Source: Proteromonas lacertae
Lineage: Eukaryota
NCBI GenBank assembly: GCA_002245135.1
Contig: NGBS01000002.1
Span: forward strand, 310,001-374,000
Direction of reading: 5' to 3'
Length of the DNA: 64,000 bases
Shown here: piece by piece, positions 1 through 64,000 of the stretch
How the letters are laid out: every line of letters begins with the position of its first letter
Numbering within the stretch: position 1 is the stretch's first letter
Translations under genes and position numbers: made by a program
Notes under the pieces: model-generated
The model's input: the letters and a program-made list of their open reading frames with translations, nothing else
Told to the model about the DNA's origin: nothing
The model's database searches: none

Positions 1-3000
1 TAAATATGACTTTAATTTATTCTGGAAATGTGGTAATAATATACTGTAGATTGATGTTTCGTTAATACCATATTCTAATTCAATTACTTTATAGTTAAAG
101 TAAAATGGTAATTCTTTATTCAATGAATCTAAGAACATACTGCTTGGTGTATTTCCTTTCAATGTAAATAAAACCATTTCATATTTATTCTTAGAATATT
201 CAATCATAGTATCTTTTATTAAACTGACATAATTACCAGGATCAATTGTATTTAATAGAATGTTATTATTACATAACTTCACATCGTCAACATATAACAA
301 TGAAGTAGAAATTAATAAGTTATGATTTATATCTATTTTATCCATCATTCTGCTAATCTCATAATTAGAAAAGTCACTAATATATATAACAAAATCATTA
401 CCAAAATTATGTTGTTTAACAATATTAACTAAATCATTCACTATTGTTTCATACATGACAACAATATTAATATCATATTTATCCTTCATATCAATCTTAG
501 TTTTCAATAATGAAGAATATAATCTAATAGTATAACCTTGTGGGTGAGTTTTTCTATTGATTAATACTATTTTCAATGGTAAAGCTGATGTATTTTTATA
601 TCCATTAGTTGGGATTCTCATATAATCAACAATCATCATTTTATCTCGAATAAATGGATATACTTCAAACTGATCATTTTGATTAACATCAGCTGAACTA
701 TTATTATTATTAACTCTAGATAGTATATTTGCATTATTATTATTATTATTATTACTATATTCAAACCAATTCTTTATATATTTATTCACTGTTATATTAA
801 CTACATATGGAACAGAGAATATCCAATCAGGATAAACTACTGAATCATATATATTAATATATTCTTCAGAATAGGGTATATAATTGATAGTATTGAATGA
901 ATAAACGTGATAATTATTACTAGTGCCATTTATATAAGAATTTAATATATCAATATTCATATTAATAACCAACAAATCATTATGAATTCTGGTTAGATTG
1001 TAATACTGAAAACACTCTTTACATTGATCATTATCCATTAATGTTATAATTAAATCATCTTCTTCAAGTGTATTATAAACTGCAGGACTGTATGAAGCAT
1101 TGGTTATATCAGTAACAATACTTGTCTTTAACTGATAATCTTTACTTATATTATCTATCATTAACTTTATTTTATCATTATAATCATTTAGTTTGTAGAT
1201 GAATACAAATCTTGTGTATTTATGTATTTGTAGTATTGTATGTAATTGGTAATAAATCATCATACTGCTAGACATTCCTACTTTATTTATACTCTCAATA
1301 TTATCTAATTCATCATTAGTAATGTAAGGATCAAGATAATAATATTCTATCTTTCTTTGTTTAAAGTAATTACCTAATAATGCACCACAATCATTATCTC
1401 CATTACTCAATACTGTTAATATATTATCATTATCAATCTCATCAAACTTAGAGATTATATTATTACAATTCTGAGTATTATAATTTCTATATTCAATCTT
1501 TACTACTAAATTGTAACTTGCTGCTAATGAAACATATTCATTTGTAATTGCTGTAATTTTAGTTAGAAGTTGAGAATCTGAAACTTTATTCTGATTATTA
1601 ATGCTATTCTTCTTAATGTCTAATATAAATATTCCTTTTGTATATATTATTGGACTACACTTTGATTTACAATCACACTGTAATGGATATATATAATTGG
1701 GCTGTAAGAACTCCTGACTAAATGCTGAATTGTAATTGGCTGTATTATCTACAGTGATTTCATTATAATTAGTAACTCCTTGTAGTTTAAACAGTGATGT
1801 TTGATGTTGTAATATATTATCAGATGTATAATATAAATCACCCTTTGGCGCATAGTTTAATCCAGTTTCTTTATTACCATATAAATCATAAATATTCTTT
1901 CTTAAACAATTACTGAAATCTTTACTTTGTTCATGACAATCAGTTAGTAATTTTGGTACAACCAACGAACATGTCAAATGTACAATAAACATACGTTCAT
2001 TGTAATTAACTTGATTAAACGTATAACTTATTAAATCCTTCATTATTTCTGCATACATCTTCTTAGAATCAAAGATTGTAGTTGAAAATATATTCCACAT
2101 AGTATGTGCACCACTTTGTTTATAATCTTCTAATAATACTTTTGGATCTTCACTTATATGTAATATATTCAATTCAATACTTAGATTCTTAACAATGAAC
2201 TTATTAATAAATGAACTTCTACAGTTTGTATAATTATATGGTAAATAAATAATCACATCTGTTATTTTATTAACATTATCTGGTAATAGATTCTCATCAA
2301 AACTACAAGTTATTGGATCAATTAACACTGCAGTAGACACTTGTTTATTCCAACTCTTTACTTTAGCATTGATTAAATCAACAGCTAATTTACCATCATC
2401 AGTATCAACAGTAATAACCACATACTTTTCATTATTGTTATTATTGATTCTTGGTACATTAGCATCATAATATTTCATATCTCTTAATAGGAAATTACCG
2501 GTATACATAATATTCTTATCACACTGTTGTCCTACCAATGAAGATGTTGATATTAATAACGAATTACTGTTGGATATGTCATCTAAAATAACCTTTGGAA
2601 TTGGAGTGTTGAATATCCATACAAATACACCAAAGCAACTACTGTTACTACTGAATAAGAATGAATGAATAGCGTTAATTACCTTACTACTATCATTACT
2701 AATCCAAATATAAGGTAATGCATTATCATCTAAGTGATACAAGGTAATAAATAGTGTATTAATCTCCTGATAATGGTTTTTATTATTATTGGTCTTCATT
2801 TCATCTAATCCAATAAAGAATATCTTGTTATATTTATTATCTACATCATTTGTGGCTGATATTATCTTCTTATTACCATTTATACTGCATATTGTACGTT
2901 GATAAGAGGGCTGTAATAATCTATCTTCATTATTGAATGTATAAGTTGTTTTTTCTATTACTAATGGGTAGTATAAATTGTTATAAACATCATTATCATC

Positions 3001-3951
3001 TCTTAATGTATAGATGCTGTATTTATTGTGCAAATAATTAGATAATATTTCTTTATTATCTACGTAATATTGCTTAATTAAATTCTGGAATAATGGTGTA
3101 TAAAACATATGTAATGTTGAATATATCTTCTTCACTATATTCAAGTATCTAATGTAAGCATCAATACTGCTGTACTTAAAATGAATATCTTCATAACGAT
3201 CACCTTGATGTTGCTGTATTGCCATTGGGAAATAAATTGTATGAATACCCCAATAACCTCCTTGATTCTTTGATCTATTTAAAATCTCTCTCTGAGTAAG
3301 GAAATCTAAAAATACATAACGGTTCATTGAGTGGTATATATTATTAAATATTTTATCGATAAAAATATTCTTTTTCTCCATTGAAACGATTGTAATTCCA
3401 TTACCATATTTTGATTTGACAGTGGCACCATCATCAATTGGGTAATATGGACATGCTAAACCAGCTACAGCACAATAATTACTTATCCATTCATATTCAG
3501 GTGGTGGAGTGGAATCTTCACCTACAAAGATAATTGGACCATCATATGTGAAATACTTAATAACTATTTAAATTAAATAATATAAAAATGTAATATTTAT
3601 ACTGATTTCATAGGGAAAAGTGGGATTTCCAGTAGAATATACATTAGGAAGGCAGCCACTATATTCATCCATAATAAATACACTGTTAGATGTTGTATCA
3701 ATAGGTTGATTTACAAAAGTACCTGAATGGGTATAAATAACAACATCATTAACAGGACTAAAGGATTCGTTAGAACATTTGAATAAAAGATTAATATTAC
3801 TTTGATGTTTAAATACATTTGAGTAAACTCCTGATAAATAGGAAATAGACTCTGAAGTACACTCGTTCGTCTCTTTGTTTAGCACAATATAAAGGCTTTT
3901 ATCTGCAGCAACCAGTGAGATAAGTAAAAGCAGCAAAATTAATCTGTTCAT
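1..3951 (-). CDS. Large secreted/surface protein (>1300 aa, truncated by window edge) with degenerate periplasmic-binding-protein-like repeats; probable paralog of the giant GPCR
   Basis: Signal peptide MNRLILLLLLISLVAA. A GT-AG intron at 3602-3564 joins the 127-aa ORF to a frame with no stop seen in the parts translated (1-720 and 2461-3563). Motifs EYSGCLPNVYSTGNP and LVGQQCDKNIMYTGN resemble the EGxECxxNxxYTG repeat motif of the 17416-29134 gene. Confidence 0.7.
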
Positions 3952-4635
3952 ATCTAAAACAGAATGATTTTATTTTATTAGAATAACTGCAATTTGACCT
4001 TTGACATGTATTTTGGTCAAATTACTTTTTTTGCATTTCTATTTTTTCATCGCCAAACAGATGATATAATATACTTTTGAAATGTTAATTTATCTAAGGT
4101 TGTTGTATGTTATAGCGGTTAGTTTAGTAATGATTTATTAAGCTCAGAATTTAGATGATAATGTATATATTATAATATAATCATGGATTTGTTTTACTTA
4201 TCATTTTGCTTACTTTTAAAGATTTTTAATAGCCAGATTAATAACGATTTTTATACATTTACTGTAAACTTCGTCGCTTGTCCTGGCAAAATAGATTTTG
4301 TATTTATCTGATTCTTTTTACTTGTTTATGGTAATTTAGTTATTGATAAATACATTCATTATTTTAATTTTATTGTATAGATTCAGGCATAGATGAGGTG
4401 AAACGTCCTGATGCTGTAAGTAGAAGATGTGAAAGCATTTGAGTGAGGTTCAGTAACTTTTGTAAAATGATAATTTAATGTTTTATTTGTCAGTTTAAAA
4501 ATGTTGTTTGTTGCATAATGTAATTCATATCTCAAATAATTACCACATCTATATTGGCTATGTAAAGATATTCTTTATTTTTATTTTCAAGTCAAAGCTT
4601 GACAGTTTGGATCTTTAATTGGGATTTTTGAAAGA

Positions 4636-7433
4636 ATGTCGATTTATGGAATTGATATTGGTGGTACGAATATAGTTATCGGCACAATTGTCACTGAAAG
4701 ATTAATTAAAGGGAGTGTTGGATGTGAGATTTTACTTAATGACTGTTCTCATCGTAAAACACCGTATATCAATATACTCTTTATTATGCTAGTGCTGTTG
4801 TTTCTTTTAAAGATCAACAAAGGTTCATTGGTGAACATGCTTCACAACAGGAACTAACTAATTATAAAAATACTGTCTCTTACATCAAAGATTTGTTTGG
4901 TAAAAAAATGTCAGACCAAGATATACAACATAGTCTAAGATATCATCCTACTGTAATGAAAGGTCAAAATGATGAAATTTCATTTCAAGTGAATTATATG
5001 AATAAAAATCAAGTATTTACAACAGAACAAATCTACCTTACCCTTCTACACAGAATTTCTCAAATTATCAACAACGACAGAAGTAATAAATACGATCCTA
5101 TCACATGTACAATCGCAGTCCCATCATATTATAATCTCAATCAAAGAGCTATACTCACTGACTTAGCAAAAATGACAGATTATAAATGTAGTGGAGTTAT
5201 ACCAGAATGCACAGCTACAGCATTAGCATATGGTATAATGAATTTACAAAGACTGAATGCCGAAGAAAAGGACACGATTGTGATGTTTGTAGATATGGGT
5301 TATATTTCAGCATCAGCTTCTGTTGTAAAATATTCAAAGAATTCACTAACTGTCTTATCCAATGAATTTGATTCATCATTAGGTGGTAGATTGATAGATG
5401 AGATTGTCTCTGATTTTATAGCAGATGCATTTGTTCAAAAGTATCATGAAGATCCGAGAAAAAATCCAAAAGCACTATTAAAGCTAAGAAAAGCAGCTGA
5501 AAAGTGTAAATTGAGTTTAAGTCCACAGGGAGTAAGTCATGCAGAAGTTGATGTTGAAAGTTTAATGAATGATATTGATTTCCATACAAGAATGCAATTA
5601 ACTGATTTAGAAAGTGGATTAAAAGCAAAACATATACCTGAAAGATTAACGGCAATAATAGAAAGAGCCTTGAAATCAGCTGGTATTACTGATTTATCTA
5701 TGATTAGTTCTACTGAAATTACAGGTGGATCTATTCGTATTCCTTTGTTGAAGAAAACAGTTGCCGAATTTTTACATTACGATTTAACAGTGATTAATTA
5801 TGGATTAAGTACAACATTGAATATGGATGAATGTATCGCAATTGGTTGTACATATTACAATGCAATTGGTAATGGAAAATGGAAATATGAAGTGAATGAA
5901 TGTCAATCCATTAAAATAGATCCTTCTGATCTTATAGGAAAAGGATTATCGTTAAATCAAGTTAGTGCATTCAAGAAAGTAGAAAAAGATATGCAAAATC
6001 AAGATGAAATGTTAAAAGAAAAAGCTGAAAAATGTAATAAATTAGAATCATTGATATATTTATATCGTAATAAATTAGATAGTATTAAAGACATTCCTCC
6101 TCCAAAGAAATTAGCATTTCAAGAAACATTAAGAGCAACTCAGGATTGGTTAGAATCATATGAATGTGAAAATGCTGATGCATTTACTGTTGATCATAAA
6201 GTTTCCAGTTTGCAGAACGATTTTGAAGCATTAACAATGAAGAATTTAACACCAAAAAATGAAAGAAAAGAAGCGTATAATCAGATTGAGGAATTGGTGA
6301 AAGAATATACAGATATTATACAATCATTTGTATTTTTAATTGTTATTATATTTTATGAATAGGATAGTAAATATACTGCATTAACATTCGAAACAAAAGA
6401 TAAAGTCCGTGGAGTGTGTAAAGAAGCAACTGATTGGTTAGATGCTGCTCAAGATAGACCAATCCAACCAAAACCAGAAGAGATTCTTCAACAGAAAGAT
6501 GAATTTGAAAAAAGATTAAAAGAATTAGTTTTCCCAGGTTCAACCTCTTCAGGAAAGAAATTAACTCGTAGAGGATCAAGTGTTACTGATTTACCAGCAA
6601 TGGCTTCAGCTGCACCATCAGCAACACCTTCAGCAGCTCCACAAGTAAGTCCATCTGTTGCACAACCTTCTCATAGAAGAGGATCAAGTGTTGGTGTTTT
6701 ACCTCCTACTGCTCCTCAGGCAAATGCACCACCAAGACCATCACAACCACAACGTCCAGCAGCTACTGCAGCTTCTAATAATCCATTCGCACAAGGTGGA
6801 GCAGCAGCATCAATACAAAGAGCATCTTCTGGAAATACTAATCCATTTGCACAGAATTATCAACAAAGACAACCAACAGCAGGAGCAGCAGCTCAAGCTG
6901 GTTATACCCCACAACAACTACAGCAGCAACAGCAACAACAACAATATGCAGCATATCAGCAACAACAAGCTGCAGCTGCTAGAGGATATCCTCAACAACA
7001 ACAAGCAGCTTATCCACAACAACAGGCTTATGCTCAACAACAGCGGGCATATCCTCGACAACAAGTTGCATATCCACAGCAACAAGCTTATCCACAACAG
7101 CAACAATATACTCCCCAACAATTACAGCAACAACAATATGCAGCTTATCAACAGCAACAAGCTGCTGCAGCTGCAGCTAGAGGTTATCCACAACAACAAG
7201 CATATCCACAACAAGCTGGTTATGCTCAACAACAGGCTTATCCACAACAACAAGCATATCCACAACAACAATATGGTGCTTATCCTCAACAACAACAACA
7301 ATACACTCCACAACAACAACAAGCATATAATGCTCAATATGCTGCTTACCAGCAACAACAAGCTGCTGCTGCAGCTGCAGCAAGAGGATATCCACAGCAA
7401 CAACAACAATATCCTAGACAAGGAGGATGGTAA
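4636..7433 (+). CDS. HSP110: Atypical Hsp110/SSE-family Hsp70 (~911 aa) with Q/Y/P/A-rich C-terminal tail
   Basis: Motifs GIDIG, LLNDCSHRKTP, AVPSYY, FVDMG, LGGRLID, EITGGSIRIP and LSTTLNMDECIAIG, plus the helical KCNKLESLIY region. Introns 4764-4792 and 6330-6362 join three ORFs in frame. Confidence 0.88.
6860..7420 (+). repeat. Coding low-complexity repeats (YPQQQ / YAAYQQQQAAAA) in the Hsp110 tail
   Basis: CAA/CAG-rich imperfect repeats, which also produce spurious overlapping ORFs in other frames. Confidence 0.9.
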
Positions 7434-7674
7434 TTATCATTTCTATTTAGGTTATTATTCAATCATACATATTGTAATTTACATATGTAATGTGAGATTA
7501 TTTTTTTTATTTGCATTGTGTGAATTATGTAATTTGTTAAAACAAAATATAACAGAATTGAATAGATTCTTTTGAATATATATACCATATGTTTAAAGAA
7601 AAAACATAACAAAAGCAAAATGTAAAAACAAAATATAACATATCAAAAAGATTAAATAAATAGAATAATATTCT

Positions 7675-8087
7675 TCACTTATAATCACTCCTAATAGGTT
7701 GCAGTACAAACTTATTTCTAGGTTCTTTTATTGGAGGAGTAGTGGGATGATTATCATTAGACTTAAATTCAGGCACTGGACGGCTGTCAATTGGATCTAA
7801 CAGAGAAGTCCTTCTTGGAGCAGATACTATGTTATGTTTTTCAACTATCAAAAAATAGAATTGAATAATAATACCTTCAATAGGGGAAAAACGAGGTAGA
7901 GGTCCTTCTATAGGATCAAGGCTTTGCCTTGCACGGGCTGATTTTGGTATGTGTATTGGAGAATCATAGTCGTATTTACTATCTTGAACAGTTGGTATAT
8001 CTGTTTTTAATTCAATTGGTTCTAATGTTCTAATTACTGGCTTATATTTCTGTAGAATATAGTAAAAATATTGAACTATACTGGCAT
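7675..8087 (-). CDS. Small proline-rich hypothetical protein (~116 aa, 3 exons)
   Basis: ATG CCA, intron, KYKPVIRTLEPIEL...FSPIE, intron, ...LQPIRSDYK, TGA. Two ~30-nt GTAT...AG introns keep the frame. Absent from the ORF track. Confidence 0.7.
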
Positions 8088-8270
8088 TTTTTATAAAATT
8101 ATAAACTCATTCTAATTATAGAGAAAAATTGATTTTATTTAATATGGCCGTTTTTGCAGTTATTTTTTAATTGTTGTTTTTTTATCAAATTACTTTTTCA
8201 TTCCCAACAAAAACAAGAAAATTCTATACATTATGTCATCAAAGTGCATTTCAGAAGAATATGACCTGCT

Positions 8271-10166
8271 TCAACATTTCTGCACAGGATATTTAATACT
8301 CAAATAAAGATAGTATGGTATCAGTGAAGGAGCAATCCTCATTGCACATAAATAACCAGACATAAATGCTCCTAAAAATCCATTAGTAACTGTTTAAACA
8401 AAATTAAAAAAAAATCATTTATATAAACAAAATATCAAAAAAAAGATATATCTTGTCCACATGTATACAGATTACTAAATGGAGTTTCATATGCAAATTC
8501 CTTCCAATTTGAAAATCTCTTTGGACAGCCAGATAATCCATAACTCGAACCATCTGGAGAGTTGATATAATATTGAGTAGTAACAGGAGTACTAGTTTCT
8601 TTAAACAATACATTGCCTTTCATCTTTGGGAATCTTTTATACATTAAATCTAATACTTTACTTTCAAATTCATTCTTTAATTCAGTATAATCTTCATCTC
8701 GATGTCGCGGTTTTTGATCATTCCATTTCTTATACCAATCATATTCACCACCTTCTGTCATTATTATAGCAATTGTTTTACCTGGATATTTCTCTAATAA
8801 TTCAGGATTCTTACTGCTTGGAAATGATGCAAATAAACCAGGTATAACTTTGGTCTTTTTATAATCTGATGTTATTTTATCAACATCATAATCAATTAAA
8901 TTCCAATAATTAGCAGCGGATATTCCTAATTCATCAGGTTTACCGTTTAATACCATCATTATCATGAAATGACCTAAGGATTGTGGAACACCTTCAAAGA
9001 TTTTGGTTAATTTGTATTGATCTCTTAATTTCTATTTTTATATAATACATAATAAATATATACTTCTGGTACAAGTTGTTTATATGTAATTGGCATTCCA
9101 ACAGCACTTACTACCTTGGATGCTCTTATCTCTATATCCTCTCTATTATTATATTTTACATTCACTCCAACTGCTTCATTCTTATCATTGAATAATATTG
9201 AAGTTACATTTGCACCTGTTAACACTCTTCCTCCTCTTCTTTCGATATATCTTATCCACTGTTTTGCTGGTTCTGATGCACCTTTCTAATCAAATAAATA
9301 AATAAATATTATTATTATACTTTAGGATAATAAGCACCGCTTATATAATGTGTTAAACCTACAGCATGCATAGCAAATGATGCTTTACAAGGAGGATCAC
9401 CATATACACCATATGGATGAGCTAATACTGCATATAACTTCTTATTAGAAGTTAATGAATCTAAAACTTCTTTCAATGTCATATTTGAATATTTGTTGAA
9501 CGGATCAGCAAAGTATTTGTCTAATAAATTGGCTAGTGGTCTTGGCAGCACTTTTAAAGCTTCGAAAAAATTCATTTTCTTAGCTGAGTCATATACCATG
9601 TTGATGAATTTGTCAATTGCTAGTTTTTCATCTGGAAACCATTTGTAGAGATTGTCTCTATATCTATCAAGTCCTTCTTCAAACACATATATATCATCCC
9701 CCATTTGTAACTCATCATATACATGTCCACTTTTTCCTCCATGCATTTCGTAAAATTCAATTGGTTCATCAGCAACACTATTCATAACATGATAGTATTG
9801 GTATTTATCTCCCATTTGACCTAAATAATGAATTCCTGTATCAAATTCATATCCATCCTTTTGGTAAGTGTGCATACAACCTCCTGCAACATCATGCTTC
9901 TCAAGTACTAATACTTTATATCCTGCTTGGCTTAAATGAGCAGCACAACCTAATCCACCTGGACCACTACCAATAACAATTGCATCTATGTCTGTGGGAA
10001 TTTTTTCTTTCTTAAATCCTATGGAAAACAATATTACGAGATAAATACGATTCTGAACAGGATTGTGTTCGTTTTTCAAATCTGCATCAGGATCAGGTGG
10101 GCATGGTGAAAAATATTTATACAATAAATAAATAAATAAGGGCAATGCGGTTAAGATGACAAACAT
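8271..10166 (-). CDS. RETSAT: All-trans-retinol 13,14-reductase-like / phytoene-dehydrogenase-family FAD oxidoreductase
   Basis: N-terminal TM anchor, IVIGSGPGGL Rossmann motif, LEKHDVAGGCMHTY, FDTGIHYLG, STPVTTQYY and NLYTCGQD. Last exon reads VTNGFLGAFMSGYLCA. Several short introns, one non-canonical. Confidence 0.88.
8392..8449 (-). other. Putative U12-type (minor) intron with AT-AA or AT-AC ends
   Basis: Starts ATATCTTT directly after GQD, has TTTTTTAAT near the 3' end, and removing 56 nt restores the frame into xVTNGFLGA. Confidence 0.65.
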
Positions 10167-10232
10167 TTTATTTTCTTTTTTCGAAAACCAGATCTTAATT
10201 CACATTCAAATAACCAATTTTTCATTTTTAAA

Positions 10233-10568
10233 ATGACATCTGAACTACAAGAAGGAACAATCAAGAAGATAGCTGTGTCAGTTGCAGATGAATCCAAAGT
10301 ATAGATATATAAGGTGATTATTCTAACATTAGTTTTCTAAAGATTCAATCACTGCTATTACTCAGGCGGCAACAGCATTTGCTTTATATCTTGCTTCAGC
10401 GTATTATTTTATATTGTTAAACAATTATATTTTAGGTCAAATGAGTTTACAAAAGAGAGAAGAGCTCAAAACATCAACAGTGCTGATGTTTTAGCTGCAC
10501 TCGATGAAATAAATTTCGATGAGTTTGTAGAACCAATTAAAAAGCATCTTGAAACTTGTGCTAAGTGA
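10233..10568 (+). CDS. POLE3: Histone-fold protein, DNA polymerase epsilon subunit 3 / CHRAC17 (NF-YB-like)
   Basis: Spliced translation MTSELQEGTIKKIAVSVADESKFSKDSITAITQAATAFALYLASASNEFTKERRAQNINSADVLAALDEINFDEFVEPIKKHLETCAK, using two GT-AG introns. Not in the ORF track. Confidence 0.78.
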
Positions 10569-10696
10569 AATGAAAAGTGATTTACTAGATTTTGAATATA
10601 TAAAGTCGTAATTTAATTTTTTTTAACTCTATGTCTATGTATTATACAAAAACAAAACTACAACAAAAACATTTCATTCTAAAACAATATTTAAAT

Positions 10697-13513
10697 CTAT
10701 TCATTCCACAAAGGTAAAAACAAATGATTCATCAGTAATACAATAATAGCTGTAACAATATCAAATAAGAATTTGGGTATAAAAATATCTTTCAACATTA
10801 AATGCCTTCTTACAAACACAACGAATATCAAAGTGCATATTGTATTTAATAAATGCCATATACTTGAGATATAAACATACTGTCTTAAATATAACACTTG
10901 TCTATGACATATAAACAATACAAATAAAAATAATAATATCCAACATCCAAAAGTATTTAACAACACTAAAAATCCACTAATAAAGAAATTGAAATTAAAT
11001 AAACCAATAAAACCTGCATTATATTGTACTCTATTCAATTTACAAACATGACCAGTTATAAAGAATAAATGGTAACCCAACGTGCTTAATAATATTGATT
11101 TAAAATACATATTATTGGTTAAAAAATCTACTTCTTCAATATTGAATTCTAATAATACAAAACTGATGTATAAAGAAAACATAAATAATGTGAAATAAAA
11201 TAACATCACTGGAGAATTTGGACCAATCACCATTGCAAACAGTAATGTAAATGTTAATAATGTTAAATAGAAATAAGAATTATTATTTCTAAATACATAA
11301 TGACAAATTAATAAAATAGCTGATAATAGATAAATTGTTCTAGGAATTACTATCTGTAAGTTTAAATCAAATGGATTTGCTTCATTGGGAACTCCCCAGA
11401 ATAATGCTAATAGAAATACTTCAATATATATAACAAAGAAATATAAATATATATAAAGTGGTTGATTCATAAATACACTGATTATACCATTATTCTCATT
11501 ATTATTATAGTCATTATCATTATCTTCATCATCACTATTGTATAATAACGTATAAATTATATAGATTAATGGTAAACCAAATAATGGATAGAATGTATGT
11601 GATGAAGTGGATTGAATACTTTCAATAGCATGTGTTGTATAATCTGTTGTTTTTCTTAATGATAATATAGCAATTATTGGATAAAGTATTGTCATGAATG
11701 GTAAAGAATCTTTCTTATAATAATATTGTATATATAACTTAATAATATCAAACAATACAAAATATAATCCAATTTGAACAATGACAAACACAAAATAATT
11801 TTCATTTTCTATATAACTATTCGAAAATAAAGACCATAAATGCAATCCTAACATAACAATAGGAATAATTAAATATTTACCAACTTCTATAACAACTTCT
11901 TTATTAAAATTATGAACCAATTGTGATAAACATGTAAATAAACTGATTAATCCTATTGCTGTAGTTGCATGACTTATTCCTGTATATACAGAATCTGCTA
12001 CATAAGCTAAGAATAATGCATGAAGTAAAGAAATGACAACAGATACACTAAATTCAAAATTAAAGAATAATAAAGTAATAAGCAATACTAATGGACTAAA
12101 TGATAGTATTATTCCATTAATCATTCCTTTTACATCAATAGTTTCCCATATTTCCTTTGTGGCTGATCTTATACTTTTAAATATGGAGATATATAATTGT
12201 ATTTCATCATTTAAATCATATTCTTCTTCTTCTGATATATTATCTTTGTATGGTTTGATTTTTAATGACTGAAATATGGATAATAATTTCAAATCACTAA
12301 ATTTTGAATATTTTGAAATTAAAGGAATTATTGTTTTACCAGTAACTAAATCATATTCATTTATATATTTATATATTTGCATTAAATTCAATGATAATGA
12401 TTGATGTATTCTGTATAATGATGATAAGGTTAAATTCTTATGTTTATAACTAATTGGATAGTTTATTAATGGTATAAATGCATGACCAATATTACTAAAT
12501 GGAATTGGAATATTATATAACAAAGACAAAGTAGCTACTAAATCAATCTGTATAAAATAATCATCAAAATCACTATACATCGGATAACTATACTCACTCA
12601 ATAATCCTTGTTTACTATACATGAATAATCCAGCTTCAATTTCTTCTTTACTTTCTCCACCATGATCTCCTTGTGCAGTCATTCCATGATCACCAAATAC
12701 CAATAATAGTGTTTGATCATCAATTGTATTTATATCTCTACTTAACTCTCTGTTCATTTCATCTAATTTCTGAGACATTATTGCTGAATTTGCTTCGTAT
12801 CTATGTCCAATATGATCTACACCCAAGAAATGAGATATTATTAAAGATGATTTGTTCCTTGATATAGCCTTTGTTAAATGATTGTGACATCCATTGTCAA
12901 CAGTGTATAAATCTCTCACATTGAATGAATCATATGGATATACTTCATCCATTGTATTTGGATATAAAGAGATCCATGTATCATCACCCATAAATGTGAT
13001 TCTTTTATTGGCTTTTTTGAGTTGGTATAATATATTATCTTCTTTGATTTCTGCAGCTGCAAAGTTATCTTTCATATCTAAAAAAGATGGTATTGTACCT
13101 GTTGTTAGACCATAGAGTCTTTGGGATGTTATTGTTGGTGCATCAGCGATGAAATGAAATATATGAGAATTTTCTTTTTCTTCTTCTAATAGTTCTTTTA
13201 CAATTTTGAATCTGTTGGAATAATTGAAATTCTCAGAAGCATTTGGTGCTATGAAATCATAACGCAAAGCATCGATTAAGAGAATAACAACTTTGTTATA
13301 TCTAGTAACACCATTAAAAATTGTATTTTCAATATTTGACTTAGATTTAACATAGTCATCTACATCATATGAACTGTTCTTGTATATTTGTGTTCTATAG
13401 AATAAATGTTAAAGTTTTTACCTTGATGAAAGAAATCCAAGTAGATATATTGCTATTGCAGCAAGCACAACAGCATAAATGAAAAAATATTCATGGAGAA
13501 CAATGTAATACAT
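10697..13513 (-). CDS. PIGO: GPI ethanolamine phosphate transferase 3
   Basis: N-terminal TM, LLIDALRYDF, ADAPTITSQRLYGLTTG, FMGDDTW, HFLGVDHIGH, GDHGMTAQGDHGG and a multi-TM C-terminus with RRHLM...FIPKFLF. One intron near 13395-13421. Confidence 0.9.
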
Positions 13514-13530
13514 GAATTAAAAAGTTGATA

Positions 13531-13546
13531 ATCAAGCCAAGTTTAT
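13531..13546 (+). promoter_or_regulatory. Recurrent promoter word ATCAAGCCAAGTTTAT (PIGO/TTC7 divergent promoter)
   Basis: An identical 16-mer occurs at 44675-44690, and a 13-mer reverse complement at 41283-41295. Confidence 0.6.
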
Positions 13547-13572
13547 TATACTTCTTAATTAATCTTCTTAGT

Positions 13573-16318
13573 ATGGAAGAATTGGTTGTATGAATCTGTT
13601 CTTGTTATTTTTAAATTAATAGAGAGAATATGAGGAGATAAGGAGAGTTAAAAAGTATGAAAACATGGGTGATAAATTACGAGACAGATATGCACAAATA
13701 GAATCAGAAACTGATTGGGATGATTCTTTTATGAGCAGAGAAGAGTCTTTAGCTTATGTTTTCTCTGTATTTTGAATAATTTTATTGCTTTTTTAGGTTT
13801 ATGCAGATTATGAATATTACAGAAGAAGAGATATTGATGTACTTCTTTGGGCAAGTAGTAAAGCACTTCAATATTGTCCTACTTTCTTTGTATTCTTGTT
13901 ATGGTTATATAAATAGGATTCAGTTTGTATATTAGCTAGATTCATATGCCATCCAATTAAAGCACCACTACGTACAACTGTAGAAAAAGAATTAAATTCT
14001 TTAAAAGAAAATTTCGCAAATGCAGTTAAAAAGGACAAACAAGAGAAACAAGGTAAAGATCATCTTGATGCACCACCAGAATCAGCAACAGATATACTGC
14101 GCAGAGTGATTGACACATTTTCAGCAGAATTAATTATGAATTATGTTAGAAGTCATACAGAAGACTTGTATATATATATATATATATAAATTATTATTAT
14201 TATAGTGATTATCGATTAATATTATACATATGTGGATCAATAGATTTAGCCTATATCTTCCAACAAGAAAGAAAAATAAAGAAATGCATAGAATATACAA
14301 AACTATCTTATGACTTATTACACGTTGCTTATTTAAGGAATTTATATGGTAAAAAGGATGAAGCAAATCCTAGTAATCCATTTATTAATATTTTACCCAA
14401 TGATATTGATTATAGGAAGTTATTTATTGAAATATATTTACAATTACCTAATAATTATACAATAAGTGGAGATTTTAAAAATGTATTTTATTATTATTAT
14501 TATTATTATTATAAAATAGGCTTTAACTACTTATAGAATCTGTATAATGTCATTATATCAGAAAACCGGAGTTTTATTAACCGAAACACTAGTCAACAAT
14601 CTCCTCAAAGATTTTGCATTCTTTTTAGTCCACATAATGAGTGATAGTAATTACATCAAAATAACATCAGAAGTAAATGATAATAATAAGAAATATATAC
14701 CCACATCATTAACAGAGGAAAGGTTATTAGTGTGTTTATTAGCTGAACATTGTTTTATTAAAAGATCACAAGTGGAAGATGATATTTATAACAACTTATC
14801 ATTAATCACAAATGGTTTAGAATCTACTCAAATTACTGTAAAACTGCTGGAGAAGTGTATATCTAGTTTAGATGTGGATTATAGTAATTATTGGATGTTA
14901 GGGTTATCTTTATATAATAAGAAACAATATGATAAATCATTAATTATACTATCAAAATGTATTAAATTCATGGAAGAGAATGAGATTAGAAGTGAAGTTG
15001 AGTATTATTGTCCAAGTTATTTACCTTCATTATTATGTTCTAATATTTATTTATATTATTATTTGAGAATAGATGAAGGAATAGAGTATTTTTATTATTA
15101 TAATTATTTATAGTTTATTATATAAAGAACTATCACATAATCGATATGATACTTCATCTTATTTCATTATACTTCGACATATTGGTGAAGCATTTATACT
15201 AAAGGCTCGAAACTCCAAGCTTTCTAGTGAAAGATATCAAACCTTACAAGATGCAATCTCAAATCTACAAGCAACTTATAGTAAATGTAAAGATCCACTA
15301 CATCAAGCTTCTTTGGCATATGATTTAGCTTTAGCACATGCTGAGTCACATAATGTATATAGTATTAATTATTATGTATAGCTTGAAAAAGCAATGACTG
15401 CAGTACAATCTGATTTATTTAAAAGTTCACAAAATAAATATCTTTGGGCTTTATATACCTTATTATTAACATCATATCGATCTTATAGAGATTCATTAGA
15501 GTTTATATTAACTGCTTTAGATTTCTTCCCAAATGATTTATTGTTATTATATATTAGAGCAAGTATTGAATATTCAATAAAACCAGCTAAAGGATATGCA
15601 TTATTCGTATATATATATATATATTATTTATTTATTTTTTTAGAATAATATATATAAGTTATTCCATCAAGAATTTGTTAAAGGTGTTGAATCTACAAGC
15701 CATAATGATAATGATATAAAGATCAGTTTAACCAATTATAAAAAGACTAATTTACCTTACAATACAAGACTCTATTTGCATTTCTTATTTAAATATATCC
15801 AACTACCAGAATCAATAGATAATGCAATAGATTTAATTAATGAAATAAAGAATCTAACATATGAATATCCTGAGTATTATTCAATAGCAGTGACTTTAGT
15901 ATATATATATATATATATATGTATAATAATTATTATTTATTAGAATGCAATTATTAGTGAAGCAATTGATATCAAACACAATGTTAAAGATTTATCAAGA
16001 TATGAGGAGATATATACAAACGCTTTGTGTATAGATGCTCCAAATACATTTGCTTCATTGAAATATGTTGAGTTTATGATTCGTAATAATCAAGTAATGG
16101 ATGAAAGTACAAGTGAAATATGTATCTCGAGATGTAATAGAGCTATAGTGATGAATGAATATTCACATGTTGCTTGGAGATTAATGAGTGATATTTATAA
16201 TATCAAAAAGGATTATGAAAATGCTACTAATGCTATGTTAAGAGCTTTAGATTATGAGAAAAACACTCCCATATTAAGTTATTCAATTTTACCAATCTCA
16301 TTAGAATTAACTGTTTAA
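13573..16318 (+). CDS. TTC7: TPR protein, TTC7/Ypp1-like (PI4KIIIa scaffold), many short introns
   Basis: LWALYTLLLTSYRSYRDSLEFILTALDFFPNDLLLLYIRA and C-terminal HVAWRLMSDIY...ALDYEKNTPILSYSILPISL match the TTC7 pattern. Exon boundaries were only partly traced. Confidence 0.7.
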
Positions 16319-16419
16319 AAATGATAATTAATAATTATTGTTTTTGTATAAGTATGTATTTAATGAAAACACAGAACAAAAATTAAGAAGAACAAAATAA
16401 ATAGGTGAAATTCTTAATA

Positions 16420-16979
16420 CTAGACTAAACTTGTTCCAAATCTATTGTTAAAGGATGTATACATTGGATTAAAATCATCTTGATGCTCTCTTTCTAACTG
16501 CTGCTTCTTTTGAATAATTCTTTGATTGTTATACTATAAATGCTTATAAAAAGTATTAATACTAACAAATTTTCTTGCTCAATTGTTTTATAATGTTGAC
16601 GCATATTCTGCTCCTTCTGACGAGCAACTTCATTTATCTGAGAAAAACTGTTCAAGTGTATTTTAATGAAATATATACTGTTGTTGCATTTTAAGTACAG
16701 CTATTCTCTCTTTGTGATTCTCTTGCTGACGAGCTTTATCACGAGCAATTTGAGATTCTTTTATATATTGAAGATTTCTTTCATGATTTATTTGAGGTTT
16801 TTGATATGCACTTAATATTCTTTGTGTTGCTTCTTGCCTTCTAGCTTGGAGTATTTGAATTCTCCTCTTCATTAAATAAATAATCCTAAATATACTGTCT
16901 CAGCATCAATTTCATTATTCATAGATTCTTCATGCATGCGTGATGGTTTTCTAGGAGACCTTTTTATTATGCTATTCAT
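16420..16979 (-). CDS. Hypothetical Q/R-rich coiled-coil protein (4 exons)
   Basis: Three ~29-31-nt GTAT...AG introns give a continuous frame from MNSIIKRSPRK to FNNRFGTSLV*. Confidence 0.7.
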
Positions 16980-17415
16980 TCTATTTAGAAATATCAACTG
17001 TGAAATTCAAATTTATTTTGAATAATCATTATGAAACGAATATATTTACTACATTAAAGTCTAAATCATTTAATTAACATATGAAATAATTCTATATGGA
17101 ATGTTGAAATGATAGGCAATGTAAAGTTAAGTAGAATAACCATAATTCGAAATACAAAAGCAATTTCAGGTTATATCATCCAATTCTCTATATTAATAGT
17201 ATTTTTATATAAAATGACAATATTTTATAGCCAAAGCCTCTCAAATGCTTATTCTTTAATGCTTATTATTCAATCTTTTATTCAGCATAATCAATTATAA
17301 AAATCATTTTCTTAACCTTATCTAAAAAGTAGTGCTAAATAAGATGAATTAAAATATGTCAGTTACAAAATTAAATTAAACCAAAAAAATCCCCATAACT
17401 ATTTTATTGTTCGTT

Positions 17416-20400
17416 ATGTATCAGAAGTTGGTGATAATATTTTATCTGATATACTTTTGTAGTGCTGATGCTATTACAAGACCATTTATATACACTGATA
17501 CTTTATCTACTGAAATGGCTGCTATAGTTGAATACTTTGGAGCTAAGAATAATAAACTTAGGTTTGAATCAAAACAGATTGATAATTCTGAAGATACAAT
17601 CAGTAAAGAGTTTTTGAAAATTAAGAATGACGGTTATGACACTGTTTTCGCATACATACCCGATGCCAACTTTACGATGATCAATCTATATGCAGCTAAG
17701 TATAACATTTATGTGTGGAATGCCATAATAATTCCTGATGACGCATGCTTTACTAACATCATATTTGGATATGATTTCCCTCTTACCAGTCTTAAAAGTA
17801 TATATATTTTATATTTTATATCATATAATAGTTATTTCTGAAAAAGTTGAGACCATGAAACATTTTGGTTATGCTTACGATTCTACCAAAATAAATAAAA
17901 ACTATATTGCTTATCTTAAAAAGACATTAGATTTTCTTAGAATAACCCCAGAAATAGAAACAGATACTCCATCTTCAGATACTTCAGCAAAGGAGATAAT
18001 AGACAGAATTGATATTGCCAATTTAGGTGGTAGTAATTTCATTTTATTCAACTATTACGATGATACTAAATTAATAAAAGCATGGTACGATAATTCAAAC
18101 AAAGATAAAATTACATTAGTCAATATGGAAACTCATGATAGAAAAACTAATCTAATTCCTGAAGCAGAAGGTTCAATGTTTCAACTTGCAAATGCTATTC
18201 TACCACAAGAATTCTTTGATGAAGTTAATAGTAAATTTGATCTTCCAAATAATAACAAAGTTGATAGCGATTTCAATGAAGAATCAATCATTTTGTTTCA
18301 GATGGGTAATTTGTATTATAAAATAGGAATGGAATATTTAGACAGTGATTTCAGTAGAGGTTATGAAATAGTAATAACAGCCTATGGTATTCCAGATATG
18401 ACTGATATAAATGGAACAAAAGTAACAATTGTCTCATCCAATAAACTACAACCTGTAACTCAATCAGGTTATTATATAAGTGATGGTAGTGGTAGTGTGA
18501 AGGTAGATACAGCGACTGATTATACTCCTTCTACAACTACTACTTATACATATGTTGATGGATTTCCAATTGAAAACATATGTGATGTACAAGATAATCT
18601 GATTAATCAAAAGACTGATAAATTATCGTATGTTATATTTATGACTTATAAATCACAAGTGTCTGATAATCCATTAGCAAAATATGAAAAGTATTTGATT
18701 GATGCATTAAATGCTGGTATAGAATATATTAATGAAAATGTATATATTTGTTATTATTATTTATATTGTATAGATGAATTTATTAGATAAAACACTATAT
18801 GCTATACATATCGACATTACCACCAGTGTAGAAAATGCATATAAAGAATTTAAAGAAAGATATACAGCATTTGAACCAATAGCAATATTCAGTTCAGCTG
18901 AATATGACTATAGAAATGCATTTCTTTCAAAGTTAATAAATGATCCAGTTGAATCTTCAAGTGGTGTTTCCAGTAGTAATATATTTTACATTCAAATCAT
19001 CCCTAGTAGTGGTAATGAATGTAAAAAGAATGTAATGTCTGGTATTAGTTTATATTCATGGTGGAAGTATGGTTTACAAATATTAGCTGAAGAATTACCA
19101 TTTAGGAAGTTATTTATAGCTTATGCTGAAAATGATGTATTCTCCAGTAACTCTGCTGTTGGTATTACCAATCTTACAACTGGTACAGGATCATTTACTA
19201 AAATTGTATCATTTTCAATGGAAGATGCTAATGTAGAACAAGCTCAGAATATATGTGGTAGTATATATAGTGAATGTCAACCAACATCAGGTTGTATTAT
19301 TGTGAATGTATTACCACGAGACTATCAAGAGATATTCTTTAAATATTATTATGATAAACGTTTAGATCCAACTATGTATCCAGTAGTTGCAATGACTTTA
19401 GATGAAGCAATAATCGAGAATTCAGGTCATCCAGAATATTATGATCAACAATATATTATTCAATATTATATTGATGATATAAATACTACTGTTGTTGATG
19501 AATTTAAAGGTTATTTATACAGAGTAAACACTTCTCAAATTCCAAATGTAACACCAGAAATGGGTTATGCATATACTGCTGTTAAGAATTTAGCAAATGT
19601 ATATATATTATTTATTTATTTATATATTTAAATAGATTATTGAATTAGCACAATCATTCTGAACTATCAAAGATATCAGCAATGATTAGATACTCCTCAG
19701 CTTTTGATGAAGTGGGTGGTAAAATAGAATGGAATGATCAAGGTTATATCAACTGTGATTTACATTTCGCAAAATATAATGCAACTGAAAAGAGATTTAT
19801 TACATTATCCTCATCACCATATATTGAACAAACTAATTCGTTCAATGATATATCCAAGAAATGCGATTGGTTTAATGGTGTACAAACTGCTACAGATTTA
19901 TATGACGTCATATTCTTATATGTAACTGATGATTATGTTGGTGATTATTTAAATGATTATAGTAAAAATGCTAATGTTATGATTGACTTTGTTAATAATG
20001 CTGGTGGTATAAATGATAAACTATTAAGAGTAACAATACAGATATTTAACAGTATTAAAGAATTAAAAGATTATGTTAGTTTACATGCAAAAGATGAAAA
20101 TATTTTAACATTTATTGGAACGACTTCAAATGATCAAAGAGATGCAATTCATGATATTCTTGTGGAAAATAATAAATTCTTATTTAGTATACATCCAAGT
20201 GAAGGTGAAAGGTGTTATAGTAATGTCATTCAAGTTGGAAGAGTTCCAAATCATTATGTTAACTCTCTTGCAAGTTTTGCGTGGAGAAAAAGTGAAGATA
20301 AAAAGGTTGTGCTTTTAGCTTATGATAATCCATTGCCTACAAGTATTGTCTATCATGTAAAAGTCTATTTTGATACATTCAGATTATTTAATAGTACATA

Positions 20401-23400
20401 TTTCATTTTAGGTGATAATTTGACTTTAGATCAATTTGTAGATAATATAACTGAGTTGTATGGTACTGATAAAGAAATTGTTATTGTAACTGCAATTGGA
20501 CAATATACTAATGAATTATTAGATAAATTAGATGGGACAAAATACTTCTTGTTTGTGTTAGATGGAAGAAAATTATTTATAAAGAGTGAACGTTGGATTG
20601 GTTCATACTTAATGTCATCGTATTTACCATCGAATACTAACTCAGCTAATACAATTTTCATTAAAACTTTTCAATCTGAATTTGGTACAAATATGCAGTT
20701 ATTGAATGAAAATGCACTCAATATCTATACATCCTTAATGTTCCTTAAGAATGCATATTCTCAAGCAACAGAATATGAATTTAATGAAATTAAAAGACAA
20801 TTAACTCAACTTACACTTAATTTACCAATTGGTGATAATATTGAGATAAATGCTAGAGATTATACAGTAACTAATTTCTATCATATATCAAAAATTGAAG
20901 ATGCAACTTTAGATATGAAAGAACAAGGTACAAATATTGTTGGAATGGTTGTATCACCATATTTACAATATGTATATATATTATTATTATTTATTTTATT
21001 ATAGAGATTTGATGAAAATCCAGGAACATGCGTATTACCTGGTTCTACAGCTACAAAATCAGAGACAATGTATATAATTATTAAACCAGAACAAGATATT
21101 GTCTTTATGATGATCAATGCGTATTGGTTTACATATTCAGTTGGTACTTCCAATGGATTTACAAAGATTTATTGTGGGGAATTTAATGCAACAGATTTAA
21201 CAGCATCTGATATGGTTATAACCTCATGTCCAACTGAAGAACAAGTTCAAATGACTAAAGATAATGAAAATCTATTAATAGTATCGGTTATTGATAAAGG
21301 GTATGGTGATTGTAATAATAAGATTGTTGATATTGGTACATTTCCTAGTCAGAGAATTATTCCATATGTTTCTTATATTGTTACATACTTTTCAAAGAAT
21401 GTTATGCTTATTTTACCAAATTCAACTACATACGAAGAAAAAACAGTATTAAATGAGACTATTATTCAAATGGGTGGTAGTATTAAGGATGTGTTAGTAG
21501 TTCCTGATGAAGATGATGTTAATAACACTAAAGTGTTATTTGATGATTTTGTATCATCTTATCAAGTTTCAATACCTGATGGTGGTGTATTTATTAATTA
21601 TTTAGAAAAACAATCCTCCTATGAAAGTCTATTTAAATCTTACTACCAAATTATGAAGAATGAATTTGATTCCATGGGTGATGCTGCAAAGAAATATACT
21701 ATATTTAGTTGGCATACTGCAAATCAAGTTTCATTAGATATTGATTTGATTGAAGGTCATTTCATGTATGCTAGTAGTTATGCAGATAGTGAAACTGCTC
21801 CAGATATATATGCAGTTGGTACAAATGTACTTGGACCATCCTATGTGTCTGAAAGTATTCAATCTAGAGTGTTATCTGCTTATGAATTTTTAAGACAAGC
21901 ATTTTATGTAACAGGCACATTTAAAGGAGATATAATGTGGGAACATATTTCCAATAATGAAGTCAGTAGTCCATTTGGTAATTTGAAAATGAATAAGAAT
22001 GATACTGGTATTACATTCCCAATGTATGTAGTTCAATCAACTAAAGAGGATGAAGTAAGTCATGTGAAAAGATATGCATTATTATCTAAAACATGGCCAG
22101 CTCAACAGTTTAGAAGAAGATTTAATGTATTTAATTATGCAATTTGTAACAAGTTCATTGGTAATGGTGAAATATCTGTTATTGATGCTATAAAGTTCTT
22201 AATTATATTACCATTATCAGGAAGATTATCATATTTTGTCAATGCATATGTTTCTGGTTATTTAGTAGCAATTGATTATATTAATGAATACTATGGAGGT
22301 ATTAAAGGTAGAATGCTTATACCAGTAATAGAGAATAGTGATTCAAATGCAGAAAATGTTAAATCATTGTTAAGAAAAGCCAAATCAGAACATAATACTA
22401 GATTAGTATTTGGTTTAGGTGAATCAAGTGTTAGAAAGAATGTACAGTCAGTATTAAAAGAAGAAGAATTATTATTATTCTATCCAGCAAGATATGAAGG
22501 TTTTGAATGTTTTAAGAATGTTATTTATATGAGTCCTCCATTTACTGAATATATAGCATCTATTATATTCTTCTATGCAAGATTAAGTTCTGATGTTTAT
22601 GTAATTTATTCTGATACAGTCAGAGATACTCAAAATGCGTATAATACTCAAGATGAACTTAGAAAAAGAGGAATTAGTGTAGTGAATATGCTTAGAATCC
22701 CGTTAGAGAATTACAAAATTGATATTATATTGAGTATTATCGTAAATGAAATGAAATCTGGTATTATTGCATCATTTTTAGATGGAAAAGCTTCTACAGA
22801 TATATTCACAGCTTTATATGATAGTGGATATGATTCAAGTACTTATGTGATTTATTCATTCAATATTCAAACAACTGATATTACAGATGAATCAATATAT
22901 CCATATTTAGATGGTCATTATTTTGTGGAAGGTTTAAATATTAAACTATTCCATACTAATGCTATTTCTGATTTAGATAAGTCAAGATATTCATATATTC
23001 AAGAAGAAGCTTCCATGCCATCAATATTATCTGTTATCTTTGCTACAAGAGCATTAAATGAAACTGAATTCACTAATGACACAGTTCCTTATTCGTTAGA
23101 CAGTGTGTTACATGCAATTCATCATGTCAATTTGAGTGATCTTATTGATAATGTTACTATTAATACGAATAACCAAATATCATTGTATTATGAAGTATCA
23201 AAGATTATATATAATCCAGAAGATGGTAGTTATGTGAAAGATAGAGTAGCTCATGTTAATAGAAACCATAATGTTAATCCATATTACAGTCAATATAGTT
23301 TAGAAGGTATTGTATATACATGTGATTGGTCATATAGTCATGATAATGTTACTAATACAACAGAAATACCAACAACTACTTTATATAATAGTGATGAAAT

Positions 23401-26400
23401 ATCCACTGACACTGAAGAAGATAGTGGAGATGATGAAACATTTAGTAGAGGAAAAATAAAACAAAAGACCATAAATATCGCTTTATTATATGAAATAACC
23501 AGTTTAGAAAATTCACAATACAATATTAGAGCACTAGATATCATGATTGGTGTAATAGACTCAATTAATCAAGAGAATTTATTCAATGAAACATATTTCA
23601 ATTACATTATATATGATGTATCAGATGAAACTAATTTGACCAATATAGCAAAAGCAATTGTAGCAGATAAGACGATCGTATTAGCAATGGGTTGTTATGA
23701 TGATAATTGTAGAACGACAGTCTCTGAGATATTCAACGATGATAATAATGAAAGAAAACTAAGTTTGTGGTTCCCAGGTCCATCATCAGGTGAAGAATGT
23801 AATAAATATACATTTTATACAGGTTTAGTACCATCTACCTATGTCAAACCATTATCATCATTCTTAGATCAAGTGAATAGTAATAATCTGATATATTTAA
23901 TAGGTGAAGATACTGACAATGATAGAGTGCTTCATAATATATTATTAAATGCATATGAAGGATTACATACATCAATGGGTGATAGTTATATTGAATCTGG
24001 TAGTAGTGGTTTGAGTTATGCAGTAGCGAATACAATAATAGCAAAGTGTCCAAGAGGATGTACTGTTATATCAACTTTAGATAGAACATCAACTATTGAT
24101 TTTGTTAATTATTTTGATACATTAATTACCACTTCCATGAAAGATTTATTCAATGTGATTATACTTGAATTAGATCAAGATATTGTTTCATCATTTAAGA
24201 TAAGTGGTAATGTTCACTATTATATAGGTGCATCTTATTTTGAATCTATTAATCCTACCTGTGCATTCATTGAAACAATCACAGAGAATTACGGTACAAT
24301 GACTTCTAATGAACTAGCTCATAACTCCTATTTATCATTAAGAATATGGACAAAAGCAGCATCTGTAGTTGGATATACAGACAGAGAAGCTTTAAGAAAA
24401 GAATTATATTCATTGACTTATGAAGGATGTCTTACTACTGTAATGATGTTTAGTAATAACCATTTATCACTACCTTATTACATAATGGAAGTTAATAAAG
24501 ATTTAACATTATCTGTTGCTTATAGTCAAACAAGAATACAAGAACCATTAGCTTGGAGTTGGGATTTAAAAGAATCTGATGGTAAGATTTGTGACTGGTC
24601 AGCTACTGGTGTTGGTGAGAAAGGAAGTGTCGAATTGTTTACAATTGCAGTTGCATTGTCAATCAGTGGTGCTTATAGAGATATTGATATGTATGTATTG
24701 AATATATTTGAGTTAATATTTGCTGATTTAAATAACAACAAGCAAGGATTATTAAGTAAAAGAGTAACTGTTCAAAGTTATGATATTGAATCTAATGATA
24801 ATATATGCGCTAATTTATTGAAAGAATATTTACATGATAAAGAAGATGGTAAAGGTGATGGAGTTATATTTACATCAGCATCCTCCTCATGTATTAGTAT
24901 GATTTCATCAGAGTTGATTGAAAAGGATATTCCAATGTTCATTATAGGTTATACAGGAGGTGAAGAATGCTATGATAATGTGTTTTATATTCAAAAAGAA
25001 CCAAGTTTTGTTGATAGATTAATTGATTTTATGATGGTTCCATCTGATCCAAAATCATTAACTTATTGTGTTATTGCTCCAGCTGATGCTATGGGACAAG
25101 GATATTATGATTATATTATTAAATATCTCAACTTTGTTGGTGCTGTAGTTGCTTATGGTGATAAAAATAGTAAAGTTGATAGTGATGATTTCTCAATTAC
25201 TGTTACAAATATGATTGATCAAGCTTCTGATGGATGTAATATTCTATTCTTAGGTAGTGTAGCAATGCATGTTACTTTAGATAAAGGCTTAACAGATGCT
25301 AAAGTAGATAGAAGTAAATTCCCTATTATTTCATTAACAACAGCATCAAATGCAGCAGTAAAAGGAGTTCATCCATTCTATTCAGCTCAGAATTATTTCA
25401 CTAATTTAGAAGGTGAATTAAATCAACAAATGAAAGATGATATATTATCTGTTACTACTTATGTGACTGAACCTATGTTTGTGTCTTATGTAATATCAAA
25501 GATGTATATAAATGCTGTAAATACTTTAAAGAAATCAAGTGCAGTTGATATAAGAGAGTATTTATATACAGCTACATTTGAAAGTGCAAGTGGTGAATTA
25601 ACTATTGGCTATAACAATTATATGAATCATTTCATATTCTTTGGTTTAATGAAAGAGAATGATCCTGAATATGGATTTGATATAGTGTTTAAATCATCTG
25701 ATATTCATAAAGCAAACACATGGAAGCATTTAATAACTAGTGGATTCTATAGATGTAATTTCCACGATACAGATGAAGGTAGTTCGTATATAGAACCATC
25801 TATTTCAATTGGTATTCTTACATCCTACAGTGGTGAGTATAGTACAACAGAAATATCAATAACCAGAGGTATAATGCTAGCAGTAAATCAATTGAACAAG
25901 AATGGTGGTATATTGAATAAGAAAATTGATATGGTAATTAGAGATGCTAAATCTGATATTAGTTTGTATGTAAAGTATGCTAAGGAATTAACAAGATTAG
26001 ATAATGTTGTATTAGTATTTGGTGGAAGTAGAGCTGTAATATATGAAGAATTAACACCCTTCTTTGAATCAAGTAGTAAATTATTCTTCTTCACTGGTAT
26101 TGCTACAACAGAGAATTGTCCAAAGTACAGTTTTAAAACGCAAATGACTGTTAGTCAAATGGTAAATGGTGTATGGAAGTATATATTACCGAATGTTGAT
26201 CATGTTTATATTGTTCAAGATTATTCAAAATTAAGTCAACAGTTTAGCAGAGGTTTAGATATATTATGTGAAAAGATACAATTAGAAACACACGTTTTGA
26301 ATCTTACATGGATTGTTGATCCATCTAATGAATTAGAAGAAATAAAGAAAGAATTCCCATTTGATACATTAGATAAAACAAGTGCGATTGTATTGACAGT

Positions 26401-29134
26401 AGAAGCTGAGAATAATAAACCAATTTTAGATTGGTTATGTAATAATAACTTTGTTGCCAGTAAAACATACGTTGTATCTGCTACTTTGGATAGATATTTA
26501 ATGGAATTTATATCTGCAAAGTGTTTAGCTGGTGCTTATCTATTAACTCCATTTATTAAAGAAATGGGTTTATCCACATCAGATACAACTACTTATTTAT
26601 CATCAGCATCAGAATTTGTAGAGAATTTCTTAGAGAATTTTGGTGATATGGAACATATAACAGCTTCTACAGAAAGTGGATATTCAGCAATCACATTATG
26701 GTCAGATGTAGTAAGTGCTTATACCATGTCATTTGATAATGATAAAGTAAGAAGTGCATTATATGGTTTTTCAACAGTTATTCCATCTGGAAGTGTAGTA
26801 ATGAATTCAAATGGTTTTGCTAGTAGAATTATATACTTGTGTTTAATAGGTCAAGATAAGAGTATCTCTGTATATGATTATGCAGCTAGTAATGAAGAAG
26901 GTGAAGCTTGGAATCATGTTTATCCTGAGAATGAAGGTTATATCTGTGATTGGTCAACTTCTGATGGTGGTCATGAGAAATACAGACCAGATTCATTAAA
27001 GATATTGTTCTTACATGAAACTAATGCGTTAAGATCAAAAGAAGTTAATTCAATGATAATGGAATATTCATTAGTACAAGATATTAACTCTGGTGGAATA
27101 AATGGAAGACAAATAGTTCCAATATTTATATTTGCTGATGCTTATGAAGATTTTAAGAATGCAACAACACCATATTTAAAGGATGAGGAAGTAGTTGCAT
27201 TATTTGGTTGTAGTAATAAAGGTTGTAATGAAAATGCTAAAGAATTTGCTGCTGCTACTGGTACATTATGGATGTATTATTCAAAATTAGAAGGAAATGC
27301 TTGTTATGGTAATAGAATAGCAATTAGTTCAACTCCAGCACAAAGATTCTTATCTGCTGAGTATTATTTAGATTCAATAGGTGTAAGAACATTGATGTTT
27401 ATAGGAGATGATAGTGCAGTGATGGATAAATACTTTAATACGGTTTATTATTATGTAAAGAATCATTATAATACAATGAAACAAACAGTTAGTAGAATTA
27501 CAATTAAAGATAAAAGTGAAATTTCAAATGTATTGACTAATATAAAGAAGAAGAAAGAGAATGATGATATTGATAGAATTGGATTATTATACTATCTCTC
27601 AGGTACTTTGAGTAATGATTTTATATCTGCATATACCAGTAATTCATTCAATAGTCGAGAAATATTAATTGTGTTTATGAATTATGTTAATGGTGATTAT
27701 TCATCCACCGCTTTATCTAATATTTATGGTTCTTTGGTTATTAATTCATTTGATAGTATTATTACAACAGCTTTATCTCAATCATTTGTCAATGCAGCAC
27801 AAGGTTTCTTAGGTATTACAAAAACTGTTGATGAAACTATTGAAGCAATTAAAGATTCATTTGTAGTATGGCAGACTGTATATACGACATCATCAACAGA
27901 TTCTAGTAAAATCATTCCACCAATTAGATATATGCAGTTATCTGCAGTTAATTTACAAGTAGATGTTCCATCAGGTTTATTATTAATTGATGAGTCATTG
28001 TACGTATCTAGAAACTCATTTATATTTGAAATCAATCGTAATGCTAAGTTTATTCAACTGTTCCCATCCAGTGGTTCAAATCATTTATTCAATTCTGATG
28101 CTTATCCAGAAGGTTTACCAGATGAATGTAAATTTGGAAAAGATCAAGTATTCCATAAGTATGATGATGCAATTTTAGGGTTAAGCTATGCATTAATGGC
28201 AATATCATTTATATTTGGTATTTCATGTTTAATATTCACAGCAATTCATAGAAAGATGAAAATTATAAAGACATTAGGTAGAGCTCATAATTATATGTGT
28301 TCAATTTCAATTATTTTATTATCAATTTCATCAATACCAATTACATTATATCCATCAGATGATGGTATAGTTTGTGCTGCAAGAGTTGTTTGTTTAGGTA
28401 TAGCTGTAAAAGGTTTGATTGGTACATTCATGGCGACTGAAGTGAAGTTATATATGAAGAGTAGAAGAGTTGGTAATTCAACAATTAAGAAAACTAAAAT
28501 ACCATTTACATTAGTATTGTCTTTTTGGTTAGGATTTATAGTATTTGAAGTGTTGATTGTGTTATTATGGTTCTTAGTTGATCCTAATCAATACATGGAA
28601 ACTGAAAGTGTATCTGAAAGTGATTATTTCAATGTTGTTAAAACAAGAGAATGTACAATTTCAACTCCATTTATAATAATTGAATTAGTTTCTGATTTTG
28701 TACCAGTTGCATCATTATTATATATGTCAAATGTAACAAAAGCACTTGCTAATCAACACAATGATTCATTTGGATTGTTTATATCTTCTATTGTTGTAAC
28801 TATACTTGGTGCTATTATGGTATTATTGGATTTCAACATTAATACTGATCCTGATTCAGTGTTATTGCTAAGATCAATGGGTATCCACTTAACAGGAATT
28901 ATATTAGCGTCGTTGTTGTTTGGCTTAAAGTTGGTTAATTTATACTTTGATGAAGATGCTAAAGATTTGACATCAAGTGGAAGTGCTGGTGTAAATGCAA
29001 CTGGTCTAGGTTCTGTTAAATCTACAAGTAAGACTTCTCATAAATCTCTTTCAAATATGTCATTTACTACCAATTTATCAAAGACATTTAATACACAAAC
29101 AAGAAGCAAATTTACAACCCTTACTAAACAATAA
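17416..29134 (+). CDS. Giant class C-like GPCR (~3855 aa): signal peptide, nine tandem type-1 periplasmic-binding (Venus flytrap) domains and a 7tm_3-like domain
   Basis: Introns 17798-17831, 18740-18773, 19599-19648 (alternative end 19635) and 20972-21004 join five ORFs. There are nine copies of a GxECxxN motif and nine Cys linkers (CDW-like). The 7TM has class C hallmarks: HRKMKIIK, CAAR, LLWFLVDP, an extracellular Cys, HNDS and LFGLK. Confidence 0.85.
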
Positions 29135-29249
29135 ATATTATTATTATTATAAGTTTGTTTTGTTTTTGATTGAAAAAAAAAGAATCAAACATCTCTCAAA
29201 CCTCAATTTTTCATTTTTATCGATTTTTTTGTGACATTAAAGAAATATA

Positions 29250-30432
29250 ATGTCATTTGAAGTAGAATTAGTTAGAGGAGCAGCTAGAGCATGTTCATAC
29301 AAAGGTTTGAAGACACCATGTTTGTATCTTCAAAGTAAAGGTGGAGTTGTTCCATATTTAATGAGAGGTATAAAACTCAAGTAGCTTAATTAAATAGAAT
29401 ATCTTGATAAATTACCAAAAAACTTCGGGATTTGTCTTAATTATGGAGATGTGTATAACAACATCGTAATTTAATATTTTAGTTTTAATTATATCGATTT
29501 ATTGGATAAAGGGAATTCACTTAAGAAGTTATTATCATATGAAGGTTATAATATTCATATACAACTTAGAGATCCACTCACATTTCAAATTCCAAAAACA
29601 AATGATAATACATGTTCATTTGACACAATAAGTGGAAAAAAGAAAACCACTTTAGAAGATTATAACAGTTCCATAATGAAGTTGAATCCTGACTCATTTA
29701 CCATATTAAATGATGAAGTAGATTATACAACAGGTAAAAATCGAAGTAATGAAGCAACAAAAAGATCAATAAAATGGTTATCTCAAACAATTCAAATAGA
29801 TATTCCAAATATATCAAAATTTTGTTTAATTCCAACAGGAAACGATCTTAAATCTAGAATAGATATAGCTAAGCAAATAAGTCACTATAATGGAGTAGAT
29901 GGTTATCAAGTCGGTGGTATTGGTACTGGTGAATATCCAAATGATCGAGTGAATATTTTAAATGGAATAATAAGTGAATTACCTGCTAATACACCAAAAT
30001 TAATAATTGGAATGAATAATCCATATGAAATAATCCAAGCAGTGAAATGTGGTATTGATTTAGTTGTAACTAATTATCCATATATATTAACAGAGACTGG
30101 AAGTGCTTCAACGTATAACTAATTTACATTTAATTTATACTATGTATAGAATGGAAAGTAGAGATTGTAATGGAGTAGATAGTTTGGATTTGACTGATCC
30201 TATTTATGCAAAAGATGAAAGTCCACTCATGACAGATTGTGATTGTTATGCTTGTAAGAACCATAGCAGATGTTATGTCCATCATTTATTGAATTGCAAA
30301 GAAATATTAGGTAGAGTATTGTTATGCATTCATAATACATACAGAATGTTGGTATTTATGAATTCTCTGAGAGATTCAATAATGAATGATACTTTATCTG
30401 ATTTTGAAAAGAAATACCAATCTAATTTATAA
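29250..30432 (+). CDS. QTRT2: Queuine tRNA-ribosyltransferase accessory subunit
   Basis: KTPCLYLQSKGGVVPYL, GIDLVVTNYP and zinc site CDCYACKNHSRCYVHHLL...IHN. Lacks the catalytic DSGGFQ (RDP instead). Three short introns. Confidence 0.82.
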
Positions 30433-30593
30433 ATTCAAATAACTTTCTTTACTTTATTTTAATGGTAAATTTTAATTTTGTTTTTTCATTTGAAAATTAA
30501 AATGACAAATAGATTTGGCTCGAACATTTCATTTCTTGGAATTGTGTTCTTGCGTTTTTCTTTCCATATTTTTGATTAATTAGTCTTTATAAA

Positions 30594-31563
30594 ATGGGAA
30601 AACATTCTAAAGATAAAGCTGAACTTGTGGCAGCAAAAATAGGAGGACACGTGGTAGTTAAAGATGAGTATAACAAATCAGTTTGTTTTTACGAAGTTTG
30701 TTCAGTAATAGAATCACAAAAATATGGTAAATTTATTGTCACACAGCATCACAGATACCAAGACTTTGATATACTACAAAAAGCCATTGTGAAAGCATTG
30801 AAAGGTGATAAAGAGATGAGAGTAATTCCAGCTCCTCCACCTAAAACATTCTCATTGTTTACAAATACCTTAAGCAAAGAATTCATAAAAAAGCGAGCTA
30901 GTCAATTGAATTCCTATGTAAAAGCATTAGCTACCTTACGTAAATTTAAGAATTTGGATTGTGTACTTCATTTCTTTGGATATTATCCAAGAACTAAATC
31001 TCGAGAATCATCAGTTGCTTTCCCCAGTATATTGATATTATTTATTTTAAATAGAGGAATTTGGAATGAAAATAACTGATCCAGGTAAAAAATATGATTG
31101 TCATGCAGTTGTAAAGCAATTCAAACAAACTAAGCATCACAAGAAGAGTCCAGCCGAAAAATCAGGAAGAATAGCTATTAATGATCTTATAACAAGAGTT
31201 AATGGTAGAGCAACAATAGATTTACAATATGGACAAATTTTCGAGTTAATTAAGTCATTTGAAAAACCAATAATATTAAACTTCTTAGGATTCCCAATCC
31301 CAGCTTCTGAAGAACAAATTCAAGAGTTTATTGATAATGAAAAAGTAACTTCAAGTGGAGCAGAAGATAAGAAAGAAGAAAGTGAGAGTGAATCAGAAGG
31401 TGAGGTAGAAGAAGATTCTAAAAAAGATGAATCTGAAGAAGAAGAAGAAGATGAGGATAAAGAAGAAAGTGAGGATAGTGGAAGTGATAGTGACAGTGAT
31501 AGAAAAAGACCAAAGAGACATGCTAAAAGAGCCTATGATACTAGCGATTCAGATGATGATTAA
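30594..31563 (+). CDS. PX domain + PDZ domain protein with acidic tail
   Basis: PX motifs HRYQDFDIL, PAPPPK and FIKKRASQLNSY. Intron at ~31028-31055. PDZ motifs EFGMKI and SPAEKSGRIAINDLITRVNG. Confidence 0.8.
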
Positions 31564-31752
31564 GTGTAATTATTAAATGAAATTAATTTGTTTAATGTAT
31601 ATCCTAAGTTTTTATTGTTTCTTTGTTATTTGTCCCAATAAACAATAATATTATTTAACATTGTCATGTATTATCAAATAAATATATTTAATCTTACTAT
31701 AAAAATTGAAAATCTCTCATATTCATATATATGCTTTTCAATATGAATAAAA

Positions 31753-32373
31753 TTATTGATTTACTCCAACGACACACTTTCTACTTCGCTTAAGCGAATG
31801 AGATAGTGAATCAATTGGATCAGTTTCAGTTGATAAAGGAGGTGGATAAAACATAGAAGATGATTTGGTTGGATATGGAGGAATTGACATGAACTGAGTG
31901 GCAGAATGAGAATTCTCAGGGTTAAATTGAAAGGAGATAGTTGAAGTGGTTGTATTGTTATAATTATTCAATTCAGAATCAGGAATTCTTCTTAATACTA
32001 AATCATCATCGATAGATGGTAATTCACCAGGTGGTTCTACTATGATTTGGCTATTGGTAAGTGGATTATTCTGATTGGAAGAATATAATGATATTGGTTC
32101 ATTTGACTCCATTGAAGTTGACGAAGCAGAGGATGTTGTGGATGTTGTGGATGATGATAATGATGATGATGATGTTGCGGAATGTACAGAACGTTTTCTA
32201 CTAATGTTATTATTATTATTTGAAATAGATGGTTTGAATAATGGCAGAGATGTATTTACTACTTCTTGTTGTGGTGTTGAAGGATGTATTGGTGGTGGAG
32301 ATGGAGGTAATGATATTGGTTGTGATGGTGATGATTGCTGTTGTTGTTGCTGCTGAGGAGGAGGAAGTGTTTG

Positions 32374-32415
<42 letters not shown>

Positions 32416-34189
32416 AGGTTGTGGTTGTGGTGATGGATTAATAATTGGTTGTAATATAGGTGGAGGAGAAGCTAATGGTTGTTGTTGTTGTTGTTGTATT
32501 ACAAGTTCATTTCTATAATCATCATCATATTCTTCGTCGTCGTCGTCAATATTATTATTAGTGCTGTTACTATTATCACTGCTATATAAACTCAATGGAG
32601 TAATTGGGATTTGGTGTAGTGATGTATTAAATAATGACATTCTGTTGTTATTAATTGAATGTTTATTATTCAATGATGATCTTGTTGATTTGGTGGATGA
32701 ATAATGATTATTATATTTCTTCATCTTTCTCTTTGGCATTAATGATAATGGATCATATGGATCATCAAATATAACTGGTGGATCTAACATATATGGTGAA
32801 TTGAAATACATATCATTATTCAATAATGGCTGGTTAATACTGTCATTGTTACTATTATTATTATTATTATGTTGTTGTTTTATTATTCTACCATTGTAAT
32901 TATTGCTCTGTTGTAGCCTATGTTGTTGTTGTTGTTGTTGTGGATCTGATTGTGGAGTAGTATTGAAATCCGTAAATGGTTGACTATTAAACTTGAAATA
33001 TGGTTGTGGAGGAGGTGATGGTGGTTTATTAAACAAACCAAAAGGATGGAAAAATGGTTGGAATATTTTATAACCTAATGATTCCTCTTCGTCTTGTCGT
33101 TGTCGTTGTTGTTGTTGTTGTCGTTGATTCTGTTGGGATAATGGATTAATACAACGTGATACAGATTTCCTCTTTGTTGTTAATGATGATGATGCAGTTG
33201 TTGTTAATGAATTATGCACTGATTCTCGTTGATTATTTACTGGATTTGACAATAATGGAATAGGTACTGGAGGAACTGAAGCTGTTGGATCTATTGGGAT
33301 GATTATTGAACCATCATTCTTCACTGTCTTTATAATATTATTATTATTATGGGTACTTGTGTTTATTATTGGATTATATGGTGCTGTAGATGATCTACTG
33401 CTATCACTATCATCAGGAGTACGATAAGATGTTGTATTCGGTGTATTATCTTCAGATGACAGTAATCTAGAATCATCTCTCATTTTCTTAATTTCCGGGT
33501 AATTATACTCTAATATTCTATCAAAAATTGGTTTGAAACAACAACATGGGAAATACATAAACGTCCTATTAAAAAATCCCCAATGATTAAGAAAAAATAT
33601 GTGTATAGCTGGAATTATATATATGAATATAACACAATGAGCATATCCTATCCAACACAATACCATTAGTGTTATATATGTCCCTCTAAATGAATCACTT
33701 TTATTAGGAAAAAAGACGTTTGTACAGCCTAAAACTAACCACGGTAGAGTAAGTATAACTAATATTACATGAAAAGCTATAGCTATATTATAATATGTGA
33801 CATTCCACAATCTAGAAAATGAGATATTGACTAAAAAATACATTTTGTGAAACTCTGTCCTTGTCTTCTTCCTGATCCTTGACATTTTTCTGTTTACAAT
33901 AAAATATAAATATATTAGAAAACAAAACTGAAATGCATGCATTATACCAACAGTCTATCATATTATAATTTTAATTTTATACTAATGCCCAGCCTGCTGC
34001 TGTGGATTTATTGTGTGATAATTCAACACCAGAAACTGGTATAAACACTGATGCTTCTGTTAGGTGATATATAGCTGAAAAAAGAACACAAGAAAATCTA
34101 TGTAAATAAATTGAAATAATGTACTGATAATCTGATGAGAAGGGAGATGTTAAAATCCTATAAATCCCCTGACAAACGAACGACGCCAT
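31753..34189 (-). CDS. Hypothetical multi-TM protein with long N/Q/P/T/S low-complexity tail; start uncertain
   Basis: Several hydrophobic segments in the N-terminal ~200 aa, an intron at ~33956-33982, and poly-Q, poly-T and poly-N tracts downstream. Confidence 0.6.
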
Positions 34190-34572
34190 ATATATTGTGA
34201 ATAATTAAATATTATAAATATAAATGCACTTAAATTCTTAAATGATAGTATTGATTCAATCTCACTCAAAAACAAAAAAAGAGCACTCAAACCTACACAA
34301 TTTTTGGCTTGAATTAATATTTTGTGTTTTTATGTCCAACGCACTTTTGTAACATTAATTGTCAAACTAAAATTATTGAATAGTAATTGTCTATTTTTAC
34401 GAAATGCCAGTAGAATCTTATGAAAACATTTTTGTAAGTGAAATATCTAAACAGCTTAAAGTTATTATTTTCCATATATTTATAATTTGCTCATAGTAGC
34501 ACTGCATTTTCACAACAGTAATGATTAAAAAAAGAGAAATATTAATGAATATAGTGTAATTACAGTTTAAAT

Positions 34573-37435
34573 CTACTCAGACCATATACTCTGCAAGTGT
34601 ACATTGAAATCTTGAGACTTTAAGAATGTTTTCATGAATGGATGATTGAGTGATGGTGAAGTTTTCACTAATGAGTTATAATCAAAGAAAACTCTATCAA
34701 TCTTTCCATTATCATCATAATTTCTATGAGTCAAAGTAACTTCTCTATATCTCTTTGATAATGAAGTGATCAAATGTGTAAAATAGGAAATATACTGATT
34801 CCATAATTCATCAGTTGATTCAGCAAGTGGATCTAAATGTCTATAAAACTCAGTAATATTAGAGTATAATTCATCATCTAATCCACTGGGTGCAACAGGT
34901 AAAGGAACAACTGACTGATAAACAACATCATTATCAACATTAATAATTGTTGCATTTTGTAATAACAAATGTAAACTTGGATATATTGAACCAAGTGGCA
35001 TAGAATCAGGGAAATAAGATAATAAATCAGAACCTTGAGACTCAGGGCAAACACCAATGATAAATGGTTCTTGTTGTAAATTCATAGTAAAAGTAGGTAA
35101 CATTGATAATGGAACACAATATTCAACTTTATGATGCCATTTCAAAGGTTCTAATAATGATAAGAAACATTTGATGAAGTATTCCAACATTGTTTTTCTT
35201 GCTGAAAATACAACTATTTGTCTTTCCATTATTAATGAGTAGAATATTGATAATACATTACTTGAGTGTAAAGATCTAAATAATTGAACTCCAATTAATG
35301 GTAATGGTGGTGGTATTTTGTGATGTAATAATAATGGATTATCTAATAATGCAACAAAATCATTCCAAGATGGGAATTCATTACCTTTATTTATAAATTG
35401 TTTAATTTCTTGTAATACTTCAAACTGATTTGATTCTTTATATAATATTGTATAACAATGAGGTAATGAAATATAAAATTTCTTCCATACTAATTTTGGT
35501 TCAATACTTTTCTTTCTTGAATCAACAACAACTGAATTGACTTTTCTAAATGAAGATTTCTGTATTTCTTCATCAAAATTAACACTTCCTTGAGCAGATA
35601 TTGACTTTGGCAAACCTTCAGACTTTCTTTCTAATTGATTACCAATATTTCTAATAAATCTTCCTATCTTTAAGTTACTAAAACTGTCTTTTAAACTTGG
35701 AGATGGTGATAATGCTGGTGATAATGGTTCTGTCTCATCTGTATCATCATCAACTTCACTGATCACTTCGGATGGTACAAAATCTTGTTTTACTTGATAT
35801 CTTGTTGTTCTTGATTCATATGTTGTTACAGTTATTCCTCTATACGATGTTCCAGCCATTTCAAATGTGTGAATTAATGGATTTGGTACTAATAAATAGA
35901 ATAATAATATTTAAATACATGTTACTTTAGGAAGTGGTGGATCATCTACATCGTCTAATTGTTCATGATATATAATATTCAAACCACCACTGAATGTATA
36001 GCACTATTGTTTATATATATATATATATATATATACATGTAAATCATGTTTAAATAAATCATCTGCTTCTATTCCATTAGTAGTGACTTTCTCAACTAAT
36101 TCACTACTATAATAACCACCTTCATATGTTCCTTTCACTGGACCTTCTACTGATTGTAAATCACTATTCTTTGCAGTGAAATGATATACAGCTAATATAT
36201 TACATTTGTGATCACCATCATTCTCTGATTTACATGGAATATAATTCTCAGGTAATTCTGTTTCGATTGGTTTCTTATCTGGATTAAATCCAATTACATT
36301 ATATCCATTATAATCTTTACCTTTTAAATAGGCAGTATGAGTTGCATCTATCATAATTAAAATTTATATATTTTATACAAACAGAATTATTTAATGATAA
36401 TGCAGCACTATACAAAGCATAAAATACAGTATATGTAAAAGGAAGTGATATATTCTCAAGCCAAACTTTAACTGCATCTTTTGCTGGTTTAAAGTATTCA
36501 AACACATTTTCCATATATTCATCTAAACTCATTCTTGATCTACTTGATTTCAATCCATCCATTTTCACTTCAATATCATATATTTGATCTGCTGCAGCTG
36601 ATGCAACTGTTGGACTACTAGAATCCATATAAGTATCCATAAATTCTCTAACTCCTTTAATAAAGTCTTTTACATCAGAAAATGACTGTTGTTTTAATTG
36701 TTTTAGTTTATTTAAAAACATTAAGTTATATTGTCCCATAGGTGATTGGTATAATAAGAACATATGTAATAGTTTTTTAGCTGCTTCTGATTTTAGTAAT
36801 TTCCTCATTGGAGTTGGTACTTTCTGTAAAGTGGAGATCATTTGGTTATAATTATCACTTTTGATGAATTCTTCATATTTTGGTTTTATTAATAAAAAGC
36901 AATGATACTATATACGTATAATAATAATAATAATTATTATTATTATTATTATACTTTAAATGTAGTAAATAAATCAAGAGATGGAACTTTACTATCAATA
37001 ACATGTTTTGTCTTTTCAATTAATTCCTTGATTAATCCTTGATCTGGAAATAGAGATATATCAATAAATGTTTTGGATTTATCCTATTATACACAGAGTA
37101 TAGACAAAAAAATTCATACATCTAAGAATTTTTGATATAATTTCTTGGAAGATTCAAATAACTTTTGACCAGATCCAGATAATTCTTGATGGTTTAATAT
37201 TTCTGCATAAAAATTCAAACTAAGAAATAACAATAATTTCTACATACATATTTTCTAAAGGTGTATCTTTCAAAAATTTTTGAAGATATGTAATCATAGT
37301 AGAGGCTAAAAGTAAATTCTTGATAAACATACAATTAATAATCCAAATATAAGGCACTTTTATATCAGGATCCTCTCCATATTTAATTTTTATGTCATTC
37401 AAGTGGAGATCATCAAAGATAAATTGCTCTTCCAT
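34573..37435 (-). CDS. Tandem RGS-like domains fused to a DENN (Rab-GEF) module
   Basis: Six short introns join the ORFs. RGS pattern YLQKFLKDTPLENILNFY...KLYQKFLD...FIDIS...YEEFIKSDNY. DENN motifs LIMERQIVVFS, LSLLEPLKWHH, EPFIIGV and FMKTFLKSQDF. Confidence 0.75.
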
Positions 37436-37486
37436 GAAAAATCCAACAAGAATCAAAGATAGTGGCTTGAGGTGAATCAAACTTGA

Positions 37487-38497
37487 ATGGATTATAATAA
37501 GCTTTTTTTACAGTATTATGAAGATGTAAAAGAAAATCTAATATCTTATATTAAAGAGTATAAACTTCCTGAACATGCAATGGATTATTTAGAGGCAATG
37601 ATAAACTACAATGTTACAAATGGTAAATTAGCAAGAGGAATTGCAACATTAACAACTGTTTATGAATTAGCAGACAGTAAACCATCAGATAACCAAATTA
37701 GAGAAGCGTGTATCTTAGGATGGGCAATAGAGTGGTTACAAGCCTGTTTTTTGTTATTTGATGATATTATGGATAAATCAGAAATGAGACGAAATAAAAA
37801 GTGTTGGTATAGAAGAGAAGAGGTAGGTCAAGAAGCAATTAATGATGGCCTTTTACTATTGACTCAAGTATATATAATATTAAGAAAGTATTTCAGTACA
37901 AATCCAAATTATTTGGCTATTTGTGAATTATTTAATACAATCAAAATAGAAACATCAATAGGTCAATTGTTAGATTCAAAACCCTGCAATTTAGAAGATT
38001 TTAATATGGAATTTTATAAACAAATAACTCATATGAAGACTGCAGTTTATACATTCTATTTTCCTATTGCTGCAGGATATATTTATATGAATCATACATC
38101 GAATGAAATATTAAGCGAAATAAGAGAAATTTCATATGTTTTTGGTGAATATTTTCAAATTCAAGATGATTATTTGGATTGTTTTGGTGATGCAACTATT
38201 ACAGGCAAAGTTGGTACTGATATCCAAGATAAGAAATGTACTTGGATGGTGATTAAAATACTAGAAGATGGAAATGAAGAAGATAAAAAGATATTAAATG
38301 ATCATTTAGGGAAAGATAGTAAAGAAGATGTAGAAATAGTGAAGAATTTGTATGTAAAGATGAATATTCCAGATAAATATAATCAGTTAGAAGAAGAGAT
38401 GAAAATGAGAATAGAAAATATGATAAATAATGAAAAAATAAAATCAAAGAAAGTCTTTAATAATCTCTTGAAGATGATTTATAAAAGAAAGAAGTGA
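37487..38497 (+). CDS. FDPS: Farnesyl diphosphate synthase (intronless)
   Basis: GKLARG, FLLFDDIMDKSEMRR, GQLLD, KTAVYTFY and FQIQDDYLD...GKVGTDIQDKKCTW. Confidence 0.95.
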   Translation: MDYNKLFLQYYEDVKENLISYIKEYKLPEHAMDYLEAMINYNVTNGKLARGIATLTTVYELADSKPSDNQIREACILGWAIEWLQACFLLFDDIMDKSEMRRNKKCWYRREEVGQEAINDGLLLLTQVYIILRKYFSTNPNYLAICELFNTIKIETSIGQLLDSKPCNLEDFNMEFYKQITHMKTAVYTFYFPIAAGYIYMNHTSNEILSEIREISYVFGEYFQIQDDYLDCFGDATITGKVGTDIQDKKCTWMVIKILEDGNEEDKKILNDHLGKDSKEDVEIVKNLYVKMNIPDKYNQLEEEMKMRIENMINNEKIKSKKVFNNLLKMIYKRKK

Positions 38498-38654
38498 ATT
38501 GATAAATAAGTTTTCTGTTATTTATATATTCTTTTTATGTTATATTTGTTATTGTATGTTTATGGAAGTGAAAAAAAGAAAATAATATGATATTAGTATG
38601 AATTATTATTATATTTTCAAAATAAAAAAGAAGAAAAAATGAAAAAAATAATAA

Positions 38655-40280
38655 TTATCTAGGTTTAGGAATATGAAAATCTTTCCCAACAAGAGGTGAA
38701 GAAAAGTAATGACTAGCAATAGTTGAATAATCTCTTTTAGCTGTATAATGATATAATGGAGTTGAATTATTATCATAATTATTACTTGAAGAATAATTCA
38801 TATTATTCTCTTTTTCTTTCTTTTTCTCTTCTTCTTCTTTGACATTATTCTTTTCTTCTTCTACTTTTATTTTTTTATATTTCTCAATTGATCTAAACTA
38901 GTTAATATTTTAGCATGTTGTTTATTTTTATATACATTCCCTTTATTATTACTATATTCATTATTAAAGTATGGCGATTTGATATATTTATTGACATTAT
39001 TGTTTCTATTAGTGGTTTTTGATTTAATTGGTGATTTAATGATATTATTATTATTATTATTATTATTAGGTTTAATAATTTGATTTTCATACTTAGGAAC
39101 AAAATCAAAATTCAATTTTGATTGAATTGTTCTTTTTTTATTATCATTTAAAGTTAAATTATCATATTTATTATCCTTTAATGAATAAGTATGTTGAAAT
39201 GGCAATTTAGAGATAGGATCAATCAAGCACATTGCAAGTTTCTTTGATATATCATCAGGTAAAGATCTACCTATATAATCATGTTTTATATTAGTTGTAT
39301 TAGTTTCAAATGGAGTTAAAGGAACAGTTTTCTATATTCAAAATAATAAATATTAATACAAATGTTCTAGGATCAATCACATATTGATGATGAAATGTAA
39401 ACACAGCATTATGAAATGCTTCAAAATAAGAGTCAGTGCAATTATATTTTACTCTCAAGATATTGAATATTCCTTCTAGATCTTTCCCTTGATGAATGAT
39501 CTTTATTGCTGTTTTCAATCCAATACCTGGAGGTGATGGAGCATAGTCACATCCACTCAATACACACGCCCATAGTATCTGCTCATCACTGAAGTCATTG
39601 AAGGGTAAATCATTAACATAAATATCAGATTTTCGATATTCATCTACATAATATTCGCTATCTAGTTTAAATAAGACGTGTGGACATAAATATGGGATTG
39701 AATCACTATCTTCAGTGAGAATTATGTCGATTATTTGATTTCTTATTAAATAGGCTAGCTGTGCATCTGCTTCATAGGGTGCTACGATAAATGGAATGCC
39801 TTTATCATGGAGGGACTATTTATATAAATAATAAATTATAAATCTATACTATTACCCAATTATTACACATTTCTGGAGTTACATCTATAGATGCTAATAA
39901 AGTGCTTTTGGCATTATAATAATCTCCGTTTTTTAATAATTCTATTCCTTTTTTATATGCTGTTTTTCTATGATTCTCTCTTTCCTCCTCAGTGATTTTC
40001 TTTTGTGGTAAATAATCACCATCAAATACAACAAATGGTTTAATTCCATAATTTCTTAGATCTTCTATCCTTTGCATGCAATAATCAACATATCTATCCA
40101 TAAATGAATCAATTTATACTTCAATGTATTACTTCCAGTAGCTAATTCAATACTGCAAGTCGTTAAAGATTTATGCAACCACACATAGCCATCAATCCCT
40201 ATTACTTTTGATCTAAAATCAGATATGTGTGCTCTTCGCATAATAGGTTTTATTAATGGTAATAATCCTTGAATTCCCAT
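38655..40280 (-). CDS. EXO1: Exonuclease 1 (XPG/FEN1 family); C-terminus has an apparent frameshift near 38870
   Basis: MGIQGLLPLIK, GIDGYVWLHK, VFDGDYLP, VAPYEADAQLAYL, TEDSDS, SGCDY and GIGLKTA across several short introns. Confidence 0.9.
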
Positions 40281-40449
40281 TTCACAAATACGATTAAATG
40301 TGAATGGCGCGAAATAATCAACTCTCTTTCAATTTAAATATTACAGCGATTAGATGATTATAATTATTCTATTGCATCTTTATATTGTTTATTATATCAG
40401 ATAAATATTGAATCAACAAGAATATACAGTAAATCAAAGAAATTTTAAT

Positions 40450-41213
40450 TTAATTATATTTAGTTACTTCATTCAACCATGGAACTGGATGTTCAGTATT
40501 GTCAAGAGATGCTTTATCAGTATTTACACTTTTAGCTCTTCTATCTGAAGCAATATATGCTTTGTACCATCCTAAAGTAGCAAAATTATCCATAAATGAA
40601 GATAATTTTGGGAATTTATCAAATATCTTTGGACATAATCTATAACCCATGTATAATACATCAAATAAACAAATCTAGATAAAAGATAGATAACGAAGAT
40701 AGAATATACATCAGCAACAGATATTTTATTTCCAACAAAGTAATCTCCTTCATTTTTACTCTTTAATGTCTCAAAATAATCACACCAAGTTGGTAATGTT
40801 GTTTCTTGAAAATGCTTTACAGCTTCCATAGCTTTTTCATTATATACTACTGCAAAGTATGCTTTTTTCAAATCTTCACATCCATCTAGTAATATATCAA
40901 TTCTAACTTCTTCATTTTCATTTGAACCGTATAAATCATATACTCTACCATAGTGTCTAACAATCGACATTGACTGTACCATACACATTCCATCTTCCTC
41001 AACTAATGGACATTGACTAAACGCCAATTTTGTTTTTGTGTTTTCTTCTTTGAATTTTAACCATTCTGGTCTTGTTAATCTATTAAATTTTGTTATATTT
41101 ATATAATTTTTATACTTTGCTTGCTCATATTTTTGTCCAGCACATTCAAGTACTAATCTAATACATTCAACTCTGGATCTAGCATCAAAATAAGTGATCT
41201 TGATATTTGGCGT
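40450..41213 (-). CDS. Glutathione S-transferase (sigma/pi/mu-like), no in-frame ATG found
   Basis: (ACG)PNIKITYFDARSRVECIRLVL, LAFSQCPLVE, QSMSIVRHYGR, LYGSNE and YFVGNKISVAD. Two GT-AG introns. Confidence 0.85.
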
Positions 41214-41272
41214 AGCGGATGAGTTATTATTTAAATTTTAGATTTGGGTTATTGAAAAATGTAGATTTTTTA

Positions 41273-41311
41273 TTCTAGAAAAAAACTTGGCTTGAGATAT
41301 TTCTTCTAGAA
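41273..41311. promoter_or_regulatory. Two TTCTAGAA heat-shock-element-like palindromes flanking a TCAAGCCAAGTTT word in the GST/Hsp60 divergent promoter
   Basis: TTCTAGAA at 41273-41280 and 41304-41311 (TTCnnGAA units) just upstream of Hsp60. Confidence 0.5.
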
Positions 41312-41325
41312 ATTCTATTTGCATT

Positions 41326-43153
<1,828 letters not shown>

Positions 43154-43290
43154 GAAATTCATTTCACAACTAAATTTTTACTTTATTTTTTTTGTTACTT
43201 ACAATGTTGTTAGTTTTTTGATAAATTAAGTGAGAAAATGAAAAAAAAGAAATTTACTAGCCGTTAACTTTTATTATTTTTCTAATTTCT

Positions 43291-43956
43291 ATGCAAATAA
43301 ATGTATTTAGAGATATAACAAACTCATCAAGTCATTTAAATAGTCCATTCAATGTTAGTGTGAAAAGAGTGAGATCTATAGAAACAGATACAGAAAATAC
43401 ATACTTAGAACCAGCATTAAAAAGGAATAACATATTTATTAACTCAAATAATGATGTAAAAGGTGTAAAAAATATAAATAAACAGAAAAATGCAGTTAAT
43501 ATTATATCTTCATGGTATTTAGTGATATCAAGGAAGAATAAGATGAAAAAATATAGCAACGCAGTTAAAATAATAGAAAGATATAGATATGGTAAGAAAA
43601 TAAAGAGATTATATAGAAGAGCTTTAATTAAACAGCAGTTGTTAATGATTAAATCATGTGTCATAAAAATTCAACAATGGTATAGATACATCAAAGAAAG
43701 AAAGAAGAGATTAGGAGAGATAAAGCTGTTTTTAGAATTTCAGAATTTAATTATTCATTTTCAAGCACATATAAGAGGAAGGAATGTCAGAAAGAGGAAA
43801 TTACTGAATGAATATTCTCTTATTGCAGACCAAAACCAATCTCCAGAGGAAAACACTAAAAGTGATATAACAAATAATAATCTGATTGAAATATCAAATA
43901 TAATAGTTGATCCTTTATTAGGTGTGTCAAGATTATCATTAGCTATTCAACAGCTG

Positions 43957-43993
<37 letters not shown>

Positions 43994-44562
43994 TCACTCC
44001 TTTATCTACACCTACTGCAGAAATGATGAGACAATTTAATGAATTAGATATTGATAAAGATGAAAATGAGAATGATGATGATAGTTATTCATATAAACAT
44101 ATAAATTGTTATAGTCCTACAATTCATCTAAGTACACATACAGATAATATTATTACAGATGACTATACTATAGATAATACTAATAAAAGATGTAGTATCT
44201 GGGATGAAGTTATTGATAAAGCAATAGATTCCAGTGAAGGAATAATTAATAAATCAAATAGAATATGTTGGAAATATGATTTGTATATTTTAATCATTTC
44301 TATATTTTTTGTAGAATAAATGATGATGAAGAGAAAGAAAGACATGAACCTAACCCAGTTATTTCTGTAAAACCAATTTACCATTCACCATCTCCTCAAA
44401 CTAAAAGAACACTTGAAAGTCAATTGAAATTACTAAAGAACCAAGAAAAAAGGGTATATAATACATACTGTTTATATAATTGAATAATAGAAAGAAAATA
44501 TATTTACTAAATCAATTATGAAGAATAAAAACAGATTTAGATTTGGTCATTTGTTTACATAA
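43291..44562 (+). CDS. IQ-motif-containing hypothetical protein
   Basis: IQ-like motifs KIQQWYR and HFQAHIRGRNVRK. Two 3' introns extend the ORF to ...FGHLFT*. Confidence 0.65.
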
Positions 44563-44674
44563 CTATTAAGTTCTTTTAATGTTATTTATGTTATGTTGTT
44601 CTTCCGTTTTGAATATTCAAAACTAATCATAAATGCTTATATTCACTATTATCTAACATTAATCAAAATAGATT

Positions 44675-44690
44675 ATCAAGCCAAGTTTAT
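44675..44690 (+). promoter_or_regulatory. Recurrent promoter word ATCAAGCCAAGTTTAT upstream of SRSF7
   Basis: Lies 33 nt upstream of the ATG at 44723 and is identical to 13531-13546. Confidence 0.6.
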
Positions 44691-44722
44691 AATTCATTTT
44701 TCTTATTTAATATAATACCAAA

Positions 44723-45677
44723 ATGTCTGCTTCAGATAAAAAGTACGCTTAAAATAAACTCATTGTTGTATTGCTAGATTATATATTGGTGACTTAAATG
44801 CAGATTTAACAGAGAGTGTTCTAGAAAAAGAATTTTCAAAGTTCGGACCAGTAGAAAGCATTTGGACAGCAAAAAATCCTCCTGGATTTGGTTTTGTAAC
44901 ATTTAAAAGTTCAGAGGATGCTACTAAAGCTTTAAGAGAAATGAATGGAGCTTCTATACTAAGCAGAAAAATAAGGGTGGAATATTCAAGATCATCAGAT
45001 AAAAAATCACAAAAATGTTATGAATGTGGAAGAGTATAATAGTTTTATATGATAATTATTCTATAACTTATTTCTAGGTTGGACATTTTGCTCGTGACTG
45101 TCCAGACAGACGTTCTTATAGTCGTAGTAGCAGTAGCAGTAGTTATAGTTCCTCTCCCAGTAGAGGCAGACATAGTAGTCATCATGGTAAACATCGAAGT
45201 CATCGAAGTAGAAGTCGAGGTCATCATCGTAGTCGACATTATTCTTCATCAAGATCTAGATCATCTGATGAAAGTCCGTCAACATCGAGATCTCGTTCTA
45301 GAAGAAGATCTAATTCTTCTGATTCAGGTGATAGACATCATCGCCATCATGATTCTAGAAGTGAAAGTAAAAATAATAGTAAATCTCCATCACCAAAACC
45401 CTCTTCTCCTCCTACAAAAGAAAAATCTTCAGACAATACAAAAACATCATCTTCTCCCAAATCTTCACATTCTCGATCATCTGAAAAGACTAAAACTACG
45501 AGTAAAGATAAGAAAAATGAAGAATCTCCCAAAAAGAAGAGTGAGAGTAAAGCTAGTAAATCAGCTTCATCATGTAGAAGTCGTTCCGGTAGTTTAAGTT
45601 CTAGATCTGCATCTAGATCAAGATCTAGTAGTGGTAGTTCCGGTAGTTCAAGATCTTCTTCAAGATCTAAGTCATAG
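44723..45677 (+). CDS. SRSF7: SR splicing factor with RRM, CCHC zinc knuckle and RS domain (9G8/RSZ type)
   Basis: LYIGDL, WTAKNPPGFGFVTF, KCYECGR|VGHFARDCP and an RS tail. Two introns. The true frame is missing from the ORF track. Confidence 0.88.
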
Positions 45678-45796
45678 AAAATATTAAATTCTTTTTTACT
45701 GTTATATTATATTATAATCTCATTTTTGTTACTTTTTATTCAAATGTGAAAGTACTCCCTCCAAAAGAAACATATAAACTAACAATAACTCAATCA

Positions 45797-46917
45797 TTAT
45801 GTTACTTTTCTCGATACATTGGTATATCCTATACCTACACAGGAAAATATCAATGTATTATCATCTTCCTTAATTTTAAAAGTAATTCCAAAAAAATCTT
45901 TCAAATGTCTAATATATTGAACTGTATATTTCGATAATTTACCAATTCGAATTTTTGATACATCTTCTGGACATAATACCATCAATAATAAAGCTAAGGA
46001 TTGTAAAGAAGTATCAACACATCCTCTTTTGTTTATTTCTTCTAATAATAATTTTGCTGCATATTCACCTATATCTTCAGGAGTAGAACCAGCTTCAGCA
46101 TAATATTCTGCACTATATAAAACACCTTCTGTAGTTTCAGCTATTAAATTCATTCCATAACCACTACTATTACCTCCTTCTTTACCTTTAAAATGATCAG
46201 AAAATATATAAACATCAGATAATAAATTATTAAATACATTTCTAGCTTTATCGATCATTCTATTACTGATTTGGGGACTTACTCTGGTACTATAAGCTGT
46301 TCCTCTTATTCTCTTTATTAAACCTTCTTCTAACATATTTATACTACTTAAACTTCTAACACAAGGACAACTCAATATTACTTCACCTCCTCCTTCAGGT
46401 GGTGCACCTCTTACTTTGATTGATAAATTCAAACCTTCATTTATTCCATATTTTGATAGAAAAGGTAACATTACACTTTTTATTGTATCTACACTTAAAT
46501 CGGTGTTATCGTTTGTAATTCCAATAAATGATATTTGGGATGGATTCTTGCCAAATATTAATAATGGAATCACTCCTTCTAGATAGTAACCAATACTTCT
46601 TGAAGTTCCACAATCAAATGCGATTTTTCCTCCTGTGATAAATCCAGGAATTAATTTTATATTTGTTCCAGTTTCATTGATTGATATTTGGGATCCATTT
46701 GATATCTTTTCTATTAACTTTAAAAAGTTTGATTCATAATCTATTCATAACATAATCTAGTAGACAAATACCTTTAACACCTGGTTCTTCATCTGAGTCT
46801 CGAATTTTAGAAATCTGAATAGTCTTTCCACTGAGTATGGAGCAGACAATTCTCTGTCTAAAGTTTGCACCTATTAAATAAAAATAAATTACAAATACAC
46901 CCTTGGAACTTCAGCAT
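45797..46917 (-). CDS. RCL1: RNA 3'-terminal phosphate cyclase-like protein
   Basis: MLKFQGCANFRQRIVCSILSGK, RSIGYYLE, GITND, RGAPPEGGGEV and CVGIGYTNVSRKVT. Two introns. Confidence 0.92.
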
Positions 46918-46999
46918 TTGCGGAATGATAAATAAAAAGTTTGTTAGAGTCAAGCTTAAAATAATTATAAAATATGTTTAAAAATAAAAGTTATATTAA

Positions 47000-47773
47000 T
47001 TATTCAACATTTACATATTCTTCTGTAATATAAAATGTTTCTAAGAATGATTTTAATTCTGATTTATCTATATTTTCTTTTACAGTTATTAATTCATTTA
47101 AATTATCAAATTCTTCTTCACTTTCATCTAATTCATTTCCTATCTATCTCTTTTAGTGGTTTATAATATTTTAATCCTTTTTCACTCAATATCTTTTCAC
47201 ATAATATAATATTTATTAAATACCATATAATCTCCATTCCTTCATATCCATTAAACTCTTCAGGGTTTGATAATTTACATCTCCGTTTTCATTATCATTT
47301 CTCAATGTATTTATAAATAAATCACATATCTTTACATTCTCATATATATCATCATTTTCTACTACATATACCACATTTGAACTCTTCAAATTACCTATTA
47401 CTATATCATATTCACTCATAATCATCAAAATATTACATAATCTACATATCACATTAATAATCTCACAACTTGACAAACATTCACACTTTAATAAATCTTC
47501 TAAATCTCCTGAATAATAATTTCTTCTTAATAAAACTACATTATCACCGATTATTTCACTATAACATGAATATATCATCTCACAACAACATTCTGACAAT
47601 AATGAGTTTACTTCGAAGAATTCTTTTATTCTTTTTTCTTTAACATTTTCTAAATTTAATATCTTAACCATTTTCATATCATTTTGATCTTCTAATACTA
47701 AACCTACTTCATTCTCGCCTTTTTCAACACTTTCTTTTATCTATTGTTTATAAATCAATTAGAATACTTCCAT
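47000..47773 (-). pseudogene. Degenerate protein-kinase-like gene remnant
   Basis: YYSGDLEDLL, IVIGNLKSSNVV (HRDLK-like) and VKICDLF (DFG-like). Frameshifts and stops follow ~47230. Confidence 0.55.
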
Positions 47774-47876
47774 TTCACATGATAATAACGAATTTATATA
47801 GCTATTAACATAAAAATCAAACATTTTTAAAGAGTTTCAAAATATTTAGTCGTTTCAATTTTAGATTTCTTTTTGA

Positions 47877-48683
47877 ATGAAGTTGATTATCTTAATCAGT
47901 TTAATTTGTATTGTATTTTCAGCACCATTTGATTATGAAAGAGCATCTGCTGAATATAGAATTACGTATTTTAATTCAAAAGGAAGAGCAGAAGCCATTA
48001 GGTATTTTCTTTTCTTGCTACTTTAGACTTGTATTAGAATTGTCAGGAAAAAAATATGAAAGCAATGTGTATAAGTTGTATTGAATAATATAATTAATAG
48101 ATTTGAAGGATCTGAATGGCCAGACATAAAAAAGAGGTTATATGATGATGGTAGTTTAGCATATGGAAGTGTTCCTATGTTAGAAAACAATGGAAATAAG
48201 ATAGTTCAGAGTCTTGCAATTGGTAGATATCTGGGAAGACAGTATAATTCTGTTAGTAATTTATGTTTAGATTAAATCTATATGGATCTAATGATGATGA
48301 AAAATGGCAAATTGATGTTTTATTAGATGGAACGAATGATTTGAGAGTGTTTTATTATAATGTAGTATTTGGTGGAACAGAAGAATCTCAAAAGAAATTT
48401 AAGAGTATCACCATATATAACATACTATTATTATATAGCTGAAACTGCTCCATTATGGTTAGGTCATTTTGAAAGATTGAAACAAAAGAATGAAGGTGAT
48501 TGGTTTGTTGGAAAGACTCCTTCAATAGCAGATTGCTATTTATATGATATATTGGATGTAATGAATTCATATATACCTGGAATAATGGATAACTATCCTA
48601 AATTAAAGAAATTCATGAAGTCCTTTGTAGAATTACCAAATATTGATTCTTATATGAAGTCTGATAGAAGATTAAACCATTAG
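47877..48683 (+). CDS. Glutathione S-transferase with N-terminal signal peptide
   Basis: MKLIILISLICIVFSA then YRITYFNSKGRAEAIRLVL, LAYGSVPMLE, QSLAIGRYLGR and WFVGKTPSIAD. Four GT-AG introns, including 48002-48026 and 48242-48270. Confidence 0.85.
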
Positions 48684-48803
48684 TTATATTAAATGTTATT
48701 CCAGTACATTCATTTCTTTTTTTTTTGATTAATACCAAATACTACAACATAATAGTTTAACATTATTAACAATAAATACCTAATTATTAGCTTGTTATTG
48801 CTT

Positions 48804-49271
48804 TTAACCTAAAATCGGATTAGTAACGACTGTAGGAGAAGGATTTCCACTAGTATAATTTCTATTCATGTCATCATCCTCATGATCATCGCTATTTCTA
48901 CTGTTATTTATATAAATCAGTTCTGTGTTAGTATTTCTGTTATTACTACTATTTTCAGACACAACTTCTGTTCTTTTGCTTCTTGGAGCTTCAATTACAT
49001 ATCCAGATGTTTCAATATGCATCTTAAAACTATATATATAATAAAAGTGAAAATATTACTTGTAAGTTTCAAGTAAATCCTTCAATACTCTATCACTTAG
49101 TGTGATTTTATATTCTCTTTTAATAGTGCTTAATAATCTTTGTAAATGTTTTATTTCGTACAAACCTTTACTTGGATTAAAACTAGCAAGATGTTCTTTA
49201 GTTGCTTTTCTAAGCCATTTTATAATTAATTCTTCATTTTTAGGATATCTTAGTTTTGCAAAAGATGGCAT
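48804..49271 (-). CDS. Hypothetical protein (~145 aa, 2 exons)
   Basis: A 30-nt GT-AG intron near 49030-49059 joins the 71-aa and 72-aa ORFs in frame. Confidence 0.6.
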
Positions 49272-49853
49272 ATAAAATCAACTTTTTTAAAAAGAAAAGA
49301 TTTTCTAAAAAATATCCGTTTTTACTGAAATAATATAAAATCTATATTATTGAGAAGTAAAATTCAACATTATGACTGTATATAGTGTGTATGATACATC
49401 GTGACAATATATTTTAACAACGGTTGGGTGATATATTATCATCAGAACTGTATAAATAACTATATAGCCTATGTACTGTTTTATAATTGAATCAACCAAC
49501 AGAATAAAGTATTTATGATTATATAATGTGAGGGAGAAAATATTTTAAAATTTGGTCATTCAAAAACATTTTCATACCCCTATTAGAAATGAAAAATTGA
49601 AAAATTTAAAATGTATGTATATATATAACTTATGCTGTTTTTAAACACTTCTTATTGTTATATGGATTATATGCGTAATAATCTAATAAATATTTAGATC
49701 AGAGAAGAATAATCCATAAATATTATCATAAAATAACAGAGAAGTATTACTCAAATTATGTATTCTTTCTATTCTTTATGATAAATTTTATTTATATACC
49801 CTATATAGAAACAAATACTAATCAAAAATAAGATATCCATATTTTAAAGGAAT

Positions 49854-51227
49854 TTACAAAATTGTATAATAAGAAGTATAATTGCATAAAAGCTTATGCT
49901 TAGCTAAATCCATATGTCTCTTATATATACAAAAGCATTTATCACATATAATCAAAGGAGGATTTACAGTATCGTACTTCTGCAATTCGGTTTCTATATA
50001 CATATTCCTAATTACACGTTTGAATGTTGATTCAATATATTCATCTTTATATACAAATGAGGGTTTCATTTTAGTTATACCTATACACATAGATTTTATA
50101 TATCCACTAAATGAGTATGATTGTTTTCTATCACTTTTATACCATTCATAAAAGACTTTAAAAGGTATTTCGTCGTTTGAAAAAGTATCTAATTGATCTA
50201 CTAACAAAAACGAGCTAAAATCAGTAATAGGTTCATTTAATACAACATATATTAAATATTGCAACTGTATTCGTGTAACAGTACCGTAATCTAACTCTGA
50301 TTCTGATCTCTTTTTACTTATCCTATTATCATGATTTGTCTCATGAATATTATATCGACTATTCTCTCGATAATCGTTATTTTGTACAAATTCAAATAAA
50401 TACAATAATATTCTTCTTTCTTCTTCAACTCTTATATATTTATTTTCTAGTCTTTTTACTTTGTCATTTATAATACGGGTTAATTTACGGTATATATACT
50501 TTTGATATTTTGGTAAATTCTTTAGCATATCCACTGATTCGTTTAATTCATTCACTGCATCTCTTTGAATTACCATTCTTCTATCAATTCTTTCTATTTC
50601 ATTAAGATCATTATGACGTATTACTAACCAACGACGAACATGAGATTGAATCTTAATTATTGATTTAATTTCTTCTTTTGTATAATTATGTTTGTTTTCT
50701 AAAGATAGTTTATGAGGATAGTTTATATGACCTTTAAATAGTTTTGAATCATAATCACCATAGTACTCTTTGTCTCTTAATAACATATTTCTAATATCAG
50801 CTGATAGAAAATCTTTTGAAGATTGCTGTTTGCAGAATTCACTATAATTAATATCTTTTTCACTGAGAATAATGGATGGAAGTGTTATATTATCCTCAGA
50901 ATATTTGGGGTTCTGTTTTGAGGGTGATTGAAACTCAGCAATGTGTATTTTTCTAACAGGAGAATAGTATTTCTGGTTATATTCATCATCGGATTCGGCA
51001 TTAATTGGATATGACTTTATTCTTGGTCTAGAAGGTGATACAAATATAGGAGTGATTGGCTAATTTAAAATAGAGTAGGCTCATAATACCTTTTTATTTC
51101 TTCTACTGTAACACGAATCAGTAGTTGAACTAATGTTATCCGATTGTCCTGATACTTCTGAACTGTCCACGGAATATTTATCAGCATTATTTGACATTAT
51201 ATAAGGCACATCCAACACTTCACACAT
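49854..51227 (-). CDS. Hypothetical protein with IQ motif, EF-hand-like segment and C-terminal C2HC-like zinc finger
   Basis: KIQSHVRRWLVIR, QLDTFSNDEIPFKVFYEWY and ICDKC...HMDLAKHKLLC. One intron near 51060-51089. Start could be 51227 or 51197. Confidence 0.62.
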
Positions 51228-52691
51228 CTATTTCACTCATAATTTAAAAAGTCATATGACACTATGAGAATTCAAAACTATTTTGCAAATAGGACTTACA
51301 TACTTGACTCAAATCGGGCTTGTCTAATTTTCACTTTTATACTATTTTCTTTTCGTTTTTTCGTTATGTTGTAGTTTGAGTTTGGAAATAAAATTTTGTA
51401 TACTTACTGATATCGTGTCCTAGTTTCAAATGAGCATAAAATAACAAAAATTAATTTTTGACATTTTTTAATCAGAAGTTATATAACCATAAAAACTATT
51501 AAGAGTTGCTAAGATACACAGTTATAATGAATTTTTATTATAAAAAGTACATTCTATAAACAATCCACAGTTTAATTAGCAATTCTTTTGCTCTTTAGGA
51601 TTCATATATTTTTATAATGTCATTTACTTTAACCTATTGTGCGAAACCTTTATAAATTGTAAATTGCGTTGTTCAATTAATTTTTAATTTGAAGATTTTC
51701 GATTTCATTAAAAGGATGCACTTAATTGGTTTTATTAGTTATCAACATGTGTTAATTGTTTTGCATATTTTGTTTTATTGTTCTATGTGAAATTAGAGAA
51801 ATTAGAGATTGAAAGAGGTGTTATAAGTATAAAATGTAAAAGAATCTATTTATTGTTTAAAATAAATTATGTAGATTATATAAATTCACTTAAAATAATA
51901 GTATATACAGAGATAAAACATGATATAGTTAATACAAAAATACAAAATTTTAAGTGTATTGTCATTTACAGTAACGAATATAAATTCATAAATCACCATA
52001 AAACAGAAACAAAAAAAGAAAATCCTCAATCAGCAGATTAGATATATTTAATAAATAATTATGTTTAGATTGGTGAGTATAAATATTCGAAAACATAAGC
52101 TAATTAGATATAGTGGTGTTAATTACGATACTGTCAAACGAGAAACATGAAAATAAAATGGTAGTATATTGATAGATAATAATTTATGAGTATATTGAAA
52201 ATGAGGCTTATTTTATATAGCTTTATATTAGTAATTTAGCCTTAATAATGTTTTAGAAGTTTTAAGAATTTCTAGATTTTTAATGTCAATAACTAATTAA
52301 TATATGTGTTAGAAAAGTAGAGGATGTATAACTGTTAATATATTTTTTAGATATGTAGAAAACCATCATTGTTAACATAGAATGTAGGATATCTTGTAAA
52401 TTCTATTCTTATTTCACAGGAACAACTTACAGAGGATGTAATTTAAATATTTTTGAATACATTAGTTTATCCACATTCACTAGTCAGAAAGTAATCAGAG
52501 ATATAGTAATTGTAACATGGAACGCTAACCCTAACACCATGTAATATATAACAACAAAAATCTATTTATGATTAAAAGAATAATGTATGAGTAGTTTGTT
52601 TCATATATGTTTTTAGACCACAATCTGCAGCCCACTACAAACTGGTGTCTATATTCCTGGCTGTATAATTTTAAGCTTAACTTTTGTTAGT

Positions 52692-53406
52692 CAAATGGGA
52701 AATGGAGTATTTGAAGTTGTTTGGAAAGTGAAGATATTAACCGTAGCAAATCGTAAACAAGCAATTCAAGAAGTATTAATATTAAGAAGACTTATCCATT
52801 CCAATTTCCTTCATTATTACAACACTTTTGTAGAACAAAGTATATATATTTTAGTTTTTATGTAGAGGTTAAATATTGCAATGGAATGTATAGCAAATGG
52901 TGATTTAGATCAACTGATAGAATATATCAATTCAAAGAAAAGTATATCATCATATTATATTATGCATAGAGATTTAAAACCTTCTAACATATTTCTAGAT
53001 GAGAAAAACAACCCTAAAATTGGTGATTTATTAACTTCAGAGATATTACGAAGTGAGAAATATAATTATCCAGTGGATATTTGGTCATTAGGAGTAGTAT
53101 TATATTGTATGATGAAATTTAACTTACCTTTCAAATAATACAAAGAAATTGAATATTTAATTAGTATATTATATTATATTGTTAATAGTGTATAAAGAAA
53201 TAAAGGAATTACCATCTTGTTATAGTAATAATTTAAGAAGATGTGTAAATGGAATGTTAAAGAAAAATCAGTATGATAGATATAATGTGAATGATATGAA
53301 GCTATGTTATTCAGATCAGATTAAGGAACTATTTAATGATTCTTATAACAGTAACAATCAGTATTTAAAGGATACTATCAGTATAGAAGAGAAGAGAAGA
53401 GAATGA
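52692..53406 (+). pseudogene. NEK-like protein kinase pseudogene
   Basis: QMGNGVFEVVWKV, QAIQEVLILRRLIHSN, HRDLKPSNIFLD and VDIWSLGVVLY are present. The VAIK strand, alphaE and the DFG-APE loop are deleted, there is a frameshift at the intron and an in-frame stop at 53136. Confidence 0.75.
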
Positions 53407-54311
53407 AGTGAATTAAAGTACTGTAGAAGTAATTTTAAGTATTTTATATTTATTTATTGTGTTTATATAATATTATACAACCATATACACCACCTATTGA
53501 TTCTATGTACTTTTAGGAATATCTCCATAATTAGGATGAATTAGTTAAAAATATTATTACTACAAAATAGATACCTGATATATTATGTTGTAATCCAATA
53601 AAATTACGAAAATATGGAATTACCACTCAAATACCATTCACCTCCTATTCAAAAAATAAGCATACTAAAAATTTGCAAATCCCATTTCCCGGAAAATCTT
53701 ATAAAGCCATTTAAATATGATTCCTCCTTCGGCTAAAAAGCTCAAAAATGTCCAATTTTGACTCAAATCTCACGAACTTTTTTGTTTTTTTAAATTCATT
53801 TTTTGAGTGATAAAGACAGAATTTTGAGTTAATAATTATTAAAATCAAAAATATATGATGTAATTTAGTAATATCTAGAAAATTAATTTAAATAAACTGA
53901 CAAATGAAAAAATTACCTAAATCAGGTAATATAGTAACTAAGTATATTTTCATAGACCTTATAACATTAGTCACAATTTGTGAAATTTTTATTTTCTAAT
54001 TCCTTTTAGTTGCTGAGATAAATAACAAAAAAGACAAAAAAAGCACTTAGAAAATTCTCATAGTGGAAAAATAAACGCATAGTTATTTTTTACTGCTTTG
54101 AATATCAAAGAGAAAATATTGAAAGTGTATTTTTCAGCATCTTCTACAGTTTATGCAGATACAAATACCATATTTTTAAGTTACTATGTACTATAGAGAA
54201 TGAGTGATTATAAATGTAAAACTAATTTAAAAATATGAAAAAGACGTTTAATATTTTCTTTAAAATTCTTTCGATTAATTACATATTCACATGATTAACT
54301 AGGAAAATAAC

Positions 54312-54923
54312 TTAAATATATTCAGCTACCAGCGATGATGCTATTAACTCATCATCATCTTCTCTATCTTTAATACTAACAGCAAACGAAGGAAATAACC
54401 ATCTCAAATGTTTACTATATACAGTATAATAACGCTAATAACAATAATAATACGATTGACCAACACCAAACACTTCTTCAAAATTTCTTTTTCTTCCTTT
54501 GTCATATTCATTTATATATACAATTCCTCTAATCTTAGATCTCATTTCTTCTCTTTTATTATCATAGAACTCCAATGTAGTTTGATTGGATAATATTAAA
54601 TATGCATGGAAGATCATCATTCCAGCTACACATATCGAGAAACTGATTGCTAAAACATACACAAACATTAATCGATCAAAACTACTACCTTTTATATCTT
54701 TTCTCTAGTTTTATGATATATATATATATATATATATAATATACAAATAACAATGGTGTCATATAAATAGTTATTAATAAACATGCAATAGTTACATAGA
54801 AGAGAAACATGAAAAAATACTATCAATTATAATAAATAAAATCACAAAAAAAAAGAATACTTTCTGATTGTATTTTCCAACACAACCACCAAACCAAGGA
54901 CAATGATGATCCATCTATATAAT

Positions 54924-54954
<31 letters not shown>

Positions 54955-55488
54955 ATATTATAAGTAATACTTTTATAACACACTTATTACATAATCTACA
55001 ATGATGAGTTCTAGGTGGTTTATAATTCTTACAGAAAGTACAATATTTCCTTTTCACTATACCTCTTCTTATTCCTTCATCATTTGATTGATCGTAAGAT
55101 AGTGCTAAATCTAATACTTCTTGACTAGATGTAGGAGGAAAATTCATCTATTATTCATATAATAAAAAAAATACTTTTTGTCTCAAAACACACATTATAT
55201 AGTTAAATACTAAACAGACCAATATATATATTCCAAGAAGTATGTGTGCATAATACTATATTCAAAAAATTATTAGAATATACCCAAAATGAATATTTTT
55301 CAAATATTAAAGGTATAATGTAGGTAAAAATTTCATGTGACATATAACATATCAATCCTGGATGTTAACAGACAAAAATATATACCTAAGCAAAATAGAA
55401 TCAAAAGAGGACCTAAAACCTTTGACATTATCATCAATGCCCTTATTGAATTATCTGCCAATTTTTCAGCTAGTCTTGGAAGAGGCAT
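54312..55488 (-). CDS. DHHC palmitoyl acyltransferase (ZDHHC16-like)
   Basis: CTFCKNYKPPRTHHCRLCNKCVIK|MDHHCPWFGGCVGKYNQK, NQTTLE and GRKRNFEEVFG. Seven short introns. Confidence 0.9.
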
Positions 55489-56021
55489 ATTCACTAAAGA
55501 AGAAATAAAAAGTTTGAAAAAGCTCGATAGTTTAAAACAAGTTTATGTCGTAATGAGGAATGTATTTAGTATAAATACATTATAAGCAGATGTATATATG
55601 TATATGATATCAGATTATAAAATAACTTACTAGAATATCACTGTTGTTACAAATATTTAAATTAATACTGTTGAGATAATACTTTACACAATATTAGTAA
55701 CAATTATTTTATACTTAACAATTAAAATTTTTAATATAATCTACCATAAGAATAGCTTTTTGAAGTATTAATTGGCATTAATTATTCAACTAATTATTTT
55801 GTTTCTATCTGTTATATTATCAATAATTATCTTCAGTGATAACTTTTTGAAATTGTTTATGTATATAGACTTAAATTATAGATTCTTCTTATTCTTTTAG
55901 CTCTATATTACTCACAGTGAAAGAAGGCAGTGAATTAATCTATATTCATCAATAACATTCTTCATTAACAATCTCAAACACTTTCAACCTCAAACCATCA
56001 CTTTTTTCTTTTTTATTCTGC

Positions 56022-57656
56022 ATGACTATTTTGAAGCTTAAAATTCGATGCTCAACTGGTGAAGATTATTCTATAGAAGTTGAAGATAGTAAAACTGTTC
56101 TGGAGTTGAAGAATGAGATCGAAAAACAATTTAATGTTCCTTCTTCTTCACAAAGATTGATTTATCGTGGTAGAATATTACAGGATGATAAAACTTGTAA
56201 TGAATATGGTATACAAACAGATCAAACTGTTCATATGGTGAAAGCTAAATCTGCCGCATCTAATACCGCTGGTTCAACTCCTTCTGCACCAGTAACATCA
56301 GCAACAACTCCTGCTGGACCAGCTCAACCATCAACAACAACACCATCAACGATTCCTCCAACAGCAGCTCCAACTCAACCTCCATTGGCTACACCTTTTG
56401 GCTTTGGAGCAAATCCATTTGGTTTTCCAATGCCTCCTCCTGGTACAGATCCATTTTCACCTGCCAGTCTTCAAGCTCAAGCACAACAACTCATGCAAAA
56501 CCCAGATATGTTAAGAAATATTATGCAAAATCCAATGGTTCAAAGTATGATGAGTAATCCAGAAACTATACGAAATATGATGACTCAAAACCCTCAAATG
56601 AGAGAAGTGATTGAAAATAACCCTGAACTATCCCAAGTAATGAACAATCCTGAATTAATGAGAGAAACCATGGAATTAATGTCAAATCCTCATGCACTGC
56701 AGGAGATATTACGTTCTCAAGATCGTGCGATTAATAATATAACAGCAATGGATGGTGGATATGATGCATTAACAAGAATGTACCGAGATATTCAAGAGCC
56801 AATGATGAATGCAGCTGAGAATATGAATAGAACAGCTACTCCTACATCTGTTCCAACTCAACCATCCTCTACACTCTATAATGATGCTGTACCTAATCCA
56901 TGGGGAGCTGCTCCTGGTAGTGCAGGTGGAACAACAGCACAAGCACCGCCAGTCAATCCTTATTTTGCTAATATGATGAATATGTTTGGTGGAACAACAC
57001 CAGCAGCTACACCAGCAACTCCAGCAGGAACAACACCATCAACACCAGCTACAGCATCAACTACTGGAAGTACTACAGCTCCTACAGCACCTACTGCACC
57101 AGCAGCTAGTAGTACAACATCATCACAACCAGCACCACCATTACCACCTTTTGGAGCAGGAGGTGGTATGCCTGGGATGGGTGATCCAGCTATGTTACAA
57201 TCAATGTTAAATAATCCAGCAATGTCAAGTATGTTACAAGCAATGATGAATGATCCAAATACAATTGAAATGATAATTAATATGAATCCACAAATCAGAG
57301 ATAATCCTATGTTATGTAATATGTTAAGAAATCCACAAATGAGAAGTATGTTATTGAATCCACAAACAATACAAGCTGCTTTACAGATGCAACAACAATT
57401 TGGAGGTTTAAATCCAGCAGCTGCTGCTGGTGGAGCAGCTACAGGTGGAGCAGCAGGTGCTGGAGTTAATCCCTTTATGAATCCAATGTTTATGGCACCA
57501 CCACCAGCATCAACACTACCACCCAGAGAACAATATGCTGAACAACTAAAAGAGTTGAAAAATATGGGATTTTATGATGAAGATGAAAATTTAAGAATTT
57601 TACAGATATGTCACGGAAATATCAATATGGCAGTGGATAGATTACTTCAGAATTAG
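56022..57656 (+). CDS. DSK2: Ubiquilin/Dsk2 (UBL-STI1-UBA)
   Basis: N-terminal UBL (QRLIYRGRILQD), M/N/P-rich STI1 repeats and a C-terminal UBA (QLKELKNMGFYD...GNINMAVDRLL). Confidence 0.93.
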   Translation: MTILKLKIRCSTGEDYSIEVEDSKTVLELKNEIEKQFNVPSSSQRLIYRGRILQDDKTCNEYGIQTDQTVHMVKAKSAASNTAGSTPSAPVTSATTPAGPAQPSTTTPSTIPPTAAPTQPPLATPFGFGANPFGFPMPPPGTDPFSPASLQAQAQQLMQNPDMLRNIMQNPMVQSMMSNPETIRNMMTQNPQMREVIENNPELSQVMNNPELMRETMELMSNPHALQEILRSQDRAINNITAMDGGYDALTRMYRDIQEPMMNAAENMNRTATPTSVPTQPSSTLYNDAVPNPWGAAPGSAGGTTAQAPPVNPYFANMMNMFGGTTPAATPATPAGTTPSTPATASTTGSTTAPTAPTAPAASSTTSSQPAPPLPPFGAGGGMPGMGDPAMLQSMLNNPAMSSMLQAMMNDPNTIEMIINMNPQIRDNPMLCNMLRNPQMRSMLLNPQTIQAALQMQQQFGGLNPAAAAGGAATGGAAGAGVNPFMNPMFMAPPPASTLPPREQYAEQLKELKNMGFYDEDENLRILQICHGNINMAVDRLLQN

Positions 57657-57810
57657 TCTATATATAATAACATATAAGTGTTTTGTGTATTGGGGAATAA
57701 AATGTTTCTTATGTAAAAACTGGATCAAGCCTTGAGTTTGACCATTTTCATTAATTTATTTTATTTTACACTAAAAGAAAGAATAATAACCGTATAAACA
57801 TTACATAAAT

Positions 57811-60513
57811 ATGAATAATAATGCTACAATTGGAACACAATATATAAATCAACAGAATAGTGGAAATAATAAATACTTGAAAATTAAACTGCAAAATGAT
57901 AATAATAGTAAATTATATGATAACAATACTTGTAACAATTATTATACTCCATATAATCAACAGACGCAACAAATGCAGCAAACTTACACTACTCCTATAA
58001 ATAACACTCAAAATTATAATCAATCACCACCAATAAATCCTATTGTAACTCAAAATTGTCGTAGTTCTACATCTCCTCAAACGCCATCTTCATACATGGT
58101 TTGTACTCCAATATATCAGCAAGATATGGTGCATACGTATCCACATGTAGCATCTACATATATACCTCCTCTTCCATCATATCCACTACAACCATCTCAA
58201 CCTCCACAACCTCCAAAATCACCTCAATTTCAAACTACAACTATTCCAATATTCTATGAATCTTCACCACCACCACCACGACCTTATCAACAACCTCCTC
58301 CACAACCAACACAACCTTATCAACAACAACCAACTCAAACAATACAACAATCTTATCAACAACAACCAACTCAAACAATACAACAACCTTATCAACAACA
58401 ACCTCCTCCACAACCAACACAACCTTATCAACAACAACCAACTCAAACAATACAACAACCTTATCAACAACAACCAACTCAAACAATACAACAACCTTAT
58501 CAACAACAACCAACTCAAACAATACAACAACCTTATCAACAACAACCAACTCAAACAATACAACAACCTTATCAACAACAACCAACTCAAACAATACAAC
58601 AACCTTATCAACAACAACCTCCTCCACAACCAACACAACCTTATCAACAACAACCAACTCAAACAATACAACAACCTTATCAACAACAACCAACTCAAAC
58701 AATACAACAATCTTATCAACAACAACCAACTCAAACAATACAACAATCTTATCAACAACAACCAACTCAAACAATACAACAATCTTATCAACAGCCTTAT
58801 CCATCTCCACTTCAACCATACCAAACATCACCTATACCACAACTTCCACCACAATATTATCAAAACTATATTCCTTGTGCTACTTCATTAATTTATCCAA
58901 TTAATAGACAACCATTACCACCAAAAGCAAAGGCTAAAAGAATTGGTAAAGAATTGGATATGTTTACTAATTATATTGATTTTCTTGAGAATGAAAAATT
59001 AATTGATCTTCTAAAGATAAAGAAAATAAAGAAAAGAATGGTTAATGTTATTAATAAGATCCAAGAAATATATCCAGAAATAAAATCTCAAAAATTCTAT
59101 AAAATACTTAAAAAATTCACTAGAAAATATAAGAGAAATAAAAAACAAATAAAGAAAGAAATAATGGAAGATAAAGATAGATTTGATGATTTTAATGAAT
59201 TGAATGATTATTTAACAAAATTAAAATCTGAATTTAAATATGATGGTAGTGATAGTGATAGTGATAGTGATAGTGATGATGATAATAGACATAAGAAATC
59301 TAAACATTATTCAGATCCATCATCACCAATTAATGTATCTCCTAGAATAAATGATTCACCAGTCAATTCATTTACAAAGAAATATGACTCACCAAAAGAT
59401 TCCTTTACTTCTTTATTTAAACGATCAGATACTCCACCATTATCCTTAAAAAGATCAATAACACCTCCTCCTCCACCAAAATCAAAATTTGAAACAAAAC
59501 CAATTAAAAGAGAACCAACTGAAAGATGTGATATTTGTATGGAAGATGTACCACAATCAAAAATGTATTTATCAAAGTGTAAAGAACATCATAGATTCTG
59601 TATTGATTGTGCAAAAAGTTCATTTAATAATGATCTAAACACAAAGGTATTACCAACTTGTGCTATGCAGTGTGGATATGAATATACTATTGATGATGCA
59701 TCAAAGATATTTGAAGATGCAGCTGGATTACCATTTGTATTGCAAAGATTTAGTGATTTACATGATGAGGTATTTTTAAGAAGCAAAATGGTAGAATGTC
59801 CAAGAGAAGGTTGTCATGGTAAAGGATATCTTGACAATGGAGATATAACCGAAGAAGTTGAATGTCCAAAATGTCATGAATTATTTTGTCCAAAATGTCA
59901 ATTAACAAGCCATCCAGGTTTTGAGTGTGATTCTATTAGACATTTTCAACAACAATGGTATGAATGGAATATAAAAGGAAGAGATGAAAGAAGAGCACAG
60001 AAAGGTCAGGTAGAAAGATTAACAAATGAGGCAAGAGCAAAAGATGCTAGAAGAAAAGAAGAAATAAGAAAAAGATTAAGAGAATTACAAGCTGATGAAG
60101 AATTTAAAAGAAAGAATTGTAGATTATGTCCAAGATGCAGAGTTCCTATAGAAAAGACAGGTGGTTGTAGAGATATGATATGTGGTCAGAATTATCACGG
60201 AGGTAATGGACAGCCAGGATGTGGACATCATTTTGATTATTATGACGAAGGCTTAGATTATGTTCCAACAATTGAGAATCATATGGAAAATGAAGATTTC
60301 TTTAAAAACATACCCAAGATTAATGATGAAGATCATGAATATGCATGTAGTTACTGCAATAATAGAATTAAGGGTATGAGATTTGGCTGTTTACATGTTC
60401 TTGGTTACTATTTATGTGAAGATTGTGAGGCCAATGAAGATATAAGAAGAAATCATCATCATCATGGAGATGAACATATTTTTAGAGTAATTACTTCTCC
60501 TGATGATTATTAA
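57811..60513 (+). CDS. RBR-type E3 ubiquitin ligase with P/Q repeat N-terminus and C-terminal ZZ-like zinc finger
   Basis: RING1 CDIC...HRFCIDC, IBR CPREGC...CPKC...FCPKC...H...C, RING2 CPRCRVPIEKTGGC and ZZ-like CSYC...RFGCLH...LCEDCE. Confidence 0.85.
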   Translation: MNNNATIGTQYINQQNSGNNKYLKIKLQNDNNSKLYDNNTCNNYYTPYNQQTQQMQQTYTTPINNTQNYNQSPPINPIVTQNCRSSTSPQTPSSYMVCTPIYQQDMVHTYPHVASTYIPPLPSYPLQPSQPPQPPKSPQFQTTTIPIFYESSPPPPRPYQQPPPQPTQPYQQQPTQTIQQSYQQQPTQTIQQPYQQQPPPQPTQPYQQQPTQTIQQPYQQQPTQTIQQPYQQQPTQTIQQPYQQQPTQTIQQPYQQQPTQTIQQPYQQQPPPQPTQPYQQQPTQTIQQPYQQQPTQTIQQSYQQQPTQTIQQSYQQQPTQTIQQSYQQPYPSPLQPYQTSPIPQLPPQYYQNYIPCATSLIYPINRQPLPPKAKAKRIGKELDMFTNYIDFLENEKLIDLLKIKKIKKRMVNVINKIQEIYPEIKSQKFYKILKKFTRKYKRNKKQIKKEIMEDKDRFDDFNELNDYLTKLKSEFKYDGSDSDSDSDSDDDNRHKKSKHYSDPSSPINVSPRINDSPVNSFTKKYDSPKDSFTSLFKRSDTPPLSLKRSITPPPPPKSKFETKPIKREPTERCDICMEDVPQSKMYLSKCKEHHRFCIDCAKSSFNNDLNTKVLPTCAMQCGYEYTIDDASKIFEDAAGLPFVLQRFSDLHDEVFLRSKMVECPREGCHGKGYLDNGDITEEVECPKCHELFCPKCQLTSHPGFECDSIRHFQQQWYEWNIKGRDERRAQKGQVERLTNEARAKDARRKEEIRKRLRELQADEEFKRKNCRLCPRCRVPIEKTGGCRDMICGQNYHGGNGQPGCGHHFDYYDEGLDYVPTIENHMENEDFFKNIPKINDEDHEYACSYCNNRIKGMRFGCLHVLGYYLCEDCEANEDIRRNHHHHGDEHIFRVITSPDDY
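58282..58794 (+). repeat. Coding 36-bp tandem repeat, ~14 units of (P/S)YQQQPTQTIQQ or PYQQQPPPQPTQ
   Basis: Near-identical units ccttatcaacaacaaccaactcaaacaatacaacaa. Confidence 0.95.
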
Positions 60514-60858
60514 TTATCATATATATTGTGAATAATTAAAATAAATATAATAAAACATAAGTAATACTAATTGAAATAATATTTGTGATTTATTTTGGGA
60601 AATTGAAAAATCCAATTTTGACCAATGTTATACACGTTTTCGTTTATTCAAACAAAGATGGAAGTAATACTTATATATTTAAAATGAACAATCTAGACGA
60701 TAAACATTCTAATAGTGAGTAAAACTGATAGAAAAAATTGATTAAATGAAACGATCAAAAAATATAACGACAGTTCTTCTTATCAAATTTTAATCATTTG
60801 TTAAGGATAATCAATCCTGTAAACGATATATTTATAGAAAGAATATAATATAAATACA

Positions 60859-63800
60859 ATGTATTGGATTACATTGATATAATTGATAGGAGTGAGGGGA
60901 TTGACAAATCCACAACAAAACTTCAAGCTCTTCCTTCCACAAATAAAAGAGCCAGTAAAGTAACAACTCCACAAAAACCAAAACAAGCACAAGAATCAAG
61001 TCCTGTGAAACTTCCTGATATTAACTCAGCAAGAAAGTCTAGAACTGATAAAAAGTATTTATATCTATTCAATAATTTAATGAAAACAAATAGATCTATT
61101 CACAATCCAAATACATCAGAAAAGCTTAATACTATTGCTTCTAGTACAGTTATAGACAATTCAAATACAATAAGTCCTGCTCCACTGCGTAAATCTTCGT
61201 CTCTAAAGGCAGCAAAAGCGAACATAGAATCAAATGTCAAATTACCTTCTCCTCACAATAATGACAATAGAAATGAAAAAGAAGAAGTAGAAGAAGAACG
61301 AGGAAAACGTGTACCCTTATTAGGTATAAGTCCTTCGCAATTAGGAGTATCTTCCGATAAAAAAGCTCCAAAAACTGCTAAAATCCGTGCATTATTATCT
61401 AGTGCATTAAGAGATCATTTTTTATTTTCTAAAATAGGTCCAGACATGGAAAGCGCAGTAATTGATGCTATGGATTCAATGAGTGTACCTAAAAACACAA
61501 TGATCATAAAAGAAGGAGATATTGGAGATAATTGCTATGTAATAGAAAAAGGAACATTCCATTTCTTCGAACAGGCTCGAGGTAATGAATTAGTAAATCA
61601 ATTAGGATCAGGTTCAATATTTGGTGAATTAGCACTACTCTATAATTGTCCAAGAACAGCATCAGTGAAAGCAGCAACTGATTGTAAGGTATGGATATTA
61701 GATAGAGTAGCATTTAGAGCAATATTAGCACATTTATCAGAACAAGAATTGTTACAAGCCAAAGAGACACTAAGGTCAATAACTAGTTTGAAATTACTAA
61801 CGGATGAACAATTATCACATGTCGCAGAAGTTGTACAATTCACAGAATATGAAGATGGTGATGCAATTATTGAAAAGAATGTTGAGAATTATGTAGTTTA
61901 TGTAATACAAACTGGTAAAGTGAAGAAAACTGAAGTTGGTAAAGATAAAAAGAATGTTATTACTGAATTAGAACCAGGCCAATGTTTTGGCGAAGAAAGT
62001 CTCTACGAGGAATTACCTACTTACAGTATTGATGCAATAGGTGAAGTATCCTGTTTATGTTTTCATCAAAATGATTTTGTAAGAGTTGTTGGTAATTTGA
62101 AAGAAGTATTAGATCATAATAAACGTATTAATGCATTAAGATCAATTCCAATATTACAATATCTATCAGAAAGTGATTTAGAACAATTAGATGAAGCATT
62201 TGAAGTTGAGAATTATGAAAATGGTTCATTTATAGTAAAACAAGGAGAAATAGGACATAAATTCTATATTATACAAAAAGGAAAATGTAAGATCACTAAA
62301 GTAGTCGATGGAAAAGAGGAAATTCTCCGTACAATCAGCGACGAATCAGGTGGATATTTTGGAGAATTAGCATTACTTCATGATGATACAAGAACTGCCA
62401 ATGTTATTGCTACAGATGGTAAAGTATCATGTTTTGTATTGAATCGTAAATCATTTGATCGATTATTAGGTTCTATGAGAGATATTATGAGCCAGCATTC
62501 AGTTATGAGGACACTACAATCAGTATCTTTATTCCAAACACTTACTATAAAAGAATTAGAAGTAATGGCACAAGCATTTAGAATAAGACATTATAATAGA
62601 AATGAATATATTATGAAACAAGATTCTCCTTCTAGGGAGTTTTATATAATTAGTGAAGGTACAGTTGCATTAACTAAAGTAGAAAATGTAAATAATAAAG
62701 AAACTGTAAAGAGTGTTGGTCAATTAACAAGTGGAGATTATATTGGTGAAGTTGGTTTAATATCCAATGAAATTAGAGATACGAATGCAGTCGCAGAGAC
62801 AGAAGTGGAAGTATTTGTATTAGATGCTAAAGATTTCAGTACACTTTGTGCTCCAATGGTTACTAAACTAGAAGAATGTTTAGCTGAAAGTAAGAATGCA
62901 AATTCAAAGGTTCACATTGACAGACAGAATTATATTAAATCCACCACACTGAATGACTTTGATACTATTGCACTACTAGGTACAGGTGTATTAGGTAGAG
63001 TAACACTAGTTAAATTAAAGAAAACAGGGGAAGTATTTGGATTAAAAGCAATGTCAAAAGTAGCAATTGTGTCAAAGAAACAACAGAAAGCAGTAACCAA
63101 TGAAAAGAAGATATTATTAGCTCTAAATCATCCATTTATATTGAAATTATATAGAACCTATCAAGACAGAGATAGAATCTTTCTACTAATGGAATATGTT
63201 CAAGGTGGTGAACTTTATGGTTTATTAAGGAAATCTAATAAACATCGATTAAGAAGTAGTAAAGCAAGATTTTATGCTGCCTCTGTAATATTAGCATTGG
63301 AATATATTCATAGCAGGAAATTGGTACATAGAGATTTAAAACCTGAAAATATATTGATTGATAGTAAAGGCTTTATTAAATTAATCGATTTTGGTTTTGC
63401 TAAAGAAATCAAAGATAAGACTTATACATTATGTGGTACACCTGATTATCTTGCTCCTGAGGTTATTCTAGGTAGAGGTTATAATAAAAGCTGTGATTAT
63501 TGGTCAGTTGGTATTTTGATCTTTGAAATGTTATGCGGTCGTCCACCATTTAGAGCATCACAAGATGATAAATTATTCCAAAAAATTACTGAAGGAAACT
63601 ACGAATTTCCACCGAAATTTAGTGATTTTGGAGCTAAAGATATAATACAGAAATTTTTAGTGTTAGAACCACAACACAGAATAGGATGTTTAAAGAGAGG
63701 TATTAGAGATATTAAAGATCACGTTTGGTTCAATGGATTAGATTGGAAGTCGTTGTATCGTAGGAAGATTGAAGTACCATGGGTTCCACAAGTGAAAAGT

Positions 63801-63893
63801 GATTGTGATTATACAAATTTTGGTTGTAACGATCCTGAAGAACCAATACCAAAATATGTAGATGATGGAACTGGTTGGGATAAAGATTTTTAG
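60859..63893 (+). CDS. PKG: cGMP-dependent protein kinase-like protein with four cyclic-nucleotide-binding domains
   Basis: PBCs FGELALLYNCPRTASV and FGELALLHDDTRTANV plus two degenerate CNBs. AGC kinase with HRDLKPEN, DFG and GTPDYLAPE. The ATG is formed by splicing intron 60861-60889. Confidence 0.9.
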
Positions 63894-64000
63894 ATAGTTT
63901 TAAATTCACTTGTAATCTTTTTAGAGGATATATTTATATTATTATCATGGTTGTTTTTTTGATTAGAAAAACAAAACACGTGTATGTTTGATTACTGTTT

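What the first reader, a model, noticed from the sequence alone, without database searches (positions are those of the whole stretch)
17416..29134. Giant class C-type GPCR with nine tandem Venus-flytrap domains
Seen: five ORFs join through four short introns into ~3855 aa. The protein has a signal peptide, nine ~350-420-aa repeats and a 7TM region. Each repeat has a conserved Cys motif: PDDACFTN, SSGNECKKN, SEGERCYSN, GYGDCNNK, YEGFECFKN, SSGEECNKY, TGGEECYDN, TTENCPKY, LEGNACYGN. Each ends in a Cys linker: ICDV, KCDW, TCVL, ICNK, TCDW, ICDW, RCNF, ICDW, ECKF. Established: characterised class C GPCRs (mGluR, CaSR, GABA-B, T1R) carry a single flytrap per chain. Inference: this is a multi-flytrap chemosensory receptor, possibly combinatorial for several ligands or long enough to reach through a surface coat. 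The two Cys per repeat may form a disulfide locking each module to its linker. I do not know of a characterised receptor with this architecture.
Basis: partly seen in the sequence, partly recalled or inferred. Interest (0 to 1): 0.9.

Follow-up and report, generated by a model that had tools for sequence, protein, structure and literature searches.

The report
Nine-flytrap GPCR built from urea-binder domains
This eukaryotic gene encodes a giant cell-surface receptor with nine ligand-trap domains, closest to cyanobacterial urea-binding proteins, stacked above one G-protein-receptor membrane domain; relatives in other organisms keep the urea pocket, this one has lost it and likely senses other molecules, and a one-base break in the sequence is probably an assembly error.

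Summary
The architecture is real: signal peptide, nine flytrap repeats and a class C 7TM domain. The repeats are UrtA/AmiC-type (Pfam Peripla_BP_5) rather than ANF-type. Repeat 8 models onto picocyanobacterial UrtA (Z 48.6), and the 'linker Cys' is UrtA's own C-terminal Cys. One correction: intron 3 most likely ends at the first AG (37 nt), which leaves a one-base frameshift at about 19649-19661. An assembly error is likelier than a pseudogene, but no reads could test this. The design is a family. Nine repeats also occur in four unnamed proteins from other assemblies, three in a Capsaspora protein and two in a Phlyctochytrium protein. Three nine-repeat relatives keep the full urea pocket in most repeats. 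All nine window repeats have lost it (0-1 of 5 key residues), and the pocket diverges faster than the scaffold. The membrane-proximal repeat lacks the pocket in every member checked. The 7TM lacks K3.50 and the FxPKxY proline. No description was found in the papers searched. A two-flytrap Nematostella receptor is in print, and this scan earlier noted a five-flytrap receptor on other DNA (octopus).

The parts
17416..17797 (+). Exon 1: ATG, signal-peptide-like N-terminus (17416-17469) and first part of repeat 1
   Evidence: signal peptide judged by eye (short basic, hydrophobic, A-x-A), no predictor run
17798..17831 (+). Intron 1, 34 nt, phase 1
   Evidence: R1 aligns across the junction; the paralog at the window start has an intron at the same position and phase after its motif Cys
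17832..18739 (+). Exon 2
18740..18773 (+). Intron 2, 34 nt, phase 0
18774..19598 (+). Exon 3 (body of repeat 2)
19599..19635 (+).
19649..19662 (+). Probable one-base frameshift; the first-AG frame stops at TGA 19660-19662
   Evidence: not checked against reads
19636..20971 (+). Exon 4 (end of repeat 2, repeat 3)
20972..21004 (+). Intron 4, 33 nt, phase 0
21005..29134 (+). Exon 5, 2709 codons: repeats 4-9, 7TM and tail, genome-encoded TAA
17470..18583 (+). Repeat 1, the most degenerate flytrap (no Pfam hit)
   Evidence: HMM 22 bits; hhalign 77% alone, 96% with two putative paralogous first domains
18584..19864 (+). Repeat 2
19865..21031 (+). Repeat 3
   Evidence: Peripla_BP_5 E 3.8e-20
21032..24592 (+). 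Repeats 4, 5 and 6 (ends at 22147, 23323, 24592); disordered S/T/E-rich insert at about 23339-23446, absent from P0001 and P0002
   Evidence: AF2 pLDDT 82.5, pTM 0.80, first 69 residues and the insert below 50
24593..25756 (+). Repeat 7
25757..26947 (+). Repeat 8, best match to UrtA
   Evidence: Z 48.6, rmsd 2.4 A, 379 residues to 8HIC
26948..28129 (+). Repeat 9, membrane-proximal
28166..28948 (+). Class C 7TM domain; TM3 Cys at 28373 and ECL2 Cys at 28652
   Evidence: 7tm_3 64.2 bits, cut-off 33.5; seven helices in the model; GABA-B structures top Foldseek
28949..29134 (+). Ser/Thr-rich cytoplasmic tail, predicted disordered
   Evidence: pLDDT below 50

Best explanation
This is a class C GPCR gene whose extracellular part is a head-to-tail chain of nine flytrap domains closest to cyanobacterial urea-binding UrtA; it likely works as a dimeric chemosensor for solutes other than urea, with repeat 9 predicted to relay movement to the 7TM, and the one-base break after intron 3 is probably an assembly error. 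Shown: the architecture, the UrtA fold, the loss of the urea pocket, and the family. Inferred: the ancestor was a multivalent urea or short-amide sensor made by fusing a UrtA gene to a class C 7TM and amplifying it. In this AT-rich lineage the gene multiplied into many paralogs and the pockets were remodelled. Each UrtA C-terminal tail, probably pinned by a disulfide between the two conserved Cys, runs straight into the first strand of the next domain, so closure of a distal domain could be passed down the chain. The altered TM3/TM7 motifs suggest this copy is a ligand-binding or modulating subunit paired with a better-coupling paralog, by analogy with GABA-B1.
For: Fold: AF2 model of R8-R9-7TM has pLDDT 88.8 and pTM 0.80; R8 aligns to UrtA 8HIC through its last residue (Z 48.6), and the first strand of R9 starts two residues later. 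R4-R6 also gives pTM 0.80. Family: of 155 proteins examined, 54 have two or more flytraps and 23 of those a 7TM hit, counting the window model and one duplicate cluster member. Nine repeats occur in P0014, P0179, P0180 and P0038. Position-specific orthology holds for R4-R9 with P0001 and P0002 (34-55% identity) and for R3-R9 with P0011. Urea pocket (W120, S122, Q144, Y190, N246 of PMC10392092): all five residues are kept in 5 of 9 repeats of P0014, 8 of 9 of P0179 and 7 of 9 of P0180, against 0-1 of 5 in all nine window repeats. The last repeat lacks the pocket in P0014, P0179, P0180, P0121, P0047 and P0050. Cys pair: both present in 172 of 197 domains and both absent in 7 (Fisher p 4e-5, domains not independent). 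Frameshift as error: 3150 codons downstream are open although 5.8% of single-base changes would make a stop.
Against: No reads or transcripts were available, so neither the 11.6-kb mRNA nor the base at the break was checked. Pocket positions are less conserved between orthologues (13-14 of 45, about 30%) than the domains overall (46-47%; p about 0.02), which fits dead pockets as well as diversifying ones. K3.50 is replaced by T and the TM7 proline is lost. The disulfide geometry could not be measured on the model. A high pTM does not show mechanical coupling over nine domains. The host, and so its G proteins, were not identified.
Confidence: 0.55

Rival explanations
1. The nine domains are a structural stalk of dead flytraps that holds the distal end away from the cell, so the receptor senses contact, a macromolecule or force rather than small solutes.
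For: The scaffold and Cys pair are conserved while pocket positions drift faster than average. 26 N-glycosylation sequons lie in the ectodomain. R1 is strongly degenerate. Domain packing is predicted to be defined.
Against: R5 and R7 keep 3-6 of 9 pocket positions between orthologues. Relatives with the same nine-repeat plan keep working-type pockets, so length did not arise as a mere spacer. Pocket residues lie in loops where alignment is least sure.
Confidence: 0.24
2. The frameshift is real: this copy is a young pseudogene, or makes only a secreted 713-aa piece (repeat 1 and most of repeat 2).
For: The first-AG splice gives a stop at codon 714. The family has many paralogs in AT-rich genomes, where copies can be lost.
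Against: There is no second lesion in 3150 downstream codons; about 3 stops would be expected after 0.5% neutral divergence. Close homologs are open over the part held.
Confidence: 0.12
3. The sequence is right and the cell splices intron 3 to the second AG (50 nt), giving the first reader's 3855-aa protein with a shortened helix in repeat 2.
For: It is the shortest of the in-frame GT-AG solutions. First-AG introns of 45-56 nt also appear among the window's candidates.
Against: It skips an AG at 37 nt, one of the commonest lengths. Of the nine candidates where only the second AG opens the frame, it is the only one that skips an AG lying 29 or more nt from the donor, apart from one 40/42-nt case inside an ORF. 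It scores 11-12 bits lower and removes four residues of a conserved helix.
Confidence: 0.07
4. The window's receptor is itself a multivalent urea sensor like its relatives.
For: The closest solved structures are urea-bound UrtA proteins.
Against: At most 1 of 5 key residues is present in any repeat; mutating any of these lowers or abolishes urea binding in UrtA (PMC10392092).
Confidence: 0.02

Closest known systems
GABA-B receptor subunits (class C GPCR without a cysteine-rich domain)
   Same: 7tm_3 membrane domain joined directly to a type-I flytrap; top Foldseek hits (7C7S, 6WIV); TM3 and ECL2 Cys kept.
   Different: Nine flytraps instead of one; UrtA-type rather than ANF-type; K3.50 and the FxPKxY proline are missing; dimer and G-protein coupling untested.
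Picocyanobacterial UrtA (PDB 7S6E, 7S6F, 8HIC) and Pseudomonas AmiC (1PEA)
   Same: Same fold (Z 48.6 and 43.4). UrtA shares the YEG.EC motif and the C-terminal CDW tail.
   Different: UrtA is a soluble monomeric ABC-transporter binding protein (PMC10392092). Here it is concatenated nine times on a GPCR and the urea-binding residues are gone.
Capsaspora CAOG_05347 (KJE94759.1) and chytrid proteins KAJ3101170.1 and KAJ3207669.1
   Same: Tandem Peripla_BP_5-type domains on a class C 7TM, with a degenerate membrane-proximal repeat.
   Different: Two or three repeats; annotated only as hypothetical or as GPCR family 3 profile proteins; the first Phlyctochytrium repeat keeps 4 of 5 urea residues.
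Nematostella GABA-B homolog v1g206093
   Same: A class C GPCR with more than one flytrap in a chain (two, 26% identical; 10.1101/621060, passages).
   Different: GABA-B-type domains, and only two.
Unnamed nine-repeat proteins P0014, P0179, P0180
   Same: Nine UrtA-type repeats plus 7tm_3 in a single ORF of 3745-4080 aa.
   Different: Far closer to UrtA (P0014 repeat 5: 388 bits to 7S6E) with intact urea pockets; less AT-biased composition; hosts unknown.

Membership tests
Class C GPCR | 7tm_3 domain with seven membrane helices | tested here: met
   64.2 bits against cut-off 33.5; seven helices in the model; GABA-B and mGlu structures lead Foldseek
Class C GPCR | N-terminal extracellular type-I periplasmic-binding (flytrap) domain after a signal peptide | tested here: met
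   signal peptide judged by eye only
Class C GPCR | TM3-ECL2 cysteine pair (feature recalled) | tested here: met
   C3603 and C3696 conserved in the alignment; the TM3 Cys is its only invariant column
Class C GPCR | K3.50 to E/D6.35 ionic lock (PMC8163086) | tested here: not met
   Window reads ATEVK and P0001/P0002 ATETK where most homologs read K-x-W/Y-R; the FNE motif reads HND. Generic numbering was assigned by alignment to homologs and from recall.
Class C GPCR | FxPKxY motif at the end of TM7 (PMC8163086) | tested here: inconclusive
   Window reads FGLKLV: K kept, P lost; P0014 and Capsaspora keep FVPK
Class C GPCR | Obligate dimer and G-protein coupling | not testable with these tools
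   no complex prediction or assay was obtained
mGluR/CaSR/T1R subfamily | ANF domain followed by the nine-cysteine domain (NCD3G) | tested here: not met
   no NCD3G hit at E up to 0.1; ANF_receptor 40 bits against Peripla_BP_5 383 bits
UrtA urea-binding proteins | Cluster B-II two-lobed fold | tested here: met
   R8 Z 48.6, rmsd 2.4 A; other repeats by profile
UrtA urea-binding proteins | Urea-binding residues W120, S122, Q144, Y190, N246 | tested here: not met
   0-1 of 5 in each of nine window repeats by two alignment methods; 5 of 5 in most repeats of P0014, P0179, P0180
UrtA urea-binding proteins | Free binding protein of an ABC transporter operon | tested here: not met
   fused to a 7TM in an intron-containing gene; the neighbours scanned are a TPR gene and a TGT-family gene

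The most novel reading that the evidence does not exclude
An undescribed eukaryote-wide family of urea-sensing class C GPCRs arose by capture of a cyanobacterial-type UrtA. It carries a conserved array of nine flytraps that sums occupancy of up to eight urea sites through one rigid chain onto a single 7TM. In an AT-rich gut-protist-like lineage the same array was turned into a large combinatorial chemoreceptor repertoire in which each position reads a different solute.
Probability: 0.25. Interest if true: 0.85.

Novelty: new variant of a known kind. Interest (0 to 1): 0.67.

Why it matters
Class C GPCR flytraps are thought to descend from bacterial solute-binding proteins, but animal receptors are too diverged to show the step. 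Here relatives of the window's gene are still plainly UrtA with an intact urea pocket, so a named ligand can be tested on a bacterial binding protein wired to a GPCR. The family then shows the series from intact pockets (P0179, P0180, P0014) to fully remodelled ones (this gene). It also raises a mechanical question that single-flytrap receptors cannot: whether and how closure of a domain far from the membrane reaches the 7TM. The window's own copy is the hardest member to work on, because its ligands are unknown and its sequence carries a probable error.

Tried and rejected
No genome is held for the window, so paralog counts and G-alpha genes were not checked. No sequencing run was listed; this says nothing about expression. 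Two metagenome scans gave no close relative: the first found none, and the 80 loci kept from the second held no ORF with two flytraps or a 7TM. A search with the window's Hsp60-like ORF to place the host returned nothing because I set the E cut-off too strictly (1e-200), so the host lineage is not established. My first guess, Blastocystis, sits badly with a published InterPro table that counts 0 class C 7TM and 0 G-alpha proteins in eight Blastocystis strains, against 116 and 7 in Proteromonas lacertae (PMC12129017 Table S5). Window GC of 28.2% is near that paper's 27.0% for P. lacertae, which is a compatibility and no more. The ESM Atlas gave no answer. A dimer prediction for repeat 9 was not available: no verdict. 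An alignment meant for folding repeat 1 was out of register and was not used. Recent tandem duplication is rejected: no DNA array and 9-22% identity between repeats. A quick tree of repeats (the careful search did not finish) pairs a few positions between P0014 and P0180 but is too weak to show that nine is ancestral or to name a donor. In the BLAST test of intron 3 (16 of 18 favour the 37-nt reading), several rows are members of one cluster, so the HMM scores carry the weight. The Proteromonas genome paper is not held. Only one supplementary file of the eLife GPCR survey is held, and the domain-architecture figures and supplements of PMC3971589 and PMC3251606 were not seen; the Capsaspora architecture may be drawn there.
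Full report
Observation. The region 17416-29134 (+) holds five coding blocks separated by AT-rich GT-AG introns. All nine Cys motifs and nine tail Cys lie about 390 aa apart, followed by seven hydrophobic helices. Pfam finds Peripla_BP_5 (six stretches in the last exon, 383 bits; one in exon 4; a weak one in exon 3) and 7tm_3 (64 bits, cut-off 33.5), while ANF_receptor scores only 40 bits. Exon 1 has no Pfam hit and exon 2 only a spurious one. An HMM iterated on non-window homologs hits all nine repeats (22-280 bits). In hhalign, R1 scores 38.6 against at most 16.7 for 20 shuffles, and R2-R4 reach 98-99% probability. The repeats are 9-22% identical to each other and leave no DNA array, so the duplications are old.

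Intron 3. Introns 1, 2 and 4 are 33-34 nt and end at the first AG. After the donor at 19599 the first AG gives a 37-nt intron that is all A/T inside. The frame then reads IIELAQSF and stops at codon 714. The open frame needs a 50-nt intron that skips this AG. Among 104 intron-like candidates in the window, 37 open the frame on both sides at the first AG, mostly at 28-39 nt. Nine open it only at the second AG, and in seven of these the first AG lies 28 nt or less from the donor. Read with X at the break, the 37-nt version scores 11-12 bits higher under three HMMs and matches the conserved helix without a gap. The sequence therefore most likely has one base too many between 19649 and 19661. The 3150 codons downstream are open although 5.8% of single-base changes would create a stop, so the lesion is either an assembly error or very young. 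No genome or reads were available to decide.

What the repeats are. The closest solved sequences are picocyanobacterial UrtA (7S6E, 8HIC, 7S6F), then AmiC. An AF2 model of R8-R9-7TM, built on 38 sequences, has pLDDT 88.8 and pTM 0.80. Foldseek ranks GABA-B receptors and UrtA first. VIA-align puts R8 on 8HIC at Z 48.6, rmsd 2.4 A over 379 residues, up to UrtA's last residue; R9's first strand begins two residues later, so there is no true linker. R4-R6 models at pLDDT 82.5 and pTM 0.80, with the first 69 residues and a 36-residue S/T/E-rich insert unresolved. The two Cys are the most conserved columns across 198 domains from 44 proteins. Both are present in 172 of 197 domains spanning the two sites and both absent in 7 (domains are related and some are truncated). 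A disulfide is likely but was not measured.

The family. The word-indexed search found two close homologs, P0001 and P0002 (45% and 43%), which match R4-R9 position by position. The full HMMER scan with R8-R9-7TM gave 1144 hits. Of 155 proteins examined, 54 carry two or more flytraps and 23 of these a 7TM hit. Many of the rest end in AT-rich read-through and are probably single exons of similar genes (inference). Nine repeats recur in P0179 and P0180 (complete, starting with a signal-like sequence), P0014 (first repeat partial) and P0038 (last repeat cut, no 7TM in the ORF). P0179's eighth repeat is split by an insertion. Named members are Capsaspora CAOG_05347 (three repeats by my HMM), Phlyctochytrium KAJ3101170.1 and Dinochytrium KAJ3207669.1 (two; the latter's 7TM by Pfam only). 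A Pfiesteria protein has four repeats and no 7tm_3 hit. In a 24-row 7TM tree the window groups with P0001, P0018 and P0011 (95/88); deeper branches are weak. A diverged paralog lies at the start of the same window.

Ligand pocket. In Prochlorococcus UrtA, S122, Q144, Y190 and N246 bind urea and W120 positions N246 (PMC10392092, passages). All five are present in 5 of 9 repeats of P0014, 8 of 9 of P0179 and 7 of 9 of P0180, and 4 of 5 in the first Phlyctochytrium repeat. The window's nine repeats keep 0-1 of 5 by two alignment methods. Between the window and its two closest homologs, the nine pocket positions of R5-R9 are about 30% identical against 46-47% overall (p about 0.02). The last repeat lacks the pocket in all six non-AT-rich members checked, which suggests a relay role.

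Membrane domain. The TM3 and ECL2 Cys are kept. The TM3 lysine of the class C ionic lock is replaced (ATEVK; ATETK in both close homologs) and TM7 reads FGLKLV in place of FxPKxY, whereas P0014 and Capsaspora keep both motifs (motifs from PMC8163086, passages; numbering assigned by alignment and recall). The change is shared by orthologues, so it is not decay, but this subunit may couple unusually or not by itself.

Mechanism. Best reading (0.55): an intact gene for a chemosensory class C subunit. Its ancestor was a multivalent urea or amide sensor, its pockets now bind other solutes, and domain closure passes along a tightly packed chain to repeat 9 and the 7TM within a dimer. Shown: architecture, fold, pocket loss and family. 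Inferred: intactness, ligands, relay, dimer and coupling. Rivals: a stalk of dead flytraps (0.24), a real recent frameshift (0.12), true 50-nt splicing (0.07), retained urea sensing (0.02).

Host. Not identified. Introns of about 28-47 nt, 28% GC and genome-encoded stops fit a gut stramenopile. A published InterPro table counts 116 class C 7TM, 182 type-I PBP and 7 G-alpha proteins in Proteromonas lacertae and almost none in eight Blastocystis strains (0, 0-1 and 0; PMC12129017, passages, section 8 and Table S5 rows). The passages I saw do not discuss these receptors.

Literature. Searches found no description of multi-UrtA or nine-flytrap GPCRs; most subscription journals are outside the library. 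Surveys of non-animal class C receptors list diverse single N-terminal domains: PMC3251606 (section 20 and passages), PMC3971589 (passages), PMC12716839 (section 9 and passages) and PMC5168858 (passages). Their figures and most supplements were not seen. A two-flytrap GABA-B homolog is reported in Nematostella (10.1101/621060, passages). This scan earlier noted a five-flytrap class C receptor in octopus (unchecked here).

Verdict. A real feature and a new variant of a known kind: a class C GPCR with a nine-module UrtA-derived ectodomain, belonging to a scattered eukaryotic family for which no description was found. Interest 0.67.

Noticed in passing
window 1-3951 (-): A second, far more diverged multi-flytrap gene: signal-like N-terminus, a 39-nt intron (3564-3602) at the same position and phase after the first motif Cys as intron 1 of the finding, at least three flytrap-like repeats (hhalign 21%, 94% and 72%), no Pfam hit, running off the window start.
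   Followed up: partly
P0014, P0179, P0180 (not window): Single-ORF proteins of 3745-4080 aa with nine UrtA-like repeats and 7tm_3, most repeats keeping the full urea pocket; better experimental subjects than the window gene.
   Followed up: yes
P0181 (Pfiesteria piscicida EukProt entry): Four UrtA-like repeats mixed with Cys-rich (PF07699) regions and a multi-pass membrane region with no 7tm_3 hit: the same module on a different receptor type.
   Followed up: no
P0070, P0076, P0078 (not window): Proteins of 1517-1604 aa with a well-conserved Peripla_BP_5 domain at each end, two of them with HEAT repeats between.
   Followed up: no
window 60849-63893 (+): Kinase with four cNMP-binding domains (cGMP-dependent-kinase-like), pointing to cyclic-nucleotide signalling in the host; Blastocystis is reported to have lost nucleotide cyclases.
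   Followed up: partly
window 31753-33954 (-): 733-aa ORF with an N-terminal hydrophobic, Cys-rich stretch and a long low-complexity Q/P/S/T/N tail; no Pfam hit.
   Followed up: partly
window 57790-60513 (+): RBR-type (IBR) ubiquitin-ligase-like ORF with an internal array of QQPTQTIQQPY-like repeats.
   Followed up: partly
window 4758-7433 (+): Hsp70/Hsp110-like gene with a long Q/A/Y/P-rich C-terminal extension in its second exon.
   Followed up: partly
window 29135-29165 (+): A TTTGTTTTGTT stretch about 20 nt after the stop of the finding; similar T/G-rich stretches follow several other stops in the window.
   Followed up: no
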